In this document: positions 1 through 37,769 of the stretch, piece after piece
Layout of the letters: each line of letters opens with the position of its first letter
Position numbering within the stretch: position 1 is the stretch's first letter
DNA from: a virus
Lineage: Duplodnaviria > Heunggongvirae > Uroviricota > Caudoviricetes
Strand: one strand, 5' to 3'
Virus record (IMG/VR): IMGVR_UViG_3300045988_180316
DNA length: 37,769 nucleotides
The notes under the pieces: generated by a model
Databases searched by the model: none
The model's input: the letters and a program-made list of their open reading frames with translations, nothing else
Told to the model about the DNA's origin: nothing
Position numbers and translations under genes: made by a program

Positions 1-38
1 TAATGAAACTTTTGAAAAAGTAATTCTTTTTCCATAAG

Positions 39-79
39 GCCCGATTGTTCTGAAAAAGAGCAATCGGGCTTGCTTTTTA
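39..79 (+). terminator. Rho-independent terminator of the upstream (host) gene
   Basis: 12-bp stem GCCCGATTGTTC / GAGCAATCGGGC (39-50 / 58-69) with a 7-nt loop, followed by T-rich TTGCTTTTT. Confidence 0.5.
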
Positions 80-160
80 CTCGTTTTCGCCTCTTTTATG
101 TACGTTTTGTTGCTATTCTGTTTAATAACTGTTAAATATATGCAGATTTCTGACAAAATG

Positions 161-192
161 TTTGGTGGGGTCGGAAAAAAGTCGTACCTTTG
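161..192 (+). promoter_or_regulatory. Bacteroidota-type promoter for the tRNA (-33 TTTG, -7 TAccTTTG)
   Basis: TTTG at 161-164, a 20-nt spacer, then TACCTTTG at 185-192. The tRNA starts about 30 nt downstream. Confidence 0.55.
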
Positions 193-223
193 CACTCGCA
201 ATTCAGAAATGAGTTGATTATAT

Positions 224-299
224 CGCGGTGTGGAGCAGTTGGTAGCTCGCCAGGCTCATAACCTGGAGGTCGCATGTTCGAGTCCTGCCGCCGCAACCA
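224..299 (+). tRNA. tRNA-Met (anticodon CAT), initiator-like
   Basis: Cloverleaf read by hand: acceptor CGCGGTG/CGCCGCA, D-arm GAGC..GCTC, anticodon arm CCAGG-CTCATAA-CCTGG, T-arm GCATG-TTCGAGT-CCTGC, encoded CCA. The C1xA72 mismatch and A11:U24 are initiator hallmarks. It aligns position by position with E. coli tRNA-fMet. Confidence 0.9.
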
Positions 300-301
300 A
301 T

Positions 302-345
302 ATCGGGTAAGAAGTTGGAAACAATATTCTTATCCGATTTTCCGT
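302..345 (+). terminator. Hairpin plus T-run after the tRNA
   Basis: ATCGGGTAAGAA (302-313) pairs with TTCTTATCCGAT (327-338): 12 bp with one G-U pair. TTTCCGTTTT follows. Confidence 0.45.
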
Positions 346-415
346 TTTGGGGAGGGACGGAAACAAAATACTTTATTGTTGAATATCATTGGCTGGCAAC
401 GGACAATGAAAAAAA

Positions 416-1579
416 ATGACTGCAAAAGAAATTGATTTTTTGAGCTCGCGTGAAATAGTAGGTTTCACGCTGCCTGTGTTGCATACCAAGGGCGGTTACT
501 GGTATGTTGACTTTACTGCCTTTGACCCTGTCTCGGGTCGGATGAAGCGCAAGAAGTACATGCTTAATAGGTACAAGACAGACCACAAGAAGCGTATGAT
601 GGGTACCTTGCTTATCCACAATATCACGGCAAAATTGACCGCTGGCTGGAATCCTTGGGTGAATGCCGACAAGTCGAGACAATTCACTGAAATACCAATT
701 ATCTTTAGTCGTTATCGTGATTATATTAAGTCGATGACCGACAAAAAGTCGATGAAGGAAAAGACCTCTATCGACTACCTCAGCCGCCTCAAGACTCTGG
801 AGTCTTTTATCTCTGAGTGCAAGAGTGTCAAATATGCCTATCAGATTGACCGTGCCTTTGCCATCGACTTCTTAGACCACCTGATGTATGACCGTGATGT
901 GAGTGCTACCACAAGAAACAACTATCGCTCTTGGCTTGTGTCCTTCGGCACTTGGCTTATGGATAGAAAATATATCAGCGAGAACCCTGCCATCGACATC
1001 AGAAACATCGCTCAGAAGGAGAAGTTCAGAGACCCTTTGACCGAGGGCGCACTTAAGAAGCTGAAGACTTATCTCTATGATAACAACAGACATTTTCTCT
1101 TGGCTTGCCTCTTTGAATATTATACCTTTATCCGACCGAATGAGTTGACGCAGATAAGAATCAAAGATGTGTCGATTGCTGACCAGACGGTCTTTATCAG
1201 TTCTGCCATCAGCAAGAACCGTAAGGACGGACTTGTGGCATTGAACGATGAAATCTTGAAGCTCATGATAGAGCTGAAGATATTTGAGCATCCGGGACAT
1301 TGTTTTATCTTTGGCAAGGGTTTGAAGCCCGGAGAGGAAAGAGCACCTTATAATCAGCTGAGAGTGGAGTGGGGTAAGATGAGAGATGCGATTGGGTTTC
1401 CGAAGGAGTATCAGTTTTATAGCCTGAAGGACACTGGCATCAGGGATTTGGCGAACGCACAGGGTATCGTGGTCGCCAAGGATCAGGCACGCCACTCTGA
1501 TATATCTGTGACGAATCGATATATCAAGAACCAGATGAAAGTGAACGAGGAGACCAAGCACTTCAAAGGTGGGCTTTAG
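416..1579 (+). CDS. int: Tyrosine recombinase / phage integrase
   Basis: 387 aa. The C-terminal catalytic region reads ...YSLKDTGIRDLA...ARHSDISVTNRYI (box II His/Arg and nucleophile Tyr). The position next to a tRNA fits an integrase. Confidence 0.9.
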   Translation: MTAKEIDFLSSREIVGFTLPVLHTKGGYWYVDFTAFDPVSGRMKRKKYMLNRYKTDHKKRMMGTLLIHNITAKLTAGWNPWVNADKSRQFTEIPIIFSRYRDYIKSMTDKKSMKEKTSIDYLSRLKTLESFISECKSVKYAYQIDRAFAIDFLDHLMYDRDVSATTRNNYRSWLVSFGTWLMDRKYISENPAIDIRNIAQKEKFRDPLTEGALKKLKTYLYDNNRHFLLACLFEYYTFIRPNELTQIRIKDVSIADQTVFISSAISKNRKDGLVALNDEILKLMIELKIFEHPGHCFIFGKGLKPGEERAPYNQLRVEWGKMRDAIGFPKEYQFYSLKDTGIRDLANAQGIVVAKDQARHSDISVTNRYIKNQMKVNEETKHFKGGL

Positions 1580-1597
1580 TCTCCTCGATGAGGTGGT

Positions 1598-1643
1598 GTC
1601 GTGGCTTCGCTGGTTTGTGTTTGATGAGTAGCGAAGTTACGAC
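1598..1643. terminator. Hairpin between the convergent int and tail genes
   Basis: 14-bp stem GTCGTGGCTTCGCT / AGCGAAGTTACGAC with 2 G-U pairs and an 18-nt loop. No clear U-run is present. Confidence 0.3.
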
Positions 1644-3535
1644 ATCATATAAAAATATCCTGTATAGATAGGCTCAATCTGGTCATCCTTGACCTCCATC
1701 TCTATTTTTTCGCATACGAATTTTTTGTTGTGTATGATGTATGTGTGAGATGGGTCAGGGATGGTATCAGATTGAAATTTTACCTGAAGGCAGTTTTTGT
1801 TGTCTATCTTGAGACCGCTGTCGTGGAGCTCACCCAAACAGGTTCCTGCTTGCCAAGCCTTGTTTAGGGATAGGGAAGCCATCAGAACGGTTGGAAACGT
1901 GCCAATATTGCCAGGATCGAGCAACTCCATCCTATACATGGAATTGATGCGGCTGTCAGTCATGAACTGCTGCCATCTGGACTTCTCCCCTACCCATGAG
2001 ACGTTGCCATTGAGTGGGTGTTCGTATTTTTGAACTTTGCCAGGCACTATGAAAAACACATTCATGCACTCCTGGTCATCCTCGGAATCATCCAAGGTGG
2101 ACTCATCATCGATGGCATCCTGTATGGAGACGTAGTTGTAGCCATCCTCGTCTGTGTCGCTCTCTTTGGCTTCGGCTTCTTTGTCGTTTGGCATAGACAG
2201 GAGGCAGCGCCATTCGCTGTGTTTACCCTCAAAAAGAAAAGACCTAAAGCTAACATTTTCCACGACCTGTGCTGCTGGGGATATGTTGAGGTCTGTGTAA
2301 TCATCGGAGGAGTTATCCCTTATCAGTGGCGACCAGACACCAGCCAACTGCCAGCTCTTGTTGCCGTCGGTATCCTCGACATATATATAATAATCGCTGC
2401 CCAGATGACGGATGATGGTGGTGCGCTTCTTCTTCTCGGACCATCCACTGGTAGTGGCAGGAAACTGAAAGTTGGTACCAACGGCTGTCTCGAACGAATC
2501 GACTATATCGAAATTATCAAAAACTTTTTTGGGAATGACTTCGTAATCACCTCTGTTGGCTGAGTCGCCTAAGTTGTACTGCAGGTTGGCTGTCGATGAG
2601 GTTGAGAACGAACCATCGGCATCGTAGTCGGTGGTGTACTCGTCGAGTGTCTCTATCTCTACGGAGTCGGCGGATGATAGCTCTGAGGACTTGATGACCT
2701 GACAAGTCTTTTTGATGTCGTCGAAGTATATGGTGGCGTTGAAGAGCTTGCGGAACTCCTCGATGAAGGTGTAGCTAGTCCAATGAGGAAGGGCACGGCG
2801 AAGCTCTAGGGTCTTGAAGGCGGAGGCGATGTAGAGCAAGTTCCATGGAGAAACATCGAGGTCGTTGCGTGTGAGGGTGTAGCCCTCGTAGGCGATGACT
2901 CGCTTGAAGATGTACATCAGGTTGGGCTGCACGGCGACGTTGCTGATGTATGGATCTTTGCTGCCTATGAAATTGCCCGTGCGGTCAACGCCCACGAAAT
3001 TGGCTATCATGTCGTTGGTCTCGTCTCTGACTGGCATGAAGCACCACTTGCCCTGCTCGCCCAGAAACTTGCTCTGGTCGGCGACGAGCCTATAGACGGA
3101 TTGAACCTTGGGGATGTTTTTCCAGCCCTGTGAAAAACCTTTATCTACCGTATAGCCTGGTGCGGATGCCTTGCCGAAGTCTATCTCGTCGATGTAGTGC
3201 TTGGTCATCTTGTCGTTGAACTTGATGCGAGACTTGCCGCCCACTATCTGAAGCTTTATCTCAGAGTCGGTGACGCTGATGATGGTACCCACGCCAGAGA
3301 GTACCAGGCGACCGCTCACGTAAAGCTTGCAATCGTTGTAGGTCTGGGTGGATTTGGAGACATCGAAGCGGCTCACGTTGTGGAAAACTCGGCGGTTGGG
3401 CATTATTGCCATGGGGAAATTGATGTCGTAGGAGTATTCGCCATCGTCGGTGACGTATTGGTTGGCGTATGTGAGCTTGATGGATTGGCTGGCAGCCGGA
3501 TAGGCTGCCATGCCATTGATGATGCATGTTATCAT
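1637..3535 (-). CDS. Tail protein downstream of the tape measure (distal tail / tail-tip candidate)
   Basis: 632-aa ORF with ATG at 3535, 33 nt after the tape-measure stop. The function is inferred from position only. Confidence 0.5.
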   Translation of the reverse strand: MITCIINGMAAYPAASQSIKLTYANQYVTDDGEYSYDINFPMAIMPNRRVFHNVSRFDVSKSTQTYNDCKLYVSGRLVLSGVGTIISVTDSEIKLQIVGGKSRIKFNDKMTKHYIDEIDFGKASAPGYTVDKGFSQGWKNIPKVQSVYRLVADQSKFLGEQGKWCFMPVRDETNDMIANFVGVDRTGNFIGSKDPYISNVAVQPNLMYIFKRVIAYEGYTLTRNDLDVSPWNLLYIASAFKTLELRRALPHWTSYTFIEEFRKLFNATIYFDDIKKTCQVIKSSELSSADSVEIETLDEYTTDYDADGSFSTSSTANLQYNLGDSANRGDYEVIPKKVFDNFDIVDSFETAVGTNFQFPATTSGWSEKKKRTTIIRHLGSDYYIYVEDTDGNKSWQLAGVWSPLIRDNSSDDYTDLNISPAAQVVENVSFRSFLFEGKHSEWRCLLSMPNDKEAEAKESDTDEDGYNYVSIQDAIDDESTLDDSEDDQECMNVFFIVPGKVQKYEHPLNGNVSWVGEKSRWQQFMTDSRINSMYRMELLDPGNIGTFPTVLMASLSLNKAWQAGTCLGELHDSGLKIDNKNCLQVKFQSDTIPDPSHTYIIHNKKFVCEKIEMEVKDDQIEPIYTGYFYMMS

Positions 3536-3568
3536 AAACTTATCATAAATGAGGTTTGATGAAAACCG

Positions 3569-6500
3569 TTATTTGTTTGACTTCATTTTTTGATATTGGC
3601 TCCATTGGCGGTCGAAGCCATCGGGGCCGGTGATGACCACGTATGACTTGATGCCAGCGTTGAGCTGCTCGTTGAGTCTGTCGATGGTGGTATGCACGCT
3701 ATCGAGGGATGCGCCCATCTGCTCGGTGTCGCCACCTGATACGTTGACCACTGGGGCGACCACGGCTGCGCTGCCTGTGCCCATGGCACGGCTCACGTCT
3801 TGGGCGGTGAGCGAGGCGACCGTGTTGTTGCGCTGCGCCATATCGATGAGCTGCAGGGCAGGGAGGAGCTGAGGATTGTTGACGGCGTTGTGGTTGGCGA
3901 CGAACTCGCCAGCGTGAACCACGCCAGCCTCTTTCTTGTAATTGCCAGGACCAGTGAAACCACCCTCGTAATAGCCAGCCGCCTCTGCCTGGTGCTGCTT
4001 TTTGATTGTTGCTATCTGGAGCATGCCCGCTGCGGTGGCGAGACCTGCGGCGATAGGACCAAGGATGTGACCCACCACTGGGATGGCTGCGGCTGATGAG
4101 TAGGCGTTGATGGCAGCCATGGCGGTTGAAGCTATGGCTTGTGCGATCTCTATCTTCATCGCCTTTTTGTTGGCCTTGCTCTTGGCTGCAGCCACCTCTT
4201 TGTCTCGCTTCGCCTCGAGACGCTTTTTCTTGGCTGAGTTGTTGCCAGCGGCAGAAATCTGCTTATCGTAGTTTTTCTCGATCTTGGCGACCTCTAGGTC
4301 TGAGCATGCCTGGGAGTAGGCGGAGGCAGCGCCCATCATCGTGTTGATGCTGCTGAAGGCAGCGCCAGCGATGGAGGCTATCTCTTGATAGGTCTCTTTG
4401 TTCATCTGCTTTTTGGCATCCTGGTATTGCTGCTCGCTGATTTTATCCTCGTCTCGAAGCTTCTGAAGGTTTTGGTTGACCATCTTTTGCTGTTGGATGG
4501 CTGCGATGGCACCACCTGCGATTGTGGCGAGGTTGTCGCTGCCCATGGCATTACTGTTGTCGCCATTGCCCTTGGTCATCTTTTTGGCGGTGTCGAGGGC
4601 GGTGTTGGCATCCTCTTTGCGCTGCTCATCGGCGGTAGGCTTGTATGAGGCGTATTTGTTGGCGATGCCCATCTTTGTGCGCTGGTATTCCTCCTCTCTG
4701 ATGAGACCTGCCTTGTAGATGGCTTCGAGCCCCTGCAGCTCTAGTTGCATCTGCTCTTCGTTGCCGAGCTTGCCGTATTCTTGGCGCAGCTGAAGGAGTT
4801 GTTCGTCGTGTTGCTTCTGAAGGTCGTATTTGCGTTGCTGTTGGGTCAGCTCTCGCTCTTTCTCGATCTGGGCGTACTCGTCAGATGAGGAGAGGTAGAG
4901 GGCTTGTTTTTTGTTGAGATAGTCCTGGTATGAGAGAAAGAGAGCCTCGTTGACGGCATCCTCATTGTGATAGAGGTTGGAGTCTTTGTTGTAGTAATCG
5001 GCATTGAGCTTCATTTCTTTTTTCTGTCGCTCGGTCTCCAGGGCTTCGAGGTCGGCGGTCTGCTTTTTCTCGTAGTCGGCAGCGATGTTTTCTTTCTCTG
5101 CATTGAGTCGCTTGTACTCTTCGCTCTCAGCCTCGCCATACTTTTTGAGAATGTCGAGGCGATCCTGAAGCCCCTGCTCTTTGATATTCTTCATCTTCTC
5201 GTTGTATTCGGCGAGTCGAATCTGACCTGTAGCGTAGAGGGTCTTGGCATCGAGCTCTTCGGCTTGGTTGGCTTTCTTAGCATCGTCTAGCTCTTTTTTC
5301 ATGTCGGCCTTGCGCTTTGCCTCTGCCTTGCGAGCGGCAGCCTCACGTTTCTTTTTCTCCTTTTCGGCAGCTTTGCGCTCTTTCTCGGTCATGGTATGGC
5401 CAGAGGAAGGGGTGGTGTGTGTCTCTGTAGTTGCGCTATTGTTTAGTAAATTCTTCTTTACAGTCTTGTTGTACTGTTTCTGCAAATTTACGTTTTTCTC
5501 TAATTGCTGATTATAGAAATTCTCTTCAGCATTGACTTGCTTTTGCAGGCTTAGGTTTGCCTGTAGTCTTTGCGTATGAACTTGCTTTTGCTTCTCGTTA
5601 CTCTTCAGTGCCTCGTTTTGTTCGATGAGCTGACCTGTCCATCCATCAGCCACGGCATTGCTCTCATATTGCTTAGGATGAGCCTTGCGCTCAGCATCGA
5701 CAGCCTTCAGCGAATATCGTATGCGGCTTTCTTTTTGTTTGAGTTCCAGTTTCTTTTTATTGATTTCCACCTTGCGCTCATAGATGGCTTCTGCCATGGC
5801 AGCATTTTCTAGCTCCTTGATGTAGTTTTGGATGGCAATCTGGTTGTCGTTATACAACTTGCCCTCTTTGGAGATAGAGGCGTGATATTCTGGGACGAGC
5901 TTTATCATATTTGCGATAGCTTGCTTTCGCTCGTCAACGGTATAGGCATTGGAGTGGATAACCTTGTTGAGCATATCGACCTTGTTGCGCTCATCGAGGG
6001 TAGCATCAGACACCTTTTTGGCGAGGCTGGCTTGAGCCTCTGCCACTGCTCTGTTGTTTTTAGCCTCTTGCGTGTTGTTGCGCATCGCCTCGTTGTAAGA
6101 TGTTATGGCTTTGTATGCCCCATAGGCAGCCACGCCCACCACGGTGATGACTGTGGCGAGGGCAGCCCATGGATTGGTGAGACTTGCTAGGCGTGCTGCC
6201 CTCATCACCACGATGTAGCCCTGTATGCCTTTTGTGAGATAAGCCCATGTGGCTTGCAGTGCCACTAAGGCAGCACGCAAGAGTGTAGATGTAGCGGTAT
6301 AAGCTTTATCGACAGCTGAAGCGTATTGTACGGCGGCTGTTTTAATCTTAATGGCGATGGTCTCCTTGTACCAGAGAGCAGTACAAACAGCGATGGCTGT
6401 TGACAGCACGGCTATTTGTTTTGCATAGGTGACGGTGAAGGTGATGAGCGTGGACATGACCTTTATGGTCAGACTGAATGATGTGATGCCATATTTCATG

Positions 6501-7915
6501 GCAGGGATGAGTTTTTCTCCGAGTTCGATGGTGAGGTCTTGGAATCGCTTCTTGGCTTTGTCTAGTTCTGCCTGTACCGTTGTATTCTGGGTATTGAACT
6601 CATTGATGACACTGGTACCGTCGGCATACGACTTGGTGGCGATGTCTTGCGCCTCTTTCACTTGGTCGAGGTGTGTAGCCACGGCGGAGAGAACGCCCAC
6701 GGCACGGGTGCCGTTAAGCTGCATCTCCTCAAACATCGGTGCCATCTCGGCGAAACCACCCTTTGACTTCATGGCTTGCATGAACTTCATCAAGCCCTCG
6801 TTGGCGTTGGTCTTCATCAGGTTGGAGAACTCCTTGACCTGCATGCCCGCTATCTTGGCGAACTTGGCTGGCTCTTGGTACATCTTGGTGATGAGCTGTG
6901 AGAAGACGGTGGCGGAAGTCGCCTCCTCTTGCATATTTTGGTCGAGGGCAGAGGCGAGACCCATGAGCTGTGCCTGGGTCATGCCGGCCTGGATGCCGAC
7001 ACCTGAGAGGTCGGCAGTGAAATCGACGATGTAGCCAGCGTTGGCTGATGAGCTTTGTGCCAGCTCATTGACGGCGGAACCTGTGGCGAGCATCGCACCA
7101 CGAAGGCCTTTGGTCTTATCCTCACCAAACATCTGGGCGAGCTTGCCGATTTTATCGACCGCCCCCTTGCCGAGGTCATCGCCGAGGGCGACATTGATTT
7201 TGTCGGCACCATCAACGAACTCCTCGATCATCTCTTTGCTGGTGATGCCGAGGCGACCGGCAGAGCCAGCCAGCTCGTTGAGCTGCTCACGAGCCGTGCG
7301 GGTATCCATGCGCTTGAAGTCCTCGTTCATCTGATGAACTTGCTCATCGGTCTGACCTGTATATTTGCGCACGTCAGCCATCGACTCCTCCATGTCGGCG
7401 TAGGCTTGAGCTGCAGCTCTCAAAGTAAGAGTGAGTGTGGTGAGACTGCCCAGTATCTGGGTGAAGGCACCCCAGTTTTTGTTAAGACCATCCCACATTC
7501 TAGAGAACAAACTTCTGGAAGCTTTACCTTCGTCGTTGATGTGCTGCATCTCTGCTCGCACTTGCTTTAATTGCTTTTGCAGTTTTTTCCATTCGTCTGA
7601 GTTGCGCTTGATGGCACCGCTTTTCAACTCTCTGTTGAGAGCCTTGGCGACTAGTTGCAGCTCCTTGTATGATGCAGAAGAAAGATTGTTGAGAACTTGG
7701 TTAACCTTCTCTTGGCTAGTCATGTATGCTTTTGTCTCAGCCTTTAATCTCTTTATCTGTCGTTCGAGGGCTGTTGTTGACTCGCCCTTTGCATAAGCCT
7801 CGTCTCTGGCTTTTTGCACTTCTTTCAGCTTGTTTTGCAATTCGTTGAGTTTATCCTTAGCCTCTTTGGTGTCAAGAATAACTCTGCTAACATGGGTATC
7901 TGTATTTGTTGCCAT
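3569..7915 (-). CDS. Tail tape measure protein
   Basis: 1448 aa. It has N- and C-terminal coiled coils, a TP901-type core (...NELAGSAGRLGITSKEM..., ...EATSATVFSQLITKMYQEP...) and central hydrophobic helices. Confidence 0.9.
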   Translation of the reverse strand: MATNTDTHVSRVILDTKEAKDKLNELQNKLKEVQKARDEAYAKGESTTALERQIKRLKAETKAYMTSQEKVNQVLNNLSSASYKELQLVAKALNRELKSGAIKRNSDEWKKLQKQLKQVRAEMQHINDEGKASRSLFSRMWDGLNKNWGAFTQILGSLTTLTLTLRAAAQAYADMEESMADVRKYTGQTDEQVHQMNEDFKRMDTRTAREQLNELAGSAGRLGITSKEMIEEFVDGADKINVALGDDLGKGAVDKIGKLAQMFGEDKTKGLRGAMLATGSAVNELAQSSSANAGYIVDFTADLSGVGIQAGMTQAQLMGLASALDQNMQEEATSATVFSQLITKMYQEPAKFAKIAGMQVKEFSNLMKTNANEGLMKFMQAMKSKGGFAEMAPMFEEMQLNGTRAVGVLSAVATHLDQVKEAQDIATKSYADGTSVINEFNTQNTTVQAELDKAKKRFQDLTIELGEKLIPAMKYGITSFSLTIKVMSTLITFTVTYAKQIAVLSTAIAVCTALWYKETIAIKIKTAAVQYASAVDKAYTATSTLLRAALVALQATWAYLTKGIQGYIVVMRAARLASLTNPWAALATVITVVGVAAYGAYKAITSYNEAMRNNTQEAKNNRAVAEAQASLAKKVSDATLDERNKVDMLNKVIHSNAYTVDERKQAIANMIKLVPEYHASISKEGKLYNDNQIAIQNYIKELENAAMAEAIYERKVEINKKKLELKQKESRIRYSLKAVDAERKAHPKQYESNAVADGWTGQLIEQNEALKSNEKQKQVHTQRLQANLSLQKQVNAEENFYNQQLEKNVNLQKQYNKTVKKNLLNNSATTETHTTPSSGHTMTEKERKAAEKEKKKREAAARKAEAKRKADMKKELDDAKKANQAEELDAKTLYATGQIRLAEYNEKMKNIKEQGLQDRLDILKKYGEAESEEYKRLNAEKENIAADYEKKQTADLEALETERQKKEMKLNADYYNKDSNLYHNEDAVNEALFLSYQDYLNKKQALYLSSSDEYAQIEKERELTQQQRKYDLQKQHDEQLLQLRQEYGKLGNEEQMQLELQGLEAIYKAGLIREEEYQRTKMGIANKYASYKPTADEQRKEDANTALDTAKKMTKGNGDNSNAMGSDNLATIAGGAIAAIQQQKMVNQNLQKLRDEDKISEQQYQDAKKQMNKETYQEIASIAGAAFSSINTMMGAASAYSQACSDLEVAKIEKNYDKQISAAGNNSAKKKRLEAKRDKEVAAAKSKANKKAMKIEIAQAIASTAMAAINAYSSAAAIPVVGHILGPIAAGLATAAGMLQIATIKKQHQAEAAGYYEGGFTGPGNYKKEAGVVHAGEFVANHNAVNNPQLLPALQLIDMAQRNNTVASLTAQDVSRAMGTGSAAVVAPVVNVSGGDTEQMGASLDSVHTTIDRLNEQLNAGIKSYVVITGPDGFDRQWSQYQKMKSNK

Positions 7916-7937
7916 AATTGAATATTTTATTTTATGG

Positions 7938-7945
7938 CAAAGGTA
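7938..7945 (-). promoter_or_regulatory. -7 box (TAccTTTG on the minus strand) for the tape-measure gene
   Basis: Plus-strand CAAAGGTA lies 23 nt upstream of ATG 7915. Confidence 0.5.
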
Positions 7946-7960
7946 ATAAGGAGGAAAATA

Positions 7961-8000
7961 TAATAAAAATACGAGACCGTATGTATTGCGGTCTCGTATT
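7961..8000 (-). terminator. Rho-independent terminator
   Basis: 12-bp stem AATACGAGACCG (7968-7979) / CGGTCTCGTATT (7989-8000) with a U-run on the minus strand (plus TAATAAAA). Confidence 0.7.
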
Positions 8001-8341
8001 TACTTGGTTATCTCTTGCTCTTTTTTAAAGAACTCGTATGCAAGATTGTTTGCATCCCAAACAAGATATTTCTTGTTGGTGTTTCTGAGTGTCTGTTTAT
8101 CACCTGTTATGGAGTTTGCTATCGTGACGCAGAAGAATCTGCCTCGCTTTACGATTTCGGTTGCCGTATTGTTTGGCGATGCCAGTCTTATAGGCTCGTC
8201 AAAATTCTCATCAAAAGTATCAAACAATGGTTCGGAAGCCACTGTGGCTGGGCAAGAACTATTGCCAAGCTTGTCGAGACCTTTGAGGAGTGCAACTGTT
8301 ATAATCGCTAGTATCCAGCATCCAAATATAGTCGTAATCAT
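8000..8341 (-). CDS. Small membrane-anchored protein (low-GC moron)
   Basis: ATG at 8341 gives MITTIFGCWILAIITVALLKG..., an N-terminal TM helix. The track start at 8539 adds an implausible AT-rich leader. Local GC is much lower than in the flanks. Confidence 0.55.
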   Translation of the reverse strand: MITTIFGCWILAIITVALLKGLDKLGNSSCPATVASEPLFDTFDENFDEPIRLASPNNTATEIVKRGRFFCVTIANSITGDKQTLRNTNKKYLVWDANNLAYEFFKKEQEITK

Positions 8342-8428
8342 AATTTGCAAGTTTATTATTATCTTTGTTGCAAATTTAATAATAATATTTGGAATATGCA
8401 AGTATTTTGTGTTAAATCTTTGATTTGT

Positions 8429-8459
8429 TTTGCGGTATGGTGGAAAAATATTATATTTG
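8429..8459 (+). promoter_or_regulatory. Canonical Bacteroidota promoter on the PLUS strand
   Basis: TTTG at 8429-8432, a 19-nt spacer, then TATATTTG at 8452-8459. ATG 8485 lies about 19 nt after the predicted TSS. Confidence 0.6.
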
Positions 8460-8484
8460 CAGTGGCAATTTAATTTTAGAAAGT

Positions 8485-8586
8485 ATGAATAAAGATTTTG
8501 CTTTAATATTGGTAAACATAATATGCGCCTTAACGGCATTTGTTTGTATGATAATCACTATTGTTATTTCATTAGTGAGATTATAA
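8485..8586 (+). CDS. 33-aa hydrophobic peptide (not in the ORF track because it is under 60 aa)
   Basis: Hand translation: MNKDFALILVNIICALTAFVCMIITIVISLVRL*. It has one TM helix and polar ends. Its 3' end overlaps the convergent gene 8564-8920 by 23 nt. Confidence 0.5.
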   Translation: MNKDFALILVNIICALTAFVCMIITIVISLVRL

Positions 8587-8920
8587 TAGTAATACACATA
8601 GATGCGATTGTAATAATCGTGCAAATGATATTGATATATTCTTTGTATTCTTTCAGAAGTGTCAGTCTCTCCTGTCTTCTCTTCTGTTTGTTATAGCCTT
8701 TCTTGGCAGCATTCTCCCCTTGTGGTGTCAGCTTATAATAAGCTTCTCCCCACTCATAAACAAGTCCCTCGTCTTGAAGTGATTGTAGAACATCGTATGG
8801 CTCAATGTCATATCCATACGTATCATTTATAGCACTGTGTACATCGTCTTTGTTAGGACTACCTTCTAAGAACTGGCTTAAAATGAAATCTGCGATTTCT
8901 ATTTGCTTTTTAGTCATCAT
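8564..8920 (-). CDS. Winged-helix-like protein with a C-terminal TM helix (low-GC moron)
   Basis: ATG-ATG at 8920/8917 gives MMTKKQIEIADFILSQ... ending ...INIICTIITIASMCITIIISLMK. The track start at 9004 is GTG and would translate through a terminator-like hairpin. Confidence 0.6.
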   Translation of the reverse strand: MMTKKQIEIADFILSQFLEGSPNKDDVHSAINDTYGYDIEPYDVLQSLQDEGLVYEWGEAYYKLTPQGENAAKKGYNKQKRRQERLTLLKEYKEYINIICTIITIASMCITIIISLMK

Positions 8921-8923
8921 AAT

Positions 8924-8972
8924 CAAATAAAAACGGCTCGTGCATCGGGAGGGCAGTCCTTCAGCACGAGCC
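8924..8972 (-). terminator. Terminator-like hairpin in the 5' leader, directly upstream of ATG 8920
   Basis: Minus strand reads GGCTCGTGC-(20 nt)-GCACGAGCC, then GTTTTTATTTGATT-ATG. Confidence 0.45.
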
Positions 8973-9055
8973 ATTAACAGCTGTATATCTTTATGTCTTG
9001 CCACTCATGAGACCTGCCCGAATCATGTTTGACATCATTGTCTTTAAATATGGTG

Positions 9056-9087
9056 CAAAGATAACGCTTTTATCTGAAAGCACCAAA
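9056..9087 (-). promoter_or_regulatory. Bacteroidota promoter (-7 TAtcTTTG, -33 TTTG) for the moron leader
   Basis: Plus CAAAGATA at 9056-9063 and CAAA at 9084-9087, with a 20-nt spacer. It is embedded in the imperfect palindrome GGTGC..AGATAA-CGCTT-TTATCT..GCACC. Confidence 0.5.
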
Positions 9088-9103
9088 TGATTTTACGAAA
9101 ACT

Positions 9104-9715
9104 TTATTTCACCACCTCTATGTATCTCGAGTAATCAATCTTGGAGTGGGGATTGTGGCTGACTATCTGCACCTGATAGCCCTTGGTGCCCCATCGCCAC
9201 CAGAGGAACTTGTGGCGGTAGGTGCGGCTCACGATGGTCGTCAGGCTGTCTCGAGACGAGTACTGGCACTCTCGCTTGGGGATGTCGATATGGAGGGAGA
9301 GCCATTGGTCTCGGTAGGTGTAGATGGAATCGGGGATGCCGGAACCAGCCACGGCGGCGGTCGGTTCGGGCGTGAGATAGACCGTATCGGCGGTGGTTGA
9401 CGAAGCTGTGTGGATAGACTGCACATCTTTGAGCCGCACTTTGAGGTCTTTGATGAGCTTGGTATCGGCGAGGTGGAGCTTTTGCAGCTCGTCGTATTTC
9501 GCCTGAAGGGCGTTGAATATGGCGACATTGAGAGTGTCTCTCACGTTGGCATATTCAATGTCGTAGTTGAGGTTGGCTACGTTGTAGCTCTGTCGGTCGA
9601 GGTCAGCCTGAAGCTGCTCGCACTTGTTGGCGGAGTGGATGAATGCGACGGCGGTCACGATGAGCAGGGCTGCCAGGAGCTGGATGATAATCTTGGGTGT
9701 GATTTTTTTTATCAT
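9104..9715 (-). CDS. Membrane-anchored coiled-coil protein, spanin-like lysis accessory candidate
   Basis: 203 aa with an N-terminal TM (IIIQLLAALLIVTAVAFI) and a coiled-coil segment. It lies directly downstream of the amidase. Confidence 0.4.
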   Translation of the reverse strand: MIKKITPKIIIQLLAALLIVTAVAFIHSANKCEQLQADLDRQSYNVANLNYDIEYANVRDTLNVAIFNALQAKYDELQKLHLADTKLIKDLKVRLKDVQSIHTASSTTADTVYLTPEPTAAVAGSGIPDSIYTYRDQWLSLHIDIPKRECQYSSRDSLTTIVSRTYRHKFLWWRWGTKGYQVQIVSHNPHSKIDYSRYIEVVK

Positions 9716-9745
9716 TGTCTTTTTATGGAATATTTGGTGAGTGAG

Positions 9746-10171
9746 TTATGCGATGTCTTTGTATTCGTCGATGGCATTGAAGCAAGGACACATCTTCTTC
9801 CATTTGGACTTGTCCTTGCCCCAGATGTCACGATGGCCCATTATCTGGGCATCAGGGAACTGAGCCTTCAGTTTGTGGAGAAGCAAAACGAGGGCGTCTT
9901 TTTGCTCTGGTGTGCGGTTGTCGATAGCCTTGCCCTTAGCATCGATGCCACCGATATAGGCGACGTTGATGGCTGTGGAGTTGTAGCCCTGCACGCCGTT
10001 GCTCACCTTTTCGATGGCTAGGAGTTGGTGGATGCCGCCGTTTGGGGCGATGACGTAGTGATAACCTGGATTGGTCCAGCCCTTGCGGCGGAACTCTGCC
10101 TTGAGGTCGTCGATGGACTGACTTTGTGAACCTGCGGTGCAGTGGACGAAAATGCGTTTAATCTGTCTCAT
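9746..10171 (-). CDS. Endolysin, N-acetylmuramoyl-L-alanine amidase (Amidase_2 / T7-lysozyme-like)
   Basis: ATG at 10171 gives MRQIKRIFVHCTAG...GYNSTAINVAYIGG...IMGHRDI...KMCPCF (Zn ligands His/His/Cys). The track's 5' extension was trimmed. Confidence 0.85.
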   Translation of the reverse strand: MRQIKRIFVHCTAGSQSQSIDDLKAEFRRKGWTNPGYHYVIAPNGGIHQLLAIEKVSNGVQGYNSTAINVAYIGGIDAKGKAIDNRTPEQKDALVLLLHKLKAQFPDAQIMGHRDIWGKDKSKWKKMCPCFNAIDEYKDIA

Positions 10172-10412
10172 TATTTTGCTTGTTATGATTGAACAATTTG
10201 TTTTTGATGTTGTCGAACTTGGCATCGATGGCGATGGCGACACCGAAGATGGATCCGGCATACATGAGCGACTGGGCGAAGTACCAGAGCACATTGTCGG
10301 TGACATCACGTGCCTGGGACGTGAAGTAACTGATGTAAACCAGTATGATGGCGAGGAGGAGCACGGCGATGGCTGAGCCGTATTGTATCCATTCTTTAGT
10401 ATTTCTCTGCAT
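10158..10412 (-). CDS. Holin candidate (2 TM helices)
   Basis: ATG at 10412 (MQRNTKEWIQYGSAIAVLLLAIILVYISYF...LMYAGSIFGVAIAI). The track ATG at 10442 lies inside the -7 box. The gene overlaps the amidase start by 14 nt. Confidence 0.6.
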   Translation of the reverse strand: MQRNTKEWIQYGSAIAVLLLAIILVYISYFTSQARDVTDNVLWYFAQSLMYAGSIFGVAIAIDAKFDNIKNKLFNHNKQNNETD

Positions 10413-10439
10413 GGTGAATCTTGTTTTTGTTTTACAGTG

Positions 10440-10447
10440 CAAAGATA
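10440..10447 (-). promoter_or_regulatory. -7 box (TAtcTTTG) of the lysis cassette
   Basis: Plus CAAAGATA lies 28 nt upstream of ATG 10412. Confidence 0.5.
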
Positions 10448-10462
10448 AGAAGGGTAGGGTGA

Positions 10463-10499
10463 TAATAAAAATACGAGACCGCCCTAACGATCTCGTATT
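10463..10499 (-). terminator. Rho-independent terminator ending the DGR operon
   Basis: Stem AATACGAGA (10470-10478) / TCTCGTATT (10491-10499) plus a U-run. The 5' arm and U-run are identical over 20 nt to the terminator at 7960-7979. Confidence 0.65.
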
Positions 10500-10512
10500 A
10501 TATGTTTAACTG

Positions 10513-10920
10513 TTAGACCTCTCTTGCGAGAATCTCCTTGGCTATCTCCTTGGCCTCTTTGCGCCACGACTGATAAGCCTCGAACTCTGCCTCGTGAGTC
10601 TCGTCACCATCGCCACGGTTGGCAAGAATAGCCTCGACCTGATTTTGGCTGTATCGGGTGCGAACCAAACCTGCGGTGAAATCGTCGTAGGTGGCTGCGG
10701 TCGCCTGAATCTTGGTCGAGCCATCAGGCTCTGTGCCCTCATAGCTGTAAGCAGTGACACCCTCGGAGTTTTCATCTTCTGACTGCTCTGAGGTATCGGA
10801 AGAGCCTGTAGCGGCCTCTGGGTGATAGTTTTCAACTTTCTGCTCACCAGTGTAGAGCAGATAATGGTTATCGTCATACTTGACGAAGCTCTTGCGAGCG
10901 AGATAATACTTCTTGTTCAT
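10513..10920 (-). CDS. Acidic 135-aa protein directly downstream of the RT (unknown function)
   Basis: ATG lies 6 nt after the RT stop. The middle is an acidic, low-complexity stretch (SSDTSEQSEDENSEG) and the C-terminus is helical. Confidence 0.7.
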   Translation of the reverse strand: MNKKYYLARKSFVKYDDNHYLLYTGEQKVENYHPEAATGSSDTSEQSEDENSEGVTAYSYEGTEPDGSTKIQATAATYDDFTAGLVRTRYSQNQVEAILANRGDGDETHEAEFEAYQSWRKEAKEIAKEILAREV

Positions 10921-10926
10921 AATTGA

Positions 10927-12501
10927 TCACGTGAATTTATAGAACTTCTTTTTGAACTTATTGTGAAGCTCTGCGACCACGGTGGAGAAGGGTAGCTCGT
11001 CACGACAGAAGTCGTTGAGGGCTTGGTCTATCAAGATCTTGGAGCCTGTATAGAGGTAGTGCTCCTGAGGCTGCCATACCTCGGTGCCGTCTGGCTCCAG
11101 GTGGTCGATGATGCGATAGCGAAGGGAGAGGCGCTTCTTGGGTACCTCTTTGGTGACCATGTGGGTGGAGCCGTCCGGGGCGGTCTCCTCTTGCTGGATG
11201 GTCTCCTTCTCTATCACCGAGTCATCGACCTTGTAGTCTATCACTTGGACGAGGAACTTGTTCTCGTCCTGACCCTCACGGCAGATGATGTCCTCGATGG
11301 ACTGCTGCTGTGATTTCTCCATACCGTCAAAAGGCACGCGCGCACGGCGAGCCTTGACGAGTTTACCGAATCTTTCCATACCGATTTTCTTATATAAGTG
11401 TTTTGAGTTTGCGTGGATGCCCAGTCCTAGGCGAGAGGCTGCCTTGATCTGTATCTGACGGTCTGTGAAGCCCGCCTTGCGTAAGTTGGCAATCTGTTTG
11501 CAGAGGTCGTGCTTGAACCGCTTGCGCAGCAGGGCGTGGTCAGCGTAGATGATCTGACCGCAGAAGTCGATGCCATCGCAGGTGCGGTGGATACCCCAAG
11601 ACTTATTGATGGATAGGTGCCAGTCACGGGCGAGGTGCATCACGGCAAGCTCTGCCATCAGCCTGAGGAACACCTTATCCTCGTGGAGGATGTAGATGTT
11701 GTCCATGAAGCGGTAATAATGGCGAAGACCTTGGCGGCAGAAGCGCTCGAACCTATCGTTGAGCGACTTCACCCCCCCACATAGCAGCTGAGCTTGCTGC
11801 TGAGTGCGACAGGTAACGAGCATGTCGCTCACGTAGCGAGCCTGCCAGTAACGGAACTTGTCGGTGTCTTGGAGAATGTCGAAGCATCGGAGTGCCAGGT
11901 AATCGAAGCGGGCGAGGAAGAGCTGACCCAAGAGTTGGGCGAGCTTGACGCCGAGCACGATGCCTGGATTGAAGCTATCGACCACCTCGTCGATGAAGGC
12001 GAGGAGCTTGCGGTCTTTGATCTTGCGGCGATATTCACTTTTGAGAAGAGCGTGGTCTATGCTCTGAAAATAATGGTGAATATCCATGGGCAAGCAGTAG
12101 AAGGTATCTTGCTGTGGCGAGTTGAAGATGTCTCGCTTGACAAGATTATAGAAATAATGGGTGCCCTTGCCCTTGGAACCAGCCGGACTGTGGCTGTAGA
12201 GTGTCTTGCGAAGGTTATCCTCTACAGGTTGCAGGGCAGCGTGCTGGATGACGTGGTCGATAACGGGCAGCTTGTTGACTTGGCGATGTTTTGGATAGTC
12301 GATATCTTTGGCGACATAGGCTGAGGTATGCCAAGTTTGTTGGGTGTAAGCATCGAGCATGCGTCCGATGTTATGGTCTAGGTTTGCCTCGAATTTTTGG
12401 ACCGCACGGCGAGACATCTTTTGTCGGGCGTAGTCATAGAATGCCCGACGAAAGTTGTCTAGTGTCTCGACCTGTGGCGATATGTTGCCAAACCTTTTCA
12501 T
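10927..12501 (-). CDS. DGR-type reverse transcriptase (atypical)
   Basis: 524 aa from ATG 12501. RT motifs: KLPVIDHVIQHAAL, SPAGSKGKGTH, CLPMDIHHYFQSIDH (motif A Asp), GIVLGVKLAQLLGQLFL (DGR-like motif B), YYRFMDNIYIL (motif C), IDFCGQIIY..LLRKRF. It lies next to a TR/VR pair. Confidence 0.88.
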   Translation of the reverse strand: MKRFGNISPQVETLDNFRRAFYDYARQKMSRRAVQKFEANLDHNIGRMLDAYTQQTWHTSAYVAKDIDYPKHRQVNKLPVIDHVIQHAALQPVEDNLRKTLYSHSPAGSKGKGTHYFYNLVKRDIFNSPQQDTFYCLPMDIHHYFQSIDHALLKSEYRRKIKDRKLLAFIDEVVDSFNPGIVLGVKLAQLLGQLFLARFDYLALRCFDILQDTDKFRYWQARYVSDMLVTCRTQQQAQLLCGGVKSLNDRFERFCRQGLRHYYRFMDNIYILHEDKVFLRLMAELAVMHLARDWHLSINKSWGIHRTCDGIDFCGQIIYADHALLRKRFKHDLCKQIANLRKAGFTDRQIQIKAASRLGLGIHANSKHLYKKIGMERFGKLVKARRARVPFDGMEKSQQQSIEDIICREGQDENKFLVQVIDYKVDDSVIEKETIQQEETAPDGSTHMVTKEVPKKRLSLRYRIIDHLEPDGTEVWQPQEHYLYTGSKILIDQALNDFCRDELPFSTVVAELHNKFKKKFYKFT

Positions 12502-12710
12502 AAGCGGTGTAATGTCTGTGTTGAACGGTGTATAAACTGTGTATAGTCTGAATCGTCTGCTTTTGTACACTTGATAACCTTCGACCGGATGACCGTGTTG
12601 TCATCATCTACCAGCTGTCTTATTGATGTGTATGTATCGCCATGGGGCGAGGATTGACCCTGTAATCTCGAAGTGGGAGCAAACGACCCACGAAGAGATA
12701 TGTCTGTAAG

Positions 12711-12831
12711 TTGAGGGCGGCGCCGTAGTTCACATTGGCATTCGAGACAGCATTGTTCACGTTGAGCGTCGAAAGACCGCATTGACCACCATTGTTAGCG
12801 TTAGCACCACGAAGGCAGACACGAAAACCGG
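12711..12831 (-). repeat. DGR template repeat (TR)
   Basis: 121 bp that align without gaps to 13122-13242 at a constant offset of 411. It is Asn(AAC)-rich in the VR reading frame (GANANNGG...LNVNNAVSNANVNY). Confidence 0.9.
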
Positions 12832-12865
12832 CACCTAGGGTCACACCCTGATATCATAACCGCCG

Positions 12866-12873
12866 CAAAGGTA
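12866..12873 (-). promoter_or_regulatory. -7 box (TAccTTTG) positioned to start the TR-RT transcript
   Basis: Plus CAAAGGTA. The predicted TSS is about 25 nt upstream of the TR 5' boundary. Confidence 0.5.
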
Positions 12874-13069
12874 ATAAAAATAATCGGTATGGAAGCATGT
12901 CAAAGAGCTTTTTTGATGTTTTTATTGATATTTTTTTTGTCGCCGACCGCCACAGGCGGTAACTTAAGGCGAGCTACGCTCGCTGGGTGCTTCGGCTTCG
13001 CCGAGGGTGCTCAGGTCTCTTTTGCACACCCAGTAAACCGATGCACACCCAGCAAACTGATGTAGTCTT

Positions 13070-14542
13070 TTAGGCCGCCTCGTAATACACGGGTTCCACT
13101 GACCACTCGGATGCTGCTTCGCAGAGGGCGGCGCCGCAGTACACATAGGCAAGCGAGACAGCATCGCTCACGTCGCGCGTCGAAAGACCGCATTGACCAC
13201 CAACGTAAGCGCTAGCACCACGAAGGCAGACACGAAAACCGGATGTAGCGCCGCTATTATTCCAGAAATAGCTAGTCCAATAGGTTGACTCGGATGCGCC
13301 CGTGGCGGTCGGGAAGTTCTCCAGATGCTCCATCGAGAGCGTCTTGATAAAGCCTTCGCCCTTGGTCGGCGAGGTGCTGTAAGCCACCATGCCATCGGCG
13401 GAACCTATCGTCCACGTGCCGTAGATGGACGGTGCCACGAGATGGGTCACGGAAGTGTCTTCGTTGCATCGCACCTGCTCGTCATCCATGTGTCGCCACA
13501 ACGAGCCGAAGCCATTTTTGTAGCCGAAGAAGGATGGTATCTTGGCGGTATAGACCACGGTGCCATCGTCTTTTTTGACCTCGTAGCTTGCCTCGCCACA
13601 AGCGTCGCCCAGCTCGATGCCGGCAGACATCGGCACGACAGGGCGATAGCCGTTGTAACCACCCCAATCAGGCATCTGTGTCACGCCAGCTCCGAGACCA
13701 CCCTGGTAGAGACCGTTGGCATCTTTTTGGCTGTTGACGGCATCCTGGTCGTAGTGGGTGCCGAAGATGACCCCGAAGAGCACGGCGATGGCAGAGGTGT
13801 GGCGCATGGTGGTGCAGAGCCAGCCTGTGCCGTTTTTGCGGGCAGCGGCACGCCAGTATTCGGTAGTCTGGTTGGTGGCAGCCTTGCCCAGCATGGTGCG
13901 GTTGGTGTTATCTAACGTTGAGTCGTTGTTGCCGCCTCGGTAGTCTGTGCCCTCGTTGATGTAACTCACCAGCTTGCCTGTGCTGCGCTCTAGCGTGGCG
14001 AAGCCAGCGGCGGAGATGCTGCCAACAGGTATCTTGTAGTTGTACTCGCCTGGTATCGGCGTAGGGCTGACCATCTCGTAATGGAGTCTGCCCACGGTCT
14101 TGATGACCATGTACCACTCCTTGCCCCAGCCCCACTGGTAGTGCCCCTCTGAGCCGTCGAGCTTGGCTGTCTCGCCGGTGGCATACTTGTAATGGTCTTT
14201 GGAGTCGAGCTTGCGACGGGAGTGGTCATTCTTGACTAGGTAGCAGCCCAGACCCAGCTCCGCTGGTAGGGTCTGCAGTAACTCCAGCGAGCCCACATAA
14301 GTGGCGGCCTTAGGGGTTGCATTGTCGAGGTTCCACACTCGACCACACCAAGGATGCTGTCCCATCTGGACGGCGCTTTTGAGCGACATCTGCTCAGACC
14401 TGCCAGACTTTTTGTCGAAGACCTCGACAATCTTGTCTGTGGCGCTCATGTCTGACTGTGGGAGGTCGTCAACCTGTTGACCTCCATCGAAAGCGGCTAT
14501 GATAGCCTTGAGCTTACTCTCTTCTTCTGATGTTAATGCCAT
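13070..14542 (-). CDS. DGR target: receptor-binding/tail-fibre-tip protein with a C-type-lectin-fold variable C-terminus
   Basis: 490 aa from ATG 14542 (MALTSEEESKL...); the track start at 14755 overlaps the upstream gene. The C-terminus reads ...GFRVCLRGASAYVGGQCGLSTRDVSDAVSLAYVYCGAAL. Confidence 0.85.
   Translation of the reverse strand: MALTSEEESKLKAIIAAFDGGQQVDDLPQSDMSATDKIVEVFDKKSGRSEQMSLKSAVQMGQHPWCGRVWNLDNATPKAATYVGSLELLQTLPAELGLGCYLVKNDHSRRKLDSKDHYKYATGETAKLDGSEGHYQWGWGKEWYMVIKTVGRLHYEMVSPTPIPGEYNYKIPVGSISAAGFATLERSTGKLVSYINEGTDYRGGNNDSTLDNTNRTMLGKAATNQTTEYWRAAARKNGTGWLCTTMRHTSAIAVLFGVIFGTHYDQDAVNSQKDANGLYQGGLGAGVTQMPDWGGYNGYRPVVPMSAGIELGDACGEASYEVKKDDGTVVYTAKIPSFFGYKNGFGSLWRHMDDEQVRCNEDTSVTHLVAPSIYGTWTIGSADGMVAYSTSPTKGEGFIKTLSMEHLENFPTATGASESTYWTSYFWNNSGATSGFRVCLRGASAYVGGQCGLSTRDVSDAVSLAYVYCGAALCEAASEWSVEPVYYEAA
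13122..13242 (-). repeat. DGR variable repeat (VR)
   Basis: It lies inside the 3' end of the target gene. It shows 15 mismatches to the TR, and 14 of them fall at TR adenines on the coding strand. Confidence 0.9.
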
Positions 14543-14564
14543 AATAAAAAATGTATTTAATCGA

Positions 14565-15329
14565 TTAAACAATGCGTAATTTATCACCAACTTTTCTAAG
14601 CTTGCTCGATGCCGACAGGCGAAGGCGAGGCTGGCGTACGGTGATGCTGACCTCTTGCCAGAGCGGTGTGTTGGCGGTGGGGATGACCCAGAACTTGGTG
14701 ATGCCCTCGCCCTTGATGGTGAGGTTGCCGCTTGGGTCTGCCACGAGCGAGTCACCCTCGGCTCGCTGGAAGAGCACGCTCTGTGGGAGGTAGCTCGGCA
14801 GGATCTGCACGGCGATGCGCTGAGCCACCTTGTTGCGCAGGCTTATCTCGGGGAGATAGGCCAGGTTCATGCGAGCTGGCGCGATGAAGCCTGTGGCTAT
14901 CTGAGCGGCGAGACCATCCATCTGCGCTATCTTGGCATCGGCTCGCTTGGATGCCGCGTCTGCCTCTGCAGCCTTGGTCTCTGCCAAGGCTGCCTGTGAT
15001 GCTGCCGCCTCGCCCTGCTCGCCAGCCGCCTTGGCTGCGCTCTGGGCGAGGTTAGCCGCCTTGTTGGCATCGTCGGCCGCACCCTGCGCTCTGACGGTCG
15101 GTGTCTTGTCGAGCCACAAGCGCCACTTGGCGTTGGTATCTGAAGGAGTCGTCGTGTTGCCATCCTCTAGGGAGGCGAAGACTCCTGACGATGTGTGAAC
15201 GATGTCGCCCTCGTCGTAGCCCTTGACGGTCTGGCCATCCTCATCTTGATAGGAGTAGCCCGACTGCCAGGTGCCCTGGTCGGTGAAGGCGACATTGCCC
15301 ACGACAATGATGTTTGTGTTATCTGCCAT
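14565..15329 (-). CDS. Tail fibre component with an Ala-rich coiled coil and a C-terminal Ig-like (Big_2-like) domain
   Basis: 254 aa with an AAxxA-rich helical middle. The C-terminus ...VQILPSYLPQSVLF...NLTIKGEGITKFWVIP...VSITV resembles bacterial Ig-like folds. Confidence 0.5.
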   Translation of the reverse strand: MADNTNIIVVGNVAFTDQGTWQSGYSYQDEDGQTVKGYDEGDIVHTSSGVFASLEDGNTTTPSDTNAKWRLWLDKTPTVRAQGAADDANKAANLAQSAAKAAGEQGEAAASQAALAETKAAEADAASKRADAKIAQMDGLAAQIATGFIAPARMNLAYLPEISLRNKVAQRIAVQILPSYLPQSVLFQRAEGDSLVADPSGNLTIKGEGITKFWVIPTANTPLWQEVSITVRQPRLRLSASSKLRKVGDKLRIV

Positions 15330-15335
15330 AATGAT

Positions 15336-16178
15336 TTATACTTTAATGACTAACTTGTTTCTGCGCTTGACAACGTGCTCAGCGACATGACTGCCGTAGT
15401 CGATCATGAGGAGTTTGTTGCGCCGTTGACGGAACGCCGGATACATGGCACCGCCTCGGGCGATGACTCCTGTATCGACATAGGTGTGCTTGGAGAGATC
15501 CCACTGCCACCAGTTGCCGTTGTCGCCCATCTTGGGTGGATGGTCGTTGAGTTCCTGGGCTAGGTTGGTCTGCTTCTCGCTCTCGGTGAGGGCTGTGAGC
15601 GTATCATCGATGCGCTTGTTCTCGGCGGTGACACGACCCGCCTCGGCGGCTATGCGAGCATTTTCGGCTGTCGCTCGCTTGGTCTCTGAATCCATGCGAG
15701 CTTGCTCTTGGGACTGTCGGGTCTGCTCGGCAGCTTGTCTCTTGGCCTCGTTGCTCTCAATGGCAGCCTTGGAAGAGAGCGTGGCTTCGGTCGCCTGTTT
15801 GGCAGCCTCGGTCTGCGACTTGCTGGCACTGACCGCATCCTCTACCTTTTTGCGTTCGGCGGTGAGGTCAGTTGTCGCCTTGTTGACGCTAGCCGCCGCA
15901 TCGTTGGCTTTGCCAGCTGCGGTGTTGGCCTCCTCTGTCGCCTGTTTCGCCTCCTCGATGCGGATATCCACATCTTTAGTCAAGAGTGACAGCGGTGCGA
16001 TGACTTGCTTTTGCACACCGTCTTTGCTGTAGAGGGCGGGTATCGTACTGATGCCATCGAGCGAGGTGGCGAGCTCGCAAGAGAAGATGTTCTTGCTGTG
16101 CCGCTGTAGATATTCGTTGAACTTAGGTAAGAGCCGGGCGCATAGCGCCTCGAACTCTGTGTCATTCTCTATGCCCAT
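15336..16178 (-). CDS. Coiled-coil tail fibre shaft protein
   Basis: 280 aa with a long A/E/K/T-rich heptad region (EEAKQATEEANTAAGKANDAAASVNKATTDL...). Confidence 0.5.
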   Translation of the reverse strand: MGIENDTEFEALCARLLPKFNEYLQRHSKNIFSCELATSLDGISTIPALYSKDGVQKQVIAPLSLLTKDVDIRIEEAKQATEEANTAAGKANDAAASVNKATTDLTAERKKVEDAVSASKSQTEAAKQATEATLSSKAAIESNEAKRQAAEQTRQSQEQARMDSETKRATAENARIAAEAGRVTAENKRIDDTLTALTESEKQTNLAQELNDHPPKMGDNGNWWQWDLSKHTYVDTGVIARGGAMYPAFRQRRNKLLMIDYGSHVAEHVVKRRNKLVIKV

Positions 16179-16181
16179 AGG

Positions 16182-16478
16182 CTATGATTTTAAGATGTCC
16201 TGTTTCCACTCGGCAATCTTGGCGAAGACAGCCCCTGCCTCTTCATCGCTCAGCACGGCAGTGTTGATGCGACATGAGAGGTTGGCATCCATAAAGCTGA
16301 TGTATCCAGCACCGCTCTCGGAGGCTGGTGCATCATCTTTGGACTCTGTACGTTTATAGACCTCACCGGAAAAAGAGACCTTGTCATCTCGCTTTGTCTT
16401 GGTGAACTTGACGAAAACGCCTGTAACAACCTCAATCTCCTGGATGTCGGTTGTCGTAACTGTTGACTCTACCTTCAT
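16182..16478 (-). CDS. Hypothetical phage protein
   Basis: 98-aa ORF with an ATG start, packed 3 nt from its neighbours. Confidence 0.6.
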   Translation of the reverse strand: MKVESTVTTTDIQEIEVVTGVFVKFTKTKRDDKVSFSGEVYKRTESKDDAPASESGAGYISFMDANLSCRINTAVLSDEEAGAVFAKIAEWKQDILKS

Positions 16479-16480
16479 AA

Positions 16481-16783
16481 TTAATCTTGCTCTATTAGTT
16501 TAACAATCTGACAATATACCCCTGGCACCAAGGAAGCCTTGGCGACCTCTTTGATCATGGTTAAGTCTTCGGTCGTACACTCGACCTCACTTGGTTTAGT
16601 GTGCATCTGCACACTCAGGTTGTAGGCTCTCTTAAGAGACTCATCATCAGCCTTGACGCTGTTATTGCTTCCGTTGAACAGATGAAGTCCGAGCACCTCA
16701 TTCATCATCTGAGGCTGTCCGTTGCTGTCTGTCATCACCCCGCCCCTGTAGTTACGGATGACGACCTTAAAATTTCTTTTCAT
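16481..16783 (-). CDS. Hypothetical phage protein
   Basis: 100-aa ORF with an ATG start, tightly packed. Confidence 0.6.
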   Translation of the reverse strand: MKRNFKVVIRNYRGGVMTDSNGQPQMMNEVLGLHLFNGSNNSVKADDESLKRAYNLSVQMHTKPSEVECTTEDLTMIKEVAKASLVPGVYCQIVKLIEQD

Positions 16784-16801
16784 ATCTGTCTAAGTTTAAA
16801 A

Positions 16802-19800
16802 TTAATATGCGTGGTTCAGCTTGCGCGCTGTGTATTTGGTCGTGTAGTCACTCACCTTGTTGCCCATGGTTGAGTTATAGACCAGCAGGAACGTCGCACT
16901 GTCGCCCTGTCCCATCTCTATGTAATCTTTGTTGCCGCAGTTCTCATCGAGAATCAAAGGTAACTCCTCTTTGTTCCATGCGTAGGAATCGCTTTTGTCT
17001 TTGATCTTGTTGCGCCCATAAATGAAGAAGTTTGTCGTGCCTGGCTCAGCGACCACCGTAAATGTCACGGCGAAGTTGGTAGATGAGCCACAGCCTAATG
17101 CGCTGCGCACCTCAGACAGTGTTGGCAGCGTTATGCCGCTTGACGAGACGTAGCTGTAGATGAGCCAGACGTTATTCTCAGAAATCTTGGCATAGCCATT
17201 GTAGATGGTGTTTTTTGTGCTAAGTGCATATCTGCTATACTTATATCCACCTATCCATCCATTGAGTACGCCATTGCCAGCACCTGTGAAAGCAAAATTA
17301 TAGGCACCGTTTTTAGCCGAGAGTATGGCTGCGATATTGTAACCAAGCCCCCACCAGTCGCTGCTGTCCTCATTTTCGAATCGGGCCACCGCACGCTGTC
17401 CTGACGACGCAGGGAGCACGTTGCCACCGATGCCCGCAAAGCATTTATGGGTATCGTTGCGAAATATGATGTATGCATCATTGGTAAATGGGTCGTTAGT
17501 CAGACCCGTGCCCTGGATAGTGAAGCCGGCGATCTTGCCCGCCAAAGCCTCCATGGAGCCATCTTTGTTGATTTTGAAATTGCTGTTGGCCGTGACCACA
17601 CCGTTAAGGTTGATTTGGTCTGCCGTGATGGTGGCAGAGGAGATGCCGTTGGCAATCATTGTCTTGATGGTAGCCTCGGATAGAATCTTGCCATCGACAC
17701 CCTCGATTTTTGTAGTCAACGCATTGTAGTCTGCCGTCACAAGCAAGCCACCTTTGTTTTTGAGCGTGCCATCGGCATTGAATCGCTCGCTCATCAGGGC
17801 GTTGTAGTCAGCGGTGGTGATAAGATAGCTCGTATCTTTGAGCTTGCCATTGGCATCGAAACGAGCAACTGCCGAAGACCACGAATCGGCGTTTTGACTG
17901 ACCAACGATATAGTCGGACCATAATCGTTGCGTATGTCTGAGCCTACGCTGTCGGCGTGTCTCCTGGCTTCGGCAACGGAACTGTTGAGGGCATTGTAGT
18001 TGTCAGACATAGTCCCTTGCAAAGTGTTTTTGGCTGCATTCAGCTCGTCTTTTGTCGCAGCCTTGCCCACCGTGGTATTGATGCCATTGACCGTTATCTT
18101 TAACTCAGCGAGTGCCGCCTTGGTGCCGTTGGCAGTATTGGTGACGCTCTCGACACGTGCAGTGATGCTGTCGATGTCGGTGTAGATGCCAGAAATTTTC
18201 TCGTTTGTGCTATCCTGCCAGGTGTTGATGAGGTCGATGCGACCTGCCTCTATCTCTATTCTTGACGAGAGTGTTGTGTTGAGTTCGCCGTATCTCTTAT
18301 CGACATATAGGCGTATTGCCTCTTTCTCAGCGTCCAGCTCGATGCCGAGCTGAGTTGTGGTACCATTGACCTTGTCGATGTTTTGTCCCAGCAGCTTGAT
18401 GTTTTTAGCCGTCTGAAGTATTTGTGTCGAGACGGTCTTGCTCAGGTTGTCGAGCGGCTCGTCGGTGATGGTGAGCAGCGCGACGTAGATGTCGCCTGTA
18501 TATCGGAGCACGAAGTCGCCTGTGCCATTCCACTTGCCATTTAGCTCTACCGTCTGCCACTCTGCCGAGTATGGCACGCTGACGCTCTGGGCTGACAGGT
18601 CGTTGGTCTTGCCTTCGACGGCCTTGCAACCCTCGAAGCCAAAGGTGAGGGTGCCAGCAGTCTTGGCATAGATGCGAGCACTTATATATAAGGTGTTTTG
18701 CACCTCGGTGTAGCTGTCGCCAGTGGTATTCATGCCATCCTCGCCTTTTTCTGCCGATGGCTGGGTATATTCCTTGTGAGTACCGGGCTTGCGGATGAGG
18801 TCATTGGATTGTTTGACGCCGCTGTCCTGTATATGCAGCATGTTGCGCCCCTCGTTGTTGTCGATGCTCACTCGGTGGTTGCCACTCACGGTGGCGGCAC
18901 CATTGACCATGACAGGTAAGCCATTGGCATCGACCCAGAACTGGGACTCGTCTGTATCGTCGATGGTCCAGCCATCAATGAGCTGCTCATCGTTATAGCC
19001 TATCGCCGTCAGAAACTGACCGTTATGGAGGTAGTTGTTCTCCTCTGTCGCCTCGTAGGAGGTCTGTGCGAAGCGGGTGGCGAACTGGTTCTGCAGCATC
19101 TGTATTTTGGTGTCGATGCTCTCACCTGTGCGGCGGAGCACGAAGTCGCCCGTGGCGTAGAGGTTCTGCAGGAACTCACCGAAGCCTGAGAGTGCACCGA
19201 AGAGTGGATGGGTGATGCCCCGTAAGTTGCCGAGGCGACCTTTGAGCGCATTGTCTGGGTCTGTCTTGAGACCATAGATGATGTCCATGTAGGGCGTATC
19301 GCTGCCCACGGTCATCATCTGTATGATGCCCTTGCGGTCGGGGTCGGTGAGGTTGTCGACCCTAACAAAAGTGTCTCGCTTGGTGATGAGCTGCTCTGCG
19401 GTGGCACCCTCCATCGATGAGGTGAAGTTCTTGAACTTAACCCATGCCAACATATCCTCGCCACTGCCCTCGCTGCCCACCTCTGTCACGATAAGCTCGT
19501 ATCGCTTGGTGACATAGTGGTTGTTTTCGGTGGAGGGCATGCCATTGTACTGCTGTACCATGATGTAGTCATCCTTGCGGAAGGGGTTGTACATCCTGCC
19601 CTCGTGGGTGTCGAGATAGACCCTGCCTGTCTCTGGATTGTAGTGGTCAACCTCTAGCATCGCCGTGAAGATGCGGTTGTCATTCTCACCCAAGAGTTGA
19701 GAGACGATCATCTCGAAGATGCGCATGGTACCACGCACGATGAGATTATCCAGCTCTAGGTTGTATTTATTCTCCTGTACCCCGGCAGCGTTGGTCGTGG

Positions 19801-20281
19801 GGTTGTTGGCGAGTCGCCAGCCCTTGCCATCGAGGAAGCCCGAGACGAAGTCGGGAGAGCCTATGGTATCATCAAAACGAGCAGCGCCCTTGACGTGCAG
19901 CGCACTGACTGTCGCCAAGCCCCACGCCAGGATCTCTTCGATGCAAAGCTTGTAACCCCCATTCTCTTTTGTGGCGAGGCAGAAGCCTTTTTGACCAGCC
20001 TCGGAGTAGTCATCAGTGGCGATGGAGTGGGCGATGATGTCGCCCTCTTTGGAGAAAGAAAAGAGGTTGCCTATCTTGATGCCCTTGAGAAAGGTGATGA
20101 GCCCATGGGCTGTATCGTCGTTGATGGCGGAGAGTTTATCGTTGTCAGCAGAGGAAGCATAGTCGAGCAGGGACAGGAAGGCGTTGCCAATGCGGCTTGC
20201 CGTATTGGCGTGCTTGACTCTCTCGTCACGGATGCCCTCGAAAGCCTCTCTGATTTTGTTGATGTCTTTATTTTCTGCCAT
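16802..20281 (-). CDS. Large tail fibre / host-specificity protein
   Basis: 1159 aa with fibre-like segments (...ITADQINLNGVVTANSNFKINKDGSMEALAGKIAGFTIQGTGL...) and internal TADYNAL repeats. It has its own -7 box. Confidence 0.6.
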   Translation of the reverse strand: MAENKDINKIREAFEGIRDERVKHANTASRIGNAFLSLLDYASSADNDKLSAINDDTAHGLITFLKGIKIGNLFSFSKEGDIIAHSIATDDYSEAGQKGFCLATKENGGYKLCIEEILAWGLATVSALHVKGAARFDDTIGSPDFVSGFLDGKGWRLANNPTTNAAGVQENKYNLELDNLIVRGTMRIFEMIVSQLLGENDNRIFTAMLEVDHYNPETGRVYLDTHEGRMYNPFRKDDYIMVQQYNGMPSTENNHYVTKRYELIVTEVGSEGSGEDMLAWVKFKNFTSSMEGATAEQLITKRDTFVRVDNLTDPDRKGIIQMMTVGSDTPYMDIIYGLKTDPDNALKGRLGNLRGITHPLFGALSGFGEFLQNLYATGDFVLRRTGESIDTKIQMLQNQFATRFAQTSYEATEENNYLHNGQFLTAIGYNDEQLIDGWTIDDTDESQFWVDANGLPVMVNGAATVSGNHRVSIDNNEGRNMLHIQDSGVKQSNDLIRKPGTHKEYTQPSAEKGEDGMNTTGDSYTEVQNTLYISARIYAKTAGTLTFGFEGCKAVEGKTNDLSAQSVSVPYSAEWQTVELNGKWNGTGDFVLRYTGDIYVALLTITDEPLDNLSKTVSTQILQTAKNIKLLGQNIDKVNGTTTQLGIELDAEKEAIRLYVDKRYGELNTTLSSRIEIEAGRIDLINTWQDSTNEKISGIYTDIDSITARVESVTNTANGTKAALAELKITVNGINTTVGKAATKDELNAAKNTLQGTMSDNYNALNSSVAEARRHADSVGSDIRNDYGPTISLVSQNADSWSSAVARFDANGKLKDTSYLITTADYNALMSERFNADGTLKNKGGLLVTADYNALTTKIEGVDGKILSEATIKTMIANGISSATITADQINLNGVVTANSNFKINKDGSMEALAGKIAGFTIQGTGLTNDPFTNDAYIIFRNDTHKCFAGIGGNVLPASSGQRAVARFENEDSSDWWGLGYNIAAILSAKNGAYNFAFTGAGNGVLNGWIGGYKYSRYALSTKNTIYNGYAKISENNVWLIYSYVSSSGITLPTLSEVRSALGCGSSTNFAVTFTVVAEPGTTNFFIYGRNKIKDKSDSYAWNKEELPLILDENCGNKDYIEMGQGDSATFLLVYNSTMGNKVSDYTTKYTARKLNHAY

Positions 20282-20297
20282 ATTTTTTATTTTGATG

Positions 20298-20305
20298 CAA
20301 AGATA
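20298..20305 (-). promoter_or_regulatory. -7 box (TAtcTTTG) for the 1159-aa gene
   Basis: Plus CAAAGATA lies 17 nt upstream of ATG 20281. Confidence 0.45.
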
Positions 20306-20333
20306 GGTATGATGAGAACTATATAAAAATACG

Positions 20334-20792
20334 CTAGATCGGTGTGCCGAACATCTGCTTGAAGATGTCGGCCATCAGTCCCTGGTATTCATCGCCATAG
20401 AAGTAGCCCTCCATGTCGTTGAGCTTCATGATGGAGGCGTAGTACTTGCGATTGAACCATGGACGGCGCTGTCGTGGCTCGCCCAAGTTATGCTTGGCAC
20501 GGTACTCAGGGTCGAGAAACTCTAGGTCGCCGGGGTTGCCATGGTAATAACCATTGCCCGTGCCTGTCTCTTGATAGAGGCCGTAGAGCAGGAACTTGTG
20601 GGCTATCTGGCGAGAGGAACCGCCAAAGGATGTGGCTTGGACGGAACTGAAGAGGGCTCCGGTATGTCGGATGCGATAGTGGATGATTTTCTCTTTCCAG
20701 ATATGCACCATCTCCTCAGCCCATCCTCGTTCGTAGGCGTAGATGTCCTCTTGTGAGACGGGTTGCTTGATGTCATTCGTTCCATTCCTCAT
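20334..20792 (-). CDS. Hypothetical virion/morphogenesis protein
   Basis: 152-aa ORF that overlaps the upstream gene by 20 nt. Confidence 0.6.
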   Translation of the reverse strand: MRNGTNDIKQPVSQEDIYAYERGWAEEMVHIWKEKIIHYRIRHTGALFSSVQATSFGGSSRQIAHKFLLYGLYQETGTGNGYYHGNPGDLEFLDPEYRAKHNLGEPRQRRPWFNRKYYASIMKLNDMEGYFYGDEYQGLMADIFKQMFGTPI

Positions 20793-21303
20793 AATTATAC
20801 TCCAGGTCTAGTGGCTCGCTCACGTCAAGATGAAACTCGACGCCTGTGAGACCGTTGATGAAATAGGCACCCATCTCTCGGCTGTCTATCTGGTCGCTGA
20901 GGGTGTAGGTGTTATAGTTGTCTTGCCAGTTGTATTTGTCGATGACAATCTTGCTCAGGAACTGTCGGAATATCTTGCGGCAGGTGTTGAGCTTCTCTTG
21001 TCGGTCGTTCATGTCGAACTGTTTGTATCGCATGAGAATCCACACGGTATAGGTCATCACCTTGCGATAGCTGCCATCGCCGTTGATGGCGACGTTGCCC
21101 TCGTTGGTGTCGTCGATGACCACGAAGTTTTTGCTCTTCGCCATATTCTGTAGCATGCCCTCAAACGAGGCAGGGGTGCTGCAGGTGGTAGGAGTGAAGC
21201 CAAGCTCGGAGGTGAGCTTGTTTTGTCGGGTGAGGTCTCGAAAGTAGGAGAAGGCATCGAAGCCCACCTGAGTGTCTGGAGTCTTAACATCTGTACTGAT
21301 CAT
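20773..21303 (-). CDS. Hypothetical virion/morphogenesis protein
   Basis: 176-aa ORF with an ATGA-type overlap with the upstream gene. Confidence 0.6.
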   Translation of the reverse strand: MISTDVKTPDTQVGFDAFSYFRDLTRQNKLTSELGFTPTTCSTPASFEGMLQNMAKSKNFVVIDDTNEGNVAINGDGSYRKVMTYTVWILMRYKQFDMNDRQEKLNTCRKIFRQFLSKIVIDKYNWQDNYNTYTLSDQIDSREMGAYFINGLTGVEFHLDVSEPLDLEYNYEEWNE

Positions 21304-22097
21304 GATTTTTGTTTTAATCGTTTGTCTAACTCGTCAGCCTCGCGAGCCTTGGCATCCAGTTCGGTGAGTGCTCGCCATACGTCAGAGTCTCTAATCTGCC
21401 CTTCTTTGGTGATGTCGCCGCCCGTGAGGGCACGGATCTGGGCGTTCATCGCCTCTATCATATCGTAGTCGCCATCAGCTGAAGCTGGCTTGAAGAGGTG
21501 TGGAAAACTTGTGGAAAAGTTTTGCTTGACCCACATGAACCACAGGAAGGCACCCATCACCTCGACTGGCGTACACTCGATATGTTCGGGTGGGTTGCCC
21601 TTGGCATCGAGATAGAGGTAGCGCATCATCTCTCTGAGCGGTGCGTCGCTCGACTGGTCTGACTGCAGAAACTGCTGGAAGTAGTTGTCGGCGATGAGGT
21701 AATGTTGAAATGGGTACTCGTGCAGCTCGATGTCGGCGGCTTGGAAAAGCCCGATATGATCGAGGCGGTTGTCTGCGCCCTTGCCGTCGAATATGTAGTC
21801 GAAGGCTTGGCAGAAGTCTTGCACTTGCCATAGCTGAAGGAAGAAGCGCACAGTCTTGCCACTGTCTAGCTGGGTTTGGCAGAGCCAGCCGTCTTTTTTC
21901 TCGTTGAGCACCTCGATGCCAGCGAAGCGAGCGAAGAGGTAGGTGCGCACCTGCCACTCTTGCCACCCTTGGGTGAGGAGGTAGAGCACGTAGCGCAGCT
22001 GGTCTTGGGTGAGCTCGCCCCAGGAGTGAGGCACGTGGAGGTTGAGCGTGCCGTCAGCCAGCAAAGAAGAAGGTTGTGTCGTCAGCATTGTTTTCAT
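21300..22097 (-). CDS. Hypothetical phage protein
   Basis: 265-aa ORF. Its start overlaps the upstream gene by 35-44 nt. Confidence 0.6.
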   Translation of the reverse strand: MKTMLTTQPSSLLADGTLNLHVPHSWGELTQDQLRYVLYLLTQGWQEWQVRTYLFARFAGIEVLNEKKDGWLCQTQLDSGKTVRFFLQLWQVQDFCQAFDYIFDGKGADNRLDHIGLFQAADIELHEYPFQHYLIADNYFQQFLQSDQSSDAPLREMMRYLYLDAKGNPPEHIECTPVEVMGAFLWFMWVKQNFSTSFPHLFKPASADGDYDMIEAMNAQIRALTGGDITKEGQIRDSDVWRALTELDAKAREADELDKRLKQKS

Positions 22098-22899
22098 AAG
22101 CTATATTGTGGCTAGCCTTGTAGGCGGTGGAATCTCTATATTTGGCGAAGTCATCGATGTTATCGTCTATGAGGGAGAGTAGGCTGAAGAAGAGTTTGTC
22201 TCTCGCCCTGAGGTCGATGGAATCGCCGTTTTTTGTGATATGGCACCCGATGAAATCGTAGATGCGCATGATGGCGACCCGATGGGAGGTGGTCGGGAAC
22301 TGAGCCTTGCGCTCCTCTTCGAGCAACTGGTCTATCTGTGCATCGGAGAGCTCTCGGCGCAGGAAGGTCTCGGCTTGGTCTATCTCGCCCTTGTGCGCCA
22401 CGAGGTCATCGAAGGTAAGCTTGCCGGGGATGCCGCAGAACTTGTTGAGGATGTATGGCGACCAAATGAAGGAGCGGATGGTGTTGAAGGCTTGCAAGCT
22501 GTCAGCCCAGCCCTCGACCTGTCGCAATCGGTTGATGACGTTGTGCAGGGCGTAGTCTCGCCTGTAGGCAAGCTCGTGCTCCATGGCATCGACACGAGCC
22601 TGTGAGGCTGGGGCGATGTTGTCGTTGGAGACCACCCCGAAGCCGTTGTCGGTCATGATGATGTCGTGGGAGTGGAGACTATCGAGGAAGGTGGCCAGTA
22701 TGACATAGTCTCTGGCGTAGCGCTGCAGGGGCGAGTCTTCGGTCGAGACCGCTTGCTCGGCATCTGCGCCCACGACGGTGGCGATAAGATCGTCAAAATG
22801 GTTCTCGAAGGATGGCTGCATCTTGGTGAAGACATCCTCGGAGGCTGCCGCCACGAATGGCAGCAGCTGCTCGAACTGGTTTATATCAATCTGTATCAT
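22054..22899 (-). CDS. Hypothetical phage protein downstream of the portal
   Basis: ATG at 22899 (MIQIDINQFEQLL...) is preferred. ATG 22941 is also possible but would overlap the portal by 56 nt. Confidence 0.6.
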   Translation of the reverse strand: MIQIDINQFEQLLPFVAAASEDVFTKMQPSFENHFDDLIATVVGADAEQAVSTEDSPLQRYARDYVILATFLDSLHSHDIIMTDNGFGVVSNDNIAPASQARVDAMEHELAYRRDYALHNVINRLRQVEGWADSLQAFNTIRSFIWSPYILNKFCGIPGKLTFDDLVAHKGEIDQAETFLRRELSDAQIDQLLEEERKAQFPTTSHRVAIMRIYDFIGCHITKNGDSIDLRARDKLFFSLLSLIDDNIDDFAKYRDSTAYKASHNIAYENNADDTTFFFAG

Positions 22900-24292
22900 C
22901 TTGTTGCTTTGATTTTGGGTTGTTGGAAACTTGCTTGGCATCCTTGTTCTCGTCGAGGGTGGTGAGCATGATGAGCGGCACGTCTGGATAGACCTTCTGC
23001 TCCCAGTGGTTGAAGTAGATGACCACCCAGTGAACGGTCTCCATGAGGTCGTGGAACGCCTTCTCTATCGACTGCTTGAGGGTGAAGAGCTCTCGCTTGT
23101 CTGAGCCAGAGTTGTTGGTTTGGCTCTTGCCCGGTGTGGCGCCCACGAGATTAGGGTGGATGTTGTCGGCATAACACTGCATGTTGTTGCTCTCGGCGAT
23201 GTCGTCGCTGTAGTCACCGCCATCCTTTGAGGTGTCGATGCGCGTGATGCGCACCATCTTTACCTCTTTGCCATCAGGTGTGGTGTAATAGCCCGCTATC
23301 CAGAGCTTGCCGCTATTCTCGATGCCTGAGATGAAGGAGCGGATTTTTTCTTTCTCCTTCAGCTTGCGCTCCTTTTGCTTTGCCTTGTCGGTGATGTGCT
23401 CCTCTTGGAAGATGCCACGCCAATAGTCGTTGTGTATCTCTACGAGGTATGGGATGGCGGCGTGGTTTTTGAGCTTCGCCATCTTGCCGATGGCGATGAG
23501 CCGGGAGATGTCGTACCACTTGTCTCGGAAGATGGCGCTGTAGTAGGGCACGGGGTAGTATTGGCTGCCAGGAGTAGGGAAGCGGGTCACGATGGCGAAG
23601 ACACGGTCATTGCACTTCGCGCCACCCGTCTGTCTGGTCAGGGTCTGTCCGCTTTGTCCGTCGAGCCCCATGCGCTGCTGCAGGTCGCCCAGTGGGTCTA
23701 GCTCGTCGAGGAGCGGCAGCACCTCGATGTTGTCGGGATTGACGGCATTGCGCCAGTTGGCATAGAGCACGTATTCGGAGCGACCGTTTTTGCTCTGGGT
23801 GAACCGACAGTAGCACGCCTCTTTGTGCCGTATGCCCACGATGCGATCGCCCTTTTTGTTGAGGATGATGGCTGAGACACAAAAGAAGAAGTACTTCATG
23901 TCTGTGATTTGCTCTAGGAAGAAGCGCGAGAGGTTGTTGTGCATCTTGAAGAGGTTGACCTCTTTGTCTTGTGTCGGAAGCTTTGTCTTGATGTCGTTGT
24001 ACTGGAAGCCCATGCCGTAGCAGGTGAGCACGTTGAAGAGCTTGTTTTGCGCCATCACGCTGCTCTCACCGATATTTTTGATGAGCTGGTAGGGCAGCTT
24101 GTTGTCTGCCCCGAAGGGGATGTAGGTGTATCGCTGCTTTCCCACCTCTACGGAGACGGTGGGTGTGGTACCATCATCATCGAAGATGGATGAGGACTCG
24201 ACGAAGCCGCTGGTGGGCGAGGAGGTCTGGTAATCGAGCACCTCGCCCATGGTTGCGTATGTGATGTTTATGTTATCGCTTTTGTCTGTCAT
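22886..24292 (-). CDS. Portal protein candidate
   Basis: 468 aa from ATG 24292 (MTDKSDNINITY...). The size and an acidic C-terminal tail fit a portal. No diagnostic motif was verified. Confidence 0.5.
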   Translation of the reverse strand: MTDKSDNINITYATMGEVLDYQTSSPTSGFVESSSIFDDDGTTPTVSVEVGKQRYTYIPFGADNKLPYQLIKNIGESSVMAQNKLFNVLTCYGMGFQYNDIKTKLPTQDKEVNLFKMHNNLSRFFLEQITDMKYFFFCVSAIILNKKGDRIVGIRHKEACYCRFTQSKNGRSEYVLYANWRNAVNPDNIEVLPLLDELDPLGDLQQRMGLDGQSGQTLTRQTGGAKCNDRVFAIVTRFPTPGSQYYPVPYYSAIFRDKWYDISRLIAIGKMAKLKNHAAIPYLVEIHNDYWRGIFQEEHITDKAKQKERKLKEKEKIRSFISGIENSGKLWIAGYYTTPDGKEVKMVRITRIDTSKDGGDYSDDIAESNNMQCYADNIHPNLVGATPGKSQTNNSGSDKRELFTLKQSIEKAFHDLMETVHWVVIYFNHWEQKVYPDVPLIMLTTLDENKDAKQVSNNPKSKQQDDTD

Positions 24293-24297
24293 AATTT

Positions 24298-24558
24298 TTA
24301 TAAGTATATTGAATGGTCGTTGTATCTGAAGATGAAGATGTCTCTCACCTTGCGTATCTGGTGGTTGACGGGATTGTAGAGGGTGTGGGTGCCATTCTGC
24401 CAGGATGAGGACTTGACGAGCCATCCCCGGTATTGGATGATGGAGCCGTCGCCGCCCTTCCAGCAGTCGATGTCAACGGTCGAGCGGTCGATGCGCGATA
24501 TGTCGAGGGCACGGCGCAGCTCGTTGATGTGTATTGCCTTGGGTGTCTTATCTGCCAT
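24298..24558 (-). CDS. Hypothetical small phage protein
   Basis: 86-aa ORF with an ATG start. Confidence 0.55.
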   Translation of the reverse strand: MADKTPKAIHINELRRALDISRIDRSTVDIDCWKGGDGSIIQYRGWLVKSSSWQNGTHTLYNPVNHQIRKVRDIFIFRYNDHSIYL

Positions 24559-24575
24559 ATATCTGAAGCTTTTGT

Positions 24576-25637
24576 TTAGTTGAACGTATCGTCGAAGGAG
24601 TCGTCGAAGATGCGACCGCCTGTGTTGCCGATGTTCTTGAACACGACATTCTGGACTCGCTGGGCATATTGGTAGCTGAAGGTGAACTCAGCCATGTCGT
24701 CCAGCTCGTTGGTGCGCTCGCTCTTGGAGTCGGTAAAGGTTATCTCTTTGTCCTGGGTGTAGTCACGGAACAGATAGATCTCATCGGAGCGCAGCAGGTC
24801 TTCGGCGAAGTGTGCCATGGACGGTGGGATAACGCCTGTGTCGCCCTCGAAGGTGCGGGTCTCTTTGACGGAGTAGTTGATCTTTTTGCCGCTGATGACG
24901 GCGCTCTTGCGCTCGAAGGTAGGTGCGATTTTCTTTTTGCCCAGGCAATAGAAGATCTCTTGGCACCCGAAGGAGTTGGTGAAGAGGAGCACCGGGTCGG
25001 CGACCGCCTCGGTATGGTCTATCTGGAAGTCTTGCACTCGCTTGCCCACGGTGACGGTGTAGGCGAAGAGGTCGCCACGGTCGGCATCGTAGTAACGGTC
25101 GGGCGAGACATCGAAGGTGGTGATGTTATTCACCGTATGGGTAGGGGTGGCATCGGCGGCGATATTGCCCTCCACGACCTTGCCGTCTTTGTAATATCGG
25201 GCTGTGACGGCGGCAGTGGTGCTGTCGGCACCTGCGGCATGGAGATATTCACGATGGCCGAGCTGTGTGAGCTTGGCACCATCGAGGAGGGTGAGGAAGT
25301 ATTGGTCGAGGAACGCCTGGCACGACATGTTGATGTCAACGGTGGCGTAGTAGGCGGTGAACTCGCACGACCAGTTGGCGACATCGCTCTCGCCATTGTG
25401 CTCGACAATCTTGATGGCGCACTTGGCGACCACGGTCGTGCGCACGGCATCGGAGATGAGCGTGCCGAGGTCGTAGATGGTGATGGTGCCAGCCACTGGG
25501 TAGTAAGTCTCGCTGAGCAGCTCTTCGCCCTCGCAGGTGATGGTAACGGTAGCGCGCTCGCCACCTATCTTGAAGGAGAAGGAGTCGAGCGCACTGGTGA
25601 ACAATGGCGAAGATGGTTGGTTGGTAACTGTAATCAT
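24576..25637 (-). CDS. Hypothetical phage structural protein
   Basis: 353-aa ORF, first gene after a terminator/promoter junction. Confidence 0.65.
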   Translation of the reverse strand: MITVTNQPSSPLFTSALDSFSFKIGGERATVTITCEGEELLSETYYPVAGTITIYDLGTLISDAVRTTVVAKCAIKIVEHNGESDVANWSCEFTAYYATVDINMSCQAFLDQYFLTLLDGAKLTQLGHREYLHAAGADSTTAAVTARYYKDGKVVEGNIAADATPTHTVNNITTFDVSPDRYYDADRGDLFAYTVTVGKRVQDFQIDHTEAVADPVLLFTNSFGCQEIFYCLGKKKIAPTFERKSAVISGKKINYSVKETRTFEGDTGVIPPSMAHFAEDLLRSDEIYLFRDYTQDKEITFTDSKSERTNELDDMAEFTFSYQYAQRVQNVVFKNIGNTGGRIFDDSFDDTFN

Positions 25638-25660
25638 ATCAATGTCTCATTAAAACGATG

Positions 25661-25668
25661 CAAAGATA
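25661..25668 (-). promoter_or_regulatory. -7 box (TAtcTTTG)
   Basis: Plus CAAAGATA lies 24 nt upstream of ATG 25637. Confidence 0.5.
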
Positions 25669-25682
25669 GGAAGGAAGGGGAG

Positions 25683-25722
25683 AAAATAAAAATACCTGAT
25701 TGTCATCACGACAACCAGGTAT
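25683..25722 (-). terminator. Rho-independent terminator
   Basis: 13-bp stem ATACCTGATTGTC (25692-25704) / GACAACCAGGTAT (25710-25722); the mismatch becomes a G-U pair on the minus strand. The loop is 5 nt and a U-run follows. Confidence 0.7.
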
Positions 25723-25810
25723 CGACTCATGGAGCTGACCACGCCTTGTTAAGCCTAAGGCTCCATTCCGAGACTGTTTTATGTTGTAAATGAAAAAAAA
25801 TGTATTTGCA

Positions 25811-26134
25811 TCATAATGGACTGCGCACGCCGTATTCCAGCTCCCAGACGAGACGACCACCACTTGGGCAAATCAGCTTGTAGCCATGTGCGACCATGTA
25901 TTCTGTAATGGTGGAGACGGAGGCTGTCACGATGTCTTTGATGTCGTCTTGTATCTCTTTTGATGTCATGACCTCTATCGGACCATCGCGCTCATCGGTT
26001 GGCGGGCGGTAGCCTTGGAAATAGGCATCGAGCGCCATATTGACGTAATCGACCTTAGTCTCTGGCTCTGGTGGTACAGCCGGGATGTCGGCTGTCACGT
26101 TGAAGCCCATGATGCGTTTGCGATTGTTGCTCAT
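25811..26134 (-). CDS. Hypothetical phage protein
   Basis: 107-aa ORF with an ATGA overlap with the upstream gene. Confidence 0.6.
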   Translation of the reverse strand: MSNNRKRIMGFNVTADIPAVPPEPETKVDYVNMALDAYFQGYRPPTDERDGPIEVMTSKEIQDDIKDIVTASVSTITEYMVAHGYKLICPSGGRLVWELEYGVRSPL

Positions 26135-26400
26135 GCCTCACCTCCTTTCGCCTCCAGGGCAATGTTGATGGTCTTGAAGAGCTTGCTCATGTGGTCGAAG
26201 TTATTGAGCATGAGCAGCACCCTGTCGGCACCGCCGAGGTCTTCGACGCAGTTGGTCACCACCTCGTCGGAGATGAGTACCTTTTTGACTTGCTCAAGGT
26301 ACTCGATGAAGTAGTTGAGCTGGTTGACATCCATCATATCTACGAGCGCATTCCAGACCTCTGCTGTCATGTGTATGTTTGTTGCGTTGTTTGTGTTCAT
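26131..26400 (-). CDS. Hypothetical phage protein
   Basis: 89-aa ORF with an ATGA overlap. Confidence 0.6.
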   Translation of the reverse strand: MNTNNATNIHMTAEVWNALVDMMDVNQLNYFIEYLEQVKKVLISDEVVTNCVEDLGGADRVLLMLNNFDHMSKLFKTINIALEAKGGEA

Positions 26401-26660
26401 GCTGCAATTCCTCCCATCAGATAACCACCAGCAATCATCACTACCGCGAAGCAGGCTATGCCCACCATGGTCAATGCCACCTCGCCATAAGTAACCGTCT
26501 CTTCGCAGAGGTAGCTGAAGGTCTCGCTCCTGGTAGCCATGAGGCGCTTAGCCTCACGCTTGATTGCACACTTGAGGGATTTCATTCCCTCGTTCACATT
26601 CACGTGGATGCCGGCAGGCTTAGCCTGCATCGCATCATTTAATAAAATAGAATTCTGCAT
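26397..26660 (-). CDS. Small protein with a C-terminal TM helix
   Basis: 87 aa ending ...VALTMVGIACFAVVMIAGGYLMGGIAA. ATG 26660 lies 4 nt after repeat element E3. Confidence 0.55.
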   Translation of the reverse strand: MQNSILLNDAMQAKPAGIHVNVNEGMKSLKCAIKREAKRLMATRSETFSYLCEETVTYGEVALTMVGIACFAVVMIAGGYLMGGIAA

Positions 26661-26664
26661 ATTG

Positions 26665-26680
26665 CATCATCTGTTAAGCA
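26665..26680 (-). repeat. Element E3 (RNA: UGCUUAACAGAUGAUG), abuts the start codon
   Basis: Perfect 16-nt reverse complement of 26732-26747. Confidence 0.8.
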
Positions 26681-26712
26681 TTAGCAGCCAACTTGATTTC
26701 GTGAGAAAAGGG

Positions 26713-26795
26713 TGGCGGCTGCATTCCCCGTTGCTTAACAGATGATGACTTATCCGAGAGGACTAATCAAAAATCTACGGTTCATGCAGCCGCCA
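26713..26795 (-). repeat. 12-bp perfect inverted repeat enclosing E2
   Basis: TGGCGGCTGCAT (26713-26724) pairs with ATGCAGCCGCCA (26784-26795). Confidence 0.8.
26732..26747 (-). repeat. Element E2 (RNA: CAUCAUCUGUUAAGCA)
   Basis: Complementary to both E3 (16 nt) and E1 (14 nt). Confidence 0.8.
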
Positions 26796-26844
26796 TATTG
26801 GTACACCTTTTTCCCGTTGCCGGGAAAATGATACTCTTGGGCAT

Positions 26845-26875
26845 AAAAAAAGCCTGCGGCTGAGAAGCCATAGGC
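26845..26875 (-). terminator. Intrinsic terminator inside the leader
   Basis: Minus strand reads GCCUAUGGCU-UCUC-AGCCGCAGGC (9 of 10 pairs) followed by U7. It lies about 45-70 nt after the predicted TSS. Confidence 0.6.
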
Positions 26876-26904
26876 GAAACGGTCGCCCTGCCGGATAGAT
26901 TACT

Positions 26905-26918
26905 ATCATCTGTTAAGC
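26905..26918 (-). repeat. Element E1 (RNA: GCUUAACAGAUGAU), at the predicted 5' end of the transcript
   Basis: 14-nt direct repeat of 26666-26679. Confidence 0.8.
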
Positions 26919-26923
26919 GTTGG

Positions 26924-26955
26924 CAAAGGTAAGAAGAAAATCCGGAACCGCCAAA
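26924..26955 (-). promoter_or_regulatory. Full Bacteroidota promoter (-33 TTTG, 20-nt spacer, -7 TAccTTTG)
   Basis: Plus CAAAGGTA at 26924-26931 and CAAA at 26952-26955. The -33 box is formed by the end of the upstream terminator's U-run. Confidence 0.6.
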
Positions 26956-26984
26956 AAAAAAGCGAGAAATTTTCATTCCTCGCT
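26952..26984 (-). terminator. Rho-independent terminator of the secreted-protein gene
   Basis: Minus strand reads AGCGAG-(12 nt)-CUCGCU followed by U9. Confidence 0.7.
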
Positions 26985-27017
26985 CAATTTTATTTTCAAA
27001 ACATGTTTAATAACATA

Positions 27018-27416
27018 TTATTGCTCATCTTTGGTAATTAACCCTGCTCGAATCTCATCATCGTTCTTCACTCTCTTCACCAGAACATAGTGGAGAACAG
27101 CCCTGCCGGCACCCTCTGTTATATAATATGTCTTGTCAAGTTTCCAACCTTTCTTAGCCATATAATTCACGGCTGCCATGACGGTATTGAACTTGATCTG
27201 TTTGCCATCCTCACCATATAAGCTCTCGAAAGAACCTCCACCATTGGAGACTGCACCCATATCAAGCATGACCTTCACTTTGCCGACGCCCCAAAAGTTA
27301 TATGCCTTGAGGTCGCAATAAACCGGATACTTACCATCCTCAGACTGGATGGTGCTCTGCGCTCTAGCGCCAATAGCCATAAAAATGATGGCCATCATAA
27401 CTAAAAACCTTTTCAT
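27018..27416 (-). CDS. Small secreted protein (signal peptide), moron
   Basis: 132 aa. MKRFLVMMAIIFMAIGARA-QS is an SPase I-type signal with no lipobox Cys. The gene has its own -7 box and terminator. Confidence 0.7.
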   Translation of the reverse strand: MKRFLVMMAIIFMAIGARAQSTIQSEDGKYPVYCDLKAYNFWGVGKVKVMLDMGAVSNGGGSFESLYGEDGKQIKFNTVMAAVNYMAKKGWKLDKTYYITEGAGRAVLHYVLVKRVKNDDEIRAGLITKDEQ

Positions 27417-27443
27417 TTTTTAATGTTTAAATTTAAATCGATA

Positions 27444-27451
27444 CAAAAATA
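27444..27451 (-). promoter_or_regulatory. -7 box (TAttTTTG)
   Basis: Plus CAAAAATA lies 28 nt upstream of ATG 27416. Confidence 0.4.
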
Positions 27452-27544
27452 ACAATAAAATATTAGTTATTCTAACCATTTTATCTGTATTTATATAAAA
27501 TCTGCTGGAAATATGTTGTAGAGCATAAAAACGAGGGACTTTGG

Positions 27545-27581
27545 GAAGAAAAAAGCCCCGATGCATCACGCACCGGGGCTT
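27545..27581 (-). terminator. Rho-independent terminator after hicB
   Basis: 8-bp stem AAGCCCCG (27553-27560) / CGGGGCTT (27574-27581) followed by a U-run on the minus strand. Confidence 0.65.
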
Positions 27582-27647
27582 CTAAAGCGATCTTTTAATT
27601 TTTAATTGCATGAAGTACAATCGGCATGAAGCCGATCGAACTGTTCT

Positions 27648-28073
27648 TTAAACATACTGTAGAACTGGTCTATCTATCAAGAGTCCAGTATCTATATCTC
27701 CTTTAACTTTTGCTATACCTTGTCTAATTTTCTCCAAGCTTTTGCCTTGTGGTACCTTGATGCCTGCTGCATATTGTCGAAGCAACGAGGCGTTCATGCC
27801 GATATACTTGGCGAAGGCTGAGATACTTAGAGGATAGTAGTTGAAAAATGCCCCAACATCGAAGACGAAGTGAAACTCCAAGTCTGGGTACTCCTTACCT
27901 TCCTCCTCATAGAATTCTCTCATTTCCTTATCTGCAATGAGGAAATCTTCCATAGCAGCCTTTGCGGTCTTGCCGTCACCAATAAGGCCAAACGTCAAGT
28001 CATCAGTCCCAGTCATGAAGCAAGAATATAAATCCTTGCCAGACTCCACTACAACAGTAACTTTTCTTGCCAT
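27648..28073 (-). CDS. hicB: HicB-family antitoxin (N-terminal HicB fold plus C-terminal HTH)
   Basis: 141 aa: MARKVTVVVESGKDLYSCFMTG...TAKAAMEDF... with a C-terminal HTH-like ISAFAKYIGMNASLLRQYAAG. It lies downstream of hicA. Confidence 0.75.
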   Translation of the reverse strand: MARKVTVVVESGKDLYSCFMTGTDDLTFGLIGDGKTAKAAMEDFLIADKEMREFYEEEGKEYPDLEFHFVFDVGAFFNYYPLSISAFAKYIGMNASLLRQYAAGIKVPQGKSLEKIRQGIAKVKGDIDTGLLIDRPVLQYV

Positions 28074-28149
28074 ATCTTTCTATATATAAAGTTCATAATC
28101 AAAAGTGTCCTTCTTGCATACCAAGAAAATCATGGAAGAAGAACCTGGG

Positions 28150-28332
28150 CTAAAGCCCAAGTTCTTGATAGATAGATTTCAGAGTGCGAATATTCACCTC
28201 TTCAGTTCCATGCCGAGGAACGGCAGTGCTCTTCCCATTGGCTGGGTTGAACCAAATGTCGTGTCGGCCTCCATGACGAAGTAGAAAGCATCCCGCTTTC
28301 TTTAACTTCCGATACAGTTCACTGTATTTCAT
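28150..28332 (-). CDS. hicA: HicA-family mRNA interferase toxin
   Basis: 60 aa from ATG 28332: MKYSELYRKLKKAGCFLLRHGGRHDIWFNPANGKSTAVPRHGTEEVNIRTLKSIYQELGL, the typical HicA pattern. The track start at 28407 lies upstream of the promoter. Confidence 0.85.
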   Translation of the reverse strand: MKYSELYRKLKKAGCFLLRHGGRHDIWFNPANGKSTAVPRHGTEEVNIRTLKSIYQELGL

Positions 28333-28376
28333 AATCTCAGTATGTTTAAAGAACACTTTGTCCTTATTGGACGATG

Positions 28377-28408
28377 CAAAGGTAACAATAAAGTTATAAA
28401 TAACCAAA
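28377..28408 (-). promoter_or_regulatory. Full Bacteroidota promoter for hicAB
   Basis: Plus CAAAGGTA at 28377-28384 and CAAA at 28405-28408, with a 20-nt spacer. Confidence 0.6.
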
Positions 28409-28530
28409 TATTTCGGTAACTATTTTGTTATATTACCTAAGATTTAACATTTATACATAAAGATAAGCGATGTCCCTACCTCTTTTAGGCTCTTGCCAGA
28501 CCGCTTTCGCCGCTAGGCGAAAAATTTTCA

Positions 28531-28561
28531 GAAAAATAGGGAAGGTCGAAAAACCTTCCCT
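28531..28561 (-). terminator. Rho-independent terminator after radC
   Basis: 9-bp stem AGGGAAGGT (28538-28546) / ACCTTCCCT (28553-28561) followed by a U-run on the minus strand. Confidence 0.7.
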
Positions 28562-28576
28562 TGTACCTATTATATA

Positions 28577-29263
28577 TTATAGCTTTCCCTTGTCGTGGTA
28601 GCTGTAGAAGCCATCCTCGGCTAAGATGATGTGGTCCATCAAGAAGAGTCTCATCACCTCGCACGCCTTGGCTATCTTCTGCGTGAGCATATCGTCCGCC
28701 TTGCTCGGCTGCGTGCTGTTCGATGGGTGGTTGTGCGCCACGGCGATGATGGTTGCGTTGTTGAGCACGGCTTCTTTCATTATCAGCCTTATGTCCACCG
28801 CTGTGTCGGTGATGCCTCCCTCGCTGAGCTTCACACTCTTTATCAGTCTGAAGTTTTGGTTCATCAGCACTACCCAAAAGCCCTCTGTCTCATTGCTTCC
28901 CATCATCGGGCGAAGATAGTTGTAGAGTGCTAGGCTGCTGCCTAGGTCGGTATTACGTGCCACCTTTTCCATTTGGTAGCGTCTGCCTAGCTCGATGGCT
29001 GCCTGTAGGGCTATCGCCTTGCAGTCGCCGATGCCTGGTACCACCTCTAGGTCTTCGATTCTCGCCTTGCCGATATTGCGAAGTGAGTTGTCCATGATGT
29101 TATAAATCTGTCGTGCCTGCTCTTGGCTGTCCTTGGTACCTGCCCCTCTGTTGATTACCAAAGAAATCAAGTCAACGTTGGTTAGGGTGTCGAAGCCTTG
29201 GTTATAGGCTCTGTACTGCGGTCTCTCCTCCATACAAAGGTCGTTATAATTTTGTCGTATCAT
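28577..29263 (-). CDS. radC: RadC-like JAB/MPN-domain protein
   Basis: 228 aa with an HhH-like GIGDCKAIALQAAIELGRR and a JAMM motif ...ATIIAVAHNHPSNSTQPSKADDMLT.... Confidence 0.85.
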   Translation of the reverse strand: MIRQNYNDLCMEERPQYRAYNQGFDTLTNVDLISLVINRGAGTKDSQEQARQIYNIMDNSLRNIGKARIEDLEVVPGIGDCKAIALQAAIELGRRYQMEKVARNTDLGSSLALYNYLRPMMGSNETEGFWVVLMNQNFRLIKSVKLSEGGITDTAVDIRLIMKEAVLNNATIIAVAHNHPSNSTQPSKADDMLTQKIAKACEVMRLFLMDHIILAEDGFYSYHDKGKL

Positions 29264-29279
29264 AGCTATATTGTTTTAA

Positions 29280-29804
29280 TTAGTTATACATTCTCTTGGT
29301 TCTCGCTAGGAACATCGCTCCCATCACTTGTGCGCCACATTCTGCTAGCTCGTTGGCGAACTCTCGGGCGGTCGCACCGCTTGTCACCACATCGTCGAAG
29401 ATGATGACTTTCTTTCCGTTGAAATACTCTCTATCGAGTGCCACTCTGTAGTCGAAGCTCTCGCACACTCTGTCGGCGCTGAAGTGCTTTGCCGTGCGCT
29501 CGCCATAGATGGAAATGTGCTCGCTTCCGTTCTGTACCTTTGCGCCTTGGCTCACCTTTTGGGCGAAGCGAGAAAAGCGCTTGTTGTACTTCTTGGAGTT
29601 GGCTGCTGGTGCGCATACCATCACGAAGTCGCTGGCTTTGTCGCCATAGGTGTTGACGAAAGAGCTGACCACCATATCGGCTGCGGCGTCTGTCGCCCAC
29701 TGCTTGCCATCCTTGAAAGCAAAGATGAAGTTTCTCACTTGCTCGGCTTGCGCTGAGCGGTCGAAACGCTTGGAGTTGTACTCGTAATAATTGAAAGTTT
29801 TCAT
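29280..29804 (-). CDS. ComF-like phosphoribosyltransferase (type I PRTase domain)
   Basis: 174 aa with the PRPP-binding loop GKKVIIFDDVVTSGATAREF. It lacks an N-terminal zinc finger. Its stop lies 16 nt upstream of the radC ATG. Confidence 0.75.
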   Translation of the reverse strand: MKTFNYYEYNSKRFDRSAQAEQVRNFIFAFKDGKQWATDAAADMVVSSFVNTYGDKASDFVMVCAPAANSKKYNKRFSRFAQKVSQGAKVQNGSEHISIYGERTAKHFSADRVCESFDYRVALDREYFNGKKVIIFDDVVTSGATAREFANELAECGAQVMGAMFLARTKRMYN

Positions 29805-30596
29805 ACGCTCAAAATTTTTATTCTAGCCAGAGGGAGGAAGGAGCTTTTTGTTTGAACTCGTCTTTGCCTGCCCGTCTGAGAGTTTTTTTTATTCTGTCCG
29901 TCGGTCGTTTTTGTCGCTTTTTACGGTGCGATGCAGACGAGCGGAGAAGAGGTATGAAAGCCAAGGAATTTTGCAAAAAGTTTATGGAAAACCGCCATCT
30001 CTGATTGCGGAAGGCTGCCGAAAAGTTTTTGGAAAATAGATTTATCGGTACTTGGTGCATACCATCCGCCGTACCTTTGCACCCGAAAAAGAGATAATGA
30101 CCGATGGATAACCGATAAAGGGAAAAGCTCTCGGACAGGAAAAGCGGGCAAAGAAAAGGCTCTGCCTTACCTTGGTGGTTAAGCCTTAGCGACGTTTGAG
30201 CGCCATCACGGTCACCACCGCTTGAAAATTCGCAAATTTTAACCCTAGCGTATGAAATGAAAGATGGAAAATTTGCGTCATCAAAAACACCATGTTTTTC
30301 AGACTTCAGGAGGAAAAACATACCTTGGAGCGATGAAATCGCAGCATTTGGCAGGCTTCGACCCCGAGGTTGAAGATGCCAAATGTGTCGTTTTACGACA
30401 GGTTTTCCACACCCACGGATTGGAAAACCCCGATTTTATCGTGGTTTTAGGGATTCAAAGGGAAAATAATTCCCCTTTGTCGGCGATAGCACCCCCCACC
30501 GCCCTACGCCCGAGGGCGCCTTCCGCCCCCTTGGAAAAGACGGAATATGTAAAAGACCGTTAACGTTTTTGTAGGAATGTAAAAAGCCAAAAGGCA
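29805..30596. other. 0.8-kb region without convincing coding potential; GGAAAA/TGGAAAA motif array; candidate large ncRNA or protein-binding array
   Basis: Only junk-like ORFs occur here. GGAAAA appears 9 times on the plus strand (29986, 30031, 30121, 30138, 30266, 30312, 30422, 30461, 30533), and 5 of these extend to TGGAAAA. One inverted copy forms the 9-bp hairpin GGTTTTCCA-N11-TGGAAAACC (30401-30429). Confidence 0.45.
30072..30079 (+). promoter_or_regulatory. Lone canonical -7 box (TAccTTTG) on the plus strand within the non-coding region
   Basis: TACCTTTG at 30072-30079. No good -33 box is present, and no minus-strand -7 box occurs anywhere in 29805-30700. Confidence 0.3.
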
Positions 30597-30633
30597 CGAA
30601 AAAAGGGAACACGCTTCGCAGCGCACTCCCCTT
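30597..30633 (-). terminator. Rho-independent terminator after terL
   Basis: Minus strand reads AAGGGGA..CGCU-GCGA(GNRA)-AGCG..UUCCCUU followed by U6. One pair is G-U only on the minus strand. Confidence 0.6.
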
Positions 30634-30701
30634 ATCGGCGGTCAAGCAAGAATGCCAGCCACCTAACTTATATAAGAATCGTACTATCTAAAGAAATCAA
30701 A

Positions 30702-32303
30702 CTATAGCATGGAACCCGTGGCGATGTAGCCATCAGCCTGAGGGTATTTCTCCATGCCAATCATGAGCGTGTCGTAGGCATCGGAGCCATCGGTGCGAGC
30801 CTCCAACTTATCCTCCTCGGTCTCTGCCAGCTTCTCGCCTCGCTTATCCTTCTTGCCGTTGTAGACCCCGGCCAGGCGGATGGAGATGAGCAGGTCTTCG
30901 TTGTTCTCGCTGTTGATCATCGAGCGATGCTCAGCCTTGCCGAGGAACATGCGGTTGAGCAGAAGCATCTTTTCGAGATGTCCCATCGGGTTGCCCAGAT
31001 AGACCTCGTTGACATACCAGCCATGGTCGGTGAGGTAGTCGGTGATGAAGGTATGGAAGTCATCGTTCATCAGGGCGTAGTTGTTGCCCACGAAGGTGGA
31101 GTCGTAGTAGAAGTTGACCTCCTTGCACCGATGGTACTCATAGTACTGCATGAACTTGTCGAGCAGGGCGGGCAGCTTCTCCTCATACTTCACGAAGATG
31201 CTCTTGAGGCAGCGTGCCTCGCCCCGCAGGTTGTCTTGTCCGACGGCTATCCAGTTGATGAGGGCGTTGGCATCGAAGGCGATGCAGAGCGGACGGTCGG
31301 GGTCAACGTCGGCATCCATTCTGGAATCTACATGCTTGAGCTTGTCGATGTCGTAGCCTAAGCCATCGAGGTAGGCGAGGTTGGGCGCCGTGTATAGGTT
31401 GGCATCCCTGAGGTTGGAGTAGAAGCCATCGAGCGAGATGGAAGGCCGCTTGCACATGATGGAGGTCTGGAAGGTGAGGGCAGGGAGGTCTCGCTTCATC
31501 TGCTTGATGAACTCCATGCCGAGCACCTCGATGTTATAGACCGATGAGTACTCTTTATAGAAGAGTGCCTTGGAGCGCAGTTGCGCCAGGAGCTGACCAA
31601 TCTCTCGGAGTCGGCGCTGGGCATAGCCTGAGACATGGCCCGAGGTCTTGATGCGGTTGCGTATGTCATACTCCTCTACCACGAGCGAGGCGATGGCGTC
31701 GATGAGCAGCTGGTCGCAGTCTTTCTTGTAGTTGAGGAACCAGGAGCCCTTCTTGGTCACGGGCATATCAGAGGTGATGAGCATGCCATGGTGGTAGTAG
31801 TGCTGGCCGAAGAGGTTGACGTTGCCTCGATTGGCAGGGAAGGTCTCGTCTTTGAGCTGTTCGAAGTTGATGAACTTCGCCTCGTCGATGTCGAGGTAGT
31901 CGAGCGAGAGGGAGTTGGAGGTACCCTTGCGGTCTTGCGAGATGATGGTACCGATGGAGCCGTTATAGAAAGAGATGGTGTTCTCCCAGTTGCTGGGCGG
32001 TATGACCGGGTCGGGCCATCCCAGTTTTTTGGGAGGCTTGACCCCGATGAGATAATGCTTGCCCCGGTGGAAGCCCCATCGCTCCCAGTGCTGAAGCATC
32101 GACGGTATGGTGTTGGTGAGGCATCGCTTGGTGTTGGCGGATACGAAGCCGCCGTTGCTGCCAGGCATGCGCTGCATGTTGCGCAGGTTGAAGGTGGCGT
32201 GGAGAATGCTCTTGCCGATGCCTCGACCGCCCACGACCACGTTGTCGCGGGCGGAGATGAGGTTGACCTCCATCTGGGCTGGGTTGAGATATTGATCTAT
32301 CAT
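30702..32303 (-). CDS. terL: Terminase large subunit
   Basis: 533 aa with Walker A VVVGGRGIGKS, Walker B-like LDYLDIDEAKF and a C-terminal nuclease-sized domain. Confidence 0.88.
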   Translation of the reverse strand: MIDQYLNPAQMEVNLISARDNVVVGGRGIGKSILHATFNLRNMQRMPGSNGGFVSANTKRCLTNTIPSMLQHWERWGFHRGKHYLIGVKPPKKLGWPDPVIPPSNWENTISFYNGSIGTIISQDRKGTSNSLSLDYLDIDEAKFINFEQLKDETFPANRGNVNLFGQHYYHHGMLITSDMPVTKKGSWFLNYKKDCDQLLIDAIASLVVEEYDIRNRIKTSGHVSGYAQRRLREIGQLLAQLRSKALFYKEYSSVYNIEVLGMEFIKQMKRDLPALTFQTSIMCKRPSISLDGFYSNLRDANLYTAPNLAYLDGLGYDIDKLKHVDSRMDADVDPDRPLCIAFDANALINWIAVGQDNLRGEARCLKSIFVKYEEKLPALLDKFMQYYEYHRCKEVNFYYDSTFVGNNYALMNDDFHTFITDYLTDHGWYVNEVYLGNPMGHLEKMLLLNRMFLGKAEHRSMINSENNEDLLISIRLAGVYNGKKDKRGEKLAETEEDKLEARTDGSDAYDTLMIGMEKYPQADGYIATGSML

Positions 32304-32929
32304 AGTGCTTTGTCCTCCTTGACTTCTTCTGTAGGTGTATATTCCAAGAGCTGTTCGTCGTAGTCCTCGGCCTCGATCTTGACGAGATCCATGGAGTTGT
32401 CGGTGTATTTCTTGACGAGCTTCTTGATGGTCTGCATCACGTTAGGGATGCGCTTGAGACCCAAGTGTCGTGGGTCGGTGGTAGGGATGAAGACCTGAGG
32501 CTGAATCTGGTCGTAGCCGTTGTCGGTAGGATCCTCTTTGTCGAGCAGGTGATATTTGCCGTATGCCGCTGCGGCGGCAGCCATGGCCCGGGCATCGCCC
32601 ACGGAGTCGGCCTTGTCGTAGGTGCGCTGTATCATCTGGTCGAAGCGATAGCGGGCGAAGTCTTTTGACACTTTTTGCAGGTTGCCCAATATGAGCTTGA
32701 TGAGGTGCAGGTCGTTGTAAGCCATCATGCGCTGCACCTTGTAGTCGTGCATATCTTTATAGACCAGCTCTTGGTCGCTCTTGCGAGGGTTGATGAGCCA
32801 CCAGGCATAGAGGGCACGGATGCGCAAAATGCGGTCGCGCACTGGGGCGGGCACATTTTGCGCATCCATCTCTTCGGGTGTGCGGTCCATCAGTTCGATG
32901 ATGGCATCGATGTTGGCGGGTTCTCTCAT
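32300..32929 (-). CDS. Putative terminase small subunit / packaging accessory
   Basis: 209 aa, translationally coupled (ATGA) to terL. The call rests on position only. Confidence 0.4.
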   Translation of the reverse strand: MREPANIDAIIELMDRTPEEMDAQNVPAPVRDRILRIRALYAWWLINPRKSDQELVYKDMHDYKVQRMMAYNDLHLIKLILGNLQKVSKDFARYRFDQMIQRTYDKADSVGDARAMAAAAAAYGKYHLLDKEDPTDNGYDQIQPQVFIPTTDPRHLGLKRIPNVMQTIKKLVKKYTDNSMDLVKIEAEDYDEQLLEYTPTEEVKEDKAL

Positions 32930-33207
32930 ATTCTAATCTCCTCTAACATTTGGTTCAGATATTCGTGTGTGCGCTGCACCGCCTGTGGCGAGCCAGCCGC
33001 AGCCAGGTCTAGCTCGTTTTTGCGTATCTGCTGGCGCACCGTCGCCATGCCCAAGTAATAGACACGGTGAAGCTCGGAGTCGGGCTTCAGTATCTCGTCA
33101 CGCAGATCGTCCTCGCTAATATCCAAAAGGACGGACATCTCGGATATCGGAGTCAACGTCTCCGCGAAGTCTTGCACTTTTTTGAGTAATTCCTGAGAAA
33201 TTTCCAT
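32926..33207 (-). CDS. Small HTH-like protein in the packaging operon
   Basis: 93 aa. TPISEMSVLLDISEDDLRDEI resembles an HTH. The start has an ATGA overlap with the downstream gene. Confidence 0.45.
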   Translation of the reverse strand: MEISQELLKKVQDFAETLTPISEMSVLLDISEDDLRDEILKPDSELHRVYYLGMATVRQQIRKNELDLAAAGSPQAVQRTHEYLNQMLEEIRI

Positions 33208-33691
33208 TGATTCTTAAGCTTTGAGTGTCACAATGTAGGGTATATCCGCCGAAGAGGTCGGCGAAGACCTGCGGGTCGGTGGTGATGATGGTTGACTCGT
33301 CTCGGCTGCCATAGGTCTGGTTTTGCGAGGTGACGACCGACACGACGTGCTGGTCGTTGCGGAAGAGTGTCACCTTGGAGTGGTTTTGCCCCAGGAACAC
33401 ATCGTCGAAGCAGGTCTGCATCATGCGCCACAGCTGCACGGTCTTCTTGCTCGCCTTGACATCGAGCAGCATCGTTGCCGACAGGATGCTGCCCGACTGG
33501 CGCATCAGGCGGAAGCCACGCAGGAACTCCTCGGAGGTGGAGTAGGAAGACACCCACACATCTGCAGGACCTATCTGGGAGAGAATCCACTTGATGAGAC
33601 CGAGGGTGTGGAGGTGTCGCCCGAAGTAGGCTTGCGTCTGGGCATCGGCGATGGGACGGAGCAGGTCACTGACCTTGACCTTGGTCGGCAT
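33116..33691 (-). CDS. HKD (phospholipase-D superfamily) nuclease-like protein
   Basis: 191 aa. NHSKVTLFRNDQHVVSVVTSQNQT resembles a single HxK...(G/T)SxN motif. The 3' end overlaps the next gene by 92 nt. Confidence 0.4.
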   Translation of the reverse strand: MPTKVKVSDLLRPIADAQTQAYFGRHLHTLGLIKWILSQIGPADVWVSSYSTSEEFLRGFRLMRQSGSILSATMLLDVKASKKTVQLWRMMQTCFDDVFLGQNHSKVTLFRNDQHVVSVVTSQNQTYGSRDESTIITTDPQVFADLFGGYTLHCDTQSLRINGNFSGITQKSARLRGDVDSDIRDVRPFGY

Positions 33692-34409
33692 TGGCGGCTA
33701 GCTTAGCCTTGGCTACACGGTCACGGTCGGCAGTGGTGACCTGGTATGAGTCGTAGGTGAGCATGTCGGCACGATAGCGCTTGTCGAGGTCGGAGAGTAT
33801 CTTGAGAAGCTCGTATCTGTCGCATGGCTCCTGGTGCTCCATCGTCTTGAGCGTCTCGAAGGTGGATTTAATCTGCTTGTATCGCTTGGCGTTGGCATCC
33901 CAGAGAGCGGCAACCTCGGCAGGAAGAAACTCATGGTCGCTGCGCTTGCCCTTGCGGATGACCGCCACGCCATCGCTCTCGGAGGAAGGAAGCTCGGCAT
34001 CATCGGTCGAGCCATCATCGTCGATGGAATCGGCATTTTTTGCGATTTCATTGCCATTTTCGTCGGTTTCATCGGTCTTTTTGGTCGTTTTCTCGGTCGT
34101 ATCGGTCGTTTCTTCGGTCGTTGCCACAGGTACGCCCTCACTGATGATGGCTTGCGCCTCTGGTATGACGATGGCATCCATCTGCTTGACCTCTTCGATG
34201 GTCATGCCATCGAGACGAATCTTCAGGAACTTATTCAGCTCATACTCAATGTTGGAACGATAAGCCTGTGGCTGTCGGGTGGCACGAGCATGGTAGAAGC
34301 GATTGCGGTTGAGACGGAAGAGCATGCCTGCGCCCTTGATGATGTCAGCGTCGCTCTCGTGCTTGGCATTGAGCCACGCCTGTATCTGTTTGGTGAATTG
34401 ATGATCCAT
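33666..34409 (-). CDS. Hypothetical protein with an acidic T/E/D-rich linker
   Basis: 247 aa from ATG 34409 (MDHQFTKQIQAWL...). The track start at 34649 overlaps the upstream gene and its terminator. Confidence 0.6.
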   Translation of the reverse strand: MDHQFTKQIQAWLNAKHESDADIIKGAGMLFRLNRNRFYHARATRQPQAYRSNIEYELNKFLKIRLDGMTIEEVKQMDAIVIPEAQAIISEGVPVATTEETTDTTEKTTKKTDETDENGNEIAKNADSIDDDGSTDDAELPSSESDGVAVIRKGKRSDHEFLPAEVAALWDANAKRYKQIKSTFETLKTMEHQEPCDRYELLKILSDLDKRYRADMLTYDSYQVTTADRDRVAKAKLAANADQGQGQ

Positions 34410-34427
34410 ATATAAGAATGTTTTTGA

Positions 34428-34470
34428 TGAAAAGAACAAAGGTGGCTCAGGCACGAAGCGAGAGCCACCT
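34428..34470 (-). terminator. Rho-independent terminator after the capsid block
   Basis: 9-bp stem AGGTGGCTC (34440-34448) / GAGCCACCT (34462-34470), then UUGUUCUUUU on the minus strand. Confidence 0.6.
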
Positions 34471-34525
34471 AAGCTTTGAAGTTTAAACTGTATGTAGTTA
34501 TGCAAAAATTTGGGCAAATGAACGT

Positions 34526-35122
34526 TTATGCCGCCACCCATACAGAGCCATCGGCACCGCTGATGTCTCCGGACTCTGTCTCGATCTTGCCAGGATAGAA
34601 CGGTGTAGGGCAGAAGTCTGTCGCCTCGGTGTTGACGGTTGTGGTGCAAGCATCGGTCACGCCGCTGCCTGAAGCCTGGCTGACGGTAATCTTAGGAGCG
34701 AAAGCCTCGCAGCCGATGAGACGGGCACGACCCTTGCGGTCTTGCACCATCATGATGAGTTCGTCGTTGATAGCCATGGTAGCGAAGCCACTGATGTCCT
34801 CGTCGGTACCACCGACCACGAACTCGCCCTTGTTGAGGAACGTAGCGGAAGGTGCCTCGCCCTGAGTCTCAGCTGTAAAATTGCTCTTGGCATCGACAAG
34901 GTCTAGGCTGTGCCACTTGGCATCGCTCGCCAATGTGAAGTCGCCCGTATATTGAGCGAGCTTGGCCGGGTCTGTGGTCTTGTCATCAGCTGCTGGCAAT
35001 GTTGGCCAAGTCAGGATCTGACTCTTGAGGATGAAGAATACACGAGGTTTAATGCCTGGGGCTATGCGAGCCCCAGGACATTTTTTGACTGATTTATATA
35101 AATCTTTTGTAGTACAAGCCAT
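34526..35122 (-). CDS. Abundant virion structural protein candidate (decoration or major tail)
   Basis: 198 aa, immediately after the capsid gene and followed by a terminator. No motif was recognised. Confidence 0.45.
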   Translation of the reverse strand: MACTTKDLYKSVKKCPGARIAPGIKPRVFFILKSQILTWPTLPAADDKTTDPAKLAQYTGDFTLASDAKWHSLDLVDAKSNFTAETQGEAPSATFLNKGEFVVGGTDEDISGFATMAINDELIMMVQDRKGRARLIGCEAFAPKITVSQASGSGVTDACTTTVNTEATDFCPTPFYPGKIETESGDISGADGSVWVAA

Positions 35123-35155
35123 AATTTAATCTCCTATATATAATAAGGTGAAACT

Positions 35156-36259
35156 TTACTCCTTGCCCTCATCGTCAGTGTCGCTTGAAGACGTATCCAC
35201 TGGGTCGCCACTGGCAGTGTTGCTTGCAGCCTCTGCGAGCGAAGTCTTCTGGATGAGCGGTGTGGTACCATCGTTGGTGATGACAAGAAGGCGCTCTTTG
35301 TTGATGCTCTCGTACTGGCAGCCGAAGAACTTGGTGGCGATGAAGTCGAGCTTCCAAGGGTGGTACTTCTCCACGCTGATCTTCTCCTCGTCGCTGTTGT
35401 TTGCCTCGTTGACACCCACGAGCATGTTGTTGCGAGTGGTGAGCTGGAAGAATGGCGCATTCTTCTTGTTGACGAGCGGTACCATCTCTACGTTGTCGAA
35501 GCCCTCGATGGTGTTGTGGTTGTAACCTGTATTGTATGGCACATTGCCAAACTTTTTGAGGTAGTTGCGGTTGTAGAGGTTGATGAACGCCTGTGGCACG
35601 TAGAGATAAAGCTTCTCTTCGCCAATCAGCTCTTCGTCAGCCGACTCGCAGATGGCCTGAGCGAAGTCAACGGCGTTGTCGTCGCTGATGGAAGCGTCGC
35701 TGCCCAGAATGTCTGAGACCTTGATGAGGTTGCCGAGTTCGCTAGACAGCTTGGCATTGGTCAACTCTGTCTTGGCGATGGTATCGAAACCATTGAAAAG
35801 GTCTTTTGAACCCTTGCCCTGGTCGTTGCGCACGGCATCGAAGAGGTGGAGGTTGAGGTTTTTGCCCATCTTGAGCGCAAGCAACTGCAGCACCTGAAGG
35901 GTGATAGGCACGTTCTTAAGCGCTTCGCCATTCATGGCGTTGGCACCCCAGATAGTGGAATAAACCGAGTTAGGGGAGAACTTGATGTCAACGTTGCCGA
36001 GGTACACCTGCAGGGTACGAGGTGTAATCTTAACGCCACCATCGCCCACACGGTTCTCGTCGTATGGACCGAGCTCAGCGTTGCCGAGCAACTCGCCCAC
36101 GGTCTCTGAAACTCTGATGCCCGGGCGCAGGGTCATATATTTGAGCGACTGAGCCAAGCCCTTTGTCGGCATCGTAATCAACTGCGAACGGTAAGTTTTC
36201 GCAGTGTTCTGCAGCTGTACATCGACATCTGCAGGCGCAATGAATTTATTATCTGCCAT
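35156..36259 (-). CDS. Major capsid protein (HK97-fold expected)
   Basis: 367 aa, starting 1 nt after the protease/scaffold gene. The size and synteny are typical. Confidence 0.7.
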   Translation of the reverse strand: MADNKFIAPADVDVQLQNTAKTYRSQLITMPTKGLAQSLKYMTLRPGIRVSETVGELLGNAELGPYDENRVGDGGVKITPRTLQVYLGNVDIKFSPNSVYSTIWGANAMNGEALKNVPITLQVLQLLALKMGKNLNLHLFDAVRNDQGKGSKDLFNGFDTIAKTELTNAKLSSELGNLIKVSDILGSDASISDDNAVDFAQAICESADEELIGEEKLYLYVPQAFINLYNRNYLKKFGNVPYNTGYNHNTIEGFDNVEMVPLVNKKNAPFFQLTTRNNMLVGVNEANNSDEEKISVEKYHPWKLDFIATKFFGCQYESINKERLLVITNDGTTPLIQKTSLAEAASNTASGDPVDTSSSDTDDEGKE

Positions 36260-36260
36260 A

Positions 36261-37286
36261 TTATGCGAACTGATTTAAAGCATCCAACACTTGATCTGAG
36301 CAGAAATCCTCGACCTTGGTGTCATCGACAGCAGTGTGCGTGTCGCCACCAGGCTCTCCCTCCAGATCCTTCACTTTATCCTTCAGGTCATCTCTCTCCT
36401 TTTCGAGATTCTTGACCTGAGTCTCTAACTCCTTCTTCTCATCCTTGACCTTCTGAAGCTCTGTGTCTTTGTCGGTCACGGCCTTGGAGTCGGCAGCGAT
36501 CTTATCCTCCAGCTTCTGCATCTGCTCCTGAGAGATGGTGCAGTCTTTGGCTGAATCCTCTGCCTCAATGCCCTCGATGTTGAGGACATTGTTGATGTGA
36601 GTCCATTTTTTAATCATATTAATAATTTTGTTTTGAGATTTATCTTTGCCGAAAATTCGGTCGATGAAGCTTGGCTTTTTATCATACCAGGAGTTGACAA
36701 CCTCAGGGAGCACCGGAAGATTGTTGTACTTGATGAAGTCTTGTGTCTGCTCAGTGATGTCAGCAGGTTTGCCATCCATGGACTCATCGACGAGACCCAG
36801 TTCGATGCACTCATCGACGGTGTGCCACTTTGCCTCGGACATCACCTTGACGATGTCCTCGTGCTTCTTGCCCGAGCGATCGCAGTAAACGTTGGCGATG
36901 ATGTTGTCGATTTTCTGCTGGTTCTCTTGCTGTTTCTGTAGCTGTTCGATGAGCGATCCAATCTGCTCCTCGTTGAGCGCAGACCACACAAACTGCTCGG
37001 TAGAGCACTTGTGTACCAGGAGTAAGCTATATTTGCTCATGCGAATCTTGCTGGCACCCATCGCACAGATGGTGGCAGCAGAGGCAGAGAAGCCAGCCTG
37101 GAAGTCAACGGTCACATCACCATGTGACTTGAACATCTGGCAGATGGCGAGACCTGCGGAGACCTCGCCACCCAAGGAGTCGATGGCAACATCGACGTGC
37201 TTGTCTTTGTTAGCCTTGAGAATGTCGCGGACCATGAGCTTGGTCCACGAGCCAATATATCCTGTGATAGAAATTTGGTACTTCAT
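36261..37286 (-). CDS. ClpP-like (S14) prohead protease fused to a coiled-coil scaffold-like C-terminus
   Basis: 341 aa: ...DSLGGEVSAGLAI...GFSASAATICAMG...LLLVHKCS (Ser/His). The C-terminal heptads read QKLEDKIAADSKAVTDKDTELQKVKDEKKELETQVKNLEKERDDLKDKVKDLE. Confidence 0.8.
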   Translation of the reverse strand: MKYQISITGYIGSWTKLMVRDILKANKDKHVDVAIDSLGGEVSAGLAICQMFKSHGDVTVDFQAGFSASAATICAMGASKIRMSKYSLLLVHKCSTEQFVWSALNEEQIGSLIEQLQKQQENQQKIDNIIANVYCDRSGKKHEDIVKVMSEAKWHTVDECIELGLVDESMDGKPADITEQTQDFIKYNNLPVLPEVVNSWYDKKPSFIDRIFGKDKSQNKIINMIKKWTHINNVLNIEGIEAEDSAKDCTISQEQMQKLEDKIAADSKAVTDKDTELQKVKDEKKELETQVKNLEKERDDLKDKVKDLEGEPGGDTHTAVDDTKVEDFCSDQVLDALNQFA

Positions 37287-37320
37287 ATATCTTTGCGATT
37301 TTTACGGCGCAAAGATATAT
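37287..37320. promoter_or_regulatory. Perfect palindrome carrying the head-operon -7 box
   Basis: TATATCTTTGCG-N10-CGCAAAGATATA. The minus-strand -7 box is plus CAAAGATA at 37310-37317. The left arm ends 1-2 nt from ATG 37286. Confidence 0.5.
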
Positions 37321-37346
37321 AATAATGTATAAGGATAAAAAAACTT

Positions 37347-37766
37347 TTATTGGATGATTTGGAGTGGTTTTATCACGTCAGACCATGTCACGGTATAAGT
37401 GATGAGCGATGAATCTGTGTGCGAGCTTGGCATATTTTCGGTGCGAGTGAGCACCGGGAAGGGACGCTGGTCTCTGCCCAGAAGATAGGCGCACCCATCG
37501 GCGGTAGTCACCTTGTAGGCGAGCGGGTGAACCTCTGAGTCTATCTGCTCGCTCGACTTGAAGGTGAGCTTTGAAGTGAAAATGCGAACCTTGGACTCAA
37601 TTTTGTCAGTGATTTCACAACTCGACGGCGTTTTGCACTTTATCTGCTGGAAGACTGCGCTTGCAGGAATGATGGAAAGATTTTTGGCTGGGAAGATGAC
37701 AGCCTTGAGGTCATCGGCTCTCACGACCTCAATCTTGATGATGTTTTTGATGTATGACATAAGCAT
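37347..37766 (-). CDS. Hypothetical phage protein (the reading frame stays open to the window edge)
   Basis: 139-aa ORF with ATG at 37766 or 37760. The upstream codon is not a stop, so the gene may be truncated by the window. Confidence 0.5.
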   Translation of the reverse strand: MLMSYIKNIIKIEVVRADDLKAVIFPAKNLSIIPASAVFQQIKCKTPSSCEITDKIESKVRIFTSKLTFKSSEQIDSEVHPLAYKVTTADGCAYLLGRDQRPFPVLTRTENMPSSHTDSSLITYTVTWSDVIKPLQIIQ

Positions 37767-37769
37767 GAA

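Follow-up and report, generated by a model that had tools for sequence, protein, structure and literature searches.

Frpo provides the precedent for hairpin promoters (PMC11541004, PMC9849209) and, according to Masai and Arai (1997), cited in PMC11541004, functions in primer synthesis as well as transcription. The Frpo/ssi elements of the F and ColIb-P9 plasmids are imperfect stem-loops of a few hundred nt on the template strand of downstream genes, in which the stem reconstitutes two host promoter boxes oriented toward those genes; the genes served lack an ordinary promoter and are of the establishment, anti-defense or toxin-antitoxin kind. The phage locus analyzed here (in a window of 37,769 nt, the whole stretch of DNA under study) carries a long hairpin, module X, that is alike in each of these respects. 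It differs in occurring in a tailed phage or prophage rather than in a conjugative leading region, in using −33 TTG/−7 TAnnTTTG boxes instead of −35/−10 boxes because its host belongs to the Bacteroidota, and in having a promoter that, in duplex DNA too, is intact and faces outward. Since promoter type and phylum differ, sequence homology between Frpo and X is not expected. Among phages, the early promoters of coliphage N4 similarly require that the template strand extrude a DNA hairpin, although N4 hairpins have stems of 5–7 bp and are read by the virion RNA polymerase with the help of SSB, whereas X would form a ~130-bp stem around a host sigma-A-type promoter.

The same locus also invites comparison with packaging sites. 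In lambda and HK97, cos lies upstream of the small terminase gene. A region beside terL in our phage resembles the cos of lambda-, HK97- and P2-type phages in having a short G+C-rich block next to the terminase genes, here invariant despite diverged terminases, and resembles the pairing of cosN with cosB in its flanking, repeated and lineage-specific candidate binding sites. Unlike cos of lambda and HK97, it lies downstream of terL, and two of its conserved boxes (Box1 and Box2) are separated by 88 nt filled with covarying, lineage-specific hairpins.

The non-coding gap and its GGAAAA copies

The gap comprises 897 nt (29805–30701) between the start codon of a PRTase gene (29804, minus strand) and the stop codon of terL (30702, minus strand). 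Comparison with more than 250 related contigs split it into modules, which suggests two independent conserved DNA-level elements lying side by side, plus the terL terminator. Taken as a whole, with a cos site and a single-stranded-DNA promoter as the two elements, this best explanation is in our judgment evenly poised between right and wrong.

On the terL side, the large terminase gene (30702–32303, minus strand; tblastn matches to annotated large terminases of Microcystis, Porphyromonas and Bacteroides phages) anchors the cos-like element. Neither terL nor an endonuclease-like ORF had a PDB relative by sequence. The gene is followed by an intrinsic terminator (30598–30631, minus strand) with a stem at 30604–30631 that covaries between lineages (GGGGAGTGCGC..GCGTGTTCCC versus GGGGAGTTCGC..GCGGACTCCCC) and, on the minus strand alone, a T-run behind it at 30603–30598. 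A short element (30637–30660, GGCGGTCAAGCAAGAATGCCAGCC) is located after the terL stop codon and ahead of this terminator; within the close clade it is conserved, unlike the sequence on either side of it.

The original prediction described the gap as non-coding and enriched on one strand in GGAAAA, with five copies extending to TGGAAAA, and our counts agree. GGAAAA occurs nine times on the plus strand (29986, 30031, 30121, 30138, 30266, 30312, 30422, 30461 and 30533), five times as TGGAAAA, and once on the minus strand within the gap (30403); expected numbers are 1.27 for GGAAAA and 0.29 for TGGAAAA, and the observed counts were reached in none of 2,000 dinucleotide-preserving shuffles of the gap itself. 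Conservation of the array in relatives fails, however, and hairpin stems are conserved instead. Copy number is lineage-specific (8–10 in relatives at least 94% identical, 3–5 in those ~80% identical), seven of the nine plus-strand sites are lost across the ~80% identical relatives, and the only conserved copies are those at 30403 (minus strand), at 30422 (kept in all) and, partly, at 30533 (kept in some). Arm B of X, which is rich in purines, holds two of the nine plus-strand copies, and others lie in or beside the 3′ arms of local plus-strand hairpins; the copies at 30401–30429 are Box1 and its hairpin partner. The GGAAAA excess is mostly a by-product of purine-rich 3′ arms, whose pairing with T-rich 5′ arms includes G·T wobbles. 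If the motifs were instead a true array bound by a single protein, such as a small terminase, an origin-binding or an RNA-binding protein, this would account for the strong enrichment in this genome, for TGGAAAA being the universal Box1 motif on the opposite strand and for the repeats of their own that other lineages have around Box2. With seven of nine plus-strand sites not kept as GGAAAA at ~80% identity, and most sites in hairpin 3′ arms where the stem and not the motif is conserved, we regard such an array as quite improbable.

A protein-coding origin of the conserved sequence is more doubtful still. Gene callers predict a 99-aa plus-strand ORF (30264–30563), which is open in most close relatives and annotated as a gene in public assemblies. 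Its codon-position variability is flat, however (0.31/0.38/0.41), the frame is truncated or shifted in ~7 of 50 unique relatives (premature stops; compensated frameshifts), its conserved "residues" overlap hairpin stems and Box2, and other lineages have no counterpart, such that a real small protein gene here is hardly credible. Pfam, PHROG, NCBIfam and PDB sequence searches found no family for ORFs of the gap, and no conserved coding gene emerged from these comparisons.

The first of three functions originally proposed for the gap, a large structured or protein-sponging RNA, found no support. The Rfam scan suggested with it returned no match within 29700–30800 even at E ≤10 (Rfam 15), and none at the gathering score in the gap (whole-window scan) or in five other loci; there is no conserved promoter for the whole folded plus strand, and the GGAAAA sites are unconserved. 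An antisense −7 box within the PRTase gene (29535), considered as the promoter of a plus-strand hairpin RNA, is also not conserved. The gap is like the CsrB/RsmZ sponge RNAs in its strand-specific excess of a short purine motif over several hundred non-coding nt, but differs from their GGA-motif arrays in having unconserved motif positions, no Rfam match and no defined transcript, and the comparison was rejected. To our knowledge, Bacteroidota lack CsrA. BLAST of the gap, and of the stretch from Box2 to Box3, against deposited phages gave no informative match, a literature search for the box sequences returned nothing relevant, and a sigma-70 promoter and terminator scan was uninformative for this host.

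A probable cos site downstream of terL

A large group of temperate gut Bacteroidales siphophages probably has its cos packaging site in the stretch 30402–30553. The second function originally proposed, a terminase cos or pac site beside terL, is upheld as to the presence of a cos-like site, although that site is defined by three boxes and not by the GGAAAA array; the two overlap only in the TGGAAAA copies at 30401–30429. The predicted hairpin GGTTTTCCA-N11-TGGAAAACC at these positions is present and conserved in relatives (H6, plus strand), and its 5′ arm contains Box1 (30402–30410; GTTTTCCAC, or GTGGAAAAC in the sense of terL). Box1 has the consensus (A/T)TTT(C/G)CAC, is often tandem-duplicated and lies ~88 nt from Box2 in all lineages. 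Box2 (30491–30510; ACCCCCCACCGCCCTACGCC, in terL sense GGCGTAGGGCGGTGGGGGGT) is the predicted cosN-like cleavage site, with a core, CC(C/T)CCACYGCCCTRCGC, that is retained in phages whose terL is just 51%–63% identical. A spacer of fixed length follows from 30511 and leads to Box3 (30541–30553, CGGAATATGTAAA), the gap between Box2 and Box3 being 30–32 nt in 255 loci. This spacer holds a lineage-specific repeat, always ~25 nt after Box2, and such repeats flank Box2 on both sides (AATTGCC, ACTTGCC, CTAATTAG and others).

At fixed spacing, the three boxes recur in at least 34 sequence clusters, which come from Phocaeicola, Bacteroides, Segatella, Paraprevotella and Muribaculaceae. Strains carrying the element include Segatella salivae DSM 15606, Bacteroides mediterraneensis Marseille-P2644, Bacteroides ilei Marseille-P3208 and Phocaeicola acetigenes KGMB11183. 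Relative to terL, the core keeps the same side and orientation throughout: it is found downstream, either immediately behind the gene or behind an inserted PRTase-RadC cassette, and most lineages have the terL terminator on one side of it and, on the other, the next −7 box of the minus strand. No box motif followed terL in Flavobacterium phage 6H, Bacteroides phage BT-TP2, a P. gingivalis phage, a Microcystis phage or MT835542. Packaging proteins, for which a candidate small terminase is encoded at 32300–32929, would recognize Box1, Box3 and the lineage-specific repeats, and the terminase would nick Box2, placing the predicted termini inside Box2 near GCGTAG|GGCGGTGGGGGGT| with a 3′ overhang of ~10–13 nt. 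An attP site was considered for the element and set aside, as integrated prophages have the element in an internal position, 29 kb from the integrase and tRNA-Met.

Indirect evidence from genome ends is consistent with this placement. For Polaribacter phage Leef_1, PhageTerm predicted "Cos 3′" ends (PMC8776804). It is the closest cultured relative by terL, at only 27% identity, and its record closes, 83 nt past terL, on CATATT-N31-tCGTAGGCCACGGCGTTGT, beyond which a Box1-like GTGCAAAAT comes after the genome end; the Box2 homologue CGTAGGCCACGGCGTTGT is the final sequence of the record. Our loci share this layout, CATATT-N31-CGTAGG at ~80–190 nt after terL. One related contig (L066) stops inside Box2 at GCGTAG|, the sole contig end to fall there. 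A look-up of exact terL proteins returned only long prophage-bearing contigs and was therefore uninformative on ends.

Local hairpins lie beside and within this core. An array of five on the plus strand (30231–30400) comprises H1 (30231–30278), H2 (30292–30321), H3 (30330–30342), H4 (30345–30385) and H5 (30386–30400); their stems are conserved while their loops vary, and H4 shows compensatory changes (CATTTGGCA/TGCCAAATG, CATTTTGCA/TGCAAAATG and CATTCGGCA/TGCCGAATG). These local hairpins were overlooked by a global RNAalifold analysis of 50 close relatives. Between Box1 and Box2 (30431–30490, plus strand) lie H7 (30431–30441), H8 (30456–30479) and a weak equivalent of the P2 stem (30483–30490). 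The original prediction had noted two stems in this part of the gap: CAAAGGG..CCCTTTG (30456–30479) is present and conserved, whereas CGCCCT..AGGGCG (30500–30518) lies inside the invariant Box2, where its pairing is not kept. Every lineage has one to three hairpins in the Box1-Box2 interval, of unrelated sequence, and the P2 stem adjoining Box2 covaries. Stems in this interval show a mild plus-strand wobble bias (20 G·T versus 6 A·C), and several P2 loops are GNRA on the plus strand. Covarying P1/P2 stems beside Box2 and the wobble bias are not explained by a protein-binding site in duplex DNA, and they count against the cos core.

If the cos assignment holds, it provides the packaging site and genome ends of very common uncultured temperate phages of Phocaeicola, Bacteroides and Segatella, and would help to orient their genomes, to recognize complete ones and to spot the cargo hot-spot beside cos.

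Module X and the PRTase-RadC cassette

The cassette next to the gap (28577–29804, minus strand) encodes a ComF/ShosT-like PRTase (29280–29804) and RadC (28577–29263), with Pfam matches to Pribosyltran and RadC. The PRTase matched the NCBIfam ComF family at 7.7e-8 (below that family's cutoff) and PADLOC ShosT at 3.9e-10, and RadC matched the NCBIfam RadC family; a protein search with the PRTase returned only close relatives. The −7 box TANNTTTG is enriched in the window (38 versus 14.7 expected), and many start codons on the minus strand have it 17–28 nt upstream. TAnnTTTG stands at this distance (17–28 nt) from the start codons of the phage's other genes, and −7 boxes are also present at alternative cargo genes in the same position, whereas the PRTase gene has none: as originally claimed, the minus strand has no −7 box ahead of it, and TANNTTTG is absent from that strand between 28385 and 37309.

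Module X (29861–30154, plus strand) is an imperfect long hairpin of ~290 nt, with arm A at ~29861–29960 and arm B at ~30045–30154. Its plus strand is the template strand of PRTase-RadC. Folded as single-stranded DNA, the plus strand reaches −61.6 kcal/mol (z −5.5) and the minus strand −42.5 kcal/mol (z −2.4), and across copies the plus strand folds better by 10–44 kcal/mol. An alignment of nine divergent copies, out of ~110 unique copies of X, has 101 pairs, of which 32 show compensatory changes against 12.5 in shuffles (reached in 0 of 500), together with invariant G·U pairs on the plus strand. Wobble mismatches in the arms of 21 clusters comprise 197 G·T and 99 A·C. Similarity of the arms could stem from gene conversion, and mutation biased by strand could be responsible for part of the 2:1 asymmetry in wobbles.

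Arm B contains a Bacteroidetes-type promoter on the plus strand (30052–30079), a conserved motif with a −33 TTG at 30052–30054 and the −7 box TACCTTTG at 30072–30079. Its −7 box and the TTG ~19 nt upstream agree with the Bacteroidetes sigma-A promoter (−33 TTTG/−7 TAnnTTTG), and the pattern CTTGG-N15-22-TAnnTTTGCA recurs in 62 loci at a fixed distance, 365–484 nt before Box2. In the hairpin, this distal-arm promoter (TTG-N17-19-TAccTTTG) pairs with arm A and has a covarying spacer, and a bulge or internal loop contains the TA of its −7 box. By geometry, the promoter points away from the PRTase gene in duplex DNA and into it in the folded plus strand. X lies directly upstream of the PRTase gene in every PRTase-bearing lineage, though the PRTase itself is just 33%–44% identical; it is strictly linked to the PRTase-RadC (or a RadC-only) cassette and is absent from related phages with other cargo at that position.

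Possible functions of the proposed hairpin promoter

The third original proposal, a regulatory region of the PRTase-RadC operon, stands for the PRTase-proximal 350 nt, in that X travels with the PRTase everywhere, although this region is more likely a hairpin promoter than an RNA leader. We infer that X is an Frpo-like single-stranded-DNA promoter, active only while the plus strand is single-stranded. That strand would fold into an imperfect stem of ~130 bp, in which the distal arm would supply an intact host −33/−7 promoter as non-template strand, its −7 TA already unpaired, and the proximal arm would serve as template; RNA polymerase would then exit the base of the hairpin along the plus strand and produce PRTase-RadC mRNA. 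In duplex DNA, the arm B promoter would fire the opposite way, and the PRTase gene has no promoter. Candidate stages at which the plus strand may be single-stranded are rolling-circle replication, end resection and cruciform extrusion. Against this reading, tailed dsDNA phages are not known to deliver their DNA into cells in single-stranded form. It is possible, and our tentative suggestion, that a tailed phage here possesses a true single-stranded-DNA promoter, X, which switches on the ComF/ShosT-like PRTase and RadC only while their template has no paired strand, as might occur in rolling-circle replication or when DNA is resected from the cos end nearby, with the plus-strand-biased hairpin array by cos folding in the same state.

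The same promoter could instead act in duplex DNA (30052–30079) to produce a plus-strand non-coding RNA of several hundred nt that runs through the hairpins and boxes and antisense into terL, for example as an antisense regulator of late or terminase genes in the lysogen. Its canonical form and fixed position 365–484 nt before Box2 in 62 loci, the A-rich, transcript-like plus strand downstream, the prevalence of G·T over A·C on the plus strand of Box1-Box2 stems and the GNRA P2 loops would all suit such a transcript. Phages in which the core is not beside X (the L057, L075, L141 and L225 types), however, lack a plus-strand −7 box upstream of Box1 and yet keep boxes and hairpins, no plus-strand terminator is evident, and Rfam gave no match. 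A transcript starting in arm B would lack arm A and therefore could not fold into the X hairpin, although no signal is stronger than the covariation of that hairpin; lineage-specific palindromic repeats such as GGCAATTGCC and the physical genome-end match point to DNA. We thus consider this RNA unlikely, and a structured 5′ leader of a PRTase-RadC mRNA arising by terL read-through, with X as a processing or attenuation hairpin in the sense RNA, less likely again. A leader would fit the lack of a PRTase promoter, the arrangement of the L057 and L075 types, where X comes straight after the terminator of terL, and the fact that the minus strand folds too, with a lower score. The invariant G·U pairs of the plus strand would nonetheless be invariant A·C mismatches in the sense RNA, the minus strand is 10–44 kcal/mol less stable (z just −2.4), a good terL terminator stands ahead of X, and the perfect promoter in arm B would be left unexplained.

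Also improbable, and slightly below the leader in our estimation, is an ssi/sso-like signal, in which the folded plus strand would recruit RNA polymerase to prime the complementary strand in rolling-circle replication and PRTase expression would be incidental. The structural features expected of it are identical to those of a single-stranded-DNA promoter, and Frpo itself has been described in this double role, priming as well as transcription (Masai and Arai 1997, cited in PMC11541004). X is, however, strictly tied to the PRTase-RadC (or RadC-only) cassette and not to replication genes, and is missing from related phages with other cargo at the same position.

Should X work as a single-stranded-DNA promoter, it would be without precedent both in lying outside conjugative plasmids and in using the −33/−7 promoter of Bacteroidota. 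Such promoters would then not be peculiar to conjugative plasmids of Proteobacteria but be used by phages of another phylum, and expression of a toxin-like or DNA-processing cassette would be tied to the physical state of the phage DNA.

Two other kinds of element were also considered for X. An inverton was rejected, as the promoter is inside an arm rather than between short repeats and a single orientation was seen, and a retron msd was rejected, as no reverse transcriptase is adjacent. In a metagenome scan with the pattern of one X sequence type only (L057-type), all 87 matches were in a phage context and none in conjugative elements. Every context found for X was a phage or prophage, with terL within ~400 nt.

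Coding potential and GGAAAA composition of the gap downstream of terL

On the minus strand, PRTase starts at 29804 and terL stops at 30702, leaving an intergenic gap of 897 nt. The claim that this gap is non-coding was borne out, as a conserved protein-coding gene was sought there and not found. Its largest open reading frame (30264–30563, + strand, 99 aa) was predicted by gene callers, but is shortened or frameshifted in approximately 7 of 50 unique relatives, shows flat column variability across codon positions (0.31/0.38/0.41), and has no Pfam or PHROG match. Moreover, its conserved “residues” coincide with hairpin stems and with a conserved element termed Box2, and the ORF was rejected as spurious. 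Public gene calls place a 99-aa protein both here (30264–30563, + strand) and in contig L288 (4741–5040). The suggestion of a large ncRNA found no counterpart in Rfam, which yielded no match to the gap, even at E ≤10, or to five related loci; matches elsewhere in the window were an RT-17 RNA and one tRNA.

The reported strand-specific enrichment of GGAAAA and TGGAAAA is genuine. Nine copies of GGAAAA occur on the + strand (29986 to 30538) versus one on the minus strand, and five of TGGAAAA, compared with expectations of 1.27 and 0.29, respectively, from dinucleotide-preserving shuffles of the gap (observed counts reached in 0 of 2,000). The + strand AT skew becomes positive from ~29950, in which the minus-strand genes flanking the gap differ. 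A conserved motif array was nonetheless not recovered from the alignments. Relatives at ≥94% identity carry 8–10 copies and those at ~80% carry 3–5, with seven of the nine + strand sites not maintained across the latter (30422 is maintained in all of these, and 30533 only in some). What is conserved instead are hairpin stems, with compensatory changes and variable loops, including two of the three hairpins predicted originally (30401–30429 and 30456–30479). The + strand hairpins have T-rich 5' arms and A/G-rich 3' arms, hence the strand specificity of GGAAAA. For example, copies at 30121 and 30138 belong to the purine-rich distal arm (arm B) of a long inverted repeat, module X, and pair with T-runs of its proximal arm (arm A), with those at 29986 and 30031 in the middle portion of X. 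Others fall within or adjoining the 3' arms of local hairpins H1 and H2 (30266 and 30312), inside hairpin H8 (30461), or in Box1 and the arm that pairs with it (30403 on the minus strand and 30422 on the + strand). The copy at 30533 is in the spacer between Box2 and Box3, a position occupied by TTTGAAAAA-like sequence in other lineages.

A conserved core and its resemblance to phage genome ends

A terL search identified 72 related viral contigs, in ~34 of which the entire gap is 77%–98% identical, and the terL-proximal 460 nt are retained also where other cargo replaces PRTase-RadC. A pattern derived from the most conserved block retrieved many further phage contigs (some with terL only 51%–63% identical), a profile search also detected the core in the L057–L072 clade, where it follows RadC, and a looser pattern matched more than 120 stretches. 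At least 34 sequence clusters share the layout of this core (30402–30553). Read on the window + strand, it comprises Box1 (30402–30410; (A/T)TTT(C/G)CAC, frequently duplicated in tandem), ~88 nt made up almost entirely of one to three hairpins of lineage-specific sequence, Box2 (30491–30510; CC(C/T)CCACYGCCCTRCGC), a spacer of 30–32 nt, and Box3 (30541–30553; GCGG(A/T)ATATGTAA). Hosts of the phages carrying it are Phocaeicola, Bacteroides, Segatella, Paraprevotella, and Muribaculaceae. Core orientation relative to terL is constant, and it is positioned directly past the terL terminator or past the inserted PRTase-RadC pair. The first minus-strand −7 box past Box2 is, in most lineages, located 220–380 nt away on the Box1 side, which places the core between the terL terminator and the promoter that follows. 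A further short conserved element with variable flanks, GGCGGTCAAGCAAGAATGCCAGCC, is present between the terL stop codon and terminator (30637–30660).

Judged by terL, Polaribacter phage Leef_1 is the closest cultured relative (27% identity across 96% of the protein); HK97-like proteins and “Cos 3'” ends predicted with PhageTerm are reported for it (PMC8776804). The Leef_1 record closes 83 nt past terL with TTTCATATTATC-N31-tCGTAGGCCACGGCGTTGT and opens with ATTTGAGTGCAAAATG. Order and spacing are the same as those of the core read in the terL sense, namely Box3' (CATATTCC), the 30–32-nt spacer, Box2' (GCGTAGGGCGGTGG...), and a Box1'-like GTGCAAAAT; the G+C-rich 18-mer at this end is conspicuous against a 30% G+C genome. 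CCATAGGCCAAAGGTTTGT occupies the equivalent position in Cellulophaga phage Ingeline, and the box is absent from the more distant phages examined (6H, BT-TP2, and a P. gingivalis phage). Contig ends within 1.2 kb past terL were seen in only three relatives. One of these (L066) terminates at ...GAGCGTAG|, inside Box2, and its relative L067 continues with GGCGGTGGGGGC. Based on the Leef_1 end layout and the L066 end within Box2, we consider 30402–30553 likely to be a cos site by homology, with Box2 as the predicted point of cleavage. The proposed terminase recognition (pac/cos) is accordingly retained for the core, but not for the GGAAAA array, the sites of which are mostly not maintained in relatives at ~80% identity. 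Two genes upstream of terL, a 191-aa ORF (33116–33691, minus strand) weakly matches a PHROG “endonuclease” (3.8e-5) and has no Pfam or PDB match; if HNH-like, it would suit HK97-type cos packaging.

Sequences surrounding Box2 are also structured. An abutting 5-bp hairpin covaries (GUCGG/CCGAC, GUAGC/GCUAC, GUCUC/GAGAC, and GUCAA/UUGAC), and in eight hand-picked sequences was 100% paired, with double changes at three of five pairs. Covarying hairpins between Box1 and Box2 display a + strand wobble bias (20 G·T versus 6 A·C, although counts are not independent). Each lineage has its own repeated 7–10-mer around Box2 (AATTGCC/GGCAATTGCC, GACTTGCC, CTAATTAG, GTAATTAC, or ACTTTCC), with one copy always ~25 nt after Box2, more past Box3, and inverted copies 125–240 nt away on the Box1 side. 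Repeats of the GGCAATTGCC/GATTGCC type (L057, L060, L063, and others) form clusters of 3–7 around the core, ~70–110 nt after and 125–200 nt before Box2, and other lineages use other words. Protein-binding sites on duplex DNA typically show such an arrangement, and the repeats are candidate lineage-specific small-terminase sites.

Module X and a possible single-stranded promoter for PRTase-RadC

Module X (29861–30154) is found directly upstream of PRTase in every PRTase-bearing lineage, with or without an adjacent core, although the PRTase protein is only 33%–44% identical. The window and L073 types are arranged terL-core-X-PRTase-RadC, and the L057, L075, and L084 types terL-X-PRTase-RadC-core; in two metagenome contigs (L329 and L338) X is followed by RadC alone. 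In L066 and L067, RadC directly follows terL, with neither X nor PRTase. X is an imperfect inverted repeat of ~290 nt (arm A ~29861–29960, arm B ~30045–30154) able to form a single long hairpin on either strand, with the + strand consistently more stable than the minus strand (RNA parameters: −173 versus −129 kcal/mol in the window, −182 versus −146 in L073, and −182 versus −143 in L075). DNA parameters gave −61.6 kcal/mol (z −5.5) versus −42.5 (z −2.4) for 29856–30160. Mismatches between arms on the + strand include 197 G·T versus 99 A·C (21 clusters aligned). Alignment of nine divergent copies showed 101 pairs (93% of cells paired), many invariant G·U pairs on the + strand, and compensatory changes at 32 pairs, compared with 12.5 ± 2.3 in shuffles and 6–13 in slid controls. 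X is very probably a + strand hairpin under selection, with a promoter embedded in it.

This promoter, of canonical Bacteroidetes form (CTTGG-N15–22-TAnnTTTGCA), is on the + strand of the distal arm (TTG 30052–30054 and TACCTTTG 30072–30079 in the window), and is present in 62 loci, 365–484 nt before Box2. On duplex DNA it is directed away from PRTase, and no conserved + strand ORF lies downstream. Folding of the + strand pairs the −33 region and spacer with the proximal arm (the spacer covaries among lineages) and leaves either the −7 TA (TTTA) as a 4-nt bulge or the entire −7 box in an internal loop, with the initial 15–20 transcribed bases fully paired. The minus-strand copy in the proximal arm is without a −7 box. 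Together with the lack of a −7 box before PRTase (see below), these features are the ones by which Frpo/ssi single-stranded promoters are defined in conjugative plasmids (PMC11541004, PMC9849209). Unlike these, all X copies found were in phages, including all 87 metagenome hits of a pattern based on one X sequence type, which offers no link to conjugative elements. By geometry, a polymerase on arm B (non-template) would take arm A as template, head to lower coordinates, exit the hairpin base at ~29861, and proceed on the + strand into PRTase-RadC, producing sense mRNA.

The original prediction that PRTase-RadC lacks its own minus-strand −7 box also held, as a window scan found no TANNTTTG box upstream of PRTase. 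TANNTTTG is otherwise enriched in the window (38 versus 14.7 expected) and precedes many start codons on the minus strand by 17–28 nt (e.g., 7938, 20298, 25661, 27444, and 37310), and other cargo genes at the PRTase position in related phages do carry such boxes. The cargo, a ComF-like/ShosT-like PRTase and a DNA-processing family protein (RadC), loosely fits the Frpo type. X may thus serve as a single-stranded-DNA promoter for PRTase-RadC, although we propose this only tentatively. Overall, support for the original interpretation extends to the cos-like core and PRTase-linked X, but not to the GGAAAA array or a large structured or protein-sponging RNA. A perfect TACCTTTG box antisense inside PRTase (29535–29542, + strand) was considered as the promoter of a whole-hairpin RNA and rejected for lack of conservation: it is present in some relatives ≥86% identical, missing at 83%–86%, and differently positioned in part of the L073-type lineage.

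Cargo genes and other window features

PRTase (29280–29804, minus strand) resembles both the ComF family (7.7e-8, short of the cutoff for that family) and ShosT, the toxin of Shosta (3.9e-10), and together with RadC (28577–29263, minus strand) could constitute a toxin-antitoxin or defence-type module. Downstream of RadC are a HicA toxin (Pfam, 1e-12) and its probable HicB partner (27648–28407, minus strand). Gene content between terL and the next structural genes varies among related contigs, making this region a hot-spot for cargo. Elsewhere, the RT-17 RNA (12553–12654, minus strand; 59 bits, E 3e-9) is directly upstream of a 547-aa ORF (10927–12570, minus strand), with which it probably makes up a reverse-transcriptase element, for instance a diversity-generating retroelement. 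A tRNA-Met gene (185–299, + strand) with its own TACCTTTG box adjoins a tyrosine integrase (416–1579, + strand), an arrangement that resembles a prophage attachment end and lies ~29 kb away from the cos-like site.

Follow-up and report, generated by a model that had tools for sequence, protein, structure and literature searches.

The window analyzed here, a 37,769-nt stretch of tailed-phage DNA (Caudoviricetes; IMG/VR record IMGVR_UViG_3300045988_180316), comes from a prophage of a gut Prevotella-type bacterium and carries on its minus strand a compact chain of genes running into the large terminase gene. Read in the direction of that strand, the chain comprises a conserved neighbor of ~247 aa (33666..34409, from the ATG at 34409), whose stop overlaps the start of the next gene by 26 nt; a 191-aa gene of the phospholipase D (PLD) superfamily with a single HKD motif (33116..33691, with the ATG start given in the open reading frame list), referred to below as the PLD; a 93-aa helical protein with an HTH-like N-terminal motif (32926..33207); a 209-aa TerS-like protein with an acidic C-terminus (32300..32929), located immediately upstream of terL; and the 533-aa large terminase TerL (30702..32303). 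ATGA stop/start overlaps occur in this chain at 32926-32929 and 32300-32303, while the last 92 nt of the PLD gene overlap the start of the 93-aa gene in another frame, an arrangement reported in the initial annotation and reproduced in our analysis. That annotation also described the PLD as translationally chained to an HTH protein, a putative terS, and terL; the three partners were found to be HTH-like, TerS-like, and a genuine TerL, respectively.

The globular domain of the PLD spans approximately residues 17-160 (33212..33643, minus strand). Its catalytic motif, N103-H104-S-K106 ... S122-x-N124 ... R130-x-E132 (33296..33385, minus strand), was delineated by invariance and profile alignment, with residues 103-126 reading NHSKVTLFRNDQHVVSVVTSQNQT. 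In an alignment of 36 homologues, N103-H104-S105-K106 and S122-Q-N-Q-T-Y-G-x-R-x-E132 are invariant; among 62 representatives at 22-43% identity, the sole invariant columns are H104, K106, N124, and E132, so that the catalytic His and Lys, on whose conservation the nuclease-like reading of the initial annotation hinged, are both retained throughout. The eponymous Asp of HxKx4D is not conserved in the family, as is also the case for several nuclease members of the superfamily. A family profile built from the 62 sequences places HxK..SxN..E on the HKD motifs of Zucchini and SauUSI (E ~0.02); nothing relevant and no significant match was obtained when the single protein or a 36-sequence profile was compared with PDB sequences. 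The Pfam PLDc_2 comparison suggested by the initial annotation had a divided outcome: the window protein itself scores below the cut-off (13.6 bits with an E value of 0.059; the cut-off is 27 bits), but 31 of the 62 relatives match at E <= 0.01 (best E 3.9e-6). A search of NCBIfam gave nothing, and phrog_16945, labelled 'endonuclease', was matched at E values down to 2.6e-12. Judged from these alignments, the active-site motif is no chance match, and the window PLD is a divergent branch that is not captured by Pfam.

Structural comparison revealed the alpha/beta sandwich fold of the PLD superfamily, which, together with an HxK(x)n(G/S)SxN(x)nE/D catalytic motif forming one conserved HKD-type half of an active site, bears out the original assignment. 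There is one such half-site per ~160-aa domain, and a relative in which two PLD domains naturally occur in tandem (P0255) fits an active unit made of two domains. The best structural neighbors are all single-domain or restriction-type nucleases, with lipid and polyphosphate enzymes appearing at ranks 10-20. Since the latter enzymes share the PLD fold, since the orthologue in Microcystis phage Mae-Yong924-1 was deposited as 'polyphosphate kinase', and since the PLD gene comes after the head genes, it could be argued that the substrate is not DNA but, for instance, phospholipid or polyphosphate, or that the protein has no catalytic activity and is structural or head-associated. We regard this as very unlikely, given that nucleases occupy the top structural ranks, that the protein is a minimal HKD unit like Nuc and Zucchini without polyphosphate kinase N-terminal or head domains, that H, K, N, and E are invariant, that the protein to which it is fused in some relatives is of an HTH-like, DNA-binding type, and that the gene is not part of a lysis cassette in the window.

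The dual-coding segment of 92 nt (33116..33207, minus strand) is read in frame A as the disordered PLD tail (residues 162-191) and in frame B (+1) as codons 1-30 of the gene for the small HTH-like protein. In the long-tail clade the PLD reading ends in a conserved C-terminal peptide, D-V-R-P-F-G-Y (33119..33139, minus strand). The ATG of the small gene (33205-33207) is embedded in an AT-rich translation-initiation region (33175..33237, minus strand) inside the PLD coding sequence, where the mean GC content from -30 to +30 is 0.31-0.38 as compared to ~0.5 in the flanks (82 unique loci). For so long an overlap, the initial annotation had offered dual coding, read-through of a decayed stop, or a mis-set start of the downstream gene. 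The first two proposals hold, whereas the third was rejected: 40 of 52 unique viral loci have an ATG at position -89 relative to the PLD stop (the remaining loci overlap by 98-122 nt), this ATG is the only start conserved between clades, later ATGs coming and going, the 30 N-terminal residues of the small protein are conserved even with a 4-nt overlap and in fusions, and the GC dip falls at this site. The far end of the overlap is likewise conserved in relatives, the position of the PLD stop being shared by ~100 of 130 unique loci.

Codon usage suggests that both frames are constrained at the PFGY end. Within the overlap, codon-position entropy shifts to frame-B periodicity, and in frame B the choice among synonymous codons is fixed at L27, L28, and D29. 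Leu28 in particular is TTG in 99 of 100 loci, whereas other Leu positions, and lineages without the tail, use Leu codons freely (a comparison covering nine tail-less loci, ~7 of them independent). In frame A, the terminal residues are conserved at 80% (P), 85% (F), 93% (G), and 88% (Y) across 100 unique loci, and the tail Pro is kept via CCT, CCG, or CCA while frame B changes between L, R, and H. Could the overlap instead be an artefact, the small gene starting at a later ATG, such as the one 20 nt ahead of the PLD stop, or the tail of the PLD being a chance open frame? One gene caller used a later ATG in locus L001 (70 aa), two callers skipped the small gene (L003 and L004), and the PLD frame would be open by chance, given the small protein sequence, with a probability of ~0.28; moreover, the tail is disordered, its middle is poorly conserved, and it has been lost repeatedly. 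Nevertheless, the -89 ATG shared between clades, the conserved N-terminus with its GC dip, the common PLD stop, the synonymous Pro codons preserving P-F-G-Y, and the fixed TTG at Leu28 together make an artefact extremely improbable. The overlap is a genuine and conserved case of dual coding. In the Prevotellaceae-associated clade, the long PLD tail arose as a derived read-through; the D-V-R-P-F-G-Y peptide is absent from short-tail lineages, and the long tail has been lost ~11 times and is therefore dispensable. A programmed +1 frameshift yielding a PLD-HTH fusion was also considered and is not supported: the A6 run at 33178-33183 (codons 9-10) is not conserved, and no slippery site occurs at the PLD stop.

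The two small proteins between the PLD and TerL showed no significant match in Pfam, PHROG, or PDB. The 93-aa protein carries an invariant (A)GSP motif and is conserved from Bacteroidales phages to a Microcystis phage; all matches that support its HTH assignment are weak and sub-threshold. Homologue searches with the 209-aa protein, which is kept in the cassette, retrieved unnamed proteins only, and profile comparison related it to a gene of 190 aa in locus L176 that immediately precedes a canonical Terminase_6N/6C TerL (hhalign 80%, E 1.4e-5). A 134-aa gene of the same locus has no detectable relation to the 93-aa family. The 93-aa partner is also a candidate for the TerS role, its orthologue in Mae-Yong924-1 having been named terminase small subunit by the depositors; in the window, the 209-aa protein lies between it and terL. 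The PLD-partner fusion P0226, with its position next to terL, is a candidate for that role too.

A cassette composed of the PLD, a ~93-aa HTH-like protein, a ~205-aa protein, and TerL is found repeatedly in phages that range from prophages of Bacteroidales to a cultured cyanophage of Microcystis, and in related phages the PLD gene is conserved next to terS/terL. The extended order of protease, major capsid protein (MCP), ~200-aa protein, ~270-aa protein, PLD, ~93-aa protein, ~205-aa protein, and TerL is kept at a PLD identity of 24-30% (L165, L166, and the marine locus L178), and the same order holds for loci seeded from TerL (L169 and L170) and in Mae-Yong924-1. The slot homologous to that of the 33666..34409 gene is occupied by genes of 219-273 aa in L001, L002, L145, L166, L169, and L170. 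In at least two lineages, the PLD and a small protein of the 93-aa type are fused in frame (P0146, P0171, and P0226). The P0146 fusion is present in three independent assemblies, and the P0226 fusion lies 9 nt upstream of terL in locus L172, where TerL is 44% identical to the window TerL and an endolysin, rather than head genes, lies upstream of the fusion. In a further case, TerL is of a different, canonical type (Terminase_6N/6C); a tandem double PLD lies two genes upstream of it and the portal. Given that the PLD is always found beside packaging genes and is sometimes fused to the product of one such gene, it may be an unrecognized viral DNA-cutting helper, and comparative genomics, namely the cross-phylum synteny and the PLD-HTH fusions, makes a packaging role likely. 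The cassette follows head genes in most lineages, and co-expression alone could therefore explain part of the synteny.

The same conservation pattern bears on the possibility that the PLD is a defense, counter-defense, or selfish (homing-type) nuclease residing near the terminase by chance, as has been proposed for some terminase-adjacent HNH genes. PLD nuclease domains do occur in systems of restriction and defense (SauUSI, NgoAVII, BfiI, and DrmC), and relatives of the window protein show weak, motif-level PADLOC matches (DrmC, E 0.006; REase_II, E 0.011). None of the PADLOC family matches is significant, however, and the gene behaves as a fixed-position core gene that is vertically conserved with its neighbors from 98% to ~24% identity, the opposite of a mobile or accessory pattern, which renders this origin highly improbable.

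TerL itself (30702..32303, minus strand) has ATPase and RuvC/RNase H-like nuclease domains (AF2 pLDDT 84). Foldseek matched the protein to the TerLs of D6E, Sf6 (gp2), HK97, T4 (gp17), and T7 (E 2e-12 to 2e-5) and its C-terminal domain to RuvC. The Walker A motif G26-R-G-x-G-K31, as well as E141, D344, D401, D508, and D511, is invariant in 30 homologues; the family to which this TerL belongs numbers more than 3,800 proteins. With the four Asp residues invariant and a RuvC-like C-terminal domain, the idea that TerL is a degenerate nuclease replaced by the PLD was rejected. As TerL keeps a RuvC-like nuclease of its own, the PLD would be an accessory and no substitute; by the same token, the complete nuclease triad of TerL means that the need for an extra nuclease is not obvious.

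The intact TerL nuclease also lends some weight to a different assignment, in which the PLD would serve general late DNA processing (debranching, resolution of intermediates before packaging, or degradation of host DNA) without being a terminase partner, its place in the late operon reflecting timing only. A precedent is T4 endonuclease VII, which resolves replication and recombination intermediates before packaging. The nuclease activity of the structural neighbors Nuc and NucT is non-specific. Arthrobacter phage Galaxy, moreover, has the gene of a related 'NucT-like nuclease' beside that of the ssDNA-binding protein in its DNA-metabolism arm, and a separate HNH gene fills the packaging slot of that phage. 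General processing by itself would not account for the joining of the PLD in frame to the small cassette protein in at least two lineages, for a fusion that stays directly upstream of terL where the remaining neighborhood differs, or for an association of the PLD that spans two unrelated TerL families. We therefore consider this assignment unlikely, although it is the one to be taken most seriously among the alternatives weighed here.

The reading we prefer, to which we attach a moderate degree of confidence, is that the PLD and its 93-aa partner form a companion of the terminase whose DNA cut is tied to packaging, with the overlap between their genes being dual coding. The PLD is predicted to be an active single-HKD phosphodiesterase, most probably a DNA endonuclease, with DNA as the presumed substrate. 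By analogy with Nuc and Zucchini, it would dimerize such that two H-K-N-E half-sites make up one metal-independent active site. The enzyme may act as a unit with the 93-aa helical HTH-like protein, which would supply DNA binding, and this catalytic-plus-recognition pair would be a standing companion of the terminase (the 209-aa TerS-like protein and TerL). The pair could make or assist a packaging-linked DNA cut, whether pac/cos cleavage or concatemer processing, a role that would be functionally analogous to that of the HNH accessory endonucleases of HK97-like phages by a different chemistry and would add to TerL rather than replace it. Within the overlap, the N-terminus of the small protein is the older, dominant reading; in the Prevotellaceae-associated clade, the PLD frame has lost an earlier stop and extends over the small gene as a disordered tail, whose conserved acidic ...D-x-x-P-F-G-Y end is possibly a docking peptide. 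A bolder version can be put forward tentatively and seems to us rather doubtful: the PLD and its small HTH-like partner would be an unrecognized, metal-independent two-part endonuclease (fused in some cases) of the packaging machinery in a phage lineage with Bacteroidota, Cyanobacteria, and marine hosts, making the sequence-directed initiation or termination cut for which textbooks hold TerL (or TerL plus HNH) responsible and, in the Prevotellaceae-associated clade, tethered to the terminase complex by the PFGY peptide that overprinting of the partner gene created.

Packaging in tailed phages is thought to rely on the RNase H/RuvC-like nuclease of TerL, joined in some cos phages by an HNH protein. 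If the preferred reading is true, the PLD would be a second, chemically different accessory solution, metal independent and with a covalent intermediate, firmly tied to the terminase cassette in different phyla and repeatedly fused with a DNA-binding-type protein encoded next to the terminase. A search of the literature on PLD/HKD proteins with terminase or packaging, and on 'NucT-like' proteins, found no description of a packaging role. Recognition of the family would also set right hundreds of annotations that are mistaken or blank, with labels such as 'C4-dicarboxylate ABC transporter', 'polyphosphate kinase', and 'hypothetical'. The family also marks a large uncultured group of temperate gut and rumen phages of Prevotella, Segatella, Bacteroides, and Phocaeicola. 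In addition, the overlap provides a clean natural example of overprinting, in which read-through of the HTH-coding start of an older gene gave rise to a disordered tail ending in a conserved motif, with measurable codon constraints in both frames and repeated loss of the tail.

Among known systems, Nuc (Salmonella plasmid pKM101), NucT (Helicobacter pylori), and Zucchini/MitoPLD are likewise single-HKD PLD nucleases, to which the window PLD is only 10-15% identical. It differs from them in that its gene belongs to the late operon of a phage, where it is chained to those of the terminase, in that it has a dedicated small HTH-like partner to which it is sometimes fused, and in that, in the window clade, it carries a 30-residue tail overprinted on the gene of that partner. 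The restriction enzymes BfiI, NgoAVII, and SauUSI combine a PLD nuclease with DNA-recognition or motor domains; here, in contrast, the partner is a ~93-aa helical HTH-like protein, neither B3-like nor a helicase, that is usually a separate polypeptide, and the context is virion DNA packaging rather than host defense, with no methyltransferase linked to the cassette.

HNH endonucleases of the HK97 gp74 type, encoded beside terS/terL, are reportedly accessory nucleases of cos phages (Kala et al. 2014, PNAS). As with these proteins, which adjoin terS/terL (see also PMC3592412, PMC5304195), many phages retain the PLD as a small, independent nuclease gene next to those of the terminase, and its proposed role would similarly be to help the terminase cut the genome even though TerL has a nuclease. 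HK97 gp74 is a beta-beta-alpha-metal finger, whereas the PLD has an unrelated fold and would employ a metal-independent phospho-histidine mechanism; its place in the gene order, after the head genes, is different as well, and it comes with an obligatory small partner. The HNH (beta-beta-alpha-metal) motif is absent from the window PLD, whose fold is that of the PLD superfamily, and the protein is therefore at most a functional analogue of the HNH family and not a member of it.

Actinobacteriophage proteins named 'NucT-like nuclease' (Gordonia phage BetterKatz gp1 and Arthrobacter phage Galaxy gp53) belong to the same PLD family, as indicated by tblastn with the relative from L165 (E 4e-7 to 7e-3), by alignment of their H, K, N, R, and E residues with those of the family, and by their rank as top BFVD structural match (E 5.5e-10); they are ~22% identical to the window PLD. 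BetterKatz gp1 is located at the left end of the genome, four genes before terS/terL; BetterKatz gene 4 and TerS show no homology with the window partners, and neither a 93-aa nor a 209-aa homologue was found there. Galaxy gp53 is located in the replication module beside SSB, and an HNH protein of that phage holds the packaging slot, so not all phage PLDs serve packaging.

A parallel in gene organization is Microcystis phage Mae-Yong924-1, in which ORF44-47 form the same four-gene cassette after protease and MCP (PMC8875630). Its PLD is 28% identical and its TerL 34% identical (E 6e-91) to those of the window, ORF45 is a homologue of the 93-aa protein (hhalign 98.8%, E 6e-17), and ORF46 (~190 aa) is a homologue of the 209-aa protein (97%, E 7e-11). 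It differs in its cyanobacterial host, in an overlap of only 17 nt between the PLD and the small gene, and in having no PFGY tail. The PLD of this phage was annotated as 'polyphosphate kinase' and filed under regulation/replication (PMC8875630); this 'polyphosphate kinase' is a mislabelled PLD, and since a cultured cyanophage carries the same cassette as the window, the hypothesis of a terminase-companion nuclease is directly testable.

The gene at 33116..33691(-) encodes, from an ATG start, a 191-aa protein whose residues 103-126 read NHSKVTLFRNDQHVVSVVTSQNQT; the initial annotation had described it as an HKD nuclease-like gene of the packaging operon, ending in a 92-nt overlap with the next gene. 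That description is accurate in coordinates and frames, and the assignment to the phospholipase D (PLD) superfamily has held up as well. Across 62 aligned representatives that are 22-43% identical to the query, H104, K106, N124, and E132 are the only invariant columns, S122 and R130 are almost invariant, and the family profile places H-x-K, S-x-N, and E on the catalytic motif of mouse Zucchini and SauUSI. The AlphaFold2 model (36 homologues; pLDDT 82) predicts a compact alpha/beta domain at residues ~17-160 and a disordered tail at 164-191; comparison of the model gave 13.4 for the SauUSI nuclease domain, 12.8 for both Nuc and NucT, 12.2 for Zucchini, 12.0 for NgoAVII, and 10.9 for BfiI. On this model, nucleases are the nearest structural relatives of PLD. 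Action on substrates other than DNA, or a structural function, is considered quite improbable. The proposed Pfam PLDc_2 check was borne out for the family, half of the 62 relatives being matched (best E = 3.9e-6), but not for the window protein, which remains below threshold (E = 0.059; 13.6 bits against a cut-off of 27). PHROG returned phrog_16945 'endonuclease' (E = 3.8e-5), and NCBIfam and PDB sequence searches gave no match. Homologues comprise 267 clusters at 90% identity, 514 IMG/VR loci, 108 species genomes, and, at 50% identity, 810 representatives. Its assignment is solid: judged from the sequence of the window protein, it is a divergent single-HKD PLD enzyme with intact catalytic residues.

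The core evidence for its predicted function comes from comparative genomics. The gene order protease, major capsid protein (MCP), ~200 aa, ~270 aa, PLD, ~93 aa, ~205 aa, and large terminase (TerL) is kept at PLD identities of 47% (relative locus L002), 30% (human faecal phage MT835542), and 24% (L166), as well as in environmental metagenomes, coral among them (L178, L179), and in TerL-seeded loci (Muribaculaceae MAG L169 and L170). In the window, the last 26 nt of an upstream ORF cover the PLD start, the following gene for a 93-aa protein (32926..33207(-)), read in the +1 frame, begins 92 nt ahead of the PLD stop, and the chain continues through ATGA overlaps at 32926-32929 and 32300-32303. 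Two conserved genes between MCP and PLD, 34526-35122(-) (~198 aa) and 33666-34409(-) (~247 aa, acidic and coiled-coil-like in the middle), belong to the same array in all relatives; their products have no family match (Pfam, PHROG, and NCBIfam among the searches). The cultured Microcystis phage Mae-Yong924-1 carries the same four-gene cassette as ORF44-47. Its PLD, ORF44 (QXN68080.1; 4848-5423 of locus L181), is wrongly labeled 'polyphosphate kinase' in both the genome and the paper (PMC8875630); ORF45, annotated 'terminase small subunit', corresponds to the 93-aa protein (hhalign, 98.8%), ORF46 to the 209-aa family that precedes TerL (hhalign, 97%), and ORF47 to TerL (34% identity, E = 6e-91).

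Rosetta-stone fusions join PLD to its neighbor: homologues P0146 (282 aa; seen in three independent assemblies), P0171 (291 aa), and P0226 (270 aa) combine in one frame a PLD domain with the entire 93-aa protein across a low-complexity linker. At locus L172, 9 nt separate a PLD-partner fusion from the downstream TerL, which shares 44% identity with that of the window; upstream there is an endolysin instead of the head genes, and the 209-aa gene is absent. This position beside TerL in a different setting indicates that the PLD-partner unit travels with TerL. P0255 (434 aa; 3021-4325 of locus L176) is a tandem PLD duplication with two NHAKF...SANWN...E motifs, that is, a covalent 'dimer', located two genes upstream of an unrelated canonical Terminase_6N/6C TerL and portal; there, an HD-domain protein precedes P0255 and the portal is fused to 5'-3' exonuclease domains. 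More distant relatives occur in actinobacteriophages, annotated as 'NucT-like nuclease', and in Gordonia phage BetterKatz the relative, gene 1, occupies the left genome end, four genes before terS/terL. Arthrobacter phage Galaxy is a counter-example, its PLD relative lying beside an ssDNA-binding protein and an HNH gene occupying the genome-end slot. That PLD is a general DNA-processing nuclease expressed late is viewed as unlikely, and a defense or selfish nuclease, against which a negative PADLOC search speaks, as very improbable. A packaging role remains the preferred prediction, and comparative genomics makes it well motivated.

Three origins had been offered for the 92-nt overlap: a mis-set start of the downstream gene, a dual-coding segment, or read-through of a decayed stop. 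The first is wrong. In 40 of 52 unique viral loci, an ATG precedes the PLD stop by exactly 89 nt, in most of the others by 95-119 nt, and later in-frame ATGs of the small gene are not conserved in this set. The overlapped 30 codons encode a conserved motif, M-(E/D)-x-S-x-E-L-L-x-K-I-x-x-L-A-x-x-L-T-P-x-S-E-I-S-x-L-L-D, which is also present in distant relatives with an overlap of only 4 nt (L165, L166) and is retained in the natural fusions; these codons therefore belong to the small protein. Codon-position entropy follows the PLD frame upstream but takes on the periodicity of the small gene within the overlap, indicating that the small protein is the dominant constraint there. GC content is 0.31-0.38 around the internal ATG, compared to ~0.5 in the flanks, which fits the AT-rich, Shine-Dalgarno-less initiation regions of Bacteroidota.

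The dual-coding option proved right. Conservation patterns indicate that the PLD frame across the overlap is more than noise: its stop is at the same position in ~100 of 130 unique loci, and the tail ends in D-x-x-P-F-G-Y (P 80%, F 85%, G 93%, Y 88%), with the proline retained through CCT, CCG, and CCA where the small protein varies among L, R, and H. Opposite the P-F-G-Y end, synonymous sites of the small gene are frozen (Leu28 is TTG in 99 of 100 loci, Asp29 GAT in 64 of 65), while its other Leu codons have entropies of 1.0-2.4 bits; in lineages with an earlier PLD stop (nine loci, ~seven independent), the same codons vary (CTG, CTA, TTA, GAC). Chance alone would leave the PLD frame open through the overlap with a probability of ~0.28 per lineage. 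An artefactual overlap is hardly credible. A +1 frameshift at the A6 run (33178-33183), fusing PLD with the small protein, is conceivable, but there is no conserved slippery site. Read-through of a decayed stop accounts for the evolutionary origin of the dual-coding overlap: the wider PLD family is mostly 160-175 aa, Bacteroides and Phocaeicola proteins have 166 aa with a 26-nt overlap, and a rough neighbor-joining tree with L166 as root reconstructs a short ancestor, one tail gain, and ~11 losses, pointing to a derived long tail. Recent tail loss is seen in two close IMG/VR relatives of the window (L049, L050; PLD 77% identical), where a premature stop leaves a 47-nt rather than a 92-nt overlap and the small gene is unaltered.

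TerL (30702..32303(-), 533 aa) has no Pfam match and a single PHROG match (phrog_2, E = 1e-4). Its AlphaFold2 model (pLDDT 84) matches full-length large terminases of D6E, Sf6, HK97, T4, and T7 (E = 2e-12 to 2e-5), and the C-terminal domain also matches RuvC. The Walker A residues, E141, D344, D401, D508, and D511 are invariant in 30 homologues; the invariant nuclease residues (D344, D401, D508, D511) and the RuvC match indicate that TerL has kept its own nuclease, ruling out PLD as its replacement. With >3,800 homologues, and 55-60% identity among records from Prevotella, Bacteroides, Alistipes, and Muribaculaceae, the TerL family is very widespread and well conserved; it lacks a Pfam domain, every record calls it 'hypothetical protein', and structure prediction alone identified it. 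The 209-aa protein (32300..32929(-)) has no database match (Pfam, PHROG, and NCBIfam among the searches) and is homologous to the gene directly upstream of the canonical TerL in L176 (hhalign, 80%, E = 1.4e-5); it is the best small terminase (TerS) candidate. Matches of the 93-aa protein to the IS5376 transposase HTH, HTH_5, and Sigma70_r3 are all sub-threshold, so 'HTH-like' is a reasoned label for it, not a demonstrated one.

The window represents a temperate siphovirus-type prophage with a tRNA-Met, integrase, tape measure, and diversity-generating retroelement, and Segatella copri is the nearest host (83% identity). The tRNA-Met (anticodon CAT; 224-299(+)) adjoins a tyrosine integrase (416-1579(+); phrog_1, E = 5e-31), probably marking the attachment site and left prophage end. 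The retroelement spans 10927-12570(-), 12553-12654(-), and 13070-14755(-); its reverse transcriptase (phrog_1423, E = 1e-54) has an Rfam RT-17 RNA (59 bits) at its 5' end, and mutagenesis is probably directed at the tail protein just upstream (phrog_5302). From terL to the structural genes that come next (~26000-30700), GC is lower (0.40-0.49) and GC skew is reversed; accessory-type genes there include RadC-like (28577-29263) and phosphoribosyltransferase-like (29280-29804) genes, followed by ~900 nt without a convincing ORF (29800-30700).

Public labels of the PLD family are 'C4-dicarboxylate ABC transporter', which is wrong in NCBI MAG records (homologues P0096, P0113), 'polyphosphate kinase', and hypothetical. 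PLD-fold nucleases are well known, as are accessory (HNH) nucleases beside terminase. The literature searched yielded no PLD nuclease as a fixed terminase-cassette member, no PLD fusion to a terminase-adjacent small protein, and no overprinted PLD tail. In the reading favored here, somewhat above even chance, the PLD dimer would be a metal-independent endonuclease that teams with a small DNA-binding-type protein, and this unit would act with terminase in a packaging-linked DNA cut, a prediction directly testable in cultured phages. Poxvirus K4, a virion PLD-family nicking-joining enzyme, offers a loose precedent for viral PLD action on genome DNA. Functionally, the PLD-partner unit would be analogous to the HNH accessory nucleases, and its catalytic-plus-recognition design would be similar to that of BfiI and NgoAVII.
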